Assembly: GCA_026002795.1 (NCBI GenBank)
Contig: BPGA01000001.1
Location: 360,001 to 392,000, forward strand
Source: Candidatus Saccharimonadota bacterium
GTDB lineage: Archaea; Nanobdellota; Nanobdellia; Pacearchaeales; GW2011-AR1
Direction of reading: 5' to 3'
DNA: 32,000 nucleotides
Shown here: one piece after another, positions 1 through 32,000 of the stretch
How positions within the stretch are numbered: the first letter of the stretch is position 1
Layout of the letters: each line of letters opens with the position of its first letter
Position numbers and translations under genes: made by a program
Notes under the pieces: generated by a model
What the model saw: the letters and a program-made list of their open reading frames with translations, nothing else
The model's database searches: none
What the model was told of the DNA's origin: nothing

Positions 1-1
1 T

Positions 2-1081
2 TTTACAAACCCAACAAATAAAAACGCTTATTATAGAGCATATTTAGGTCCACGTTTAAATATTATGTTTTATGGTGTTATTGGTCCATCACTTCGTTTA
101 GATCCTTATTTACAATTAGCTTCAGAAGATTCTCTTTGGAGTTTTTATGGCGGTATAGAATCTTGGATAATCCTCAAAAAAGATGTTTTGAGTGAGGTCC
201 TTCCAAATATAGCTGAAAGAATTTTTGATTATAGAAAAACACTAAAACAAGGAAAATTAGAAGATACAGTTAATGAAGAAATTCTTTTTGTTTCTACAAG
301 AGACAAGAATGAAGAGATATATGCAATAAAACCAGATGGTACTGGATTAAGAAGAATAACAAATAACTCAATTCCAGATAGATATCCATCTTGGTCTCCA
401 GATAGATCCAAAATAACTTATATCTCAAGATCGAATTTAGGAAATGATGTTTTTGTAATGAACTCTAACGGTTCTAATATTGTTAGATTAACTAACGACT
501 CTAATGATGAATATCTTCCAAAATGGTCTCCAGATGGAAAAAGTATTCTTTATATCAAAAATGTGAATGGTAAATATAGTTTATATGTTATGAATTCAGA
601 CGGATCAAATCAGAGAGAAATAAAAACAGCTCTTAATGATGATATTTTATATGCTTCCTGGTCTCCAGACGGAGGTAAAATTGTTTTTCAAGGGTATAAA
701 GATATGACGTGGGAAATTTTTACAATTAACTCAGACGGATCTAATTTAAAAAGATTAACAAATGATAAAAGGTATGCAAACTTACAACCATCTTGGTCTC
801 CAAGAGGAGATGAGATTGTTTTTGCTTCTGATAGAGATGGAGATTTTGAAATTTACATAATGAACACTGATGGCTCTAATGTTAGAAAAATAACAGACAA
901 CTCTGTTAGAGATTTAGAACCTGCTTGGTCTCCTGATGCGAAAAGTATTGTTTATACACACGATTTCTCTTTAGAGTCAAACAAAAATTTTGATTTGTAT
1001 ATAATAAATAGAGACGGTAGCGGAAATAGAAACTTAACAAAACACACTTCTAGGAATTATCATCCAGCTTGGTCTCCTTAA
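2..1081 (+). CDS. PD40/TolB-like beta-propeller repeat protein; 5' end probably cut by the window edge
   Basis: Six evenly spaced PD40 signatures: YPSWSPDRSKITYIS, LPKWSPDGKSILYIK, YASWSPDGGKIVFQG, QPSWSPRGDEIVFAS, EPAWSPDAKSIVYTH and a terminal HPAWSP. They alternate with MNSDGSN/INSDGSN/MNTDGSN turns. The frame is open from base 2 to the first ATG at 65, so the true start may lie upstream of the window. Confidence 0.8.
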   Translation, partial: FTNPTNKNAYYRAYLGPRLNIMFYGVIGPSLRLDPYLQLASEDSLWSFYGGIESWIILKKDVLSEVLPNIAERIFDYRKTLKQGKLEDTVNEEILFVSTRDKNEEIYAIKPDGTGLRRITNNSIPDRYPSWSPDRSKITYISRSNLGNDVFVMNSNGSNIVRLTNDSNDEYLPKWSPDGKSILYIKNVNGKYSLYVMNSDGSNQREIKTALNDDILYASWSPDGGKIVFQGYKDMTWEIFTINSDGSNLKRLTNDKRYANLQPSWSPRGDEIVFASDRDGDFEIYIMNTDGSNVRKITDNSVRDLEPAWSPDAKSIVYTHDFSLESNKNFDLYIINRDGSGNRNLTKHTSRNYHPAWSP

Positions 1082-1173
1082 TAATTACGGATTGAAAAGC
1101 AAAAAGCTTAAAAACTAAAATTTTTAAAATATAATATTCTAATTCTTAAGTATTTACTTAAGTGGGAGATAAA

Positions 1174-1629
1174 ATGATCTTTGTTATTAAAGTAACTACG
1201 AATAAAGAAGATAAAGTAGTTGATATGATAGCAGAAAGAGTAGAAAAAAAATCACTTAATACATACTCTATACTAAGACCACACGGACTTAGGGGTTTTA
1301 TTTTTTTAGAGTCTGAAGATAAAGAAACAGCAGAAGAATCTGTTTATAATCTTCCTTACGTTAAAGGAATTTTAGGAAAGACAGTTAGTTATGAAGAAAT
1401 TAAAAATATGGTTGAGCCTTCTGTCGAGAAAATAGATATAAAAGAAGGAGACGTAGTTGAAATTATAGGTACAACATTAAAAGGAGAAAAAGCAAAAGTC
1501 TTAAGAGTTGATAAACAAAAAGAAGAGGTTTTAGTTAGCTTACTTGGTGCTGTAGTTCCTTTGCCGGTTTCAATAAAAATAGATAATGTTAAGGTTATAA
1601 GAAGAGAAGAAGAAAAAGAGGAAAAATAA
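1174..1629 (+). CDS. spt5: Transcription elongation factor Spt5 (archaeal NusG): NGN plus KOW domains
   Basis: N-terminal NGN-like MIFVIKVTTNKEDKVV...GFIFLESEDKE...YVKGILG and a C-terminal KOW motif (GDVVEIIGTTLKGEKAKVLRVDKQKEEVLVSL). It sits directly upstream of rpl11, the conserved archaeal order. I prefer ATG 1174 over the track's GTG 1162 because GGGAG lies about 5 nt upstream of the ATG. Confidence 0.85.
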   Translation: MIFVIKVTTNKEDKVVDMIAERVEKKSLNTYSILRPHGLRGFIFLESEDKETAEESVYNLPYVKGILGKTVSYEEIKNMVEPSVEKIDIKEGDVVEIIGTTLKGEKAKVLRVDKQKEEVLVSLLGAVVPLPVSIKIDNVKVIRREEEKEEK

Positions 1630-1638
1630 CTATTAAAA

Positions 1639-2319
1639 ATGCAAATAAAACTTCTTGTTGAGGGAGGGAATATGCAACCAGGTCCTACTTTAAGTCAAAA
1701 AATAGGACCTTTAGGATTGAATATTGGTCAGATAATACAAAAGGTTAACGAAGCAACAAAAAACTTCAAAGGAATGAAAGTTCCTGTTGAAATTAATGTT
1801 AACACATCTACAAAAGAGATTAGTGTTAAAGTTTTTTCTCCTCCTGTTTCAGAGTTATTAAAAAAAGAATTAGGAATTGAAAAAGGTTCTGGAGATCATA
1901 AAAAGTTTAAGGTTGCTAATGCATCAATAGAACAAATAATTTCTATTGCAAAATCAAAATTTCCTAATATGTTAAGTAAAAATTTAAAATCAGCAGTTAA
2001 ATCTGTTTTAGGAAGCTGCGTAAGTTTAGGTATTTTAGTAGAGAACAAAGATCCTAGAGACGTTATAAAGGATGTGGATAAAGGAATTTATGATAAAGAG
2101 ATTTCACAAGAGATTACAAAAACACCAGACGAGAAAAAACAAAAACTTGAAGAGTTCTTTTCATTAATAAAACAACAACAAGAAAAGATTAGGCAGCAAG
2201 AAGAGGCTGCAAAAGCAGCATTAGGAACAGAAGCAAAACAAGAAAAAACTTCTGAAGCCACAAAAACACAGCAACCTACTCAGCAACCAAAAAAACAAGA
2301 ACAAAAGCCTAAAAAATAA
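1639..2319 (+). CDS. rpl11: 50S ribosomal protein L11 (uL11) with a C-terminal Lys/Gln/Glu-rich extension of about 65 aa
   Basis: The N-terminus IKLLVEGGNMQPGPTLSQKIGPLGLNIGQIIQKVNE matches the uL11 signature (GG.A.PGPPLGP.LGP.G.N). The core is about 160 aa, followed by the low-complexity tail QQQEKIRQQEEAAKAALGTEAKQEKTSEATKTQQPTQQPKKQEQKPKK. Confidence 0.9.
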   Translation: MQIKLLVEGGNMQPGPTLSQKIGPLGLNIGQIIQKVNEATKNFKGMKVPVEINVNTSTKEISVKVFSPPVSELLKKELGIEKGSGDHKKFKVANASIEQIISIAKSKFPNMLSKNLKSAVKSVLGSCVSLGILVENKDPRDVIKDVDKGIYDKEISQEITKTPDEKKQKLEEFFSLIKQQQEKIRQQEEAAKAALGTEAKQEKTSEATKTQQPTQQPKKQEQKPKK

Positions 2320-2347
2320 AAGAATTAAAATATTAATATAAAAACAA

Positions 2348-2355
2348 TTATAAAT
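2348..2355 (+). promoter_or_regulatory. Putative TATA box for the tRNA-Pro gene
   Basis: TTATAAAT begins 30 nt upstream of the predicted tRNA 5' end at 2378, the usual archaeal TATA-to-start spacing. AT-rich background lowers specificity. Confidence 0.4.
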
Positions 2356-2377
2356 GCATAGACTCCTCTTATTTAGA

Positions 2378-2450
2378 GGGGCCATGGGGAAGCTTGGTAT
2401 CCTTCCAGGTTTGGGACCTGGCGTCGTCGGTTCAAATCCGGCTGGCCCCA
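2378..2450 (+). tRNA. tRNA-Pro (anticodon UGG), no encoded CCA
   Basis: Hand-folded cloverleaf. Acceptor GGGGCCA/TGGCCCC plus discriminator A. D arm GGGA-AGCTTGGTA-TCCT. Anticodon arm CCAGG-TTTGGGA-CCTGG, giving anticodon TGG with G37. T arm GTCGG-TTCAAAT-CCGGC. Total 73 nt. Confidence 0.9.
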
Positions 2451-2490
2451 TTTTAAACACTTTAAAAGCATGAAAAAATATCTTGATAAA

Positions 2491-2712
2491 ATGCCCAAAA
2501 AACACAAAAAAACAAAATCTGCTGGAAGATTTGGCCCGAGATATGGAAAAAAAGTTAAAGACAAAATTGTTGAAATTGAATCTATACAAAGAAAAAAACA
2601 AAACTGCCCTTTTTGTGGTAAAAAAGGAGTTAAAAGACTTGCAAAAGGAATTTGGTTTTGTAAGAAATGTAATAAAAAGTTTGCTTCAAACGCGTATTAT
2701 CTAAAAGAATAA
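2491..2712 (+). CDS. rpl37ae: 50S ribosomal protein L37Ae (eL43), zinc-ribbon
   Basis: MPKKHKKTKSAGRFGPRYGKKVK... followed by CPFCGKKGVKRLAKGIWFCKKCNKKF (CxxC-x14-CxxC). An alternative in-frame ATG at 2470 would add 7 aa. I prefer 2491 because eL43 proteins start directly with the basic K/R..G..G.RYG segment. Confidence 0.85.
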   Translation: MPKKHKKTKSAGRFGPRYGKKVKDKIVEIESIQRKKQNCPFCGKKGVKRLAKGIWFCKKCNKKFASNAYYLKE

Positions 2713-2749
2713 ACGAAAAGTACTTAAACAAACAAAAAAATAAAAAAAG

Positions 2750-2887
2750 ATGCCAACATACAAATGTTTTAAATGTGAGAAAAAAATTCAAAGTACAAAT
2801 CTAGAAAAAAGATTTGTATGCCCAAATTGTGGTGGCAAGGTTTTTTATAAACCAAGAAAACAAGTTAAAAAAATTAAAGCAATCTAA
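2750..2887 (+). CDS. rpoP: DNA-directed RNA polymerase subunit P (Rpo12/RpoP), 45 aa; below the ORF-track size cutoff
   Basis: Translated by hand: MPTYKCFKCEKKIQSTNLEKRFVCPNCGGKVFYKPRKQVKKIKAI. It has CxxC-x14-CxxC and a C-terminal KKIKAI resembling crenarchaeal RpoP ends. Its position directly after rpl37ae is the conserved archaeal arrangement. Confidence 0.8.
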   Translation: MPTYKCFKCEKKIQSTNLEKRFVCPNCGGKVFYKPRKQVKKIKAI

Positions 2888-2913
2888 ATTAAATTTAAAC
2901 TTAACAAAAATAG

Positions 2914-3225
2914 ATGTCAAAAGAACAAAAAATTAATGAGATGCAGATTATAGAACAAAATCTGCAGAATCTTCTTCTTCAAAAACAAGCTTTTCAGGTT
3001 GAACTTTCAGAAACAGAATCAGCAAAAAAAGAAATAGAAAAAACAGAAGGAGAGGTTTTTAAAGTTGTTAGTAATATAATGATAAAAGCAGATAAAAACG
3101 AAATTTTAGAAGAACTTTCAAACAAAGAGAAACTTTTAAATTTAAGAATAAAATCAATAGAAAAACAAGAAGAGGCTTTAAAAACAAAACTAGAATCTTT
3201 ACAAAAAGAAGTTTTAGAAAATTAA
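2914..3225 (+). CDS. pfdB: Prefoldin beta subunit
   Basis: 103-aa coiled coil / beta hairpin / coiled coil pattern: QNLQNLLLQKQAFQVELSETESAKKEIEK, then EVFKVVSNIMIKADKNEILEELSNKEKLLNLRIKSIEKQEEALKTKLESLQKEV. It follows rpl37ae-rpoP, as in the archaeal exosome superoperon neighbourhood. Confidence 0.75.
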   Translation: MSKEQKINEMQIIEQNLQNLLLQKQAFQVELSETESAKKEIEKTEGEVFKVVSNIMIKADKNEILEELSNKEKLLNLRIKSIEKQEEALKTKLESLQKEVLEN

Positions 3226-3344
3226 AACTTTGGATCAATTTAAGGATATAAATTATTCTAACTATTATTAAATTATAACAAAAAAATTAATTTTCTTTTT
3301 AAAAGAAAATTTAAAAAAATTTTTTAGCAAAAAATTGCGAAATC

Positions 3345-3352
3345 TTTATAAA
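3345..3352 (+). promoter_or_regulatory. Putative BRE/TATA box of sepF (leaderless or near-leaderless transcript)
   Basis: TTTATAAA within AAATCTTTATAAA (3340-3352), 29 nt upstream of ATG 3374. The same 13-mer recurs at 4135-4147 in front of the next gene. Confidence 0.5.
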
Positions 3353-3373
3353 TACATACAAGTTATTTTTATC

Positions 3374-3763
3374 ATGGTGTTAAAAAAATTAAAAAAAATG
3401 TTTTCGGGTTCTTCTGTAGGAGCCGGTGAAGAATACATAGAAATAGATCTCGGTCAAGAAGAAAAAGAGAGCAAGGTTTTTGTTAAACTTTATACTCTAA
3501 AGGACTATGAAGATACAAACCAGATTATAAATGATATTAGAGAGGGTTACACAATTGGAATTATTGACATAAAAACATTAAGACAAAAAGACTCTATGGA
3601 ATTGAAAAGAGCTATATCAAAAATCAAAAAAACAGTTGATGCTTTAGAAGGAAATATAGTTGGCTTTGGAGAAAATATAGTTGTAGCGACTCCTCCTTTT
3701 GCAAAGATACATGCAGAAGCACCTAAGCCAAAAGAGAAGAAGCCAGAGTTTGAAGAGTATTAA
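3374..3763 (+). CDS. sepF: Cell division protein SepF (DUF552 family), archaeal FtsZ anchor
   Basis: Short amphipathic N-terminus MVLKKLKKMF, linker, then the SepF core: VFVKLYTLKDYEDTNQIINDIREGYTIGIIDIKTLRQKDSMELKRAISKIKKTVDALEGNIVGFGENIVVATPP. The track's start at 3335 is a TTG lying upstream of the TATA box, so ATG 3374 is preferred. Confidence 0.75.
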   Translation: MVLKKLKKMFSGSSVGAGEEYIEIDLGQEEKESKVFVKLYTLKDYEDTNQIINDIREGYTIGIIDIKTLRQKDSMELKRAISKIKKTVDALEGNIVGFGENIVVATPPFAKIHAEAPKPKEKKPEFEEY

Positions 3764-4139
3764 TTGTAAAAAAGAAAAGATAGATAAAAAGTAACAATAT
3801 AAAGTCATTTTAAGATTTCTAAAAAAAGTCTAAAAACCCAAAATATAACAATCCTTCTCATAAAATATCTAAAAAGAATATCTAAAACTAGATTTATTTG
3901 TTAAATGAGATTTGTTAGCTGAGGCTTTTATTTTAGAAAACTTACTTTAGAAAGCCTTAGGATTTAACTAACTTATATTTTATAATAACCAGAGTCAGTT
4001 TTAAAAAAATTAAGAGTATTTATAATTATAAAGGCTAAACCATTTTAAAGAATAAACAGCCTGCTGCTTTTTAGCTCATCTAAACTCGAATATTTACCTA
4101 AAAGATATTTTTTTTAGTATATTTTTAAAAATATAAATC

Positions 4140-4147
4140 TTTATAAA
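4140..4147 (+). promoter_or_regulatory. Putative BRE/TATA box of the 560-aa surface protein gene
   Basis: TTTATAAA within AAATCTTTATAAA (4135-4147), 25 nt upstream of ATG 4165 and 31 nt upstream of ATG 4171. Confidence 0.5.
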
Positions 4148-4164
4148 CACCTTGTAACTTTTGA

Positions 4165-5847
4165 ATGACAATGAAATCAATAAAATTTTTTAATGCTTTT
4201 TTATTGAGTGTAATTCTGGTTGTTTTTTTAGTAAGTTTTATAGCAGCAGATGTTAATTTTGTCGAGGTTAGTGGAGCAACACAAACTGTTTCAGAAGGAA
4301 AGACAGCAACAATAACCTTTAAACTAAGTGAAACAGGAACAGATGATGTAAATTTAACTTTAAATGTTCCAACACTTTCTAATGGATCAAACCAAATTTC
4401 TGGGTCTGCTTCAGTGTCAAGTGTTTCTCTTTTAAAAGGGAATCAAAGTATTGTTATAACTTTAACTTATTCTGTTCCTCTTGGTCAGGCTCCAGGAGTT
4501 TATTTAGGAAATCTTACTCTTTCAAACACTTCTTTGTATTCTGACTCTCTTGACTCTCTTTTAATAACTTTAACTGTAACTGAAAATCATCCTAGTGAGA
4601 TTTTAAGCTGTCAATCTATTGGAAATCCAGGAAACTTAAGAGTTAGAAGAATTGATTTTTCCAATAATGGAATTCAAGGGTCTGTTTTTGGTGATGATGA
4701 AGAGTGGTTCCCATTTGAAAATATTGAAGCTGAAATTATATTTGAAAACAACGGAAAAGAAAATGTTGATGATATAGAGCTTAATTGGGGCTTATGGGAT
4801 GTAAGAAATAGTCAATGGGTACTTGAACCAGAAAAAATAAAGGAGTTTAATCTTAAAGATGGAGATGAGGGGACGTTTATAGTTAACTTTACTCTTAATG
4901 ATAGAATGGATGTTGATTTAGAAGATTTGAGAGATGGTAAAAATTACAGATTTTATGTTTTTGGAGAAGGAACTATTGATAATTCTTCTTCACCCAAAAC
5001 ATGTGGTTTTGATAAGAGAGATGTTTCTATAGTTATTGAGAGCGATTTTGTTGTTTTAGACAATATTAAGGTTCCTGAAACAGTACAATGCAGCCAGACT
5101 GTTTCTGTTTCAGCAGATGTTTTGAATGTTGGGGATAGAGATCAAGAAGATGTTTCAGTTAGAGTATTTGAAAGAGATGGAGTATTAGGTTTAAATAAAG
5201 TTTTTGCAGTAGGTGACATAGATGCTTTTGATAAAGTTCCGCTTAGTTTTACATTCAATGTTCCAGATTCACTAGATGAAAAATTTTATCTCTTAACTTT
5301 TGAGGTTTATGATGAGGATAATGACCTTTATGAATCTAGTTTTGATGATGATCCTTCATCATTTGCAGTTCCTATAAAAGTAGAGGGAAATTGCGGAATT
5401 GAAAAAAGAGTTCAAATTTCAGCATCTCTTGAATCAGAAGCTGTTGCAGGTAAAGATTTAGTTGTTAAGGTTTCATTCCTTAATACAGGAAAAAATTTAG
5501 AGACATTAAGGTTAAATGTTACAGGATTTGAAAGCTTTGCAGAGTCAGTTTCACTTGATAGAGATTCTCTAGTTTTAGGAGCTTCACAATCACAAGATGT
5601 TTTGATGACCTTTAAAGTTAAAAATGATGCTTCTGGAACTTATACCTTTTTTGTTGAAGGTTTAAGCTCTGCTGGCCAAAAAATGACTCAGCCAATATCA
5701 GTTACAATTGAGGGAAGAAAAGCAGGAATTACAGGAGCATTCGCTGGAATTAGTGAAGCTGGTTGGTTTACATGGGCTATAGGAATCCTCAACATTATAC
5801 TTATAATAATTATAATTGTTGTTGCAATTAGATTAACAAGAAAATAA
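4165..5847 (+). CDS. Secreted surface protein with CARDB-like beta-sandwich repeats and a C-terminal TM anchor plus basic tail
   Basis: Sec-type signal (MKSIKFFNAFLLSVILVVFLVSFIAA|DV). Many N-x-S/T sequons. Repeated segments of the CARDB type: IEAEIIFENNGKENVDDIELNWG, VSVSADVLNVGDRDQEDVSVRVFE, LVVKVSFLNTGKNLETLRLNVTG. C-terminus: AGWFTWAIGILNIILIIIIIVVAIRLTRK. Confidence 0.7.
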   Translation: MTMKSIKFFNAFLLSVILVVFLVSFIAADVNFVEVSGATQTVSEGKTATITFKLSETGTDDVNLTLNVPTLSNGSNQISGSASVSSVSLLKGNQSIVITLTYSVPLGQAPGVYLGNLTLSNTSLYSDSLDSLLITLTVTENHPSEILSCQSIGNPGNLRVRRIDFSNNGIQGSVFGDDEEWFPFENIEAEIIFENNGKENVDDIELNWGLWDVRNSQWVLEPEKIKEFNLKDGDEGTFIVNFTLNDRMDVDLEDLRDGKNYRFYVFGEGTIDNSSSPKTCGFDKRDVSIVIESDFVVLDNIKVPETVQCSQTVSVSADVLNVGDRDQEDVSVRVFERDGVLGLNKVFAVGDIDAFDKVPLSFTFNVPDSLDEKFYLLTFEVYDEDNDLYESSFDDDPSSFAVPIKVEGNCGIEKRVQISASLESEAVAGKDLVVKVSFLNTGKNLETLRLNVTGFESFAESVSLDRDSLVLGASQSQDVLMTFKVKNDASGTYTFFVEGLSSAGQKMTQPISVTIEGRKAGITGAFAGISEAGWFTWAIGILNIILIIIIIVVAIRLTRK

Positions 5848-5865
5848 AAAATTTGGATAAGAAAC

Positions 5866-5897
5866 TTTAAACTGCTTTTAATTTAAACTGCTTTTAA
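5866..5897. repeat. Perfect tandem direct repeat, 2 x 16 nt (TTTAAACTGCTTTTAA), between convergent genes
   Basis: Read directly: copies at 5866-5881 and 5882-5897 are identical. Each contains a T-run on the plus strand after GC. Located between the stop of the 4165-5847 gene and the stop of the 5934-6530 gene. Confidence 0.9.
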
Positions 5898-5933
5898 ATT
5901 TACTATTTACTAACTTTAAATTGGTTTTTTGAA

Positions 5934-6530
5934 CTATATTAAATCAAAATTTCTTTTTTTAAAATAACTTAAGACAAAGAAACCTATAAAATAACCAACA
6001 ACACCACCTAAAAAAACATCACTTAAAAAATGTAATCCTAGATAAATTCTTGAGAAAGCAACTAAAAAAGAAAAAACAATCCAAATATATCTAAGATTTT
6101 TAAATTCCATATTTAAAAAAGGTAAAACAGAAAAAACAAGCATTGACTGAAATGAAGGAAAAGAAAAATTCCAAACAAAGTAGCTATCATTTAAGTTGCC
6201 AATAATCGAAATTAAATCAAGTTGAAAAGGCCTTTGTCTTTGTATTAAAATCTTTAGTATAAAACTTAAAATAACATTAAAAGCTAATGTCAACCACAAA
6301 GGCAAAATAAACTTTCTCCTTTTTTCTTTAATGAACAAAGCTGTCAAAAAAATAAAAATAAAAATTAGAGAGCTAAAAAAAGAAATTCCAAGAAAAAAAT
6401 CAGTCAAAACGCTATTTCTTATTAACTTAATTATATAAAAAAAACTCCTGTCAAAATAAAAACTTAAAAAAGCAACAAACATCAGTGAGAAGCTTAAAAG
6501 CAAAAATTTAATCTTTTCTTTTCTATTCAT
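5934..6530 (-). CDS. PAP2-family lipid phosphate/pyrophosphate phosphatase (polytopic membrane protein) with a degenerate C2 motif
   Basis: C1 motif KILIQRQRP (Kx6RP) and C3 motif SRIYLGLHFLSD (SRx5Hx3D) are intact. The C2 position reads PSFQ instead of PSGH. Multiple hydrophobic helices. Confidence 0.75.
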   Translation of the reverse strand: MNRKEKIKFLLLSFSLMFVAFLSFYFDRSFFYIIKLIRNSVLTDFFLGISFFSSLIFIFIFLTALFIKEKRRKFILPLWLTLAFNVILSFILKILIQRQRPFQLDLISIIGNLNDSYFVWNFSFPSFQSMLVFSVLPFLNMEFKNLRYIWIVFSFLVAFSRIYLGLHFLSDVFLGGVVGYFIGFFVLSYFKKRNFDLI

Positions 6531-6599
6531 TTTTATATTCTATTAATTTTTAAAATTTAGAAACTTAAACTATTTAAATATAATTTTCTTAAAACTAGA

Positions 6600-7127
6600 A
6601 TGAAAAATAAGATTTTAGAAATAGTTTTTAGGTATGTCGTTATGCTTCTTGTGGCTCTTCCAAATCTTGCTCTTTTTTATTTTATCTTTACTCCTTTGAC
6701 TGTTTATCCAACTTACTTTCTTTTAAATTTATTTTATGATGCTTCTCTAATTTCAAAAGACATAATCCTTGTCAATGACCTAATCCCAATAGAACTCATA
6801 GAAGCATGCATTGCGGGCTCTGCTTATTATCTTCTTTTTATTCTGAATTTTTCAACAGCAAAAATAAATCTAAACAAAAGGCTAAAAATTTTGTTTGTTT
6901 CATTTTTTCTATTTTTAATTTTAAACATAATAAGAATTTTTTTTCTAAGCATCCTGGCAATTTCAGGCTCTTCTTTTTTTGATGCAACACATAAACTTTT
7001 TTGGTATTCAATAAGCACAATTTTTGTTGTTGGAATCTGGTTTAGTCTTGTTAAAATATTTGACATTAAAGAAATTCCTTTTTACTCAGACATTAAATTT
7101 TTATACAAAAAAACAAAAAAGAGATAA
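6600..7127 (+). CDS. Compact archaeosortase/exosortase-family (EpsH-like) protein, 175 aa
   Basis: Polytopic membrane protein carrying the family's ordered signature residues. Cys70 in IEACIAGS (TGC 6807-6809). Arg112 in LNIIRIFFL (AGA 6933-6935), 42 residues after the Cys, similar to the Cys173/Arg214 spacing I recall for Haloferax ArtA. His131 in DATHKLFW (CAT 6990-6992). Its size is like the short 'pacearchaeosortase'-type clade, but membership was not verified. Confidence 0.65.
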   Translation: MKNKILEIVFRYVVMLLVALPNLALFYFIFTPLTVYPTYFLLNLFYDASLISKDIILVNDLIPIELIEACIAGSAYYLLFILNFSTAKINLNKRLKILFVSFFLFLILNIIRIFFLSILAISGSSFFDATHKLFWYSISTIFVVGIWFSLVKIFDIKEIPFYSDIKFLYKKTKKR

Positions 7128-7272
7128 AGCTATCTAAATTCACTGCTTTGTTTTATCAAAAAAAAACAAAAAAATAAATAAAAATAACAACACACAACAA
7201 AAACCTTTTACAATTTTTTTAGTTAAAACTTAAATAGAAATTTTTCTCTACTTTTTCATTTAATTTAGATTT

Positions 7273-7902
7273 TTAGCTCTTTTCATTTAATTTTACAAAA
7301 GTTTCAACCATAAATCTTTCCATTCCCTCTAAAATTTCGCAATCTTTTATGTTTATTTCATAACAAGCAGGACCTATTTGTTTTATGTTTGTAGAATTTG
7401 ACTCTTGCAGGGAAATGTACATCGAATTTCCAAGTAAATCACAACCAAAATCAGATGTTGCATTAATATTTACATCCATAATCCTGTAAAGAGTTGCGAA
7501 ATTTGCAACTGCAACTGATTCATAACCTTTACAGCTTTTGTCGAAAGTTATGTCCATAAAAAGATTTTTCTTTAAACTTAAATTTCCTTCAAACACAACT
7601 TTTTTTTCAAGAGTTCTCGGATCATTCCTAAGATAAAAATTATAATTTGCTTTTTTGAGCTGGCCATTTTCTCTATAAGTTACAGGCAATTGTGTATTGT
7701 AGGTTTTCAAACAAGGCCCTTGATCACAAAAATTAACAACCTTAAACTTAACTCCTCTATACTCAAAACTTCTTGGTAGATTTATTATGTAGGCTATAAC
7801 AAATACAAGAATTAAGATTATTAAAGCTGAGAGCAAAACAACCCTTAATATTTTTTCTTCATACGAAATTTTTTTTGTTTTTTTGAAAGTTTTTTTAGCC
7901 AT
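7273..7902 (-). CDS. N-terminally anchored extracytoplasmic protein, unknown function (paralog of 8014-8601)
   Basis: Basic N-terminus plus a single TM (KILRVVLLSALIILILVFVIAYII) and a Cys-containing ectodomain. The C-terminal block SNSTNIKQIGPACYEINIKDCEILEGMERFMVETFVKL aligns with the C-terminus of the neighbouring gene product. Confidence 0.6.
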   Translation of the reverse strand: MAKKTFKKTKKISYEEKILRVVLLSALIILILVFVIAYIINLPRSFEYRGVKFKVVNFCDQGPCLKTYNTQLPVTYRENGQLKKANYNFYLRNDPRTLEKKVVFEGNLSLKKNLFMDITFDKSCKGYESVAVANFATLYRIMDVNINATSDFGCDLLGNSMYISLQESNSTNIKQIGPACYEINIKDCEILEGMERFMVETFVKLNEKS

Positions 7903-8013
7903 TATAAAAATTCACTTAAAATAAATTTAATCAGCAATTTTATTAGTAACACTTTTATCTTTTAAACTTTTTCTTCTTTAATAATTTCCACCTATAATCT
8001 TTAATTTTAAAAC

Positions 8014-8601
8014 TTATCTTATTTTTAAGATTTTAAACAAAAACTCATCTGTAAGCTTTAAAATTTCTCTATCTTTTCCTTGAATAAAGACGCAATTATC
8101 TTTTTCAGTTATAGAAGTTTCATTAGAAATTTTAATAAATATAAAATTGTCAGAACAGGTTTTTTTAGGTAGACTTTCATCATTACACTCTTCATTCTCT
8201 AAACAAGCATTTTGCACTCTTTCAACAAGTCCAACAAGATTAACATACACCTCATTTTTTGCTGTTTCATCTTGTGAATAGATGTAAAGAGGTTTTTTTA
8301 GATATTTTTCAAAAGAAGAAATACCAACACCATAACTTTGGAAAGATTGTATTTCTAAAGGATTATAAGAGAAAACAAAATTTCCTAAAACCCATAGTCC
8401 GTTTCTATTTTCAAATTCATAATTTTTGTATTTTATTTTGTTTAAAGAGTTTGAAGAGCTATCTGTAGTTCCAGAATTGCTTTGTATTGCAAAACCAATT
8501 GTACCTAGAACCATCACTAAAAGTAGCACAACACCTAATATAATCTGGTTTCTTTTCCTTTTTCTTTCAGCCTCTTCTTTTGTAACAAGCTTTTTAATCA
8601 T
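8014..8601 (-). CDS. N-terminally anchored extracytoplasmic protein, unknown function (paralog of 7273-7902)
   Basis: Basic N-terminus plus TM (IILGVVLLLVMVLGTIGFAI). C-terminal block SNETSITEKDNCVFIQGKDREILKLTDEFLFKILKI shares the pattern SN.T.I...C..I..KD.EIL...F with the neighbour. AAGGAGA lies immediately before the ATG. Confidence 0.6.
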   Translation of the reverse strand: MIKKLVTKEEAERKRKRNQIILGVVLLLVMVLGTIGFAIQSNSGTTDSSSNSLNKIKYKNYEFENRNGLWVLGNFVFSYNPLEIQSFQSYGVGISSFEKYLKKPLYIYSQDETAKNEVYVNLVGLVERVQNACLENEECNDESLPKKTCSDNFIFIKISNETSITEKDNCVFIQGKDREILKLTDEFLFKILKIR

Positions 8602-8710
8602 TCTCCTTAAAATATTTACAAAGAAAATTATTTGGTTTTTAAGTTTTCTTGTTTTTTAGAAGAAGATTTTAATTTTAGTTTCTCTTTTTAAAAAATAAAA
8701 AAAGAAAAAA

Positions 8711-8730
8711 AGACCGGCAAGAGCCGGTCT
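8711..8730 (-). terminator. Hairpin plus oligo-T terminator downstream of the S-layer gene
   Basis: Perfect 8-bp GC-rich stem AGACCGGC (8711-8718) / GCCGGTCT (8723-8730) with a 4-nt loop, 10 nt past the stop of the 8740-11373 gene. It is followed on the minus strand by a long T-rich run (plus-strand A-run 8690-8710). This is the only strongly G+C-rich intergenic hairpin I saw. Confidence 0.6.
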
Positions 8731-8739
8731 AAAAAAAAT

Positions 8740-11373
8740 TTAAGGTGATACTTTTGACATTGTTGATGTTCCACCGCTTCCAACAGTTCCTATGTATTTA
8801 GTACCTGCTGTTGTGTCTACTGATTCTGGTTGATTTATTAACCTTTGTGCAGCAGCAGCAGTTTCAGCTGCTTCATAACCAGCAACAAGTAGAGCTATCT
8901 TTCCACCAGTTCTAGAGAAGCTTTGTATTAAGAACTGGCCAGAACCAACACCTGTTGCAGAGGTCCATGCACTTCCACAGTATGCTCCACCGACCAAGCT
9001 AGCAGCAACAGTGTTTATGCAGCTTCCACCTACAACAACTAGATTCTTATTGCCAACAGATGCAACTTCATTATCAGTAACAAGCACTCCACCCAAAGAT
9101 TGAGTCTGATTTGTTGTGGATGTTCCACCAACAGAGTCTACAAAGAGCTTTGCATAAACCTGACTTGAAGGATAGGCTACTTCTGCTGTTTTTTGATCTG
9201 AATCACCAGCATCAACAGTAACCAAAGTACCCCACCAATCAACATACTTTGTGATGTCTGAATCACTCTGCAATGTTGCTGAGTACTGTGTTGGTGATGT
9301 TAGATATACACTATTGACACCAACGCCATCTGTACTTGTTCCATCACCAGGTTCTGTATCTATTACAACAACCTCATAATTGTTGTTGTCATCTTTTCCT
9401 TCAAATAAAACAACAGCTGGTGTTGTAATAACATTTGAAGCTCCTGGTGCTACCAAGTACAATTTTGTTTGGTTATCAGCGCCAGTACTCTGGAAACTGT
9501 AAGTTAATCTACCAACTGTTACATTAGCTGTATCATTGCCAGGAGCAGCGTTGGTAGTTAATAGATTTCCTCCAATACTCCAGGTGGTGTTTCCTGCTGT
9601 ACCATTTATAAGAGACGCAGTTACGCTAGTGTAACCATCTCCATCAGGGAAATTAAAGGTGCCTGCATCTGTACCACTACCATCCATATCAGCTAAGTTT
9701 AATGTTAATGGTTGGTAAAGCGCTACTAAGGCTCCTGTTTTTGTTTGAATTGTTGGATACACAACAAATGTAGCAGAATTTGCAGAATCTGAGGTTGGGT
9801 ATTTAATTCTTATTGAACCTCCAGATCCTGATCCACCACCAGGACCAGCATAAGTAATAGTGTACTCTTTTCCGCCCAACGAGAGTGTTGTTGTACCTTC
9901 TGTTGTAGGACTTCTTGCCCTTATAGTCTCACCAGAAAGAACATCCCTAAATTGTACAATATCACTTCCAGCTGTACTTGAGTCGTTAGATACAGAATCT
10001 ACCTGAAGTAAGTAGCCGTTCTCTTCATTACCCAAGACAACATACTGGTCTTCTGTGAGATTTGCCATTTCAATTACACTAATTGTAAAGTTGCTATCAT
10101 CTCCTAAAAAGAATTGATTACTTTGGTTGTGAGCCCAATCAAATGTCTTTGTATTACCCCTGTGATCTGTCATTGTTAGTGATAGTGTATCATCTCCTAC
10201 TACACCAACACTCAACGACTCTCTTGCTGGGTCATCTAAAGGAGAACTCAATCCAACAAAAGATAATTTAAATGTTCCAAATACAGGATCAACAAAACTC
10301 GATCCCGCAACAATAGCATCGTTGCTTGTACTTGGAGCAAAAACAGCTATAGCTATTTCAGTTGTTGAATTTGTGCCACCTACAATGTAAACTAATGTGC
10401 CATCAACAGAGGTATCGTCAGAACCAACTTTAACATTATTTCCATTGGAAAGAGTCACTTTTTGTGCTCCTGCAATAACTGTTGCAGATAGCTGGAAATT
10501 TGTTTCATCAGCATTCTTAACAGCAACCTCTAGCCCTTGGATCTTTTTAACATTACCCTCATCTACTTCAGCAGTACTGCTTCTTCCAGCACTATCAGTT
10601 ACTTTTAAAGTAGCTGCAGTATCAGAAGCTGAAACTAACTCAATTGTATATGTTGAGCCGCCAACAGTTACACTTGCACTTCTAGAATCGCTTGTTAAGG
10701 TAACTGTTTGAGCTTCTTTTAACAACACAATATTACTACTATCTGTTGCTGTTGAAACAGTAAAGGTCTGCCCAAACAACTTTATCTCCTGGTTTTCAGA
10801 ATCTGGGCTTGTAAAATTAACAGCCTTACTGAAAATTACAGATGCATTATACAATGGATTTGATGTTGCACTTGTACCCAAACTAACTCCAATTACAGGG
10901 TCATTACTTGTTTTAGGCTGCCTTGCAAAAATAACTTTTCCAGAGTTATCTCCACCAGCAGGAGCACCTGCCTGTAATTTTATAGTATGGGTTAATCTTG
11001 CATCAACATTTCCAGAAAAGGTTGTATCTGCAAGTAAGTTAGGCATTTCTGTTTTTGTAAGACTGCTTCTTGCAGTATTTAATGATGTATTAAGCCAGAT
11101 TCTTGTAGAGCTAGTGTCTAATGAAACAGCAGAACTACTTAAGGATACATCACCCCCACTGCTTACCAAGCCTTGCAACCAGTTTGCAATGTTTGTTGCT
11201 TGAGTTTGGTCAAGTCCTTGTGGAGCAGCTGAACCATATACAACTGCAAAATCACCTACACCATTTTGAACAAAAGGAGCAGGAGCAGCAGCTGCAGCAG
11301 CAACCCCAGCTGTCATACCAATCATTAAAGCACTTGTTGCAAGCGCTGATATTTGTCTAAAATTAAATTTCAT
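8740..11373 (-). CDS. S-layer protein (Methanococcales/Thermococcales-type S_layer_N / S_layer_C-like ends), 877 aa
   Basis: Signal peptide MKFNFRQISALATSALMIGMTAGVAAAAAA|PAP. The N-terminal block DFAVVYGSAAPQGLDQTQATNIANWL and the C-terminal block NLVVVGGSCINTVAASLVGG...GKIALLVAGYEAAETAAAAQRLI resemble the conserved ends of archaeal S-layer proteins. Thr/Ser/Gly/Ala/Val-rich, Lys-poor, many N-x-S/T sequons. Strong AGGAGGT upstream, dedicated terminator hairpin downstream, and clearly higher G+C than its neighbours. Confidence 0.75.
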   Translation of the reverse strand: MKFNFRQISALATSALMIGMTAGVAAAAAAPAPFVQNGVGDFAVVYGSAAPQGLDQTQATNIANWLQGLVSSGGDVSLSSSAVSLDTSSTRIWLNTSLNTARSSLTKTEMPNLLADTTFSGNVDARLTHTIKLQAGAPAGGDNSGKVIFARQPKTSNDPVIGVSLGTSATSNPLYNASVIFSKAVNFTSPDSENQEIKLFGQTFTVSTATDSSNIVLLKEAQTVTLTSDSRSASVTVGGSTYTIELVSASDTAATLKVTDSAGRSSTAEVDEGNVKKIQGLEVAVKNADETNFQLSATVIAGAQKVTLSNGNNVKVGSDDTSVDGTLVYIVGGTNSTTEIAIAVFAPSTSNDAIVAGSSFVDPVFGTFKLSFVGLSSPLDDPARESLSVGVVGDDTLSLTMTDHRGNTKTFDWAHNQSNQFFLGDDSNFTISVIEMANLTEDQYVVLGNEENGYLLQVDSVSNDSSTAGSDIVQFRDVLSGETIRARSPTTEGTTTLSLGGKEYTITYAGPGGGSGSGGSIRIKYPTSDSANSATFVVYPTIQTKTGALVALYQPLTLNLADMDGSGTDAGTFNFPDGDGYTSVTASLINGTAGNTTWSIGGNLLTTNAAPGNDTANVTVGRLTYSFQSTGADNQTKLYLVAPGASNVITTPAVVLFEGKDDNNNYEVVVIDTEPGDGTSTDGVGVNSVYLTSPTQYSATLQSDSDITKYVDWWGTLVTVDAGDSDQKTAEVAYPSSQVYAKLFVDSVGGTSTTNQTQSLGGVLVTDNEVASVGNKNLVVVGGSCINTVAASLVGGAYCGSAWTSATGVGSGQFLIQSFSRTGGKIALLVAGYEAAETAAAAQRLINQPESVDTTAGTKYIGTVGSGGTSTMSKVSP

Positions 11374-11856
11374 CTTTACTCTCTTTCAACCTCCTTTCAG
11401 CTCTATAAAATAACTGCCAAAGACAGCTTTCACCGCTTAAATGGCCATAGGGTAAAGCCATTAAGCTTGGTGAATATGATAACAATGAAAAAAACATGCT
11501 TTTTAATGCATTTTCTTTTAGTTTATTTTCTTTCATATTAAAATCTTTTAAACTTTTTTTGGTCAAAGTATAACCAAAATTTCTTAACATTTCTTTTATT
11601 TTGCTCCTTTCAACCCTAATAACACCCTATTAGATTTTAAAGGTCGGTGTATGAATAAAAGACAAAATTCCTTTAAAAAGCTTATCCTTCTAACCTTCTA
11701 TTTTTTTCATAAAAATGCTTTTTTTAAAGGTTTAATTTATAAATATTACGTTACTATTAATAAGTAAAAATTTATTTAAAAGAGTATACAAGAAAGATTT
11801 ATTAATATGTATGACATTTATTTTAATATATTAAGTAAAAAATGTATTAAAATAAA

Positions 11857-12207
11857 ATGCAGCTTATCAAATCAAAACAAAAAACACTTAGTTTAGAAAA
11901 CCATAAAGGAGCTTTCTCTTTATTTAAAAAAGCAGAAGAAGGGATAAATTTTAATGATATTTTTGAGTTAAGAAGTATCTTAAGCAACGAAAAAGCAAAA
12001 ATTTTGTACATTATAAAACACGAGAAGCCCGAATCTATTTATAAGCTTTCAAAGCTTTGTGGAAGAAGTTTTAGAGCTGTATTAAGAGATGTAAAAATGC
12101 TTGAAAAATTTGGGTTTATTAAAATTATTAAAGAAAAAAACAAGCTTAAAATAAGGCATAGGCCTGTTATTGATATAGAAAACCTTGTTTTGAACTTTAA
12201 AATATAA
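11857..12207 (+). CDS. Winged helix-turn-helix DNA-binding protein (COG4190/ArsR-like small regulator)
   Basis: Pattern LRSILSNEKAKILYIIKHEKPESIYKLSKLCGRSFRAVLRDVKMLEKFGFIKI (helix-turn-helix plus wing), followed by a C-terminal RPVIDIENLVLNFKI, as in small archaeal wHTH regulators. Confidence 0.6.
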   Translation: MQLIKSKQKTLSLENHKGAFSLFKKAEEGINFNDIFELRSILSNEKAKILYIIKHEKPESIYKLSKLCGRSFRAVLRDVKMLEKFGFIKIIKEKNKLKIRHRPVIDIENLVLNFKI

Positions 12208-12248
12208 CTACTTTAAATTACCTAAACTACAGGTTTAATTTTAAAATT

Positions 12249-12755
12249 TCAATAATAAATTTTAAAAGAAACTTTTAATGCTTGTTGAGAGGTTGTAAAA
12301 TCCTGTAAAGAGCCTTTATAATTGTTAGTTATATTTCCTTTTCTTATCTCTATTATGTTTTTTAAGCTACTTTGCATTAAAAACTCATAACCTTTTATTG
12401 GAGTGTTTTCAATTGGCCAGCTTGCATCTAAAATACCTTTTATTGTTTCATTTAAAACATCACAGCTTGGTCTTCCATCTAAACAATTTACTTCATCAAC
12501 ACACTGAAAAGCAAGCTTTCTTATTGTTAAATTTCCTGAAGAGTCTGAACAGCTTGTTGTATATTGAAGAGAAGCCTGAATAAAACTTTCAACCTCATAG
12601 CTTTCAACAGATTGTTTTGTTCCTGCTCTTAAAACAAAAAACAAAATTCCTAAAATGATTATTGAAACAAGTATAACAATAATAGCAAAACCAACCATCT
12701 CTTCTTGTGCTTTTTTCGGTTTTTTTAAAACTACTTTTTTTGTCAAATCTCGCAT
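12249..12755 (-). CDS. Class III signal peptide (type IV pilin-like) protein, 168 aa
   Basis: N-terminus MRDLTKKVVLKKPKKA|QEEMVGFAIIVILVSIIILGILFFVL: a basic stretch ending KKAQ followed by a hydrophobic helix. Four Cys in the ectodomain. Last gene of the seven-gene minus-strand cluster. Confidence 0.65.
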   Translation of the reverse strand: MRDLTKKVVLKKPKKAQEEMVGFAIIVILVSIIILGILFFVLRAGTKQSVESYEVESFIQASLQYTTSCSDSSGNLTIRKLAFQCVDEVNCLDGRPSCDVLNETIKGILDASWPIENTPIKGYEFLMQSSLKNIIEIRKGNITNNYKGSLQDFTTSQQALKVSFKIYY

Positions 12756-12786
12756 TTTACCTTTTTTCGATCTTTTTTTAGTTACT

Positions 12787-13311
12787 CTACTCTTTTAATT
12801 TATATGTTACAATGACCTTTGCAAGCTCACAAACATTTACTTGTCTAGCTTTTTCTTCATCATAATCTTTTCTACATAAAGCAGCAAAATTTGAAAAAGA
12901 TGTTCCTGAATCTGTGTTTTTTATTATGATGCTGTTGCAATTAGGATAATTTTCTTGAGTACATTCAATTTTTTCTTCAGATTTAGGAAAAACTTTTCTT
13001 ATTTCAATTCCAGAAACTTCCCAAAAATTTCCATACAGGTTTTGATATTTTTTTAGAGCCATGATTTTGTCAGAGTCTATACAATTTCCTTCACTCCTTT
13101 CAAAAGCATTTCCACAAGAAAACTCAGGAGAATTTGAGAGTTTAGAGACTAAAAGCAAAGCCTCTCTTTGCTCTACTAACTCAGAAGATCCTTTAATTCC
13201 AGAAAAAACAAAAGTTAAAAGAAAAAGACCAGCTATTGCAAAAAATAAGCTGACTGCAATTAACATAAATGCCATTTGTTGTATTTTTATTTGTGCTTTT
13301 TTTTCTTTCAT
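12787..13311 (-). CDS. Class III signal peptide (type IV pilin-like) protein, 174 aa
   Basis: N-terminus MKEKKA|QIKIQQMAFMLIAVSLFFAIAGLFLLTFVF. Six Cys in the ectodomain. 31-nt gap to the downstream gene. Confidence 0.65.
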   Translation of the reverse strand: MKEKKAQIKIQQMAFMLIAVSLFFAIAGLFLLTFVFSGIKGSSELVEQREALLLVSKLSNSPEFSCGNAFERSEGNCIDSDKIMALKKYQNLYGNFWEVSGIEIRKVFPKSEEKIECTQENYPNCNSIIIKNTDSGTSFSNFAALCRKDYDEEKARQVNVCELAKVIVTYKLKE

Positions 13312-13332
13312 TTTATAAAAACTTTATTCATT

Positions 13333-14268
13333 TTACCAGAGTTTACATCTAGCTCTTTCATTTGATAATTCTGCATCATCAGCAAAATTCTTAACAAAAG
13401 TTAAATCATCTGAACTGTTGTAAGAGTTTAACGAGTTTATTAAAGGAAGCAGATTCACTTCAGAGATACATCCTTGATTTGCAAGAATGTTTGTCTTTTC
13501 ATTATAAATTCTTGAAAGAATTTCTGCTCTTTTCATAAGCCTTTTAACATTACACTCATAATCTTGTTTGTTGTTAGAGAATATGGCAGCATAAAGTAAA
13601 GCATCTGTTTCGTAATAAACTTCTTCTCTTTCTAAGCTAACTGTTTTTAAATTTTCATTTACGAAAACATTACAGCCAGTTCTTGATTTGAAACAGATTT
13701 TTTTTGAATTTGAAGGACAATCTTTAACAAATAAATTTTCTTGATTTAAATTTGAAATTTCTCTTTCTATGTTTTTAGGAGCATCTAAAAAACAATAGCT
13801 TTCATCAGAAGATGTAAAATACATTAAATCAGCTACTTTAAAAGGAAATTCAAAAGGCTTTGTAAAAACAAAAAATTTTTTTCCTTGAACAGTCTTATTT
13901 GAAAAAATATATTTATTTTCTGAGACTAAAGAAAAATCAGTTGAAACAAACTTGTTTGATATTTTTTGTTTTAGAGAGATTTCTTGTTTACCAAAATCAG
14001 TAAAACTAGAACAAGAAAAAATTAATTGGGTTTCAGTAGGCATATCAATAGAAATAGAGCTTCCAGATTCAGGACCAGATTCTAAAGGATTTAATAAAGA
14101 TTCAAACTCTTGAGAAAGCTCAGCAGAAACTTTTTCTTCACCAACATTAATGACTCTAGTTGAAGCATAGATAGCAATAAAAATTATTATTGCACCAACA
14201 ATTATTGCAAAAACCCATGCAAAAGGAAACTGAAGTTGTGCTTTTTTATTCAGTTTTTTTAACGACAT
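13333..14268 (-). CDS. Class III signal peptide (type IV pilin-like) protein, 311 aa
   Basis: N-terminus MSLKKLNKKA|QLQFPFAWVFAIIVGAIIIFIAIYAS. Eight Cys in the ectodomain. 21-nt gap to the downstream gene. Confidence 0.65.
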   Translation of the reverse strand: MSLKKLNKKAQLQFPFAWVFAIIVGAIIIFIAIYASTRVINVGEEKVSAELSQEFESLLNPLESGPESGSSISIDMPTETQLIFSCSSFTDFGKQEISLKQKISNKFVSTDFSLVSENKYIFSNKTVQGKKFFVFTKPFEFPFKVADLMYFTSSDESYCFLDAPKNIEREISNLNQENLFVKDCPSNSKKICFKSRTGCNVFVNENLKTVSLEREEVYYETDALLYAAIFSNNKQDYECNVKRLMKRAEILSRIYNEKTNILANQGCISEVNLLPLINSLNSYNSSDDLTFVKNFADDAELSNERARCKLW

Positions 14269-14322
14269 TTTTTATATAGCTTAACTGTTTTAACTTTTAA
14301 CTTTATAATTAATCTTATTTTT

Positions 14323-14829
14323 TCAAGCTCTCTCTAATGAAACTGTTCTATCTGTGAATTCTTTTAAAATTCTAATTTTAATTTTTCCGCCGTTAGAATT
14401 GATACAATAAGGATTTTCTTCAGAAGTTATTTCTTCAATATTTATGTTTTTTATTGAGGCAGAATCTATACCAGTGTGTTTTATAGGATAAAATACCATG
14501 TTTTCAGATCCTTCTTTTACTTTCTTTAATTCAACATAAATTAATGAGTCTTTTCCTTTTGAAGGAACTGAAAAATCAACAAAACAAACTTTTGTGTATT
14601 TTGTTGGAATGAAATACTCTCTTACTTCTGAGCTTTGTGAGCTTTTCCATGCAGTATCAACATCTGCTTGCAATTCTTTTATAAAATTTCCTGCTTTTGC
14701 ATTATCTTGAAACCTCAAAAAAGCCCTTATGCCATAAAAACCAAAAATTAGAAAGAAAATTATTAGAATTATTGAGATTATCATTCCAAAAGAAATCTGC
14801 ATTTGTGATTTTTTAGTTCTTTTTTTCAT
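14323..14829 (-). CDS. Class III signal peptide (type IV pilin-like) protein, 168 aa from ATG 14829
   Basis: N-terminus MKKRTKKS|QMQISFGMIISIILIIFFLIFGF. The track start at 14844 is a TTG; the ATG five codons downstream gives the same short basic leader as the paralogs. Two Cys. ATTAATAAA sits about 29 nt upstream of ATG 14829 and is a possible internal promoter. Confidence 0.65.
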   Translation of the reverse strand: MKKRTKKSQMQISFGMIISIILIIFFLIFGFYGIRAFLRFQDNAKAGNFIKELQADVDTAWKSSQSSEVREYFIPTKYTKVCFVDFSVPSKGKDSLIYVELKKVKEGSENMVFYPIKHTGIDSASIKNINIEEITSEENPYCINSNGGKIKIRILKEFTDRTVSLERA

Positions 14830-14980
14830 TATGATTAAAATCAAAAACAGTTTATTAATCTAACTTTTCATTGGCATTAACATAATAAATTTTTAAAATA
14901 AAAATAAGATTTATTTCAAAAGTTAAGGAAGTATAAATTTAATGAAGTGTACTTTCTTTTTACAAAAATTAAATTTTTTA

Positions 14981-17401
14981 TTAAACTTGGAAAGCTTTTG
15001 CAATTAAAGTACATCCGTTTACAGGAGGCTGATTTCCAAATTTATCTTGACATTTTATGTAGAAGTTTTTATTAGGATCCCAAGAAACAGTGTGTTCTAT
15101 GTTGTTTCTTGTTGTCATGTTTGATCCGTCTTCCATGTTGTATGTACACGCTATTTTGTCAGAAGTACTATAAACACAAGAAGATTCTTCATCAGTTATA
15201 ACTTTTAGATTATTTTGATCACTGAAAACTCTTACAATAACTGGCGGTTCTTTATCTACTTCAACTCTAAAGTTTATTTGCTTTGTGTCTATATTACCGC
15301 CTAAATCAATACAACTTACATAAAATGTATGATCTCCCTGAACAAGATTTAATTCTTGCTGATGTTTGTTAGTTCCTGTTGTGAGAAACTGAATATATGT
15401 TCCCTCTTCTCCAGTATCACTATAAGAGCATATTGCTTCTCCATTTTTGTAGCCAGCAAAAGTTTCTGCTTCTAGAGTTACTTTAACAACCCTTGTAGAA
15501 TCTTTTATTGTTGTTGAGTTAGGAGCTAGAGAAGAAATTATTAAAGGCCTTGTTCCAATTAAAGTATACTTGTATGATTGTTTGTTTACATTTCTTCTTG
15601 ACTCATTTTCAGTTCCTTTTAAATGAGGCTGGTCTAAACATCTAAAGTAAAATACATTATCTTGCCTGTCTTTTAATCCAGTTAAAGTTGTTTTACATTG
15701 ATATGCTTGTCTGTTGTTAAAGTTAAATAAATTTTGTTCACATTCCATGTTATTTTCCATGTTTTCATAACTCTGATCTAGTGTTGACCATTTGCATTCT
15801 GAAGGTTCATTTAGATAGGCACTAATGTTTATTTCTGTTGTATTACTAGATATTGGTTTACCGTTTGGAAGAGAAAAATCAAGAATTAGAGGAGGACTTG
15901 TGTCTGGACCCTGATCAACACAAAATCTAAAGACAATGTTGTTTAAATTAAAGTTTCCATTAACATCCTGACATCTAGTGTAAATAGTGAATTCTCCGTT
16001 GCTCTTTAATGTTATATCTTCAGATTGTAATGCTTCAGTACTTGGTATTTGTATTGTTTCAGAATGATTATATCTATTGAGAGAACTTCCTCCAAAGTAT
16101 CTAGACATGCTTTCAAAATCTCTTTTATTTACAACATCAAGCTTGCATTTTCCTGGTTCGTTTAAAGTAACGCCAAATCTTAAAGGAGTATAAGGCTGTA
16201 CACAACCATTAACATTATTTTCAGGAACAATTCTATAACCTCTGTCTGGAGGAGAGGTTTTGTCATCTGGAATATATTTATAACCTAAAGGTAAAACATC
16301 ATTCCAAGGAGTTATTACAGGAGGAGTTGTGTCATCTTTTCTTAACCAAGCGCATTTTTCTTCTGGAGTTCCTTTGTTTATAATTTCACAAGCCTGTCCA
16401 AGGCTTTTACATCTGTATTCAGTACAAGGAATATCTCCTTTATTACACTCTTCACAATTCTGGCCGCCTGTTACAGCATCCCATGGCAAACAAGAAAATT
16501 CAACAGCATCATAGCGCGTTTTTTTGAAGCTTAAAGCAAAAATAAGCGCTCCAACTACAGCTCCACCTATTAAAGCCACAACAGTACTTGCGCCAAATAC
16601 ACCTGCAAGAACTCCCTTTCCAAAAAAATAACCACCAGCTAATCCCCGAGAAAAAGCTTCTCTAAATTCAGGAGATCCTATTTTTAAAAAATTTAAGACA
16701 AATTTAGTTCCGAAATAAATTGCAACCGCTACTCCAGCATTTTCAATTAATCCTCCAAGAGTTGTCTTTCCAACTTTTGTTGATAAAATTCCTCCTAAAA
16801 ATCCTCCACCTGTCTGTTTTCCAGCTTCACCACCTTGTTGAGTATCTCCTTTTTTTGATTTGTTTAGTATTCTATCCAGCTCTCTTTGACCTATATCAGA
16901 TATTTTTCTTTCTGCAGCTTTTACAGGGATATCCGCTACAGTGGGTACTATACCTTTAATAACTGAATCTCTTTGCTTATTTCCAGAAGATTTTGTAAGA
17001 CTAGGACAGCTTTTTATTACAGAACTTTTTAAAGTGTACTGGCCGCTTCCTCCGCTAGCTTCAGCAGGATCATTGCAGAGTTGCTTTCTAAAACCCTCTC
17101 CTAACCAATTCCTACAAAAATAATTTATTGTATAAACTTTTCCTGTATAATCACCAGAAGGCTCTACACAATTACTATAACAAACAACATTATTTCCATC
17201 AATTCTCCAATAAGCTCCGCTACCAATTTGTACACATTGAGAAGTTTGTGTTTGCTGGGCGCTAACTAAATTATCTCTTGAAATTAAATAAGAAAAAGCA
17301 AAAATACTTAAAGTCATTAGAATTATTTCTAAAAAAACAACAAAATTCTTTTTAATTTTTTTATTAAACTTTTGTTTTTTATCAATTTTTTGAAATTTCA
17401 T
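14981..17401 (-). CDS. Large multi-domain envelope protein (806 aa): N-terminal anchor, Cys-rich modules, Gly-rich hydrophobic segment, four tandem beta-sandwich repeats
   Basis: N-terminal TM (FVVFLEIILMTLSIFAFSYLI). A 6-Cys module at aa 56-132. A Gly-rich hydrophobic region at aa ~186-292 (GGGFLGGILS...AGGYFFGKGVLAGVFGASTVVALIGGAVVGALIFALSF). A 7-Cys knot at aa 304-350. Four repeats of ~90-140 aa, each opening with a Pro-rich strand (TTPPVITP, TSPPLILD, TRPLIISS, EPPVIVRV) and ending with Y..C.D..GN (YTRCQDVNGN, YFRCLDQ, YVSCIDLGGN, YIKCQDKFGN). Confidence 0.7.
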   Translation of the reverse strand: MKFQKIDKKQKFNKKIKKNFVVFLEIILMTLSIFAFSYLISRDNLVSAQQTQTSQCVQIGSGAYWRIDGNNVVCYSNCVEPSGDYTGKVYTINYFCRNWLGEGFRKQLCNDPAEASGGSGQYTLKSSVIKSCPSLTKSSGNKQRDSVIKGIVPTVADIPVKAAERKISDIGQRELDRILNKSKKGDTQQGGEAGKQTGGGFLGGILSTKVGKTTLGGLIENAGVAVAIYFGTKFVLNFLKIGSPEFREAFSRGLAGGYFFGKGVLAGVFGASTVVALIGGAVVGALIFALSFKKTRYDAVEFSCLPWDAVTGGQNCEECNKGDIPCTEYRCKSLGQACEIINKGTPEEKCAWLRKDDTTPPVITPWNDVLPLGYKYIPDDKTSPPDRGYRIVPENNVNGCVQPYTPLRFGVTLNEPGKCKLDVVNKRDFESMSRYFGGSSLNRYNHSETIQIPSTEALQSEDITLKSNGEFTIYTRCQDVNGNFNLNNIVFRFCVDQGPDTSPPLILDFSLPNGKPISSNTTEINISAYLNEPSECKWSTLDQSYENMENNMECEQNLFNFNNRQAYQCKTTLTGLKDRQDNVFYFRCLDQPHLKGTENESRRNVNKQSYKYTLIGTRPLIISSLAPNSTTIKDSTRVVKVTLEAETFAGYKNGEAICSYSDTGEEGTYIQFLTTGTNKHQQELNLVQGDHTFYVSCIDLGGNIDTKQINFRVEVDKEPPVIVRVFSDQNNLKVITDEESSCVYSTSDKIACTYNMEDGSNMTTRNNIEHTVSWDPNKNFYIKCQDKFGNQPPVNGCTLIAKAFQV

Positions 17402-17415
17402 TTTTGAGTTTATTC

Positions 17416-19077
17416 TTAACCTTTATAATCTTCACTCCATCTTACTATACTTCTATTTATGAAACCTTTTTGACCAAGATAATTTAGCTTTTCACCACAA
17501 TCTCCTAAAGAGATACACATATTCATTTTTTCAGCAAACCATTTGTTGTTGGTAGTTGCTTTTTTTATACTATCACCTTTTTTTAATCCTAAACACTCAC
17601 AATTCTCTTTACACTCCCAATCACCTAATAATCCTTTTTGAAATTTTACAAGGCAAGTATCACTAGCTATTGCGCATAATTCATCTGCATTTCCTTCTTC
17701 CCAAAAATTAAATCCAGGAGGATAAAGAGGAAGGCAGCTAGCTCCTTTTCTAGTGTCATCTTTTTTTCTCTCGACAAGCTCTCCTCTTTCATTTACAACT
17801 AAAGGATTTCCAGAATCATCTTTTAAAATACTCTGTCCTTCTACCCATTTACAATCTCTAACATCTCTATTTTCACAATCTTGCTTGCTTGTTTGTAAAA
17901 CACAATCATCCCATCTATTAGCAACACAGCCAGCTGACTTAAATCCAGGAACAACTTCTTCTTCTATACATACAGTATTTCTAAAAGGATCACAAAGAGT
18001 AACAGTAACCTCACCACTATAACAAGCAAATACAGCATGTTCAGACCCTGGAGAATTTTCATTTCCTTTTGTTCCAGTTGTTCCGCACCATCTTTCTCCG
18101 TGTTGATATGTTTTTCCTTGATATTTACAACTTAAATCAGCACAAACAAAATCACCATATGAAGGTTTTACAGGAGTTTGAGGATCGTTTCTTCTATATG
18201 CTTTACATAGACTTCCGAGCAAATAATTACAATTTCCACAGCTTGCAGAATTTGCGTTGCTTGAATCAGGATTACAACTTTCAGCTGGATCTTTTATGTA
18301 AGTCCAGTACTCTTGATTGTTAACTTTTGATGAATCATAAACATTAGCAATATTACCACAGCTATCAATAAAGTAAACTTCATCTTTATTTTCAACACAC
18401 GTTGTTTTTGAAGTTGGAGCGCATTGTGTTGCTAAAACTTCTGCCGTGCATAAAAGTCCTTCATGAAACTGAACTTTTGTGTCTGAGGAGGATTTTTTTT
18501 CAAGAGAGATACACTCTGATCTTGTTGTTCTCTTACAACTTCTCTCAAATCCTTTTTCTAAAACACAAGCTCCTTCAACATCAGGATTTGCGCTTAAAAT
18601 ACATTCACTTTCAGAGTTTATATCTGGTCTGAAAGTTGTATTAGTTCCATAATCAGAGGCTAAAGTTTTACATCTTATTTGATTTACAAATGCAGTGTTT
18701 TGTCCTATAAAGCAGCAACCACGTTTGCATTGTGGAATTTCATCTTCTTTTTTATCAAACCAAACTCCTCCAGAATTTTGACAAACAATCTGAGGAGTAT
18801 TTCCCGTACACTGGCCAGTATTTACATTTACACATGTTCCTAATTTACAATAAGATGTTGATTCACAAGAAGTTGGAGCTTTTCTGAATCCAGAAGCACA
18901 TTCTGCAGGAGGAGAAGGCTGACACCAATTTCCTGCTGTTGTTTTTTCACAACAAAACGATTGTTGTTGCTCTTGAGCAGAAATTCTCTTATTCAAGAAA
19001 ATGAAGAATAAAGCAAACACAAACAAAATTACAACTAAAAACACAAAACCTCTTTTGATTTGTTTTTTATCTAACAT
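17416..19077 (-). CDS. Cysteine-rich secreted/anchored protein (553 aa, 43 Cys by my count), unknown family
   Basis: The N-terminus MLDKKQIKRG|FVFLVVILFVFALFFIFL could be either a class III or an ordinary signal (ISA|QEQ). The rest has a Cys every ~12 residues, including CC pairs (SFCCEK, RGCCFI, ENCEC). I recognise no family motif. 14-nt and 16-nt gaps to the flanking cluster genes. Confidence 0.7.
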   Translation of the reverse strand: MLDKKQIKRGFVFLVVILFVFALFFIFLNKRISAQEQQQSFCCEKTTAGNWCQPSPPAECASGFRKAPTSCESTSYCKLGTCVNVNTGQCTGNTPQIVCQNSGGVWFDKKEDEIPQCKRGCCFIGQNTAFVNQIRCKTLASDYGTNTTFRPDINSESECILSANPDVEGACVLEKGFERSCKRTTRSECISLEKKSSSDTKVQFHEGLLCTAEVLATQCAPTSKTTCVENKDEVYFIDSCGNIANVYDSSKVNNQEYWTYIKDPAESCNPDSSNANSASCGNCNYLLGSLCKAYRRNDPQTPVKPSYGDFVCADLSCKYQGKTYQHGERWCGTTGTKGNENSPGSEHAVFACYSGEVTVTLCDPFRNTVCIEEEVVPGFKSAGCVANRWDDCVLQTSKQDCENRDVRDCKWVEGQSILKDDSGNPLVVNERGELVERKKDDTRKGASCLPLYPPGFNFWEEGNADELCAIASDTCLVKFQKGLLGDWECKENCECLGLKKGDSIKKATTNNKWFAEKMNMCISLGDCGEKLNYLGQKGFINRSIVRWSEDYKG

Positions 19078-19093
19078 TTTTGCTTATGTTTTT

Positions 19094-19900
19094 TTAGTAT
19101 ATTGCTATTCTTGATGCTTCATGTCCTGGAGACCATTCTAAGCTTCTTGAAGCAAATTGAAATTTATCTCCGCTTCTTCTGTCTGTTATAATATAAACAA
19201 CTCCCTCTCTTTCTCTTGATATTTTTTCAACTTTAATCCACCTAAATATGTCCATGTAAATTGTAGGATCAGCATCTCCTAATGAAGCTTCAAACTCAAG
19301 TATACTATTAGCAATCCAAACAAGTTCATAAAGATTACTGTTCACAACAATCTCAAAATCTTTAAATGTTTGTGTGTTTCCTTTTGTTACAGTTATTTCA
19401 TTAGTAGTATTAACAATAATTCTTTTAGGCACAAGCCTGACATTTAAATTTCCTTTCTTAAAGTTAACATTGTAACCTCTATCTTCATAATTTCTCACGA
19501 GCTGATTAAAACAAAAATTAAACTCTTCTTCAATTTCTTTTTTAATTTCATTTTCTATATGACTCTGTAAAAAAGGTTTTTGAACAACACATGTTTTAAA
19601 ATCTTCTGCAGTGTAACAAGCATACTCTATTTTATAACCTTTATACTCTAGATAACCTTCTGGATTTGCGCTTCCTCCTTGTAAAGAGATAGTTTCAATA
19701 GCATTATTTAGAGATTCCTCAATACAATTTTGTATGAATGTCTGAGGATTTGTTTCTTCAAATCTTTCAGTTGTTCTTGCACTTCTATTTAAAAAATAAA
19801 TAGACAAAATTGCACCAACTGCTAAAATAGCTATTATAATAAAAATAGCAACCTGGCCTTTCTTAAAAAAAGAACCACCCCTTTTTAAAAAATTTCTCAT
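19094..19900 (-). CDS. Class III signal peptide (type IV pilin-like) protein, 268 aa; first gene of the cluster
   Basis: N-terminus MRNFLKRGGSFFKKG|QVAIFIIIAILAVGAILSIYFL, the textbook archaeal prepilin motif KG|Q followed by a hydrophobic helix. Four Cys. TTTTTAAAT sits about 30 nt upstream of the ATG. Confidence 0.7.
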   Translation of the reverse strand: MRNFLKRGGSFFKKGQVAIFIIIAILAVGAILSIYFLNRSARTTERFEETNPQTFIQNCIEESLNNAIETISLQGGSANPEGYLEYKGYKIEYACYTAEDFKTCVVQKPFLQSHIENEIKKEIEEEFNFCFNQLVRNYEDRGYNVNFKKGNLNVRLVPKRIIVNTTNEITVTKGNTQTFKDFEIVVNSNLYELVWIANSILEFEASLGDADPTIYMDIFRWIKVEKISREREGVVYIITDRRSGDKFQFASRSLEWSPGHEASRIAIY

Positions 19901-19950
19901 TATATTAATACAACAAACACATTTAAAAATTATTTGTCTTTTTAAAAAAC

Positions 19951-20676
19951 CTAATCTTCTGTTTCAACTCTTGGCGCTAAAAGAAAAGACAATTCAAGAA
20001 AATCATTTTTTATATCCATTTTTAAAGGATGATCATCAGCAAAACTTAAAACAACCTTTTCAGAGAGTTTAGCTGCTTTTATAAACTTTTGAAGATACTC
20101 TAGGCTGTATTTTGCTTTGCAATTTTCTGCCTGAATTTTTGCCTCATCGCCAGAAAATTCAGACATAGCTGAATTTAAGCTTCTTGCCTCTATTAAAAAT
20201 TTTCCATTTTCAACTATAAAAGCACAAGAATCAGAAACTACTATGCAATCTTCTATAGAATCTATAAAATCATTAGAGTTAAGCTCCACAATAGCAGTAT
20301 ATTCAAGATTTGGCATCTCTTTCTCTTCTGACTCAATATCAATTAAAGATAAATTAAAATTTCTTGTGATTCTATCATGAATTTGTATATTCAAAAAGCT
20401 GTCTTTTTTCTCTAAAACTAGGGAGCTTCCTGTACCGCATCTTTTTAAGATTTTTTTGAAATTTTCAAGATTTATTCCTAAAACTTCTTCATCTGTCTCA
20501 AATACAGAAAAAGAATCCCTTGGCAGCAAAAATCTGACCATAGAAACATTTGCAGGATCTATTGCAGTTATACTCAATCCTAAAGAATTGACTTTTATTC
20601 TTACCTCTGTTACAAGTTCTGATATAATTTCAATTACTCTTGTAAAAAGCAACGGATTTTCAAGTTTTACTAGCAT
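19951..20676 (-). CDS. pcn: DNA polymerase sliding clamp PCNA
   Basis: 241 aa with the typical PCNA pattern: FTRVIEIISELVTEVRIKVNSLGLSITAIDPANVSMVRFLLPRDSF...LGINLENFKKILKRC... and a C-terminal LSFLLAPRVE. Confidence 0.9.
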   Translation of the reverse strand: MLVKLENPLLFTRVIEIISELVTEVRIKVNSLGLSITAIDPANVSMVRFLLPRDSFSVFETDEEVLGINLENFKKILKRCGTGSSLVLEKKDSFLNIQIHDRITRNFNLSLIDIESEEKEMPNLEYTAIVELNSNDFIDSIEDCIVVSDSCAFIVENGKFLIEARSLNSAMSEFSGDEAKIQAENCKAKYSLEYLQKFIKAAKLSEKVVLSFADDHPLKMDIKNDFLELSFLLAPRVETED

Positions 20677-20788
20677 TTTTTTTAAAAAATTAATGAACTT
20701 TTAAGTATTGTTATTTTAGACTATCTATAGTTTATATATTTTCTTGCTTAAAACATAAATATAAATAACTCTTTATTATTCTTAAAAA

Positions 20789-22072
20789 ATGGATAAAATA
20801 GAAAAAATCAAGAGAGTTGCTCTTATTTATTATTCAAGACCAGAAGTTCAAGAAGCAATATTCAATTTTTCTAAAAATAGAGAGTTTATTCCAAAGTATT
20901 TTGATATTTTCGGAAAAAGACCAGATTCTCTTCAGTACAAAGGAGATATTTTTGAGTTTGTTAAGAAAGGAGCTACAAGCTTCCACTGTTCTCAAGAATT
21001 GTGGAAAAATCCTTTAGACTTGTCTACTGAAAAAACAGAAAAAGAGCTAAATGAAATGAGAATTGGATGGGATCTTGTTCTTGATGTTGATTCTAAGTAT
21101 TTTGATTATAGTAAAATTTTAGCAGAATTAATAATTGAAGTTTTAAGATTTTATGGGGTTAATAATTTCCTATTAAAGTTTTCTGGAAGCAAAGGATTTC
21201 ATATCATTATTCCTTGGAAAGCTTTTCCAGAAGAGCTTAATGGAATAAAAACAAAAGATATGTTTCCTGAATGGCCTAGAATAATTACTAAATTTTTAAT
21301 TGAAACAACTAAACCAAAACTTACAGAAAGAATTTCAAAACTTTTGAATTTAAGCAAGCACGTTCTTGATAGAGAAGCAATAAAAAAAGTTATGCCTGAT
21401 CTTATTCTTGTTTCATCAAGACATTTATTTAGAGCGCCTTATTCTTTACACGAAAAAACTATGTTAGCTAGTGTTGTCATAAATCCGGAAGAGATAAAAA
21501 ACTTTGACTTAAAAGACGCAAACCCATTAAACCTAAAAATTAAAAAATTTAATGATTTTAATCAGAATGTCAAAGAAGGAGAAGCAAAAAAACTTCTCAT
21601 TGAAGCTTTAGATTTTTTTAAATCAGAAAATCCAGATTTTAGTTTAGAAAAAAACGAAAAAACAGAAGATTTTAGAAAAATAAAAATAGAAAAACTTTCT
21701 GAGGAAATTTTACCTCCAACAATTAAAAAAATTCTTCAAGGAATGGAAGACGGCCGGAAAAGATCTTTATTTATTCTTATAAATTTCTTTAGAGCAATTG
21801 GCTTAGAAAAAAATGAAATTGAAAATATTATTTTTGAATGGAATAAAAGAAACAAAGTTCCATTGAAAACAGGTTATATAAAAGCTCAGCTTTCTTGGAG
21901 TTATAGAAACAAAATAGTGCCCCCGCCTAACTATGATAAGGATTATTATTTAGGTATAGGCATAATACCAACAGAAGAAGAAATGAGACTAAAAAACCCG
22001 GTAAATTTTGTTTCGAGAGTTGTAAAGAGTTTAAATAAAAATTCTAAAGGCAGTAAAAGAAAATCAAAATAG
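20789..22072 (+). CDS. priS: DNA primase catalytic subunit PriS fused to a PriL-CTD-like helical domain
   Basis: AEP motifs I (WDLVLDVDS), II (FSGSKGFHIIIPW) and III (RHLFRAPYSLHEKT). From about aa 305 (nt ~21701) comes LPPTIKKILQGMEDGRKRSLFILINFFRAIGLEKNEIENIIFEWNKRN...YIKAQLSWSYRNKIVPPPNY. This resembles the PriL C-terminal domain but lacks its Cys ligands. The protein ends in a Lys-rich tail. Confidence 0.85.
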   Translation: MDKIEKIKRVALIYYSRPEVQEAIFNFSKNREFIPKYFDIFGKRPDSLQYKGDIFEFVKKGATSFHCSQELWKNPLDLSTEKTEKELNEMRIGWDLVLDVDSKYFDYSKILAELIIEVLRFYGVNNFLLKFSGSKGFHIIIPWKAFPEELNGIKTKDMFPEWPRIITKFLIETTKPKLTERISKLLNLSKHVLDREAIKKVMPDLILVSSRHLFRAPYSLHEKTMLASVVINPEEIKNFDLKDANPLNLKIKKFNDFNQNVKEGEAKKLLIEALDFFKSENPDFSLEKNEKTEDFRKIKIEKLSEEILPPTIKKILQGMEDGRKRSLFILINFFRAIGLEKNEIENIIFEWNKRNKVPLKTGYIKAQLSWSYRNKIVPPPNYDKDYYLGIGIIPTEEEMRLKNPVNFVSRVVKSLNKNSKGSKRKSK

Positions 22073-22115
22073 TGCTCTAAAAATATTTAAAAACAATATT
22101 AGCTTTTAAATAATA

Positions 22116-23912
22116 ATGAAAAAAAATTTGATTTTTGTTTTAATGTTTGTTGTAGTTTTAAGCTTATCTTTTATTAGTTCCCAATTATTAAACTCTAGTG
22201 AGCAACAAAAAAGGGTAAATCAGGCTTATTCTTGTTTGGATAGTAAGATAAAAGGAAAATGCTCTTCTCTTTCAATAGAAGAAAGAATTTTTTCTTTTTT
22301 ATCAACAGGCCAGTGCAGACAAGAGATGATTTCTTCTTCTAAAAACGGAGAGTGCTGGCCACAAACAACAGGAGAGTGTAAAATTAAAACAACTGCCCAA
22401 GCAATTCTTTCATTAGAAAATAACAATGTAGATTCTACAAAACCAAAAAATTGGCTTCTTAATAAAACAAAAAATCCGACAGAACTTGTTTGGTATCTTC
22501 AAATTGATAGTAATGAAGCAACTTCTTGTACAATAGGCTATAGAGGTCAGACATACAATGTAAATATAAATGAAAATAAAATTTTAAGTAATAATGCTGG
22601 TGCATGTTTAATAGTTTCTGAAAACGGATATTGGTTTCAAATTTCTTCTTCTTGTTATAATGAAGAGATAACCATTTCTTGCGATAAAGATTTTTTAACT
22701 TCTCTTTTATTTAAAAAAACAACTTCTTCAACAATAAATGTTCTTCCAGAAGTTTCTTCTGCATCAGCAGGAGGAACTACAAGAGAAAAAGTAGAATCAT
22801 TATGTTTTGTTGAAGGAAACTCTTGTAATTATGAAGGGAGTCTTTGGGCTACTCTTGCTCTAGCTTCTTTGGGAGAAGAGACAAAACAGTATATGCCTTA
22901 TTTAGTTGCTTTAGCTGATGAAAATCCAAAGTTTCTTCCAGAATCTTTTTTGACATATCTTACAGGAGATTCTTCTTATAAAGCTGCTTTAATCTCAAAA
23001 CAAAAAGAAAGTAGTTATTGGTTAGAATCTGGAGACAAATTTTATGATACAGCTCTTGCTCTTTATCCTTTGCAAAAAGAAAGCTTAGAAGAAGTTGAAA
23101 ATTCTAAAAATTGGCTTTTAACAAATCAAGATAGAAACGGTTGTTGGCAGGATAGCTTAAAAAATACTGCTTTTATTTTGTTTTCAGTATGGCCTAAAAA
23201 ATTAGTTAGTAGTGATGGAAGCGGTGTTTCAGATTGCGAGTCATCTGGTTTTTATTGTACAACAATAGCTGGTTGTGAAGGAGAAATTTTATCAGAATAT
23301 AGTTGTCCTTCTTCGTACCAGTGTTGTAATAAACAACCAGTTCAAACAACCTGCTCTGAAGAAGGAGGAATTGTTTGCTCTCAAAATGAGAGATGTGTTG
23401 GTGGTACAACATTAGGCACTCCTGATTTAAGACTTGGAGAAAGTTGTTGTATTGGAGGGAGTTGTCAAGAGGCAGAAGAAGAAAGAAGTCTTTCAGATTG
23501 CGAACTTCAAGGAGGTGTTTGTAGAGCTAACTCTTGCGAAGAAAATGAAGAAGAAAAGGCATTTTCATGTAATTTACAATCTGAAGTTTGTTGTATGATA
23601 AAAATTAAAGAAAAGAAAAGTAATTTGCTATTTTGGATTCTTTTCATACTTGTTTTGTTAGTTGCATTAGGAATAATCTTCAGAGAAAAATTAAGGCATT
23701 ATTGGTTTAAATTCAGGGATAGTTTTGGAAAAAAGAAAGGACCCCCAACAACACCTCCTAAATACCCAAGTACTCCAACACAACCTTACCCTGTGCATAG
23801 AACAATAGAAAAACATTATGTTCCTGTTCAGAAAAAAATGCCATTAAAAAAAACATCTTCTCATGAGGAATTAGATGAAGTCTTAAAAAAACTTAAAGAA
23901 ATGGGTAAATAA
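22116..23912 (+). CDS. Type I membrane surface protein: alpha/alpha-toroid (prenyltransferase/terpene-cyclase QW-like) ectodomain, three Cys-rich modules, TM, Pro-rich cytoplasmic tail
   Basis: Signal peptide MKKNLIFVLMFVVVLSLSFISS. QW-like repeats KNWLLTNQDRNGCWQDSLKNTAFILFSVWP, SSKNGECWPQTTGECKIKTTAQAILSL and KQKESSYWLESGDKFYDTALALYPL. Three C-x6-7-C-x4-5-C...CC modules at aa 374-493 (nt 23235-23594). TM LLFWILFILVLLVALGIIF. Tail KGPPTTPPKYPSTPTQPYPV. Confidence 0.65.
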   Translation: MKKNLIFVLMFVVVLSLSFISSQLLNSSEQQKRVNQAYSCLDSKIKGKCSSLSIEERIFSFLSTGQCRQEMISSSKNGECWPQTTGECKIKTTAQAILSLENNNVDSTKPKNWLLNKTKNPTELVWYLQIDSNEATSCTIGYRGQTYNVNINENKILSNNAGACLIVSENGYWFQISSSCYNEEITISCDKDFLTSLLFKKTTSSTINVLPEVSSASAGGTTREKVESLCFVEGNSCNYEGSLWATLALASLGEETKQYMPYLVALADENPKFLPESFLTYLTGDSSYKAALISKQKESSYWLESGDKFYDTALALYPLQKESLEEVENSKNWLLTNQDRNGCWQDSLKNTAFILFSVWPKKLVSSDGSGVSDCESSGFYCTTIAGCEGEILSEYSCPSSYQCCNKQPVQTTCSEEGGIVCSQNERCVGGTTLGTPDLRLGESCCIGGSCQEAEEERSLSDCELQGGVCRANSCEENEEEKAFSCNLQSEVCCMIKIKEKKSNLLFWILFILVLLVALGIIFREKLRHYWFKFRDSFGKKKGPPTTPPKYPSTPTQPYPVHRTIEKHYVPVQKKMPLKKTSSHEELDEVLKKLKEMGK

Positions 23913-23944
23913 AAACTTATTAAGCCATTTTTCTTATTTATTTT

Positions 23945-25168
23945 ATGGGAAAAATTTTATCTTTTTTGTTTATAGCTTTTTTATTTGCAATTTTTTTTGT
24001 AAATAGCATTTCTGCAGTCGAAATTAGTTTTTTTAAAGAGTCAAAAAATTTTTCTCAAGGAGAGACTATAATTTTTAAGGTGTCTGGAAATTTTATAGAT
24101 CAAATTACAAGAGAAAACATACTTTTTTTTAAAGATTCAGTAAGAATTCCTTTTGAATTTAATGTTGTTAAAATCTCTAATGATTTTTATGTTTATGCTT
24201 CTAGTTTATTTAAAAACGAAGGAAATTATTCTTTTGAAATAATTGATGTTAGATATTATAAAGGAATTGTTGTTAGTGATGAAAAAATTAAAGAAAATTT
24301 CACAATAAATTCAAAAATAGCTGACTTTTCTATAAATCCAGCAGCAATTAACACAAATACAAATTTCTTTATTGAAATAACTAATTTAAAAGATAAGAAA
24401 ATTGATATAGAAATTAAAAAACCAAAAGAAATTTTTTTAGAAGAAAGTAAAATATCTTTAAATTCAGGAGCAACAAGAAAATTAAACTTTATCCCATTAG
24501 AAAATTCTCAAGGACTTTACTTTATAGAGTTTAAATCTTCTTCAACAAATTACAAAATACCTATTTTTATAAAACAAGAAAACAAAACAACAAAAGAAGA
24601 AAAATTCGAATTCCAACCTAAAGAGATAAGCATTTTAATGCCAACAAATAGCACTTCAAAAAGAATTATCTATTTAGTTAATCTAGGAGAGAAAATTGAA
24701 GAAATCAATTTTCTTTTTTTAGGAAATGCCTCTTCTTTTTTAAAATTAGTTCCAGACAAAATAACTGAACTTGAAGAGAACGAAACAAAAAAAATAGAAC
24801 TTTTAATAAACTCGGATTTTGAAGAAAAAAATCTTTCAGCAACAATTCTCGCAAATTCTAATTCATCTTCTTCAGAAATTAAAGTTTTTTTAAGCTTTAT
24901 TAAAGATTTTGTCGAGAATGAAACAGAAGAAAATGCATCAAAAATAGTTAATTGTAAAGATATTAACGGAGAGATATGCAAAGAAGGATTTAAGTGTACT
25001 GGAGAGATAACTTATGTTAAAGATGGACCTTGTTGTTTATCTCCTGCTGTTTGCAAAGAAATTGAAAAAAAATCAAACAAAGGAAAGGTTATTGGTTGGG
25101 TAATTTTAATAGTGATAATTCTAATGGTTATTTTATTTTATAAAAAGTATAAAGGTGTTCGAAGATAA
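23945..25168 (+). CDS. Secreted beta-rich surface protein with one Cys-rich juxtamembrane module and a C-terminal TM anchor
   Basis: Signal peptide MGKILSFLFIAFLFAIFFVNSISA|VE. Asn/Lys/Ile-rich ectodomain with many N-x-S/T sequons. Module CKDINGEICKEGFKCTGEITYVKDGPCCLSPAVC (nt 24953-25054) matches the modules of the upstream gene. Terminal VIGWVILIVIILMVILFYKKYKGVRR. Confidence 0.6.
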   Translation: MGKILSFLFIAFLFAIFFVNSISAVEISFFKESKNFSQGETIIFKVSGNFIDQITRENILFFKDSVRIPFEFNVVKISNDFYVYASSLFKNEGNYSFEIIDVRYYKGIVVSDEKIKENFTINSKIADFSINPAAINTNTNFFIEITNLKDKKIDIEIKKPKEIFLEESKISLNSGATRKLNFIPLENSQGLYFIEFKSSSTNYKIPIFIKQENKTTKEEKFEFQPKEISILMPTNSTSKRIIYLVNLGEKIEEINFLFLGNASSFLKLVPDKITELEENETKKIELLINSDFEEKNLSATILANSNSSSSEIKVFLSFIKDFVENETEENASKIVNCKDINGEICKEGFKCTGEITYVKDGPCCLSPAVCKEIEKKSNKGKVIGWVILIVIILMVILFYKKYKGVRR

Positions 25169-25179
25169 ACAAAAATTTT

Positions 25180-25680
25180 TTAATTTTTTCTTTTTTTACT
25201 TTTTGATTTCCCCTTTTTTGTTTTTTTATAATTTTTTAATTTTTTATCTTCTAAACTTTTCTCTTTAGTATTTTTTATTTGATTCATTAAATTTGAAATT
25301 TGGATTTGAGATATACGAGCAATTTCATCATATGCATGAAGCCTTCTTATAATTTCATTTAAAACATCATTCCATGAAGAGCTTGCCAAATTTAATTTTT
25401 CTGGGCTTATTATTTCAATATGGGACGGCATATATTTAAACAACAACAATGCAATGTGAAGAAGAGTTTCAGCTTCAATTTCTAATTCAGCAAAAGTTGT
25501 AAAAAATTCTTTGTTTTCTTTCATTTCAATAGGTTTTTTTATATCTTTAAACTTTACAAAGACATCTTTTTCAGATTCTATTTCTTTTATTATATTCTCT
25601 AAAGTTTCAATTAAATGTTCAGCAGGTCTTCCAATTGCTTCTAAAATCATAATTGCCTTAATTTTCTCTTCAGAATTCAT
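25180..25680 (-). CDS. Conserved-looking hypothetical protein with a Lys-rich C-terminal tail
   Basis: 166 aa; I am not confident of any family. Its start overlaps the upstream ComEA-like gene by 11 nt, implying co-transcription. Ends KKLKNYKKTKKGKSKSKKRKN. Confidence 0.5.
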   Translation of the reverse strand: MNSEEKIKAIMILEAIGRPAEHLIETLENIIKEIESEKDVFVKFKDIKKPIEMKENKEFFTTFAELEIEAETLLHIALLLFKYMPSHIEIISPEKLNLASSSWNDVLNEIIRRLHAYDEIARISQIQISNLMNQIKNTKEKSLEDKKLKNYKKTKKGKSKSKKRKN

Positions 25681-26254
25681 TTTTTCTTTTCCTTTTTATT
25701 ATAATTAAAAAAAACATCATAACTCCAAATAAAATTAAAAAATAAATCATTTTTAATTCCTCTCCATTTTTTTTATTATCAATATCTGTTTTTATAGTTT
25801 TTGGAGAGAGAGAAATAATGTTATATTTAATTTCTGTTTGATTTTCATTAGAAACCTTGTTATTATAAATATTTTTTTGATTATTTTCAATACTTTCTAT
25901 CAATAAGTTTATACTACTTATTTCTTGAGTATTGTTTTCTTTTTTTTCATTTATTTTTTCTTCTTTATTTTTTTCTTGATTTACACATGCCAATCCCTCT
26001 TCTTTAATATCAGAAAGCTTTTTTTCTCCTATACCACTAACTTTTATTAGCTCATCTAAAGAATTGAAAGGCCTAGCTGCAATTATTTTTTCTGCAGTCG
26101 CAGGCCCAACCCAAATTATTTTATCAAGCTCTTCTATCGAGGCAGAGTTAATATCAATTTGTCCTTCCTGGCAATATGAAGATATTATTTCTAAAAAAAT
26201 AAAAATGAAAAAAATAAAAAAAATTAAATTTAAGACAAACTTCAAAAAACCCAT
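25670..26254 (-). CDS. ComEA-like helix-hairpin-helix DNA-binding protein with N-terminal signal/anchor and C-terminal TM
   Basis: The tandem HhH signature IDINSASIEELDKIIWVGPATAEKIIAARPFNSLDELIKVSGIGEKKLSDIKEEG follows a hydrophobic N-terminus (FLKFVLNLIFFIFFIFIFLEII). Then an Asn/Lys/Glu-rich linker and a C-terminal TM plus basic tail (MIYFLILFGVMMFFLIIIKRKRKNEF). Confidence 0.7.
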   Translation of the reverse strand: MGFLKFVLNLIFFIFFIFIFLEIISSYCQEGQIDINSASIEELDKIIWVGPATAEKIIAARPFNSLDELIKVSGIGEKKLSDIKEEGLACVNQEKNKEEKINEKKENNTQEISSINLLIESIENNQKNIYNNKVSNENQTEIKYNIISLSPKTIKTDIDNKKNGEELKMIYFLILFGVMMFFLIIIKRKRKNEF

Positions 26255-26265
26255 AAATAAACAAA

Positions 26266-26688
26266 TTAACTTAAAGTTATAAGTTTTCCTTTTTCAAAAT
26301 CCAAATACTCTATAGATCCTCTTTTTTTTCCTTTTTTTGCTATAATAACCTTATTGAAAATTTTATTTTTTAACAAAAAATTTATCTTTTCTTTTTCTTC
26401 TTTATCTAACCAACCATTGCTTTTAACTTCAACACCAATAATCTCATAAAAATTTTTTTTATTTTTGAAAGCTATAAAATCAGGAAAACCGGTGCTCATT
26501 ACTAAAACTTTTAAATACGGATTAAATTTTCTTTTTGCTTTTACAAGCTTGTTTTTTTCTAAATCAACATTATTGCTCCACTTATCTACTATCCATCCTG
26601 CTTTTTCTAATTCTGCTCTAACTTTTGCTTCAAACCTTGTTCCAGCAGCTCTTCCTTTTTTTCCTCTTAAAGAATATTTTTTTATCAT
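26266..26688 (-). CDS. hjc: Hjc-type Holliday junction resolvase-like PD-(D/E)xK nuclease
   Basis: G.RFE..V...LEKAGW (Glu), GFPDFIAF (Asp) and IGVEVKS (Glu-x-Lys) occur in Hjc order, with an insertion of about 30 aa between the first two motifs. 140 aa. Confidence 0.55.
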   Translation of the reverse strand: MIKKYSLRGKKGRAAGTRFEAKVRAELEKAGWIVDKWSNNVDLEKNKLVKAKRKFNPYLKVLVMSTGFPDFIAFKNKKNFYEIIGVEVKSNGWLDKEEKEKINFLLKNKIFNKVIIAKKGKKRGSIEYLDFEKGKLITLS

Positions 26689-26691
26689 AAC

Positions 26692-26877
26692 TTATAAGTC
26701 TCTTGCTTGGAGAGTTCTTCTTTTATTTGCTTTTGCTCTTTTTATTGCTTCCAATAAGATTTCTTCAACTTTTTTTTCTAAAGCAAGACCAACTTCATCA
26801 GCTACACTAGATATAGCATTCTCTTTATCAAGTTCTTTCACCACTTTCCTAATGTTGCTTTTAATAATCAACCCCAT
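26692..26877 (-). CDS. Small histone-fold (DUF1931-like) DNA-binding protein
   Basis: 61 aa: IIKSNIRKVVKELDKENAISSVADEVGLALEKKVEEILLEAIKRAKANKRRTLQARDL. It follows the helix-loop-helix pattern ending in the R/K-T-hydrophobic-x-x-x-D motif typical of the archaeal histone fold. Confidence 0.5.
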   Translation of the reverse strand: MGLIIKSNIRKVVKELDKENAISSVADEVGLALEKKVEEILLEAIKRAKANKRRTLQARDL

Positions 26878-26878
26878 T

Positions 26879-27475
26879 TTAAATTAAACCAACTTTATCT
26901 TTTATATTTTTAATTCCTTCTATCGCGATTTTAAAAAATTCATCTAACGGAATACCAATTTTTTCTATTTCTAAAATGACATCTCTATCAACTTTAGCTG
27001 CAAATGTTTTGTCTTTAAATTTCTTTTTTAAACCAGAAACTTCCATATCACTAACTCTTTTTCCCCTCATTAAAGCATATGCATGAATTAATCCTGTTAT
27101 TGTTTCTGAAGCAGCTAAAGCATGTTGAATTTTTTCTATTCTTTTTTTGTCTTTTAAATGAGGAAGCTCTTGAAAACCATAACCATGACTTAAAATTGTT
27201 TCTATGAATTTTTCATCAAAACCAGCATTTCTTAAAATTTCAGGAGCTTTTGTTAGATGAGTTTCAACATTTTCTTTAGTAATACCCCAGTCTATATCAT
27301 GTAATAAACCAAGTATTCCCCAATATTCAATTTCTTCTTCACTTAAACCTAAATATTTCGCAAGATTTCTCATTACTGCTTCTGATTCAAGATAATGAAT
27401 TAAATCTTGTTCGTGTTGATTGTATTTCTTTACAAGTTCCCACGCTTCATCACGAGAAATTGGCAATTTATTCAT
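26879..27475 (-). CDS. HD-domain metal-dependent phosphohydrolase (COG2316-like)
   Basis: H...HD signature: LIHYLESEAVMRNLAKYLG...WGILGLLHDIDW. About 200 aa, the typical size of stand-alone HD hydrolases. Its start overlaps the lysS stop by 8 nt. Confidence 0.7.
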   Translation of the reverse strand: MNKLPISRDEAWELVKKYNQHEQDLIHYLESEAVMRNLAKYLGLSEEEIEYWGILGLLHDIDWGITKENVETHLTKAPEILRNAGFDEKFIETILSHGYGFQELPHLKDKKRIEKIQHALAASETITGLIHAYALMRGKRVSDMEVSGLKKKFKDKTFAAKVDRDVILEIEKIGIPLDEFFKIAIEGIKNIKDKVGLI

Positions 27476-28928
27476 TTTTTTCAGGCTTCATAAATGGGAA
27501 AAGAATAACATCTTTTATTGTTGGACTATCTGTTAAGAGCATTGTAAGCCTGTCTATACCAACACCTAAACCAGATGTAGGAGGCATTCCTAATTTTAAA
27601 GCATAAATGAAATCATCATCTTTTTTTTGAGCTTCAAAATCACCTTTTTTCAATCTTTTTTCAGAATTTTCCCAAAACTCTTCAAGCTCTTTTGGATCAT
27701 TTTGTTCACAATAAGATAATCCAAGTTCCATTCCATTTACAATTATTTCAAAAGAATCTATTATGTTTTTATTTTCTTTGCTACTTTTTGCAAGACCAGC
27801 TGCTTCTTTAGGATAATCATAAATAAGAGTAGGCTGAATTATTTCTGGCTGAATATGTTTTTCAAAAATTCTTATACAAACCTCATTAATAGAATTACAT
27901 CCGTAAATATCAACGTTTAATTTTTTAGCAATATTTTTAGCTTCTTCAAAATTCTTTATCTCTAAAAAGTTTATTTTTGTTTTTTCTTTTAATAAATCAA
28001 AAAACTTTATTTTTTTCCAAGGCCTTTTAAAATCAATTTCTTTTCCTTGAACTTTTATTTTTGTTTTTCCACAAACTTTTTTTACAACATAACAAATCAT
28101 TTCTTCTGCAAAATTCATATTATCTTTATAATCTGCATATGCCCACATTGTTTCAACCTGAGTAAATTCAGGATTATGAAATTTGTCAATTCCTTCATTT
28201 CTAAAGTCAGGAGAAAATTCAAAAATTTTTTCATAACCACCAACTATTAATCTTTTTAAATATAATTCATTAGAGATTCTAAGATAAACTTTCATGTTTA
28301 ATGCGTGAAGTTTTGTTTCAAAAGGTCTTGCACTTGTTCCTCCGTAAACTGGCTGTAATATTGGAGTTTCAACCTCAACAAAACCTTTAGATTTCATAAA
28401 CTCTCTTATTGCTTCAAAAATCTTTCTCCTTTTTTCAAAAATTTCTTTTACCTCTGGATTAATTATTAAATCGACATATCTCCTTCTGTAACGTTCTTCT
28501 TTATCTTTTAAACCATGCCATTTTGAAGGCAAAGGAACAAGAGATTTTGTTAAAAGAGAAAATTCATTCACAAGTATTGATTTTTGCCCTGTTTTTGTTT
28601 TTATAATTTTTCCCGAAACACCAATAATATCTCCAGTGTCAATATATTTAGAAAAAAAGTCAAAGTTTTTTTCAGGAATAAAATTTTTTTGAATGACTAA
28701 TTGAATTTTTCCAGAAAAATCTTGAAGATCAGAAAAAATTATTTTTCCAATATCCCTTTTTGTCATAATCCTACCAGCTGTTTTTACTTTTGAATCAATT
28801 TTAGAATTTAAACAATCAAAAACAGAATCTTTTTTATCAAATTTGTGAGCGTAAACTTCTATTCCTTTTTTCTTTAGTTCTTCTTTTTTCTTTTCTTTTT
28901 CCTTGATTATTTCTTCTTCACGCCCCAT
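27468..28928 (-). CDS. lysS: Lysine--tRNA ligase, class II
   Basis: N-terminal OB anticodon-binding region (KVKTAGRIMTKRDIGKIIFSDLQDFSGKIQL). Class II motifs include FVEVETPILQ, RISNELYLKRLIVGGYEKIFEFSPDFRNEG and the C-terminal GMPPTSGLGVGIDRLTMLLTDSPTIKDVILFPFMK. Confidence 0.92.
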   Translation of the reverse strand: MGREEEIIKEKEKKKEELKKKGIEVYAHKFDKKDSVFDCLNSKIDSKVKTAGRIMTKRDIGKIIFSDLQDFSGKIQLVIQKNFIPEKNFDFFSKYIDTGDIIGVSGKIIKTKTGQKSILVNEFSLLTKSLVPLPSKWHGLKDKEERYRRRYVDLIINPEVKEIFEKRRKIFEAIREFMKSKGFVEVETPILQPVYGGTSARPFETKLHALNMKVYLRISNELYLKRLIVGGYEKIFEFSPDFRNEGIDKFHNPEFTQVETMWAYADYKDNMNFAEEMICYVVKKVCGKTKIKVQGKEIDFKRPWKKIKFFDLLKEKTKINFLEIKNFEEAKNIAKKLNVDIYGCNSINEVCIRIFEKHIQPEIIQPTLIYDYPKEAAGLAKSSKENKNIIDSFEIIVNGMELGLSYCEQNDPKELEEFWENSEKRLKKGDFEAQKKDDDFIYALKLGMPPTSGLGVGIDRLTMLLTDSPTIKDVILFPFMKPEKNE

Positions 28929-28931
28929 CTT

Positions 28932-29207
28932 CTATATATGCAATATTTTGAAGTTTTTAAATCCTTGAAATTTTTCTTCTTTTATTTCAATTTTTTCAAT
29001 TTTTGAATTTTTTGGACCTTTTTTTATTAATTCAAGCATTTTATTAACGTTTTCTATATTCCCCTCAATAAAAATTTCTACTCTTCCATCTTCTAAATTT
29101 CTAACAAAACCCTTAACATTTAGTTTTTCAGCATTTTCTTTTACAAAACTTCTAAAAAAAACACCCTGAACAATCCCACTTATATAAACTCTTAAAGATC
29201 TTTTCAT
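28932..29207 (-). CDS. acyP: Acylphosphatase
   Basis: 91 aa with VYISGIVQGVFFRSFVKENAEKLNVKGFVRNLEDGRVEIFIEG, the V.G.VQGV.FR signature plus the G.V.N..DG.V motif. Confidence 0.85.
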   Translation of the reverse strand: MKRSLRVYISGIVQGVFFRSFVKENAEKLNVKGFVRNLEDGRVEIFIEGNIENVNKMLELIKKGPKNSKIEKIEIKEEKFQGFKNFKILHI

Positions 29208-29257
29208 ATTATATTTAACATAAAAGTAGATTTATTAATTTTTATCTGCTGTAATTT

Positions 29258-29530
29258 TTACAATCCAAAAGTTTTTTCGAAATTTTTCATTCTTATATAA
29301 TTTAATAGAAATTCCCTTCCTTTTTTAGTTATAAAGATTCTTGTTCCTTTACTTGTTTCATTTTTTTCAATTAATCCAGAAGCAATAAGTTTTTCAAGAT
29401 ATAGTTTCATCTGATTATGCGAGAGATTTGCCTTGTACATTAGGTGTGTTGGTTTAATTCCTTGATTTCTTTCTTGAATTATTGCCAACATATCTGATAT
29501 TATGTCTGTTCTTGTTCTTTTCCTTTCCAT
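29258..29530 (-). CDS. Small winged-helix DNA-binding protein (HTH_45-like)
   Basis: [50 protein letters not shown]...[13 protein letters not shown] is typical of ~90-aa archaeal wHTH proteins. Confidence 0.65.
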
Positions 29531-30203
29531 GGTCCAGTATTTTTAAAATTAAAAATAAAAAAATTAAATAGCTTACTAATTCAACCAACCCCCCCACTAC
29601 AAAAAGAATATCTATGACAGAGAATATAAAAATTAATTGACTTAAAGCTAAAATACTAAAGGCTAAAATAAGTATTTTTGTATTATAAAACCTATTTTTT
29701 GAATAAATTTCATAATAATTTCTTATTATTAAAGAAATTAAAACAAAAGAAGTTATATGATAAATATAATAAAATTCTTTACTTAATAAAGCTGAAATTA
29801 GGATAAAATAAAAAATAAGAAAATAATCCTCAAGCATTTTTTGTTTTCTTGGTAATCTATAAATTAAAAAAAGACCAGCAAGAGTTAAAAATCTATGAAA
29901 GAAAAATCCAGCATAATAAAAAACATCTACTGAATTAACTATATTAGAAGCTATTATTGCTTGACCTATTTGCTCGCTTGGTCCTATATCATAATAAAGT
30001 ATAAGCTTTGTTATTAAAGAAGCTAATTGAGCTATACTTATCAAAAGAAACCCAACCCCAACATACAAAAATCTCTTATTTTTACTTATTTTATAATTTT
30101 TTATTGCAAGCAAAGAAAAAATTACTACAACAAAAAAACTAAAAAAATCTATAAAAACATCAGCTGAAAGAAACCAATCAGGAGTTAAAACTATTTTTAC
30201 CAT
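29454..30203 (-). CDS. Polytopic membrane protein (about 7 TM), unknown function
   Basis: Seven or so hydrophobic helices in the translation. TTTTAAATAA sits about 30 nt upstream of the ATG. The 3' end overlaps the downstream wHTH gene by 77 nt. Confidence 0.6.
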
Positions 30204-30343
30204 TATAAATTCATTTTTTGAGATTATTTAAAAGGCTTATGGAACATCCTTTCATATTTGTAGTATCTAATATATATTCACAATTCATTTATAAACTCTT
30301 TCATAATTTATTTTAGCTCTCTTTCAACCCCCTTTTTCTTTTT

Positions 30344-30931
30344 TTAGAATCCTCTTAAATCTAATTCGTTGTTTATGAGTGTTACAACATGACTTGCAAA
30401 ATAAACTTTCGGTCCGACAGAGATTTTTTTTGAAATTTTTTTAAGTCTTTTAAGTTCTTTTTTTGGTAAGCCAAGATGATCGCCAATAACAAAAACAGAG
30501 TTTTTAGGAATATCTATATTTCTTAAGTTTTCTCCATTTTTATCCATAATAAAAATTTCATTTTTTTTACTTAATTCTTCTATAACCTCTAAAAAACTTT
30601 TTTTTTCTATATAACATCCAGGAACGGCCTCAATTTTTTTTCCTTCTTTATATTTATATAAAATTTTTTTGAGGAGGTTTGCTACATCTTTTTTACTTAA
30701 ATTTGTTTCTGGTTTTATAGACATTTCTATATGTTTTGGGGGATCCGGAGGTCCGTAAAAAATAAGGTGAAGTACTACATCATTTCTAATTGAATGTGAA
30801 AGGAAAAAAGAGTTTATTATAACATGTATTGCAATATCCATTCTTCCCGCTGACATTAAATTGATATTTTTTCCAGACAAGACTTTTCCAGAGGTTTTTG
30901 CTGTTGAGGAAAAATATACAAAAGTTCTCAT
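30344..30931 (-). CDS. trmY: tRNA (pseudouridine54-N1)-methyltransferase TrmY (SPOUT, DUF358)
   Basis: N-terminal pattern MRTFVYFSSTAKTSG...LMSAGRMDIAIHVIINSFFLSHSIRNDVVLHLIFYGPPDPPKHIEM and C-terminal FVIGDHLGLPKKE...ISVGPKVYFASHVVTLINNELD fit the TrmY family. It is adjacent to cbf5. Confidence 0.7.
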   Translation of the reverse strand: MRTFVYFSSTAKTSGKVLSGKNINLMSAGRMDIAIHVIINSFFLSHSIRNDVVLHLIFYGPPDPPKHIEMSIKPETNLSKKDVANLLKKILYKYKEGKKIEAVPGCYIEKKSFLEVIEELSKKNEIFIMDKNGENLRNIDIPKNSVFVIGDHLGLPKKELKRLKKISKKISVGPKVYFASHVVTLINNELDLRGF

Positions 30932-31055
30932 ATAAAAAAGATAAATATTAAATTATTAAATTTAATCATTTTTTAGCTGTAATGTTGTGAGTTAGCTTTT
31001 ATCTTTCTCAATTTTCTCAAATAAAAGATTATTTATTAACATCTTAACATCTACT

Positions 31056-31931
31056 TTAAGTATCATTAATTCTTTGAAAAACAAATTCTGGCTTAGCAAA
31101 AATTTTTTTATCTAAAACAACCCTAAAAACACCTATAAATTTTTCATCATCAAAAACACAAAAAATATCATTTAATTTAAGTCTTTCATCTTTTATAAGA
31201 AAATTTTTATAAATAGGGCTTCCATGAATAATTCTTTTTATGAACTCTTTTTTTATTCTTACAATAGGATATAGCTTTGATATTATTTCGCCAGGAATAA
31301 GCATATTCCTTAAAAACATTTCATTTCCATTTTTGTATTCTTTTACAGCTCTTTCAAAATCATATAGTGTATAGCTTTCATCTTCACTAAAAATACTTGC
31401 CTTTGTTCTTCTTAATTCTAGCATATGTGCACCAACTTTAAGTTCTGTTCCTAAATCGTGAATTAATTTTCTTATGTAAGTTCCTGCTTCACACTCAACC
31501 AGAAATAAAAATTCTTTTCCATTGATTTCAAGTATTTCAAATTTTTTTATTTCTCTTTCTCTTTCTTCTCTTTTAACATTAGATCTTACAGGAGGCTTTT
31601 GGATTATTGTTCCTAAAAATTTTTCTTTTATTTTATTTTTTACTTCTTCTAAAGAAAGTTCTTTATGGAGATGCATAATTCCAACATAAGTTTTATCTTT
31701 TTTTATGAAGAAGTCAGTTAGTCTACAAGCCCTATTTAGTGCAATAGGCAAAACACCAGTTACAGCAGGATCTAAAGTGCCAAAATGGCTTGTTTTTTTT
31801 AAATTTAGCTCTTTTTTTATGTATTCAGACACTTGAAAACTAGTTGGTCCTGACGGTTTATCAATATTTATAATTCCAAATTCTAAAAGCTCTTTTAAAG
31901 ATTTTTTTTGTTTAATTTTGTTTATATCCAT
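31056..31931 (-). CDS. cbf5: H/ACA RNP pseudouridine synthase Cbf5 (TruB family with C-terminal PUA domain)
   Basis: IINIDKPSGPTSFQVSEYIKK...HFGTLDPAVTGVLPIALNRACRL carries the catalytic Asp motif GTLDP. Also CEAGTYIRKLIHDLG, with a PUA-like C-terminus. Confidence 0.92.
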   Translation of the reverse strand: MDINKIKQKKSLKELLEFGIINIDKPSGPTSFQVSEYIKKELNLKKTSHFGTLDPAVTGVLPIALNRACRLTDFFIKKDKTYVGIMHLHKELSLEEVKNKIKEKFLGTIIQKPPVRSNVKREEREREIKKFEILEINGKEFLFLVECEAGTYIRKLIHDLGTELKVGAHMLELRRTKASIFSEDESYTLYDFERAVKEYKNGNEMFLRNMLIPGEIISKLYPIVRIKKEFIKRIIHGSPIYKNFLIKDERLKLNDIFCVFDDEKFIGVFRVVLDKKIFAKPEFVFQRINDT

Positions 31932-32000
31932 TTTATCTATTATCTTATTATATTGAAAAGAAAACTACTCTTTATAAAATTAGAAACTGAAAATTAATTT

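Follow-up and report, generated by a model that had tools for sequence, protein, structure and literature searches.

Four or five single-copy pilin-like proteins are encoded by the bacterial minor-pilin operon fimU-pilVWXY1E and by the GspH-I-J-K set of the T2SS, in a fixed order that recalls the gene cluster described here. As in this cluster, a very large non-pilin surface protein is encoded alongside in the minor-pilin/PilY1 systems, and what is expected of them is a priming or tip complex and not the bulk fibre. Modular type IV pilins carry a grafted functional domain, e.g., PilB and PilC of Streptococcus sanguinis. The substrates of the Sulfolobus bindosome are recognisable solute-binding proteins, and the machinery includes an ATPase and a membrane protein of its own.

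In M. maripaludis, the Gln at position +1 of class III (prepilin-type) signals is the determinant of EppA processing (PMC4390842). Pili of the archaeal "System 1" have been reported in some DPANN (preprint 10.64898/2026.04.22.720090), and FlaI, FlaJ and FlaK in most Woesearchaeota MAGs (PMC11606122, PMC8407392), while one survey lists the three for Woesearchaeota and Nanoarchaeota, not for Pacearchaeota. He et al. stated that T4P components are missing in DPANN, and for one DPANN clade of secretion ATPases the cognate pilins were not found (Makarova et al., 2016; PMC4858521). It has also been proposed that multi-Ig "S-layer-like" proteins encoded beside archaeal filament machinery let the filament cross the S-layer. 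Here we describe a cluster of genes for pilin-like proteins in a stretch of archaeal DNA of 32,000 nucleotides, referred to as the window.

Results

An operon conserved across the clade

All of the seven consecutive minus-strand genes that an earlier note on this DNA had placed between positions 19900 and 12249 were recovered by an ORF check (g1 to g7, Table 1), and the intergenic gaps (16, 14, 151, 54, 21, and 31 nt) agree with the sequence. The DPANN origin that it had presumed is also correct, as g3 is 100% identical to KatS3mg001_435 of the Ca. Pacearchaeota MAG KatS3mg001 (535,452-bp contig). An alternative upstream start is possible for g4 (TTG at 14844).

Table 1. Coordinates of the operon and of the neighbouring features within the window (arrows mark predicted signal junctions).
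Feature	Coordinates	Strand	Description	Basis
g1	19094..19900	-	268 aa, class III-type signal, novel alpha/beta ectodomain, 4 conserved Cys	ORF, ortholog alignment, AF2
g2	17416..19077	-	553 aa, secreted, predicted Sec-type signal (...ISA↓QEQ), 42 conserved Cys	ORF, 50 orthologs
g3	14981..17401	-	806 aa, N-terminal hydrophobic helix, Ig/FN3-like C-terminal domains	ORF, AF2, Foldseek
g4	14323..14829	-	168 aa, class III-type signal (MKKRTKKS↓QMQISFGMII...), 2 conserved Cys	ORF, orthologs
g5	13333..14268	-	311 aa, class III-like signal (MSLKKLNKKA↓QLQFPFAWVF...), 8 conserved Cys	ORF, orthologs
g6	12787..13311	-	174 aa, class III-type signal (MKEKKA↓QIKIQQMAFMLIAV...), 6 conserved Cys	ORF, orthologs
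g7	12249..12755	-	168 aa, class III-type signal (...KKPKKA↓QEEMVGFAIIV...), 4 conserved Cys	ORF, orthologs
HTH	11857..12207	+	HVO_A0114-family winged-helix regulator between operon and S-layer gene, linked by synteny only	PF25212, E 1.6e-15
S-layer	8740..11373	-	877-aa S-layer-like protein (S_layer_C), linked by synteny only	PF05124, E 1.4e-10
d195	8014-8601	-	Conserved bitopic membrane protein, long basic N-tail, 4 conserved Cys	Synteny
d209	7273-7902	-	Conserved bitopic membrane protein, long basic N-tail, 4 conserved Cys	Synteny
ComEA-like	25670-26254		Membrane-anchored helix-hairpin-helix protein, ~6 kb from operon	Match below NCBIfam cutoff
VRR-NUC	26266-26688		Nuclease, ~6 kb from operon	

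Synteny in related genomes had been set beforehand as a test, and the gene order turned out to be conserved, with g4-g7 kept in 46 of 52 and g1-g2 in 44 of 50 eligible loci. The conserved block runs past g7 into the S-layer gene, and the HTH and S-layer genes are found downstream in 38/41 eligible loci. The commonest order, found in most loci where the contig reaches far enough, is PCNA-[x1-x2]-g1..g7-HTH-S-layer, in which x1 and x2 are a second, paralogous module that the relatives usually carry. Relatives of g3 are present in at least 580 species genomes, and the seven proteins keep 40-50% identity and a strict order over hundreds of species from very different habitats. This sequence constraint is moderate to high for surface proteins, and equals or exceeds that of the S-layer protein. 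The operon carries no annotation, and we found no curated model and no paper that describes the module. This set of pilin-like proteins is real, extends through the clade, has had no description so far and is, judged from these comparisons, a hallmark of the whole clade of Pacearchaeota/Woesearchaeota-type DPANN archaea.

Signals of the pilin-like proteins

The leaders ending in K-K-[G/A/S]-Q and followed by a hydrophobic helix are present as quoted in g1 (MRNFLKRGGSFFKKG↓QVAIFIII...) and in g4-g7. Their interpretation as class III signals with Gln at +1 was strongly upheld by the comparison of 31-61 orthologs per family (g1 50, g4 61, g5 61, g6 61, g7 59, x1 31). A small residue (G/A/S) at -1 and the Gln at +1 are found in all orthologs of g1 (50/50 each, as is F at +5), g6 (61/61 each, with K at +3 and Q at +5 in 60/61), g7 (59/59 each, together with E at +3, G at +6, and F at +7) and the g1 paralog x1 of the relatives (31/31 each). 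The figures for g4 are 58/61 for -1 and 51/61 for +1, with S at +5 in 54/61 and F at +6 in 60/61. The junction of g5 is less canonical, since only 46/61 orthologs have G/A/S at -1; here +1 is Y, F or G, with Q/E at +3 (consensus [KR]-G-[Y/F/G]-L-[Q/E]-I-S-F-A-W-L-F). The pair of residues is thus invariant or nearly so in four of the five families, all but g5.

The leaders themselves differ among orthologs in length and sequence, whereas the residues that follow the junction are kept: over the same 31-61 orthologs per family, leader identity is 16-23% vs. 47-73% for the first 22 residues past the junction (22 vs. 73% in g6). None of the other membrane proteins of these loci that served as controls (g2, g3, x2, d195, and d209) has the motif. 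The K-R-G↓F at the N-terminus of g2 is not kept in orthologs, and by its sequence g2 looks like an ordinary Sec substrate. The pattern of the five leaders is, by these alignments, far beyond chance. Taken together, the near-invariant [G/A/S]↓Q of four families, the variable leaders and the conserved residues after the junction are the pattern typical of class III (EppA-type) signals that undergo processing. Most of the predicted mature N-termini have polar residues at +2/+3, which the strict FlaFind pattern would probably reject.

Searches with curated models went against the earlier expectation, and none of the class III, pilin and archaellin models of Pfam and NCBIfam matched any of the seven proteins or of 142 family members. 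Only one half of the anticipated pilin architecture appears in the predicted structure of g1 (AF2, pLDDT 89.4): the N-terminal hydrophobic helix is there (residues 15-45, beginning at the predicted junction), but the mixed alpha/beta domain resembles no solved pilin, and the model has no fold match in PDB or BFVD at E<1e-3. The profiles of g1 and g5 match no solved pilin either, none of the 423 homologs of g1 has a Pfam domain, and g5, whose length is kept at 305-323 aa across orthologs, has no sequence match in PDB. The first ~80 residues of g4 are related to g5 (hhalign 96%), and g6 is a discrete family (367 representative clusters) in which some homologs have a domain of ~190 aa inserted in the head while retaining both head and N-terminal junction. 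Conserved Cys counts are even in the ectodomains of g1, g2, and g4-g7; the S-layer protein has no conserved Cys.

The two giant proteins

Both giants are Cys-rich, as had been noted (43 Cys in g2 and 27 in g3), and profile and homolog searches placed neither in a known family. In g2, 42 Cys positions are shared by 85% or more of the 50 orthologs compared; its 674 homologs are all hypothetical proteins, none with a Pfam domain, and there is no PDB sequence match. In g3, 21 Cys are conserved. Its N-terminal part has a conserved hydrophobic helix, a small Cys-containing beta domain and a disordered linker; in the AF2 model (pLDDT 83.9, exceeding 90 over most of 310-800) these are followed by three Gly/Ala-rich helices packed together (215-291), a 7-Cys segment, and then a chain of Ig/FN3-like beta-sandwich domains in tandem. 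A Foldseek search of this model against PDB gave 491 matches at E<1e-3, headed by PTP-delta Ig-Fn, desmoglein, DSCAM, large adhesins, and GhpA, and the predicted exterior resembles the tandem Ig/FN3/cadherin ectodomains of adhesion proteins. The N-terminal third varies between lineages, and for most homologs the alignment starts no earlier than around residue 200. By hhalign, x2 is a fusion of a g2-like and a g3-like protein: its N-terminal half is homologous to g2 (E 2e-105) and its C-terminal half is matched by residues 214-805 of g3 (E 5e-138). Since this paralog fuses both, g2 and g3 probably act as one unit.

Genomic neighbourhood

The cluster lies within a cell-envelope island that includes the S-layer gene, a pacearchaeosortase and its PACE-CTERM substrate; d195 and d209 are paralogous (hhalign probability 96.5%). 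However, the synteny of the clade spans the entire window, PCNA and primase included, so that a position next to the S-layer gene says little about function. Where the flank of a relative extends far enough, which is the case in only a few, the ComEA-like and VRR-NUC genes are found again. As the earlier note had stated, no ATPase, platform protein or prepilin peptidase is encoded in the 32 kb (every substantial ORF was scanned with Pfam and NCBIfam), and none was found in the flanks (up to 10 kb on each side) of 83 related loci.

Discussion

In this very small DPANN archaeon, the operon is a strong candidate for a cell-surface structure that has not been described before. The explanation that we favour, and to which we give about an even chance of being right, is a clade-wide envelope operon whose class III-signal proteins form a pseudopilus-like stem carrying g2 and g3 as an adhesin or stalk. 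g1 and g4-g7, five unrelated proteins of small to medium size, have class III signals of the EppA/Epd kind (a short variable basic leader, a small residue at -1, Gln at +1 and a hydrophobic helix of ~20 residues), the leader would be removed by a class III signal peptidase encoded elsewhere, and the five N-terminal helices would then pack in the membrane into a short pseudopilus or minor-pilin-like stem. A short stem is proposed here, rather than a long fibre of one repeated subunit, since each of the five species is single-copy and none is a candidate for a major pilin. The stem may carry or position a two-part giant, in which g2 would be a 42-cysteine secreted module and g3 a membrane-embedded protein with an exterior rod of tandem Ig-like domains, the whole complex being located at the S-layer or spanning it. 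Such an assembly would probably require an ATPase and a platform protein encoded at a distance, and its role could be adhesive or structural. A sequence constraint that is moderate to high, and a place within a housekeeping island of envelope genes, fit a core envelope function at least as well as host contact.

The same facts could be accommodated, although we find it rather unlikely, if the five were not substrates of a type IV filament but ordinary bitopic (N-in) membrane proteins, the signal-anchor helix of each staying uncleaved. [KR]-[G/A/S]-Q would then be a juxtamembrane packing or recognition motif, and the five proteins, joined by g2/g3, d195/d209, and the S-layer protein, would form a fixed envelope scaffold, e.g., for S-layer anchoring or spacing (cf. 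ArlF). The failure of pilin and class III HMMs, the g1 fold that is not pilin-like and the lack of machinery near any of the loci are all consistent with uncleaved anchors, as are the conserved S-layer adjacency and envelope island and a constraint that is not below that of the S-layer protein. The monotopic FlaF of S. acidocaldarius is reported to bind the S-layer protein (PMC4425475). What uncleaved anchors leave unexplained is that five or six unrelated families keep a small -1 residue and a Gln at +1 precisely where a basic leader of variable length and sequence gives way to a conserved helix, while d195 and d209, anchored proteins of the same loci, do without such a junction.

The earlier note had thought of a host-contact fibre or tip complex. 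In such a reading, by analogy with the bacterial minor pilins and PilY1, the pilin-like proteins would prime or cap a filament made by a distant type IV machinery, with g2/g3 as the host-binding tip adhesin. The gene layout does parallel that of a fimU-pilVWXY1E type operon, and the variable N-terminal third of g3, its predicted likeness to cell-adhesion ectodomains and the head domains grafted on some g6 homologs would suit recognition of a partner. DPANN are mostly episymbionts according to the literature, but this clade has no known host, the cluster and its vicinity lack a candidate major pilin, and host-recognition proteins usually diverge fast, which none of the seven does; we consider host contact unlikely. 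Highly improbable is a competence-type pseudopilus, a short retractile fibre of minor pseudopilins delivering DNA to the ComEA-like receptor and so feeding a nucleotide-auxotrophic cell, for although bacterial Com systems have one major and four minor pseudopilins and the ComEA-like and nuclease genes are close by, the former matches below the cutoff and is outside the operon (PCNA, primase, and two other genes intervene), the window has no ComEC-like channel or ATPase, and g2/g3 would be left without a role.

Comparison with known systems

The envelope stem that we favour shares several traits with the "System 1"/Epd pili of M. maripaludis, among them class III signals with the Gln at +1 that EppA cleavage requires (PMC4390842). 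In both, several different pilin-like proteins are encoded with adhesin-like accessory proteins, and pilin genes can be separate from those of the ATPase and platform. However, the Epd locus has its own ATPase, two platform genes and peptidase, in contrast to the 10-kb surroundings of our 83 loci, and here the curated class III and pilin models match none of the seven proteins. Nor is there an evident major pilin of short length, and the heads are 150-290 aa long, disulfide-rich and, in g1, of unrecognised fold.

With fimU-pilVWXY1E and GspH-I-J-K there is no homology of sequence or fold. The junction is [KR]-[G/A/S]↓Q and not the G↓F-T-L-I-E of bacterial minor pilins and pseudopilins, g3 is a predicted Ig-like rod with its own membrane segment where PilY1 is a beta-propeller, and the organism, being archaeal, has an S-layer but lacks an outer membrane. 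ArlF and ArlG (FlaF/FlaG) are monotopic, each with a hydrophobic helix at the N-terminus and a beta-rich domain outside the cell, and act at the interface of filament machine and S-layer. They and the multi-Ig accessory proteins may also be compared, since here too a multi-Ig protein and pilin-like proteins adjoin an S-layer gene. No homology to either was detected, and theirs are complete archaellum or pilus loci, which this cluster is not. Nothing in the cluster resembles a solute-binding protein, but the Sulfolobus bindosome does provide a precedent for class III signals on sizeable globular, non-pilin surface proteins that assemble near the S-layer. By analogy, the ~190-aa head insert of some g6 homologs and the unusually large heads of g1 and g5 may be compared with the modular type IV pilins.

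Gene content and distribution

The features considered here are collected in the table below. The seven minus-strand ORFs (g1 to g7) that the earlier note had read from the sequence are present, with gaps of exactly 16, 14, 151, 54, 21 and 31 nt, and five of their products, the pilin-like proteins g1 and g4-g7, do open with a basic leader ending in K-K-[G/S/A]-Q and followed by a strongly hydrophobic stretch. Cysteine content is 1.2-7.8% in the cluster proteins versus 0-1.7% in the cytoplasmic proteins of the window. The remaining genes are archaeal housekeeping genes (Spt5, L11, tRNA-Pro, prefoldin, SepF, a fused primase, a class II aminoacyl-tRNA synthetase, Cbf5/TruB and an RNA methyltransferase), and the gene for PCNA immediately precedes g1, in the same orientation. 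A 126-aa ORF (2221-2601, minus strand) that overlaps tRNA-Pro and the L11 gene is probably spurious.

Features of the window and, in the last row, the paralogous module found upstream of the cluster in relatives
Feature	Coordinates	Strand	Description
g1	19900-19094	-	pilin-like, 268 aa
g2	19077-17416	-	giant protein, 553 aa, 43 Cys
g3	17401-14981	-	giant protein, 806 aa, 27 Cys
g4	14829-14323	-	pilin-like
g5	14268-13333	-	pilin-like
g6	13311-12787	-	pilin-like
g7	12755-12249	-	pilin-like
tRNA-Pro	2378-2450	+	anticodon TGG; sole RNA gene detected within the window
PACE-CTERM "putative S-layer protein"	4165-5847	+	NF033506, E 1.7e-101; C-terminus ...GWFTWAIGILNIILIIIIIVVAIRLTRK
pacearchaeosortase	6600-7127	+	NF033505, E 4.5e-65, above cutoff
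d209	7273-7902	-	membrane protein, paralogue of d195 (hhalign 96.5%)
d195	8014-8601	-	membrane protein, paralogue of d209
c598	22116-23912	+	conserved secreted protein, 30 Cys, weak TED-domain match only
c407	23945-25168	+	conserved secreted protein; C-terminal TM helix and basic tail GWVILIVIILMVILFYKKYKGVRR
ComEA-like helix-hairpin-helix protein	25670-26254	-	membrane-anchored; HHH_3 7.7e-15; TIGR01259 3.7e-12, below cutoff
VRR-NUC nuclease	26266-26688	-	adjoins ComEA-like gene
x1 + x2 module	L004:3138-7567		also in L001, L013, L023, L030 and others

The products of g1, g2 and g3 match, at 100% identity, KatS3mg001_437, _436 and _435 from a Candidatus Pacearchaeota MAG (535,452-bp contig). 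We found 423 homologues of g1, 674 of g2 and at least 148 of g3 among the matches listed, and, when 1.84 billion proteins are clustered at 50% identity, the g6 family comprises 367 representative clusters. With hundreds of full-length homologues in the four families searched (g1, g2, g3 and g6), the possibility that the operon is a chance arrangement or an ORF artefact can be rejected. The named homologues of g1-g3 are all hypothetical proteins, apart from two JGI labels for g1 (YceG and YpmB) that are evidently spurious, and their sources are Pacearchaeota, Nanoarchaeota and unclassified "archaeon" entries, with one g2 match labelled Diapherotrites. The g1, g2, g3 and g6 families are large and confined to this clade. 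When one genome per GTDB species was scanned, relatives of g3 appeared in at least 580 species genomes, and the best 80 of these at least 580 loci carried, with one exception, the labels Pacearchaeota, Woesearchaeota, Nanoarchaeota, Nanoarchaeia or generic "archaeon". The exception (L071, CAZADO010000237.1, 3.2 kb) is a g3 homologue binned as "uncultured Alphaproteobacteria bacterium", probably on a mis-binned DPANN contig.

Conservation of gene order

ORFs were called in 85 fetched loci and assigned by phmmer, and each count takes in only the loci whose contig reaches far enough. The recurrent order was primase(-), PCNA, [x1, x2], g1, g2, g3, g4, g5, g6, g7, HTH(-), S-layer, d195, d209. Genes g4-g7 followed g3 in order in 46 of 52 loci, g1-g2 lay ahead of g3 in 44 of 50, and an opposite-strand HVO_A0114-type regulator and the S-layer gene came next after the cluster in 38 of 41. 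The upstream x1-x2 module was present in 30 of 40, the window being the minority form that lacks it. The seven-gene order is thus kept in relatives, and the outcome that the earlier note had set against its own proposal, homologues scattered over the genomes, is refuted. Close relatives share synteny over nearly the whole window, so that adjacency alone (for example to PCNA) is no evidence of functional linkage. Across the clade, g1-g7 have a median identity of 40-50% to their counterparts in the window; the S-layer protein has 41%, primase 58% and PCNA 66%, and by this measure g1-g7 are fairly constrained for surface proteins.

The atypical loci have clusters that are broken by small inserted genes or reduced to g3-g7. 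The inserts in L029 (3197-3803 and 6205-8913) and L070 (7873-9462, 10565-11499 and 13087-13743) are small and unrelated to the cluster, e.g., a nucleotidyltransferase-like pair and HTH proteins. This suggests mobile or toxin-antitoxin-like cassettes that have inserted between the cluster genes without the cluster being lost.

Signal junctions

Junction statistics were obtained from family alignments anchored on the window proteins. A small residue (G, A or S) at -1 and a glutamine at +1 of the predicted class III cleavage junction were both found in every sequence for g1 (50/50), g6 (61/61), g7 (59/59) and x1 (31/31), and in 58/61 and 51/61 sequences, respectively, for g4; K or R occupied position -2 in about 80-87%. 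Conservation breaks at the cleavage site, where a variable leader (identity of only 16-23%, minimal lengths of 3-62 residues, medians of 6-9) gives way to a conserved mature N-terminus (47-73% over the first 22 residues past the junction). The post-junction signatures are QVTIFIIIAI for g1/x1, QMKLSFGMIFSII for g4, QLKIQQMAFMLIAVTLFF for g6 and QEEMVGFVLIII for g7. The least canonical junction is that of g5, whose orthologues read [KR]-G-[Y/F/G]-L-[Q/E]-I-S-F-A-W-L-F, with G/A/S at -1 in only 46/61, mostly Y, F or G at +1 and Q or E at +3; by profile-profile comparison, g5 and g4 are homologous over their first ~80 residues. At +2/+3 the mature N-termini have K, Q or E, g1 and x1 excepted, and a strict FlaFind pattern would reject them.

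A leader ending in [KR]-[G/A/S] plus a hydrophobic helix of ~20 residues is common to g1 and g4-g7, and the Gln at +1, as in EppA-type (Epd/System 1) pilins, is found in g1, g4, g6, g7 and x1. Control membrane proteins of the same loci (g2, g3, x2, d195 and d209) were without such a junction. By the junction counts and the conservation break, the class III signals claimed earlier hold for g1, g4, g6 and g7, with g5 as a less canonical case. A junction pattern common to six otherwise unrelated families has the look of a processed class III signal, and cleavage of the leader is predicted. As a sequence motif, the invariant +1 Gln matches the EppA/Epd class; this glutamine has been reported as essential for EppA processing in M. 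maripaludis (PMC4390842).

The alternative that g1 and g4-g7 are uncleaved anchors of an envelope scaffold is, in our opinion, on the unlikely side. The expectation that curated models would recognise these proteins did fail: no class III, pilin N-terminal or archaellin model (Pfam, NCBIfam) matched g1-g7 at E ≤1, nor did such models (Pfam) match any of 142 members of the six families at E ≤0.1. However, a plain signal anchor is hard to square with a sharp boundary at a small residue after a basic leader of variable length. Were the proteins nonetheless uncleaved, this too would be instructive, since class-III-like junctions would then be conserved for another reason.

One atypical locus, L059, from which g4-g7 are absent, has a 131-aa ORF directly after g3 (7115-7510, minus strand, starting MKRKKGWLRIIEAFIAVLIV). 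It is unrelated to g4-g7, and its N-terminus is pilin-like but different ([KR]-G, a hydrophobic helix and Glu at +6).

Heads of the pilin-like proteins

Sequence profiles of g1 and g5 retrieved no solved pilin or archaellin from the PDB, only chance-level matches. The AlphaFold (AF2) model of g1 (pLDDT 89.4, pTM 0.78) has a long N-terminal helix (residues 15-45) and then a mixed alpha/beta domain; since the helix begins at residue 15, it would start at the predicted cleavage site. A Foldseek search of the model against the PDB and BFVD (a viral library) had no match below E 1e-3, nor was a pilin among the best 50, and the top matches TFIIA, XRCC4 and PCNA are spurious as fold relatives (TM-scores ~0.1-0.25). 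Of the pilin architecture proposed earlier, g1, the protein modelled, has the N-terminal helix but no pilin-like fold match. Predicted cleavage remains our preferred reading, and g1 and g4-g7 carry class III-type signals on novel heads that we do not place in any known pilin family. Three g6 homologues (P0372, P0425 and P0461, 352-399 aa) have a ~190-aa domain inserted mid-head and keep the class III-type N-terminus and the head. That these long homologues are g6-g7 fusions can be ruled out, and the insertion suggests lineage-specific functionalisation.

The giant proteins and their paralogues

That g2 and g3 belong to no recognised family was confirmed. Pfam and NCBIfam scans were without any meaningful match for all of g1-g7, none of which is covered by a curated model; against the PDB, the g2 profile detected no relative of known structure and the g3 profile gave chance-level matches only. 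A Sec-type signal is found in g2, which we rejected as a sixth class III protein because its K-R-G/F motif (the slash marks the junction) is not kept in orthologues.

Relatives carry two paralogous modules, each composed of a pilin-like protein and a giant protein. In profile-profile comparisons x1 (~260 aa) is a full-length paralogue of g1 (E 2e-73), and x2 (~1,200 aa, 60 conserved Cys) matches g2 32-536 with its residues 50-476 (E 2e-105) and g3 214-805 with its residues 599-1194 (E 5e-138). That g2-like and g3-like parts are joined in a single polypeptide is classic fusion evidence for a physical partnership between g2 and g3, and the two probably form one unit.

From the N-terminus onwards, the AlphaFold model of g3 (pLDDT 83.9) has a hydrophobic helix at residues 14-42 and a small beta domain at 55-131. 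A disordered linker (137-213) leads on to three Gly/Ala-rich helices that pack tightly together (215-291); a 7-Cys segment (304-350) comes next, and a chain of beta-sandwich domains makes up the C-terminal remainder (pLDDT >90). Foldseek gave 491 PDB matches at E<1e-3, led by PTP-delta Ig-Fn, desmoglein/cadherin ectodomains, DSCAM, large bacterial adhesins and the GhpA grappling hook. As modelled, the exterior of g3 is a generic cell-adhesion or stalk rod of tandem Ig/FN3-like domains, not a specific homologue. Conserved cysteines are even in number in the ectodomains of g1 (4), x1 (6), g2 (42), g4 (2), g5 (8), g6 (6), g7 (4), d195 (4) and d209 (4), which fits disulfide-bonded extracellular proteins; g3, with 21, is the exception, and the S-layer protein has none.

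Averaged over the family, the hydropathy of g3 is clearly high in just two segments (18-47 and 271-293); the remaining two helices of the model are glycine-zipper-like. With an N-in first helix, one or three more crossings would place the Ig-rich C-terminus in the cytoplasm, which is implausible because its cysteines are paired. The number of crossings has to be zero or even, and x2 poses the same parity problem. The N-terminal helix reads ...L-A-x-S-[Q/E]-I-x-L-L-I...A-F-S-Y...V-S-A across 94 homologues, unusually conserved for a signal peptide. Q/E recurs at the same position in 67/67 alignable sequences of the 94, with the V-S-A motif after the helix; as the anchor regex itself requires Q/E, this count reflects recurrence and not invariance. 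A class III signal in g3 is not supported, there being no clean [KR]-G junction, and the helix may be retained and pack with those of the pilin-like proteins.

The envelope island

The neighbourhood of the operon is a cell-envelope island. It includes an S-layer-like protein (PF05124), right after which always come d195 and d209, each with a long basic tail at the N-terminus, a single TM helix and an ectodomain in which 4 Cys are conserved. It also includes a pacearchaeosortase and the PACE-CTERM protein, its cognate substrate, found in 29 and 17 related loci, respectively; since this pair recurs in relatives, the operon sits within a conserved envelope island with two different S-layer-type proteins. 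NCBIfam already holds Pacearchaeota-specific models for this neighbouring sortase system. We rejected g1-g7 as substrates of the sortase, as they have no hydrophobic C-terminus (maximum 15-residue mean hydropathy ≤1.1, versus 3.65 for the PACE-CTERM protein and 3.47 for c407). The genes of the secreted proteins c598 and c407 are located past the primase gene and have a short homologous segment in common (hhalign 95%); with its TM helix and basic tail, c407 may be a second sortase substrate.

Assembly machinery

In agreement with the earlier note, the 32-kb window encodes neither a secretion ATPase nor a platform protein nor an A24 peptidase, and none was found on either side of 83 related loci, within flanks of up to 10 kb. 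A motif scan over every ORF in 85 related loci (1.2 Mb), covering the Walker A motif of secretion ATPases and the motifs of A24 peptidases, was equally negative. Six atypical loci were inspected (L039, L057, L049, L070, L029 and L059); no machinery genes replace the missing cluster genes there, and only unrelated or small inserted genes were seen. FlaI, FlaJ and FlaK have been described in most Woesearchaeota MAGs of one lake (PMC11606122), and a DPANN survey gives them for Woesearchaeota and Nanoarchaeota, with Pacearchaeota unlisted (PMC8407392). In the widely cited work of He et al. type IV pilus components are stated to be missing in DPANN, and a 2026 preprint finds an Epd-like "System 1" in a few DPANN (10.64898/2026.04.22.720090). 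The census of archaeal pili by Makarova et al. (2016) did not find the pilins for a DPANN ATPase clade (PMC4858521). We infer that the cluster is a plausible source of these missing substrates.

Proposed arrangement and alternatives

The overall picture that we propose, and that we believe has about an even chance of being right, is a peptidase-trimmed pilin-like stem holding g2 and g3 at or through the S-layer. It builds on the class III-type junction in five or six families, the fixed gene order, the unity of g2 and g3, the modelled Ig-like rod, the disulfide-rich exteriors and the envelope-island context. A class III peptidase encoded elsewhere would trim the leaders, the five different N-terminal helices would then co-assemble into a short minor-pilin-like stem, and the complex of g2 and g3, held by this stem at or through the S-layer, would serve as an adhesin or stalk. 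We prefer a short stem to a long fibre because the five species are each single-copy and none of them is joined by a candidate major pilin.

That the cluster forms a host-contact tip complex, a reading that overlaps functionally with the stem model, we regard as unlikely. The Foldseek matches of g3 to adhesins are compatible with it; the likeness to a PilY1-type tip operon drawn in the earlier note survives only in operon logic, as g3, with its Ig/FN3-like sandwiches, is not homologous to PilY1. Quite improbable, in our view, is an unseen surface organelle specific to Pacearchaeota and Woesearchaeota, in which a pilin-helix stem deploys a membrane-inserting, disulfide-rich giant. The stem would assemble without a dedicated ATPase or borrow archaellum machinery, and the "glycine-zipper" helices of g3 (215-291), which are flanked on both sides by extracellular-type domains, would enter the partner membrane as a pore or fusion element. 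If true, DPANN-host cytoplasmic bridging or nutrient piracy would have its molecular basis in this organelle. A competence-type pseudopilus tied to the nearby ComEA-like gene is very improbable; this gene and that of the VRR-NUC nuclease, also present in the few relatives with a flank long enough (L012, L056), hint at possible DNA uptake in a nucleotide-poor symbiont.

Significance and comparison with known systems

The finding is real and broad, and the stem mechanism is what we infer from it. Few uncultured archaea are as abundant and diverse as Pacearchaeota and Woesearchaeota, and almost nothing has been described of their cell surface and cell contacts. The cluster bears directly on the composition of DPANN surfaces and on the way in which these cells make contact with others. 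It offers concrete candidates, a two-part giant with Ig domains and six new families that have prepilin-type signals, as specific targets for cryo-ET, metaproteomics and heterologous-cleavage work. Pilin-prediction tools and models of archaeal type IV filament systems could also be extended with these families.

A full-text literature search, beyond whose reach lay most subscription-journal papers, found no description of the cluster, as the earlier note had supposed. The principle that it reuses is a known one: class III signals, a pilin-like module and a large partner protein. The g6 homologues with an inserted head domain resemble modular pilins with grafted domains. PilY1 of bacterial T4aP has a C-terminal beta-propeller, whereas g3 has tandem Ig/FN3-like sandwiches instead. 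What is new is that this principle is found without local machinery, in entirely new families and in a new architecture, across a major uncultured clade.

Follow-up and report, generated by a model that had tools for sequence, protein, structure and literature searches.

A fixed-length four-Ig protein with a helix-knot module, encoded in a conserved seven-gene operon, as a candidate envelope strut of DPANN archaea

Closest described systems

SlaB combines a coiled coil with a single C-terminal transmembrane (TM) helix. It is the membrane-anchored stalk that holds the S-layer of Sulfolobales (10.1101/2023.10.27.564410). The 806-aa protein studied here, T806 (14981..17401, stop codon at 14981-14983 included; minus strand, as are all features below unless stated otherwise), resembles SlaB by functional analogy only, as a putatively membrane-anchored beta-sandwich rod encoded beside the gene of an S-layer protein without an anchor. 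It differs in that its hydrophobic module lies N-terminal of the rod, and it has neither a C-terminal TM helix nor a coiled coil, nor any detectable sequence similarity to SlaB. The tandem Ig-like surface stalks of the Big_13 type are also close: T806 likewise has four consecutive beta-sandwiches with Pro-rich linkers and a YxxCxDxxGN strand in each, but its domain number is invariant where theirs is variable, every domain has Cys pairs of the disulfide type, and a unique module of helices and a Cys knot comes before the stalk. The glycine-zipper segments of channel- and oligomer-forming proteins resemble two helices of this module (B and C), which are hydrophobic, rich in small residues and carry a conserved (G/A/S)xxxGxxx(G/A) pattern. 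In contrast to the two-TM Gly-zipper and Rick_17kDa families, T806 has three helices of 19-26 residues joined to a Cys knot.

Two multi-gene systems must also be compared. Tip adhesins of the PilY1 type carry a C-terminal beta-propeller (PilY1/PilC) and often an N-terminal vWA domain. The tips formed with PilY1 and FimU/PilVWX, or by GspHIJK in type II secretion systems, share with the T806 operon a set of about five pilin-like genes and one large non-pilin, with no ATPase in the locus. T806 differs in lacking both the beta-propeller and the vWA domain (by Pfam; the AlphaFold2 model contains only helices and Ig domains) and in having hydrophobic helices of its own, and its locus differs in that no partner matches a pilin HMM and no machinery genes are nearby. 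The arCOG02884/DUF1616 envelope complex (Makarova 2015) can be described in the same words as T806, with a few TM helices and an external Ig-like domain near S-layer-like genes. MoxR ATPase, vWA and DUF4350 proteins, which define that system, were not found in the window (the whole stretch of 32,000 nucleotides analysed here) or in related loci, and PF07760 (DUF1616) did not match T806. We rejected the arCOG01314/arCOG02884 'secretion complex' of Makarova as the identity of the locus because the gene set is different.

Architecture and conservation of T806

T806 starts with ATG, 14 nt downstream of the preceding gene. With at least 148 homologs (E down to 1e-235), it is, judged by homology, no chance ORF. 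The family comprises 1,407 representative clusters with the complete helix and knot module (clusters at 50% identity, to be read as at least 1,400), and at least 569 T806-type loci occur in species-representative genomes of the Pacearchaeota/Woesearchaeota type. All the features that the original prediction had listed for this ORF are real and in the right order, and its quoted strings, residue positions and nucleotide conversions hold (aa 186-292 at 16526-16846, aa 357-806 at 14984-16333). The AlphaFold2 (AF2) model (pLDDT 85) consists of an N-terminal hydrophobic helix, a head, a disordered tether, three helices, the 7-Cys knot and four Ig-like domains, the last three elements with pLDDT 85-98. 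Conservation across the family is restricted to the N-terminal helix and aa ~214-806.

The Lys-rich N-terminus (net charge about +4 in the family) and the following helix occupy aa 1-48 (17258..17401), as delimited by hydrophobicity and family conservation. The predicted hydrophobic segment at aa 21-41 was recovered (Kyte-Doolittle, KD, 2.2); its 21 residues are conserved and include a conserved Q/E (E25), and the V-S-A|Q site behind them is conserved too. As a whole this part of the sequence is a Sec signal peptide or a signal anchor, with cleavage likely, and the site fits signal peptidase I instead of class-III processing. The V/I-x-A site is equally distant from a CCEKT motif in T806, in its secreted neighbour cys553 and in paralogs where the two are fused. 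A class-III signal for T806 itself was rejected: the sequence KKIKKN-FVVFLEIIL has no G/A at -1, and only ~20-30% of the family have a Gly at the would-be cleavage place. T806 is an exported protein.

The head (aa 49-135; 16997..17257) is folded, with pLDDT 74-92. The six Cys described for aa 56-132 are present, but this module is not part of what the family conserves: in homologs it is swapped for others, including LysM (25.1 bits, cutoff 20.9), EF-hand-like loops and a 550-aa Cys-rich domain, and the N-terminal part ranges from 74 to 1,103 aa. A disordered Gly-rich tether follows (aa 136-213; 16763..16996; pLDDT <50). The stretch at aa ~186-292 had been described as a single Gly-rich hydrophobic region; aa 137-213 turn out to be disordered tether, and aa 214-292 form confident helices, of which AF2 gives three (214-239, 244-265 and 273-291), not two.

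Helix A (aa 214-239; 16685..16762; AF2) is moderately hydrophobic (dG about +4 to +6), with many small residues and a conserved K/Q/R at position 233. Helix B (aa 244-265; 16607..16672; AF2) is weakly hydrophobic and carries the zipper [GAS]253-x3-G257-x3-[GA]261. The aromatic- and Gly-rich B-C loop (aa 266-272; 16586..16606) has 7 aa in T806 and a median of 21 aa across the family. Helix C (aa 273-292; 16526..16585), with KD 2.5, dG about -1 and the zipper [GAS]276-x3-G280-x3-[AG]284, is the most hydrophobic segment of the module, and a conserved charged stretch of the YKKEKK type comes after it. The hydrophobic, glycine-zipper-like and conserved character proposed for the segment is borne out by these two registers: G257 is present in 79/87 sequences and G280 in 73/87, and small residues occupy columns 253, 257 and 261 of helix B in 85/87, 83/87 and 56/87 sequences and columns 276, 280 and 284 of helix C in 63/87, 79/87 and 80/87. 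A role as an oligomerisation device is viable. Helices A-C and the conserved N-terminal helix occur together; co-variation of E25 and K233, considered as a sign of packing between the N-terminal helix and helix A, was rejected as a weak trend confounded by phylogeny.

A charged linker and the 7-Cys knot come next (aa 293-356; 16334..16525), with the pattern CxPWxAPxGGxxCExCNx4-6PCSEYRCKSLGQACx11C. The seven Cys reported at aa 304-350 are indeed there, and the number of knot Cys is odd in 98% of family members. The knot is always found together with the three helices, and helices and knot are one inseparable conserved module. It has no match in Pfam, the PDB or the literature: none of the Gly-zipper Pfam models (Gly-zipper_Omp, Gly-zipper_YMGG, Rick_17kDa_Anti) matched aa 212-362 at E <=10, the PDB profile search was empty, and the best Foldseek E values were 1.1 in the PDB and 0.8 in BFVD, with nothing <=0.001.

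The rest of the protein is a stalk of four Ig-like domains, delimited by AF2 and profile-profile comparison, and for D1 also by Foldseek: D1 (aa 357-497; 15911..16333), D2 (aa 498-617; 15551..15910), D3 (aa 618-717; 15251..15550, with two invariant Cys, 658 and 697) and, at the distal tip, D4 (aa 718-806; 14984..15250). That the four repeats are homologous to each other was supported by profile-profile comparison (probability 57-97%, E 1e-4 to 3e-10), their Cys numbers are 4/4/2/4 as predicted, and the suspected Ig/FN3-like beta-sandwich fold is found both in the model (pLDDT >90 over aa 357-806) and by Foldseek matches to tandem Ig/FN3 ectodomains (E 1e-14, probability 1.0). Searched against the PDB, the full model retrieved generic Ig/FN3 arrays only. 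Big_13 (PF19077) reaches 18.3 bits at aa 670-716, under the Pfam cutoff of 27, and about 25 homologs have a precomputed PF19077 match. The number of stalk domains never varies, and the length behind the helix-knot module is 433-446 aa (interquartile range).

Operon partners and a proposed envelope strut

T806 is encoded in an operon with the order pil268 > cys553 > T806 > pil173 > pil311 > pil174 > pil168, collinear in 84 loci from ~80 species, with gaps of 14-136 nt between genes in the window. All seven products are annotated as hypothetical, as are all 626 relatives retrieved with pil311. The first gene, pil268 (19094..19900), has a class-III (prepilin)-like N-terminus, KKGQ-VAIFIIIAIL, with the family consensus KRGQVTIFIIIA. 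The four downstream genes pil173 (14323-14844), pil311 (13333-14268), pil174 (12787-13311) and pil168 (12249-12755) each encode a hydrophobic helix behind a family-specific [KR]-[GAS]-Q/F N-terminus, and an ectodomain with paired Cys. A class-III-like motif [KR]-[GA]-[Q/F/A] followed by a hydrophobic stretch is conserved in all five pil families, which would make them pilin-like by motif only: no class-III or pilin model of Pfam or NCBIfam matched them, including when N-terminal peptides were searched at E <=10. More generally, T806, its helix-knot module, cys553 and the operon neighbours gave sub-threshold noise against Pfam, NCBIfam and the PDB, except for S_layer_C, PCNA and similar matches, and the literature holds no description of the T806 family or its operon.

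The upstream partner, cys553 (17416..19077), is secreted, with 43 Cys and an ordinary signal peptide (ISA|Q). Long paralogs from other genomes (~1200-1350 aa) carry it as an N-terminal fusion to the T806 architecture, and it aligns with their N-terminal half at 36-40% identity over ~530 aa (E 1e-98 to 1e-126). Counted over related sequences, not independent events, the Cys number is odd in the conserved part of T806 in 97% of cases (n=255) and in solo cys553 in 90% (n=49), and even in 71% of the fused forms (n=14).

An S-layer-like protein of 877 aa (8740..11373; Pfam S_layer_C, 41.5 bits), with a signal peptide and no C-terminal membrane anchor, is encoded on the other side of a divergent HTH gene (11857-12207, plus strand) that separates it from the operon. 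In 43 loci the S-layer gene shares synteny with the operon. Synteny in the lineage of T806 extends to unrelated genes as well (PCNA, primase), and the adjacency may thus be inherited gene order.

Family-wide, and counted as above over related sequences, N-x-S/T sequons are depleted ~10-fold in head and tether (9 observed, 88±7 expected), and in the B-C loop of 313 distinct family members none was observed where 31.6±5.1 were expected, five control patterns being normal. Because control patterns in conserved domains also deviated (0.44-2.46), we recounted the observed/expected ratio (O/E) per domain on Asn in variable columns only. D4 has 14 sequons where 43.5 are expected at variable Asn, about 3- to 5-fold depleted; D1-D3 are neutral at variable positions and have conserved sequons, at N445 in D1 (N-x-S/T in 72/87 sequences), also at N462, and at N520 in D2 (42/87). 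The purge of sequons from head, B-C loop and D4 makes these parts look external, as if exposed to the external N-glycosylation machinery. The conserved, co-varying N445 and N462 were rejected as proof of glycosylation: they are suggestive, but clade structure could explain them. Sequons are scarce as well in five partners, namely pil268, pil173, pil311, pil174 and cys553 (O/E 0.37-0.50), as buried interfaces would be expected to show.

We tentatively propose that T806 serves the envelope as a strut of fixed length and as an assembly core, being not a free-standing adhesin but a structural part of an envelope complex that Nanoarchaeota-type DPANN archaea have throughout the lineage. The label of adhesin is too simple for a protein whose stalk has a constant number of domains and which is a single subunit among the several proteins of a strictly conserved operon. 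The hydrophobic helix module, lying in or on the cell membrane, would be both the anchor and the core of assembly, its small-xxx-small faces bundling with the N-terminal helix of the same molecule, with other copies of T806 or with the N-terminal helices of the five pil proteins. The rigid and partly glycosylated D1-D3 rod (~15 nm) could then act as a fixed-length spacer across the space below the S-layer, and the glycan-free D4 tip might dock on a partner, candidates being the ectodomains of the pil proteins and the S-layer protein that has no anchor of its own; the contact between D4 and the S-layer is a candidate only. The head, itself glycan-free and variable, would offer from its flexible tether a variable binding surface to which the 43-Cys protein also contributes, this protein being held probably through one unpaired cysteine conserved in each of T806 and cys553.

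The same operon could encode the tip or priming complex of a type-IV filament, which we regard as unlikely. The five pil proteins would be minor pilins, T806 (with cys553) a large non-pilin tip adhesin, and the ATPase, the platform protein and the major pilin would be encoded elsewhere; the T806 helices would join the filament core outside the membrane, explaining why all flanks look external. Multi-Ig accessory or adhesin proteins are often found at archaeal type-IV-filament loci (10.64898/2026.04.22.720090). The operon itself follows the bacterial minor-pilin pattern of ~5 pilin-like genes with one large protein and no ATPase, its five distinct families share [KR]-[GA]-Q/F and a hydrophobic N-terminus, that of pil268 fitting the archaeal prepilin motif, the variable heads include LysM and EF-hand-like loops, and all loops of the helix module have the external signature. 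However, no secretion ATPase, platform protein or prepilin peptidase was found within ±10 kb in the 84 loci, nor any recurrent Walker-A ORF of >=200 aa in their flanks. The lack of class-III or pilin HMM matches among the partners, and of a PilY1-type beta-propeller or vWA domain in T806, counts against a tip complex, as does the would-be cleavage site of T806 (KKN-FVVFLE), which has no G/A. Furthermore, exposed archaeal pilins and archaellins are not poor in sequons as the pil proteins are, and an invariant stalk length is atypical of adhesins.

Membrane arrangement and implications

The original prediction placed both Cys-rich flanks of the helical segment outside the cell, which our analyses support, and derived from this a topology of 3 TM segments, which is not supported as stated and is one model among several. 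The 3-TM model needs a cytoplasmic B-C loop, yet the complete sequon purge there suggests that the loop lies outside. By the sequon data both ends of helix C would be outside, in conflict with hydrophobicity.

External flanks on both sides of helix C, glycan-free by signature like all others of the module, would be in keeping with a membrane-active device, an idea already raised in the original prediction. Its helices would be shielded on the symbiont surface until contact, and would then enter a host membrane or assemble into an oligomeric pore or bridge, while the Ig rod keeps the distance and the variable head recognises the host. Conserved glycine zippers in two of the three helices are in line with this, as is a module without relatives among the ordinary membrane anchors of Pfam and the PDB, and the presumed obligate episymbiotic lifestyle of such DPANN organisms requires host contact (PMC11329633). 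We nevertheless consider it improbable: no structural likeness beyond chance was found to pore-forming toxins, holins or fusogens (Foldseek against the PDB and viral structures, best E about 1), helix C (dG about -1) should be caught during Sec export by the membrane of the producing cell, three short helices have no obvious soluble pre-insertion state, and the operon is conserved and structural, not a variable effector locus.

Hydrophobicity and the positive-inside rule mildly favour a protein that has its stalk inside and spans the membrane two or four times. TM-grade segments are limited to the N-terminal helix and helix C, helices A and B being marginal; A, B and C pack as an up-down-up bundle in the AF2 model, and the C-terminal flank of helix C is Lys-rich and stop-transfer-like. 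Positive-inside reasoning was dropped as not decisive, the charges around the helices being nearly balanced (A-B loop net acidic, post-C +0.5). A conventional 4-TM protein would run from inside to outside through the N-terminal helix, keep the head outside, return through A, exit through B, leave the B-C loop outside and re-enter through C, with YKKEKK and all that follows inside. This path, or its 2-TM variant, both of which leave the knot and the four Ig-like domains in the cytoplasm, would fit the hydrophobicity, the bundle, the Lys-rich flank and the external B-C loop together, the neutral sequon frequency of D1-D3, and the co-occurrence of the N-terminal helix with A-C, as expected of a four-helix bundle. 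It is the least probable of the readings, given 21 conserved Cys (4.1%, against 0.6% in cytoplasmic proteins of the same genome) arranged as pairs in beta-sandwich domains, a D1-D4 composition of the secreted and not the cytoplasmic type in the same genome even when Cys are ignored, the sequon depletion specific to D4 with conserved sequons in D1/D2, the likeness to extracellular Ig-like families (Big_13, and DUF4625 and Y_Y_Y in homologs), the odd-Cys complementarity with the secreted cys553, and operon partners that are all extracytoplasmic. No simple topology, 3-TM included, accounts for the external signatures of T806, and its membrane arrangement is not settled.

A bolder version of the envelope complex, which we find doubtful as a joint claim, is an undescribed envelope machine specific to Nanoarchaeota-type DPANN archaea. 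In it, the glycine-zipper helices of T806 and the N-terminal helices of the five pil proteins would form a hydrophobic helical core outside the cytoplasmic membrane, either a short pseudopilus-like pillar or a device inserting into the host membrane, that carries the disulfide-linked 43-Cys protein and the hypervariable glycan-free head for host contact, as an apparatus for attachment or bridging.

Pacearchaeota and Woesearchaeota rank with the most abundant of the uncultured archaea, and to our knowledge nothing is known of how they build their envelopes and contact their hosts. T806 marks a strictly conserved seven-gene operon, flanked by S-layer genes, whose products are all hypothetical, and it provides parts that can be put to the test: an invariant 'ruler' of four Ig domains, a helix-knot module for which no relative is known, a partner that is supported by gene fusion and has a complementary unpaired Cys, and a map of the surfaces kept glycan-free. 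Sequon-depletion statistics can be used as an in silico probe of topology and interfaces in uncultured archaea, and applied to T806 the probe reveals a real conflict with the classical topology rules. If true, the reading as an envelope machine would point to the long-sought attachment or bridge apparatus of uncultured DPANN symbionts.

Architecture and distribution of the T806 family

The open reading frame of T806, at 14981-17401(-), is real: it encodes 806 aa from an ATG, the preceding gene ends 14 nt upstream, and the strings and coordinates quoted for it in the original prediction are all correct, as are the cysteine counts of 6 (aa 56-132), 7 (aa 304-350) and then 4, 4, 2 and 4. Two segments are strongly hydrophobic, at the N-terminus (aa 21-41, Kyte-Doolittle (KD) 2.2) and at aa ~264-292 (KD 2.5), and a weaker one lies at aa 218-241 (KD 1.4). 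The AlphaFold2 model (alignment of 87 sequences, mean pLDDT 84.8) places a helix at aa 9-43, followed by a small folded head (aa 55-131), disorder (aa 137-213), three helices named A to C (aa 214-239, 244-265 and 273-291; pLDDT 85-93), a knot made of a hairpin and two short helices (aa 316-352), and a stalk of four beta-sandwiches, D1-D4 (aa 357-806; pLDDT 93-98). Modelled alone, the helix-knot module again forms the up-down-up three-helix bundle of the full model. The four repeats, predicted to be beta-sandwiches of Ig or FN3 type, are mutually homologous in HMM-HMM comparison (hhalign probability 57-97%) and their model resembles tandem Ig/FN3 ectodomains (Foldseek E 1e-14); the match to Big_13 of Pfam is sub-threshold. 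The glycine-zipper character proposed for the hydrophobic segment also holds, as conserved (G/A/S)xxxGxxx(G/A) zippers occur in helices B and C, and the module has no significant sequence or structure relative in PDB, BFVD or Pfam.

A homolog search returned at least 148 relatives, every one annotated 'hypothetical', and those with names come from Pacearchaeota, Woesearchaeota or 'Nanoarchaeota' MAGs. A profile of the helices and knot (alignment A2) matches 1,407 representative clusters (50% identity level), of which 342 reach E <= 1e-30, and each of the 150 best of the 1,407 matches covers nearly the whole module. At least 569 loci of the family were confirmed in a scan of species-representative genomes. 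Conservation is restricted to the N-terminal helix and aa ~214-806. The part past the module measures 433-446 aa (interquartile range) and always has four domains; the part before it ranges from 74 to 1,103 aa, the 6-Cys head is common only to a few close relatives, and some heads carry a LysM domain (over the Pfam threshold) or EF-hand-like loops. The archaeal operon is also present on contigs labelled as Patescibacteria, Alphaproteobacteria, 'Candidatus Paceibacterota' and Pseudomonadota (L014, L029, L036 and L060), one of which, the 379 kb 'Candidatus Paceibacterota' contig, bears the full cluster together with PCNA. Wrong binning or labelling of the MAGs is the likely cause.

A collinear operon with pilin-like genes

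On the minus strand, seven closely spaced genes with a common direction make up an operon that extends from 19900 to 12249, with T806 in third place: pil268, cys553 (a secreted 43-Cys protein, 17416-19077(-)), T806, pil173, pil311, pil174 and pil168. Across 84 loci, every contig of sufficient length keeps one collinear gene order: PCNA, pil268, where present a long T806 paralog and a further pil268, then cys553 and T806, followed by pil173, pil311, pil174, pil168, the S-layer gene (with a divergent HTH gene before it) and the small genes m195 and m209. The genes around T806 are archaeal (PCNA, a fused PriS-PriL primase, NusG/L11, SepF and an S-layer-like protein), and the GC content of the window is ~28%. 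In the S-layer-like protein (S_layer_C, 41.5 bits), a signal peptide is present and a C-terminal anchor is not; its adjacency to T806 is by itself weak evidence for an S-layer link because the synteny takes in PCNA and primase too. GC reaches 0.38-0.40 at 9000-11000, against ~0.27 elsewhere. The rise coincides with the S-layer gene, and its cause is probably high Ala, Gly and Thr content in a gene that is highly expressed, not foreign DNA.

The five small pil families differ in their N-termini, each conserved within its family, in which [KR]-[GAS]-Q/F leads into a hydrophobic helix (e.g., KRGQVTIFIIIA, KRGQMQISFGMIFSIIL, KRGFLQISFAWLFAII, KKAQMKIQQMAFML and KxGQEEMVGFALII). By motif, these N-termini resemble archaeal class-III (prepilin) signals as defined by FlaFind-type patterns. 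None of the five families matched a pilin HMM, and no Walker-A ORF recurs within ±10 kb across the 84 loci. For pil173 (14323-14844(-)), the mechanical ORF opens at a TTG (LILIIMKKRTKKSQ...), and orthologs place the real start at an ATG five codons downstream (MKKRTKKSQMQISFG...). Past the S-layer gene, m195 (8014-8601(-)) and m209 (7273-7902(-)) encode small single-pass proteins in 24-31 loci, and the conserved KRKRNQ-hydrophobic N-terminus of m195 recalls the [KR]-x-Q motif of the pilin-like genes.

Other genes of the window deserve mention. One 427-aa protein (20789-22072(+)) combines matches to the families of the small and large primase subunits and is therefore a PriS-PriL fusion; many relatives share its synteny with PCNA and the envelope operon. 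The gene at 22116-23912(+) encodes a secreted, sequon-poor protein of 598 aa and 30 Cys, whose only match is a weak one to the A2M TED domain, and a similar secreted protein of 623 aa recurs near the cluster in ~10 other loci. Downstream of the S-layer block, a small polytopic protein has relatives with a faint Exosortase_EpsH match and may be archaeosortase-like; together with the neighbouring CARDB protein (C-terminal TM and basic tail) and PAP2 phosphatase, it may form an envelope-processing island (6600-7127(+), 4165-5847(+) and 5934-6530(-)). The 126-aa ORF at 2221-2601(-), which starts at a TTG and overlaps an opposite-strand tRNA-Pro(TGG) at 2378-2450(+), is almost certainly spurious.

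Sequons, cysteine parity and topology

In archaea, N-glycosylation takes place on the outside of the membrane, at N-x-S/T sequons, so that selection for or against these marks external segments. The head and tether of the T806 family hold 9 sequons where 88±7 are expected, the reversed pattern [ST]xN being normal (94 times). The B-C loop, whose median length is 21 aa over 313 distinct sequences, has none, against 31.6±5.1 expected, and all its controls ([ST]xN, QxS/T, NxA/G and N[ST]) are normal. At Asn in variable columns, sequons number 3 in the helix region (18 expected) and 14 in D4 (43.5 expected), and the observed/expected ratio is 1.12 in D1, 0.86 in D2 and 1.15 in D3, a region with conserved sequons at N445 (72/87 sequences) and N520 (42/87). 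Cytoplasmic PCNA orthologs give 1.09. A classifier of composition, trained on proteins of the window, is negative for 14/14 cytoplasmic proteins and scores D1-D4 at +0.08 to +0.12, also when Cys is left out. From the sequon counts and composition, the head, the B-C loop and the stalk therefore all look external. Over the cluster (7273-19900(-) and 84 related loci), sequons are depleted in cys553, pil268, pil173, pil311 and pil174 (0.37-0.50), enriched in pil168 (1.64) and m209 (2.16), and neutral in the S-layer protein, as in PCNA; the contrast between poor and rich proteins would suit a complex in which some subunits are buried and others exposed. A secreted 407-aa protein elsewhere in the window (23945-25168) has 11 sequons against 4.5 expected.

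The cys553 protein has an ordinary signal peptide and no other hydrophobic segment. Over ~530 residues it aligns (36-40% identity, E 1e-98 to 1e-126) to the N-terminal half of paralogs of ~1,200-1,350 aa (e.g., L001:3983-7567 and L004:2199-5867) whose C-terminal half has the T806 architecture. Therefore, cys553 and T806 are the split form of one protein, and the fusion implies that the region before helix A is extracytoplasmic. Most relatives have both a fused copy, with its own pil268, and a split pair; the window has the split pair only. Cys counts are odd in 97% of the conserved parts of T806 (n=255; 21 or 23 Cys) and in 90% of solo cys553 (n=49), and even in 71% of fused paralogs (n=14), with the caveat that related sequences were counted here and in the sequon statistics, which are thus not independent. 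This parity is consistent with one unpaired Cys on each of cys553 and T806 forming an intermolecular disulfide; homodimers are an alternative account of the odd counts. The free residue of T806 is predicted to be a knot Cys, perhaps C304. A V/I-x-A site, which in fused and split forms alike shortly precedes the CCEKT motif or the head, favours cleavage of the N-terminal helix by signal peptidase. The helix may instead have a retained role, since it is unusually conserved (A22, Q/E25, I26, L29 and A35) and co-occurs only with helices A-C.

In a Hessa-type hydrophobicity sum, which is approximate and position-independent, only two segments are of TM grade: the N-terminal helix at ~-0.3, and helix C, with a family median of +1.1 and a value of -1.2 here. 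Helices A (+4.4) and B (+5.3) are marginal. YKKEKK follows helix C. The original three-TM model requires a cytoplasmic B-C loop, where 0 of 31.6 expected sequons occur. Two- or four-TM models place the Cys-rich stalk inside, and an A-B hairpin leaves the most hydrophobic helix unspanned. No simple topology fits every observation: either helix C is non-canonically buried, or the bundle ends up outside the bilayer within a protein core.

Possible roles in the cell envelope

Our preferred reading, a tentative one, is that T806 serves the envelope as a strut of fixed length and as an assembly core. The invariant domain number favours a structural ruler over a typical adhesin. The glycine-zipper module would anchor the protein and bundle with other helices; D1-D3 would be a partly glycosylated spacer of ~15 nm (a figure assuming 4 Ig domains at ~4 nm each); the glycan-free D4 tip would dock to a partner, candidates being the anchor-less S-layer protein or the pilin-like ectodomains; and variable binding would be supplied by the glycan-free head and cys553. 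At the level of fold, T806 belongs with the Ig-like repeat surface proteins; its helices have the glycine-zipper motif and match no Gly-zipper family. It resembles SlaB-type S-layer anchors or PilY1-type tip proteins in function and lacks the defining features of both.

The pilin-like neighbours could also denote a tip complex of the minor-pilin/PilY1 kind, belonging to a type-IV filament that has its machinery genes elsewhere; we consider this unlikely. A device that inserts into a host membrane or forms pores is quite improbable. Least credible, and very doubtful, is a four-TM protein with a cytoplasmic stalk, given the external-looking composition of D1-D4.

A literature search found no paper describing the family or the operon; Makarova et al. 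(PMC5898192) describe an archaeal 'secretion/envelope complex' with a different gene set. The Ig repeats, pilin-like signals and S-layer are familiar parts; the helix-knot module, the invariant architecture and the operon are undescribed. The operon may encode a categorically new envelope or contact machine, though this is unlikely.

Follow-up and report, generated by a model that had tools for sequence, protein, structure and literature searches.

The window, the whole stretch of 32,000 nucleotides that was analyzed, contains a gene for a Cys-rich protein (Cys553) that is predicted to be secreted, and this gene lies among those for an 806-residue partner protein (p806) and five pilin-like proteins. 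A divergent gene for a helix-turn-helix (HTH) regulator, conserved in 45 loci, stands between this operon and its conserved downstream neighbor, which encodes an S-layer-like protein. The features are, in order of position (a slash marks the boundary in leader and cleavage motifs):

8740..11373, (-), S-layer-like protein (S_layer_C; PF05124, E 1.4e-10)
11857..12207, (+), HTH regulator, HVO_A0114 family (PF25212, E 1.6e-15)
12249..12755, (-), p168, pilin-like, class III leader KKAQ/EEMVGFAIIVILV, 4 Cys
12787..13311, (-), p174, pilin-like, class III leader KKAQ/IKIQQMAFMLIAVSLFF, 6 Cys
13333..14268, (-), p311, pilin-like, class III leader KKAQ/LQFPFAWVFAIIVGAIIIF, 8 Cys
14323..14844, (-), p173, pilin-like, here KKSQ/MQISFGMIISIILII; family motif [KR]GQ/MKLSFGMIFSIILII
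14981..17401, (-), p806, AlphaFold pLDDT 81.1
16352..16492, (-), juxtamembrane 7-Cys module of p806 (C304, 316, 319, 326, 331, 338, and 350; C304 codon, 16490-16492)
17416..19077, (-), Cys553, 553 residues, 43 Cys
17497..17517, (-), C-terminal motif M-C521-ISLGD-C527-G of Cys553 (C521 codon, 17515-17517; C521 predicted to be unpaired)
18976..19077, (-), Sec-type signal peptide of Cys553, residues 1 to 34, predicted signal peptidase I cleavage at ISA/QEQ
19094..19900, (-), p268, pilin-like, class III leader KKGQ/VAIFIIIAIL, 4 conserved Cys

Cys makes up 7.78% of Cys553, the first residues being at positions 42, 43, and 52 and the last at 521 and 527; in the 30 other ORFs of the window it accounts for 123 of 8786 residues (1.4%), and at that rate the binomial chance of at least 43 Cys in 553 residues is 4.6e-19. 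An earlier note on this DNA had counted these Cys correctly and had also rightly pointed out the vicinal and near-vicinal ones (SFC42C43EK, RGC121C122FI, and ENC493EC495) and the contrast with the cytoplasmic PriS, which has 1 Cys in 427 residues. Its count and motifs stand, but its term "ectodomain" has to be corrected to mean the entire mature protein (519 residues, ~57 kDa, pI 5.2), since the sole membrane segment is the N-terminal signal peptide; hydrophobicity along the chain revealed no other such segment and none at the C terminus.

Searches of Pfam-A (E<=1), NCBIfam, and PHROGs gave no match to Cys553, nothing was found among PDB sequences whether the query was Cys553 alone or the profile of its family, and the AlphaFold model (pLDDT 84.6) had no Foldseek neighbor in the PDB or BFVD at E<=1e-3, with query TM-scores of at most 0.1. 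This agrees with the earlier description of a protein without a recognizable domain, and the profile and structure searches that had been suggested with it yielded no known Cys-rich family. TNFR cysteine-rich, EGF, VWC/VWD, and furin-like modules resemble Cys553 in their dense conserved Cys framework built largely on β-hairpins, but their spacing or fold was not detected in it by Pfam, PDB profile, or Foldseek searches (best Foldseek E values, 0.1 to 1; query TM-score, <0.1), and the likeness is one of style only. Neither PF05124 nor NF033506 matched Cys553, which leaves it outside the S_layer_C and PACE-CTERM proteins; matches to these families do occur among other genes of the window. Its N-terminal half was considered as a possible series of repeated β-hairpin-plus-helix modules, but comparison of its segments reached hhalign probabilities of only 35 to 37%, and we make no claim of repeats. 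A viral or defense origin was rejected, there being no PHROGs match and no relative on IMG/VR contigs, and no homology was found to a second Cys-rich protein (598 residues) encoded in the window. The model thus points to a new, Cys-rich fold. Full-text literature searches brought up no account of the family or the operon; what came nearest was an entry in a table (PMC6393860) about secreted proteins specific to DPANN whose genes adjoin S-layer-like genes, and this entry may concern other genes of this neighborhood.

The N terminus of Cys553 had been read in two ways in the earlier note, as a prepilin-type site (KRG/F) or as a signal peptidase I site (ISA/QEQ), and homologs decide for the second. 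An AxA-type signal peptidase I site lies just ahead of the first Cys in all 59 homologs (pattern xSA/VGE..SYCCEKT), whereas the [KR][GA] motif followed by hydrophobic residues occurs in only 6 of them. Prepilin cleavage is thereby ruled out, and Cys553, which itself lacks the class III signal peptide of type IV pilins, is not a pilin fusion; the conserved signal-peptide pattern supports the proposal that it is exported.

At least 34 Cys columns are invariant in the family alignment. Across 257 relatives, Cys residues were lost and gained pairwise, and loss was strictly by twos, never by threes or fours, which argues for disulfides. The suggestion that the protein is heavily disulfide bonded is supported by this pattern, and Cys553, apparently exported and with conserved Cys that come and go in pairs, has the sequence traits of a disulfide-bonded extracytoplasmic protein. 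Co-loss supports seven individual pairs: 43-60, 90-117, 227-291, 268-280, 362-384, 468-527, and 489-493. No gene for a Dsb, VKOR, or thioredoxin-like protein was found within the window. Many Pace- and Woesearchaeota inhabit anoxic settings, and extracellular disulfides are less expected there. For the remaining extracytoplasmic proteins of the operon, 90 to 100% of orthologs contain an even number of Cys; the stand-alone Cys553 family has an odd total in 177 of 220 members, and so does p806 in 66 of 77.

p806 appears from its AlphaFold model to consist of a signal peptide, a small N-terminal domain, a disordered linker, membrane helices at residues 215 to 291, the 7-Cys module (residues 304 to 350), and four to five Ig-like domains. 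C304 is 13 residues past the last membrane helix in this model. The topology is ambiguous: AlphaFold places three helices at 215 to 291, and the C-terminal part would be outside only with an even number of passes. Consecutive β-sandwich domains, as in surface arrays of tandem Ig-like domains, are indicated by the model, by Foldseek matches to tandem Ig/FN3/cadherin arrays (E values of 1e-14 to 1e-9, within 513 matches at E<=1e-3), and by Pfam matches of p806 homologs to Big_13. Among these likenesses are tandem Ig-like adhesin stalks, such as the extender regions of large adhesins and GhpA of Aureispira (E values of 1e-11 to 1e-10); this similarity belongs to p806, not to Cys553, and is that of generic β-sandwiches.

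Cys553 and the p806 of the window share no direct homology beyond the signal peptide; the link between them runs via paralogs in which the two are fused. One such protein of 1267 residues (at locus L003) joins a paralog of the Cys-rich domain (33% identity, E 2e-74) to the C-terminal part of p806 (34% identity, E 4e-90). Fusions account for 33 of the top 150 family representatives, and an extra p268'-fusion module is present in at least 39 of 84 loci. The Cys total is even in 27 of the 33 fusion proteins, which we do not count as independent proof of pairing, since odd plus odd is even and the totals mean only that the odd Cys is retained in each half.

The identity of the odd Cys in Cys553 can be narrowed down from the family. 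C521 is the sole Cys lost singly; it is absent from 30 members, 26 of which have an even total, and a neighbor-joining tree places about 11 independent losses. C527, in the invariant GDCG, was considered as the free Cys and set aside, as it covaries with C468 and is predicted to pair with it, whereas C521 is lost singly. The tail around these residues has a low pLDDT, though G525, D526, C527, G528, and N532 are invariant. C304 of p806 is present in all 72 loci that have C521 and absent from the p806 homolog in five of five loci without it (L085, L087, L088, L090, and L094, in five separate clades), where the loci counted are those whose contig reaches the partner gene, several contigs ending earlier. 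This co-occurrence (Fisher p = 5e-8) rests on five co-loss events. Together with the odd Cys parity and the natural fusions, the intergenic covariation leads us to predict that C521 and C304 join Cys553 and p806 in a covalent heterodimer; alternatively, the two Cys could have a third partner or a metal ion in common.

The Cys553 family is large and unnamed: homology searches gave 674 matches, clustering at 50% identity leaves no fewer than 1681 clusters, the loci come from 426 species, and the family belongs to the DPANN Nanoarchaeota (Pace-/Woesearchaeota). Where the available sequence allows a judgment, p268 is directly upstream of the Cys553 gene in 73 of 73 loci, the C-terminal part of p806 is present in every one of 41, and 34 of these 41 retain the full set of four small pilin-like genes. 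p268 is always immediately upstream of the Cys-rich domain and is duplicated together with it. The location of Cys553 inside a pilin-like operon, as proposed earlier, is therefore accompanied by co-conservation of its neighbors. Conservation of Cys553 (0.83 bits per residue) is similar to that of the pilin-like genes, and the S-layer protein has 0.15 bits per residue; such slow evolution is more in keeping with a machine part under constraint than with an adhesin that varies.

The five pilin-like neighbors all appear, from their sequences, to carry class III (prepilin-type) signal peptides, in line with their earlier description as pilin-like. Among 45 to 77 orthologs per family, conservation sets in precisely at [KR][GA]Q/ and continues into a hydrophobic helix, and the N-terminal segments are mutually related, the highest hhalign probability (96.6%) being that between the N-terminal 82 residues of p311 and p173. 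Translation of p173 probably starts not at the TTG of the listed ORF but at the ATG that is its residue 6. No Pfam match was found among 96 members of these families, and the p268 profile found nothing in the PDB. No T2SSE-type Walker A motif of a pilus assembly ATPase was detected in the window or at ~94 related loci (10 kb covered in each direction), and genes for a platform protein or a prepilin peptidase were not seen at the Cys553 locus. That the pilin-like proteins are processed and assembled is accordingly a prediction.

We consider it rather probable, though by no means certain, that Cys553 is exported, knotted by disulfides, and part of a surface complex anchored in the membrane, and that this complex is a core trait conserved among Pace- and Woesearchaeota. 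The preprotein would leave the cytoplasm through Sec, and signal peptidase I would cut it after ISA34, a step to which the conserved signal-peptide pattern attests, and the mature chain would adopt a multidomain, previously unseen fold with ~21 intrachain disulfides. Its C-terminal tail (MC521ISLGDC527G..NY.G) would dock on the 7-Cys module of p806 just outside the membrane, where an interchain disulfide between C521 and C304 would lock the two proteins together. The central hydrophobic helices of p806 would keep the pair in the membrane while a rod of four to five Ig-like domains projects, and p268 and the four further class III signal proteins, placed here by gene linkage, would complete the assembly. 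By inference from these features, the role of the complex is most likely that of a fixed envelope-spanning structure, serving host or surface contact or envelope scaffolding beside the S-layer.

A related possibility, which we regard as unlikely, is that the complex is a dedicated S-layer tether or assembly factor between membrane and S-layer, organizing the downstream S_layer_C protein. The operon is syntenic with the S-layer gene in 42 loci and forms a core gene set adjoining housekeeping genes, the S-layer protein lacks a strong C-terminal membrane anchor, and the predicted tethering of Cys553 is membrane proximal. However, the S-layer protein evolves ~5 times faster than the operon proteins, which would be odd if they bound each other tightly; the operon and the S-layer gene are separated in some genomes; and nearby genes encode another putative S-layer protein (PACE-CTERM) together with a sortase of its own. 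SlaA/SlaB of Sulfolobales (canopy and membrane stalk) and other envelope scaffolds offer a parallel, in that the Ig rod of p806 would form a stalk with a soluble partner and an S-layer gene adjoins; these systems are not homologous, however, and in Cys553-p806 the pairing is a predicted disulfide and the soluble partner has an apparently new Cys-rich fold.

The earlier note had proposed a tip protein, and Cys553 might accordingly be a PilY1-like adhesin on a filament primed by the five minor-pilin-like neighbors and binding a host or surface. The layout, five class III signal proteins with a large Sec-signal protein among them, is like fimU-pilVWXY1E: in the bacterial type IVa system (fimU-pilVWXY1Y2E), PilY1 is likewise big, not a pilin, equipped with an ordinary signal peptide, and encoded amid about five prepilin-type genes; both large proteins presumably work with these neighbors. 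The G/Q leaders of the neighbors resemble those of Epd-type archaeal pilins (TFF system 1), with which they share a short basic leader, G or A at -1, Q at +1, and ~20 hydrophobic residues. Epd-type pilins are processed by a dedicated prepilin peptidase, but the locus has no gene for one, nor for an ATPase or platform protein, the neighbors are unrecognized by Pfam, and Cys553 itself is no pilin. A "system 1" TFF has been reported in DPANN (bioRxiv 10.64898/2026.04.22.720090).

Against a tip adhesin stands above all the predicted covalent link to C304, 13 residues after a helix of the polytopic membrane protein p806. A tip protein has to leave the membrane with the filament, whereas this disulfide would hold Cys553 close to the membrane, where the helices of p806 would anchor the heterodimer; natural fusions likewise put the Cys-rich domain immediately N-terminal to those helices. 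Moreover, Cys553 has no sequence or fold similarity to PilY1, including its C-terminal β-propeller (Neisseria_PilC; Pfam at E<=1 and Foldseek), no assembly ATPase or other assembly genes are nearby, and Cys553 evolves slowly, unlike typical adhesins. A role as a detachable pilus tip is thus unlikely, and we give the PilY1-like reading as a whole only a slim chance. The other function suggested in the earlier note, that of an adhesin, is still conceivable.

That the Cys residues ligate Fe-S clusters, zinc, or other metals is suggested by their very high density, by one CxxC (C280-G-N-C283) and a CxC, and by the anoxic habitats, but it is highly improbable given loss by twos rather than threes or fours, the absence of ferredoxin-type CxxCxxCxxxC motifs and Pfam metal-binding domains from Cys553, and a confident AlphaFold fold without cofactors. 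Equally hard to credit is an effector or toxin released to the medium or delivered to a host cell, for although Cys553 has a Sec signal without an anchor of its own, and disulfide-rich proteins are commonly stable secreted effectors, the strict gene order with membrane and pilin-like partners, the fusion to a membrane protein in many genomes, the covariation of C521 and C304, slow evolution, and the lack of a viral or defense family match all speak against it.

Pace- and Woesearchaeota are ultrasmall, and few uncultured archaea match them in abundance and diversity; to our knowledge, almost nothing is known of their cell surface and cell-cell interactions. Surface gene sets that are large, evolve slowly, and span the lineage are few in these archaea; the Cys553 operon is one of them, and Cys553 is nowhere annotated. 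Our results turn a "hypothetical protein" into a testable model with a Sec-exported new fold, a C521-C304 bond, a defined partner, and a seven-gene module, and the family would merit its own domain entry. They also suggest that Pace- and Woesearchaeota depend strongly on disulfides outside the cell and prompt one to ask which enzyme forms these. More tentatively, and as a possibility that we would not yet favor, the Cys553-p806 complex may be a lineage-specific surface organelle in which a new 21-disulfide fold is disulfide coupled to the Ig-rod protein p806 and joined by five prepilin-type proteins, with no co-located pilus motor. If this is true, the organelle could be the structure, long looked for, that gives these archaea contact with a host or keeps their envelope together.

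The 553-residue Cys-rich protein (Cys553), the product of a minus-strand open reading frame (ORF; 17416-19077), has the composition that the earlier note described: 43 cysteines make up 7.8% of the residues, among them C42-C43, C121-C122, and C493-x-C495. Mean Cys content is 1.4% for the remaining 30 ORFs in the window, against which the density in Cys553 has a binomial probability of ~5e-19; PriS has 1 Cys in 427 residues. The claimed absence of a recognizable domain also held, since there was no match in Pfam-A, NCBIfam, or PHROGs or, whether the query was Cys553 alone or a profile of its family, among PDB sequences. An AlphaFold2 model from a 60-sequence alignment (mean pLDDT, 84.6; 289 residues at >=90; pTM, 0.56) consists mostly of beta-hairpins and short helices. 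Foldseek searches of this model against PDB and BFVD gave nothing at E<=1e-3 (query TM-scores, <=0.1), and the top matches, to VWF D'D3, factor XII, and TNFR-type modules, were marginal (E 0.1 to 1); no familiar Cys-rich framework therefore fits Cys553, and its modeled fold is without a recognizable relative in PDB or BFVD.

The gene belongs to a tight minus-strand operon (intergenic gaps, 14 to 136 bp) in the order p268, Cys553, p806, p173, p311, p174, and p168, the neighbors being named by length in residues; beyond p168 lie a divergent HVO_A0114-type HTH gene and then the gene for an S_layer_C protein. The leaders of the five small families differ freely in length and sequence up to an abrupt onset of conservation at [KR][GA]Q/, after which a hydrophobic stretch is also conserved. 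The conserved starts are as follows:
p268: GQ/VTIFIIIAI
p173: GQ/MKLSFGMIFSIILII
p311: G[FY]/LQISFAWLFAIIVGA
p174: [GA]Q/MKIQQMAFMLIAVTLFF
p168: [GA]Q/EEMVGFALIIIIV
Sequence analysis thus identifies the leaders as predicted class III (prepilin-type) signal peptides, and the G/Q form is that of Epd-type archaeal pilins (TFF "system 1"). The N-terminal segments are interrelated (hhalign probability, 96.6% for p173-p311 and 11 to 77% for the other families), and Pfam recognized none of 96 family members. System 1 is placed in methanogens, Thermococcales, and DPANN by a recent survey (bioRxiv 10.64898/2026.04.22.720090). The ORF listed for p173 (14323-14844, minus strand) has a TTG start, and ortholog comparison suggests that the real start is an ATG six codons downstream; p173 here has Ser before the predicted cleavage site (KKSQ/M) instead of the usual Gly or Ala.

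For the N terminus of Cys553 itself, a prepilin G/F site and a signal peptidase I site had both been proposed, and only the latter stood. In all 59 homologs with a recognizable N terminus, a basic n-region leads into a hydrophobic core, and an AxA-like site (usually VSA/VGE) lies a few residues ahead of the first Cys, whereas a motif resembling that of prepilins is found in only 6 of the 59. Cys553 is therefore predicted to be an ordinary Sec substrate cleaved by signal peptidase I at ISA34/QEQ. There is no hydrophobic segment in Cys553 beyond the signal peptide, so the mature 57-kDa protein has no anchor of its own.

Across the window, Cys counts divide sharply by predicted protein location. 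Predicted cytoplasmic proteins have 0 to 3 Cys, with the single exception of a tRNA synthetase with 6, whereas the count is even for each exported or anchored protein (2, 4, 4, 6, 4, 2, 8, 6, 4, 30, and 6), except for the odd totals of Cys553 (43) and p806 (27). This split by predicted location implies systematic disulfide formation outside the cell; no Dsb, VKOR, or thioredoxin-like gene was found within the window. In the pilin-like families, the counts (4, 2, 8, 6, and 4) are even in 90 to 100% of orthologs. In the Cys553 family, at least 34 Cys columns are invariant, and those that vary across 257 relatives do so in twos (43-60, 90-117, 227-291, 268-280, 362-384, 468-527, and 489-493), some relatives having one extra pair. 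Paired variation and even counts are the pattern expected for structural disulfides of exported proteins, and the heavily disulfide-bonded molecule envisaged in the earlier note accords with this apparent behavior of the conserved framework.

The odd total is itself a family trait, found in 177 of 220 stand-alone members and in 66 of 77 p806 orthologs. The AlphaFold model of p806 (pLDDT, 81.1) begins with a signal helix, followed by a small beta domain (55-130) and a disordered linker (136-213). Next come three helices of hydrophobic or amphipathic character and ambiguous topology (215-238, 244-268, and 273-291), then a 7-Cys module (C304, 316, 319, 326, 331, 338, and 350), and finally four to five beta-sandwich domains. 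In a Foldseek search, the C-terminal part of p806 matched bacterial adhesin stalks and tandem Ig/FN3/cadherin arrays (E 1e-14 to 1e-9). This part has 21 conserved Cys, of which the fourteen outside the 7-Cys module form seven pairs inside Ig-like domains. C521 alone among the cysteines of Cys553 is lost without a companion: it is missing from 30 relatives, 26 of them with an even Cys total, and a neighbor-joining tree with parsimony suggests ~11 independent losses. Genomic context was informative for five loci encoding C521-less proteins, and in all five the downstream p806 homolog lacks C304, FSC304LPWDA being replaced by TSYVWDA, QVQVWQPG, FKSNPWHA, FNSPVWQS, or FESVVWQP; where complete, these homologs have an even Cys total. 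C304 is present in 72 of 72 loci having C521, and no discordant locus was seen. Because the Fisher test (p = 5e-8) ignores phylogeny, we emphasize that the five loci, L085 (P0077), L087 (P0202), L088 (P0132), L090 (P0253), and L094 (P0171), each come from a separate clade. A predicted C521-C304 interchain disulfide is the simplest reading. This covariation, with the disulfide-paired Ig-like domains, argues that the p806 C-terminal part lies outside the cell.

Many genomes encode natural fusions of 1,050 to 1,500 residues, in which a Cys-rich domain paralog comes first, then a Gly-rich/hydrophobic region, and last the p806 C-terminal part; the fusion in one related locus, L003, matches the window proteins at E 2e-74 (Cys-rich part) and E 4e-90 (p806 C-terminal part). 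An extra upstream module (a p268 paralog plus a fusion) precedes p268-Cys553-p806 in at least 39 of 84 loci, so the three parts duplicate as a unit. The module has expanded repeatedly: in some genomes (L017, L040, and L042), the Cys-rich domain occurs three times, with up to three tandem p806 C-terminal parts. The fusion counterparts of C521 and C304 lie on either side of the membrane region and would therefore be neighbors on the outer face. Although 27 of 33 fusions have an even Cys total, this was rejected as independent evidence of pairing, because odd plus odd is even.

A word-indexed search gave 674 relatives of Cys553, of which the best 120 are full length, share 40 to 60% identity, have no Pfam domain, and, where the source is named, come from Nanoarchaeota, Pacearchaeota, Woesearchaeota, Diapherotrites, or an unclassified "archaeon." Among 1.84 billion cluster representatives, a profile search gave 1,681 clusters at E<=1e-3 (936 at E<=1e-30), and scanning a single genome for each GTDB species gave 426 loci, the best 80 almost all from Pace-, Woese-, or Nanoarchaeota; viral contigs contained no relatives. 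In tblastn comparisons of the window proteins against 84 related loci, counted where enough sequence was present, p268 was immediately upstream of the Cys-rich gene in 73 of 73 loci, the p806 C-terminal part was found in 41 of 41, and the full set of four small pilin-like genes was found in 34 of 41, the operon being broken after the Cys-rich gene in a few genomes. The proposed position inside a pilin-like operon is thus confirmed, with tight linkage to p268 and p806, and the gene is co-conserved with its pilin-like neighbors, the lack of which the earlier note had regarded as counting against its reading. Small toxin-antitoxin-type genes (ParE, HEPN/nucleotidyltransferase, and PemK) are repeatedly inserted in or beside the operon in different genomes (L085, 13740-14194; L086, 942-1603; L091, 2759-3444; L040, 9675-10037; L076, 9346-9998; L093, 2916-3245).

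The surroundings of the operon include the following genes:
4165-5847, plus strand: PACE-CTERM "putative S-layer protein" (NF033506, E 1.7e-101)
6600-7127, plus strand: pacearchaeosortase (NF033505, E 4.5e-65)
7273-7902, minus strand: 209-residue protein, N-terminal anchor, 6 Cys, downstream of the S-layer gene
8014-8601, minus strand: 195-residue protein, N-terminal anchor, 4 Cys, downstream of the S-layer gene
8740-11373, minus strand: S_layer_C protein
20789-22072, plus strand: primase
22116-23912, plus strand: 598-residue exported protein, C-terminal membrane anchor, 30 Cys
23945-25168, plus strand: 407-residue exported protein, C-terminal membrane anchor, one C..GG.C....C...CC-type repeat
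The archaeal housekeeping genes of the window (GC, ~28%), for PCNA, PriS-PriL-type primase, NusG/Spt5, L11, prefoldin, and an AspRS/LysRS-type synthetase, together with the pacearchaeosortase and PACE-CTERM genes, point to a Pacearchaeota-type member of DPANN Nanoarchaeota as the source. The latter two genes are an adjoining sortase-substrate pair ~5 kb from the operon, which makes this region an island of cell-envelope genes. At 0.38 to 0.40, the GC content of the S_layer_C gene is far above that of the window, and no other protein of the neighborhood evolves nearly as fast as the S_layer_C protein. The 209- and 195-residue proteins are mutual paralogs (hhalign, 75%) and keep their position in related loci. 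No description of the Cys553 family or operon was found in the searchable literature; the closest mention is a DPANN-specific secreted protein family beside S-layer-like genes (Makarova et al. 2019; PMC6393860), which may concern different genes of this neighborhood, possibly the 209- and 195-residue pair. Both the small- and large-subunit primase families match one 427-residue protein, so the primase is apparently a PriS-PriL fusion. Beside it, the 598-residue protein, which matches alpha-macroglobulin TED weakly (E 0.006) and has three short repeats rich in Cys (C..GG.C....C...CC) ahead of its anchor, is kept in 35 related loci and the 407-residue protein in 21; neither is similar to Cys553.

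We propose that the C-terminal tail of Cys553 would dock on the juxtamembrane module of p806 and be locked there by the C521-C304 bond, giving a membrane-anchored heterodimer next to an Ig-like rod that would act with the pilin-like proteins. As C304 is only 13 residues past the last membrane helix, Cys553 would be tethered near the membrane. This counts against the suggestion that Cys553 is a PilY1-like protein at a pilus tip, which we consider improbable even though the operon layout is reminiscent of fimU-pilVWXY1E. Rates of evolution are moderate and much alike across the operon proteins (0.65 to 0.98 bits per residue, compared with 1.4 for PCNA, 1.1 for primase, and only 0.15 for the S-layer protein). 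This slow evolution, the adjacent S-layer gene, and the core-genome position beside PCNA and primase fit a fixed complex of the envelope, serving either contact with a host or surface or envelope scaffolding, better than a variable adhesin or released effector. No assembly ATPase was found within 10 kb in any of ~94 loci. The system is of a known kind, a nonpilin surface protein embedded in a prepilin-type operon; what is new is the lack of a co-located motor, the fold, and the predicted covalent coupling to a membrane protein.
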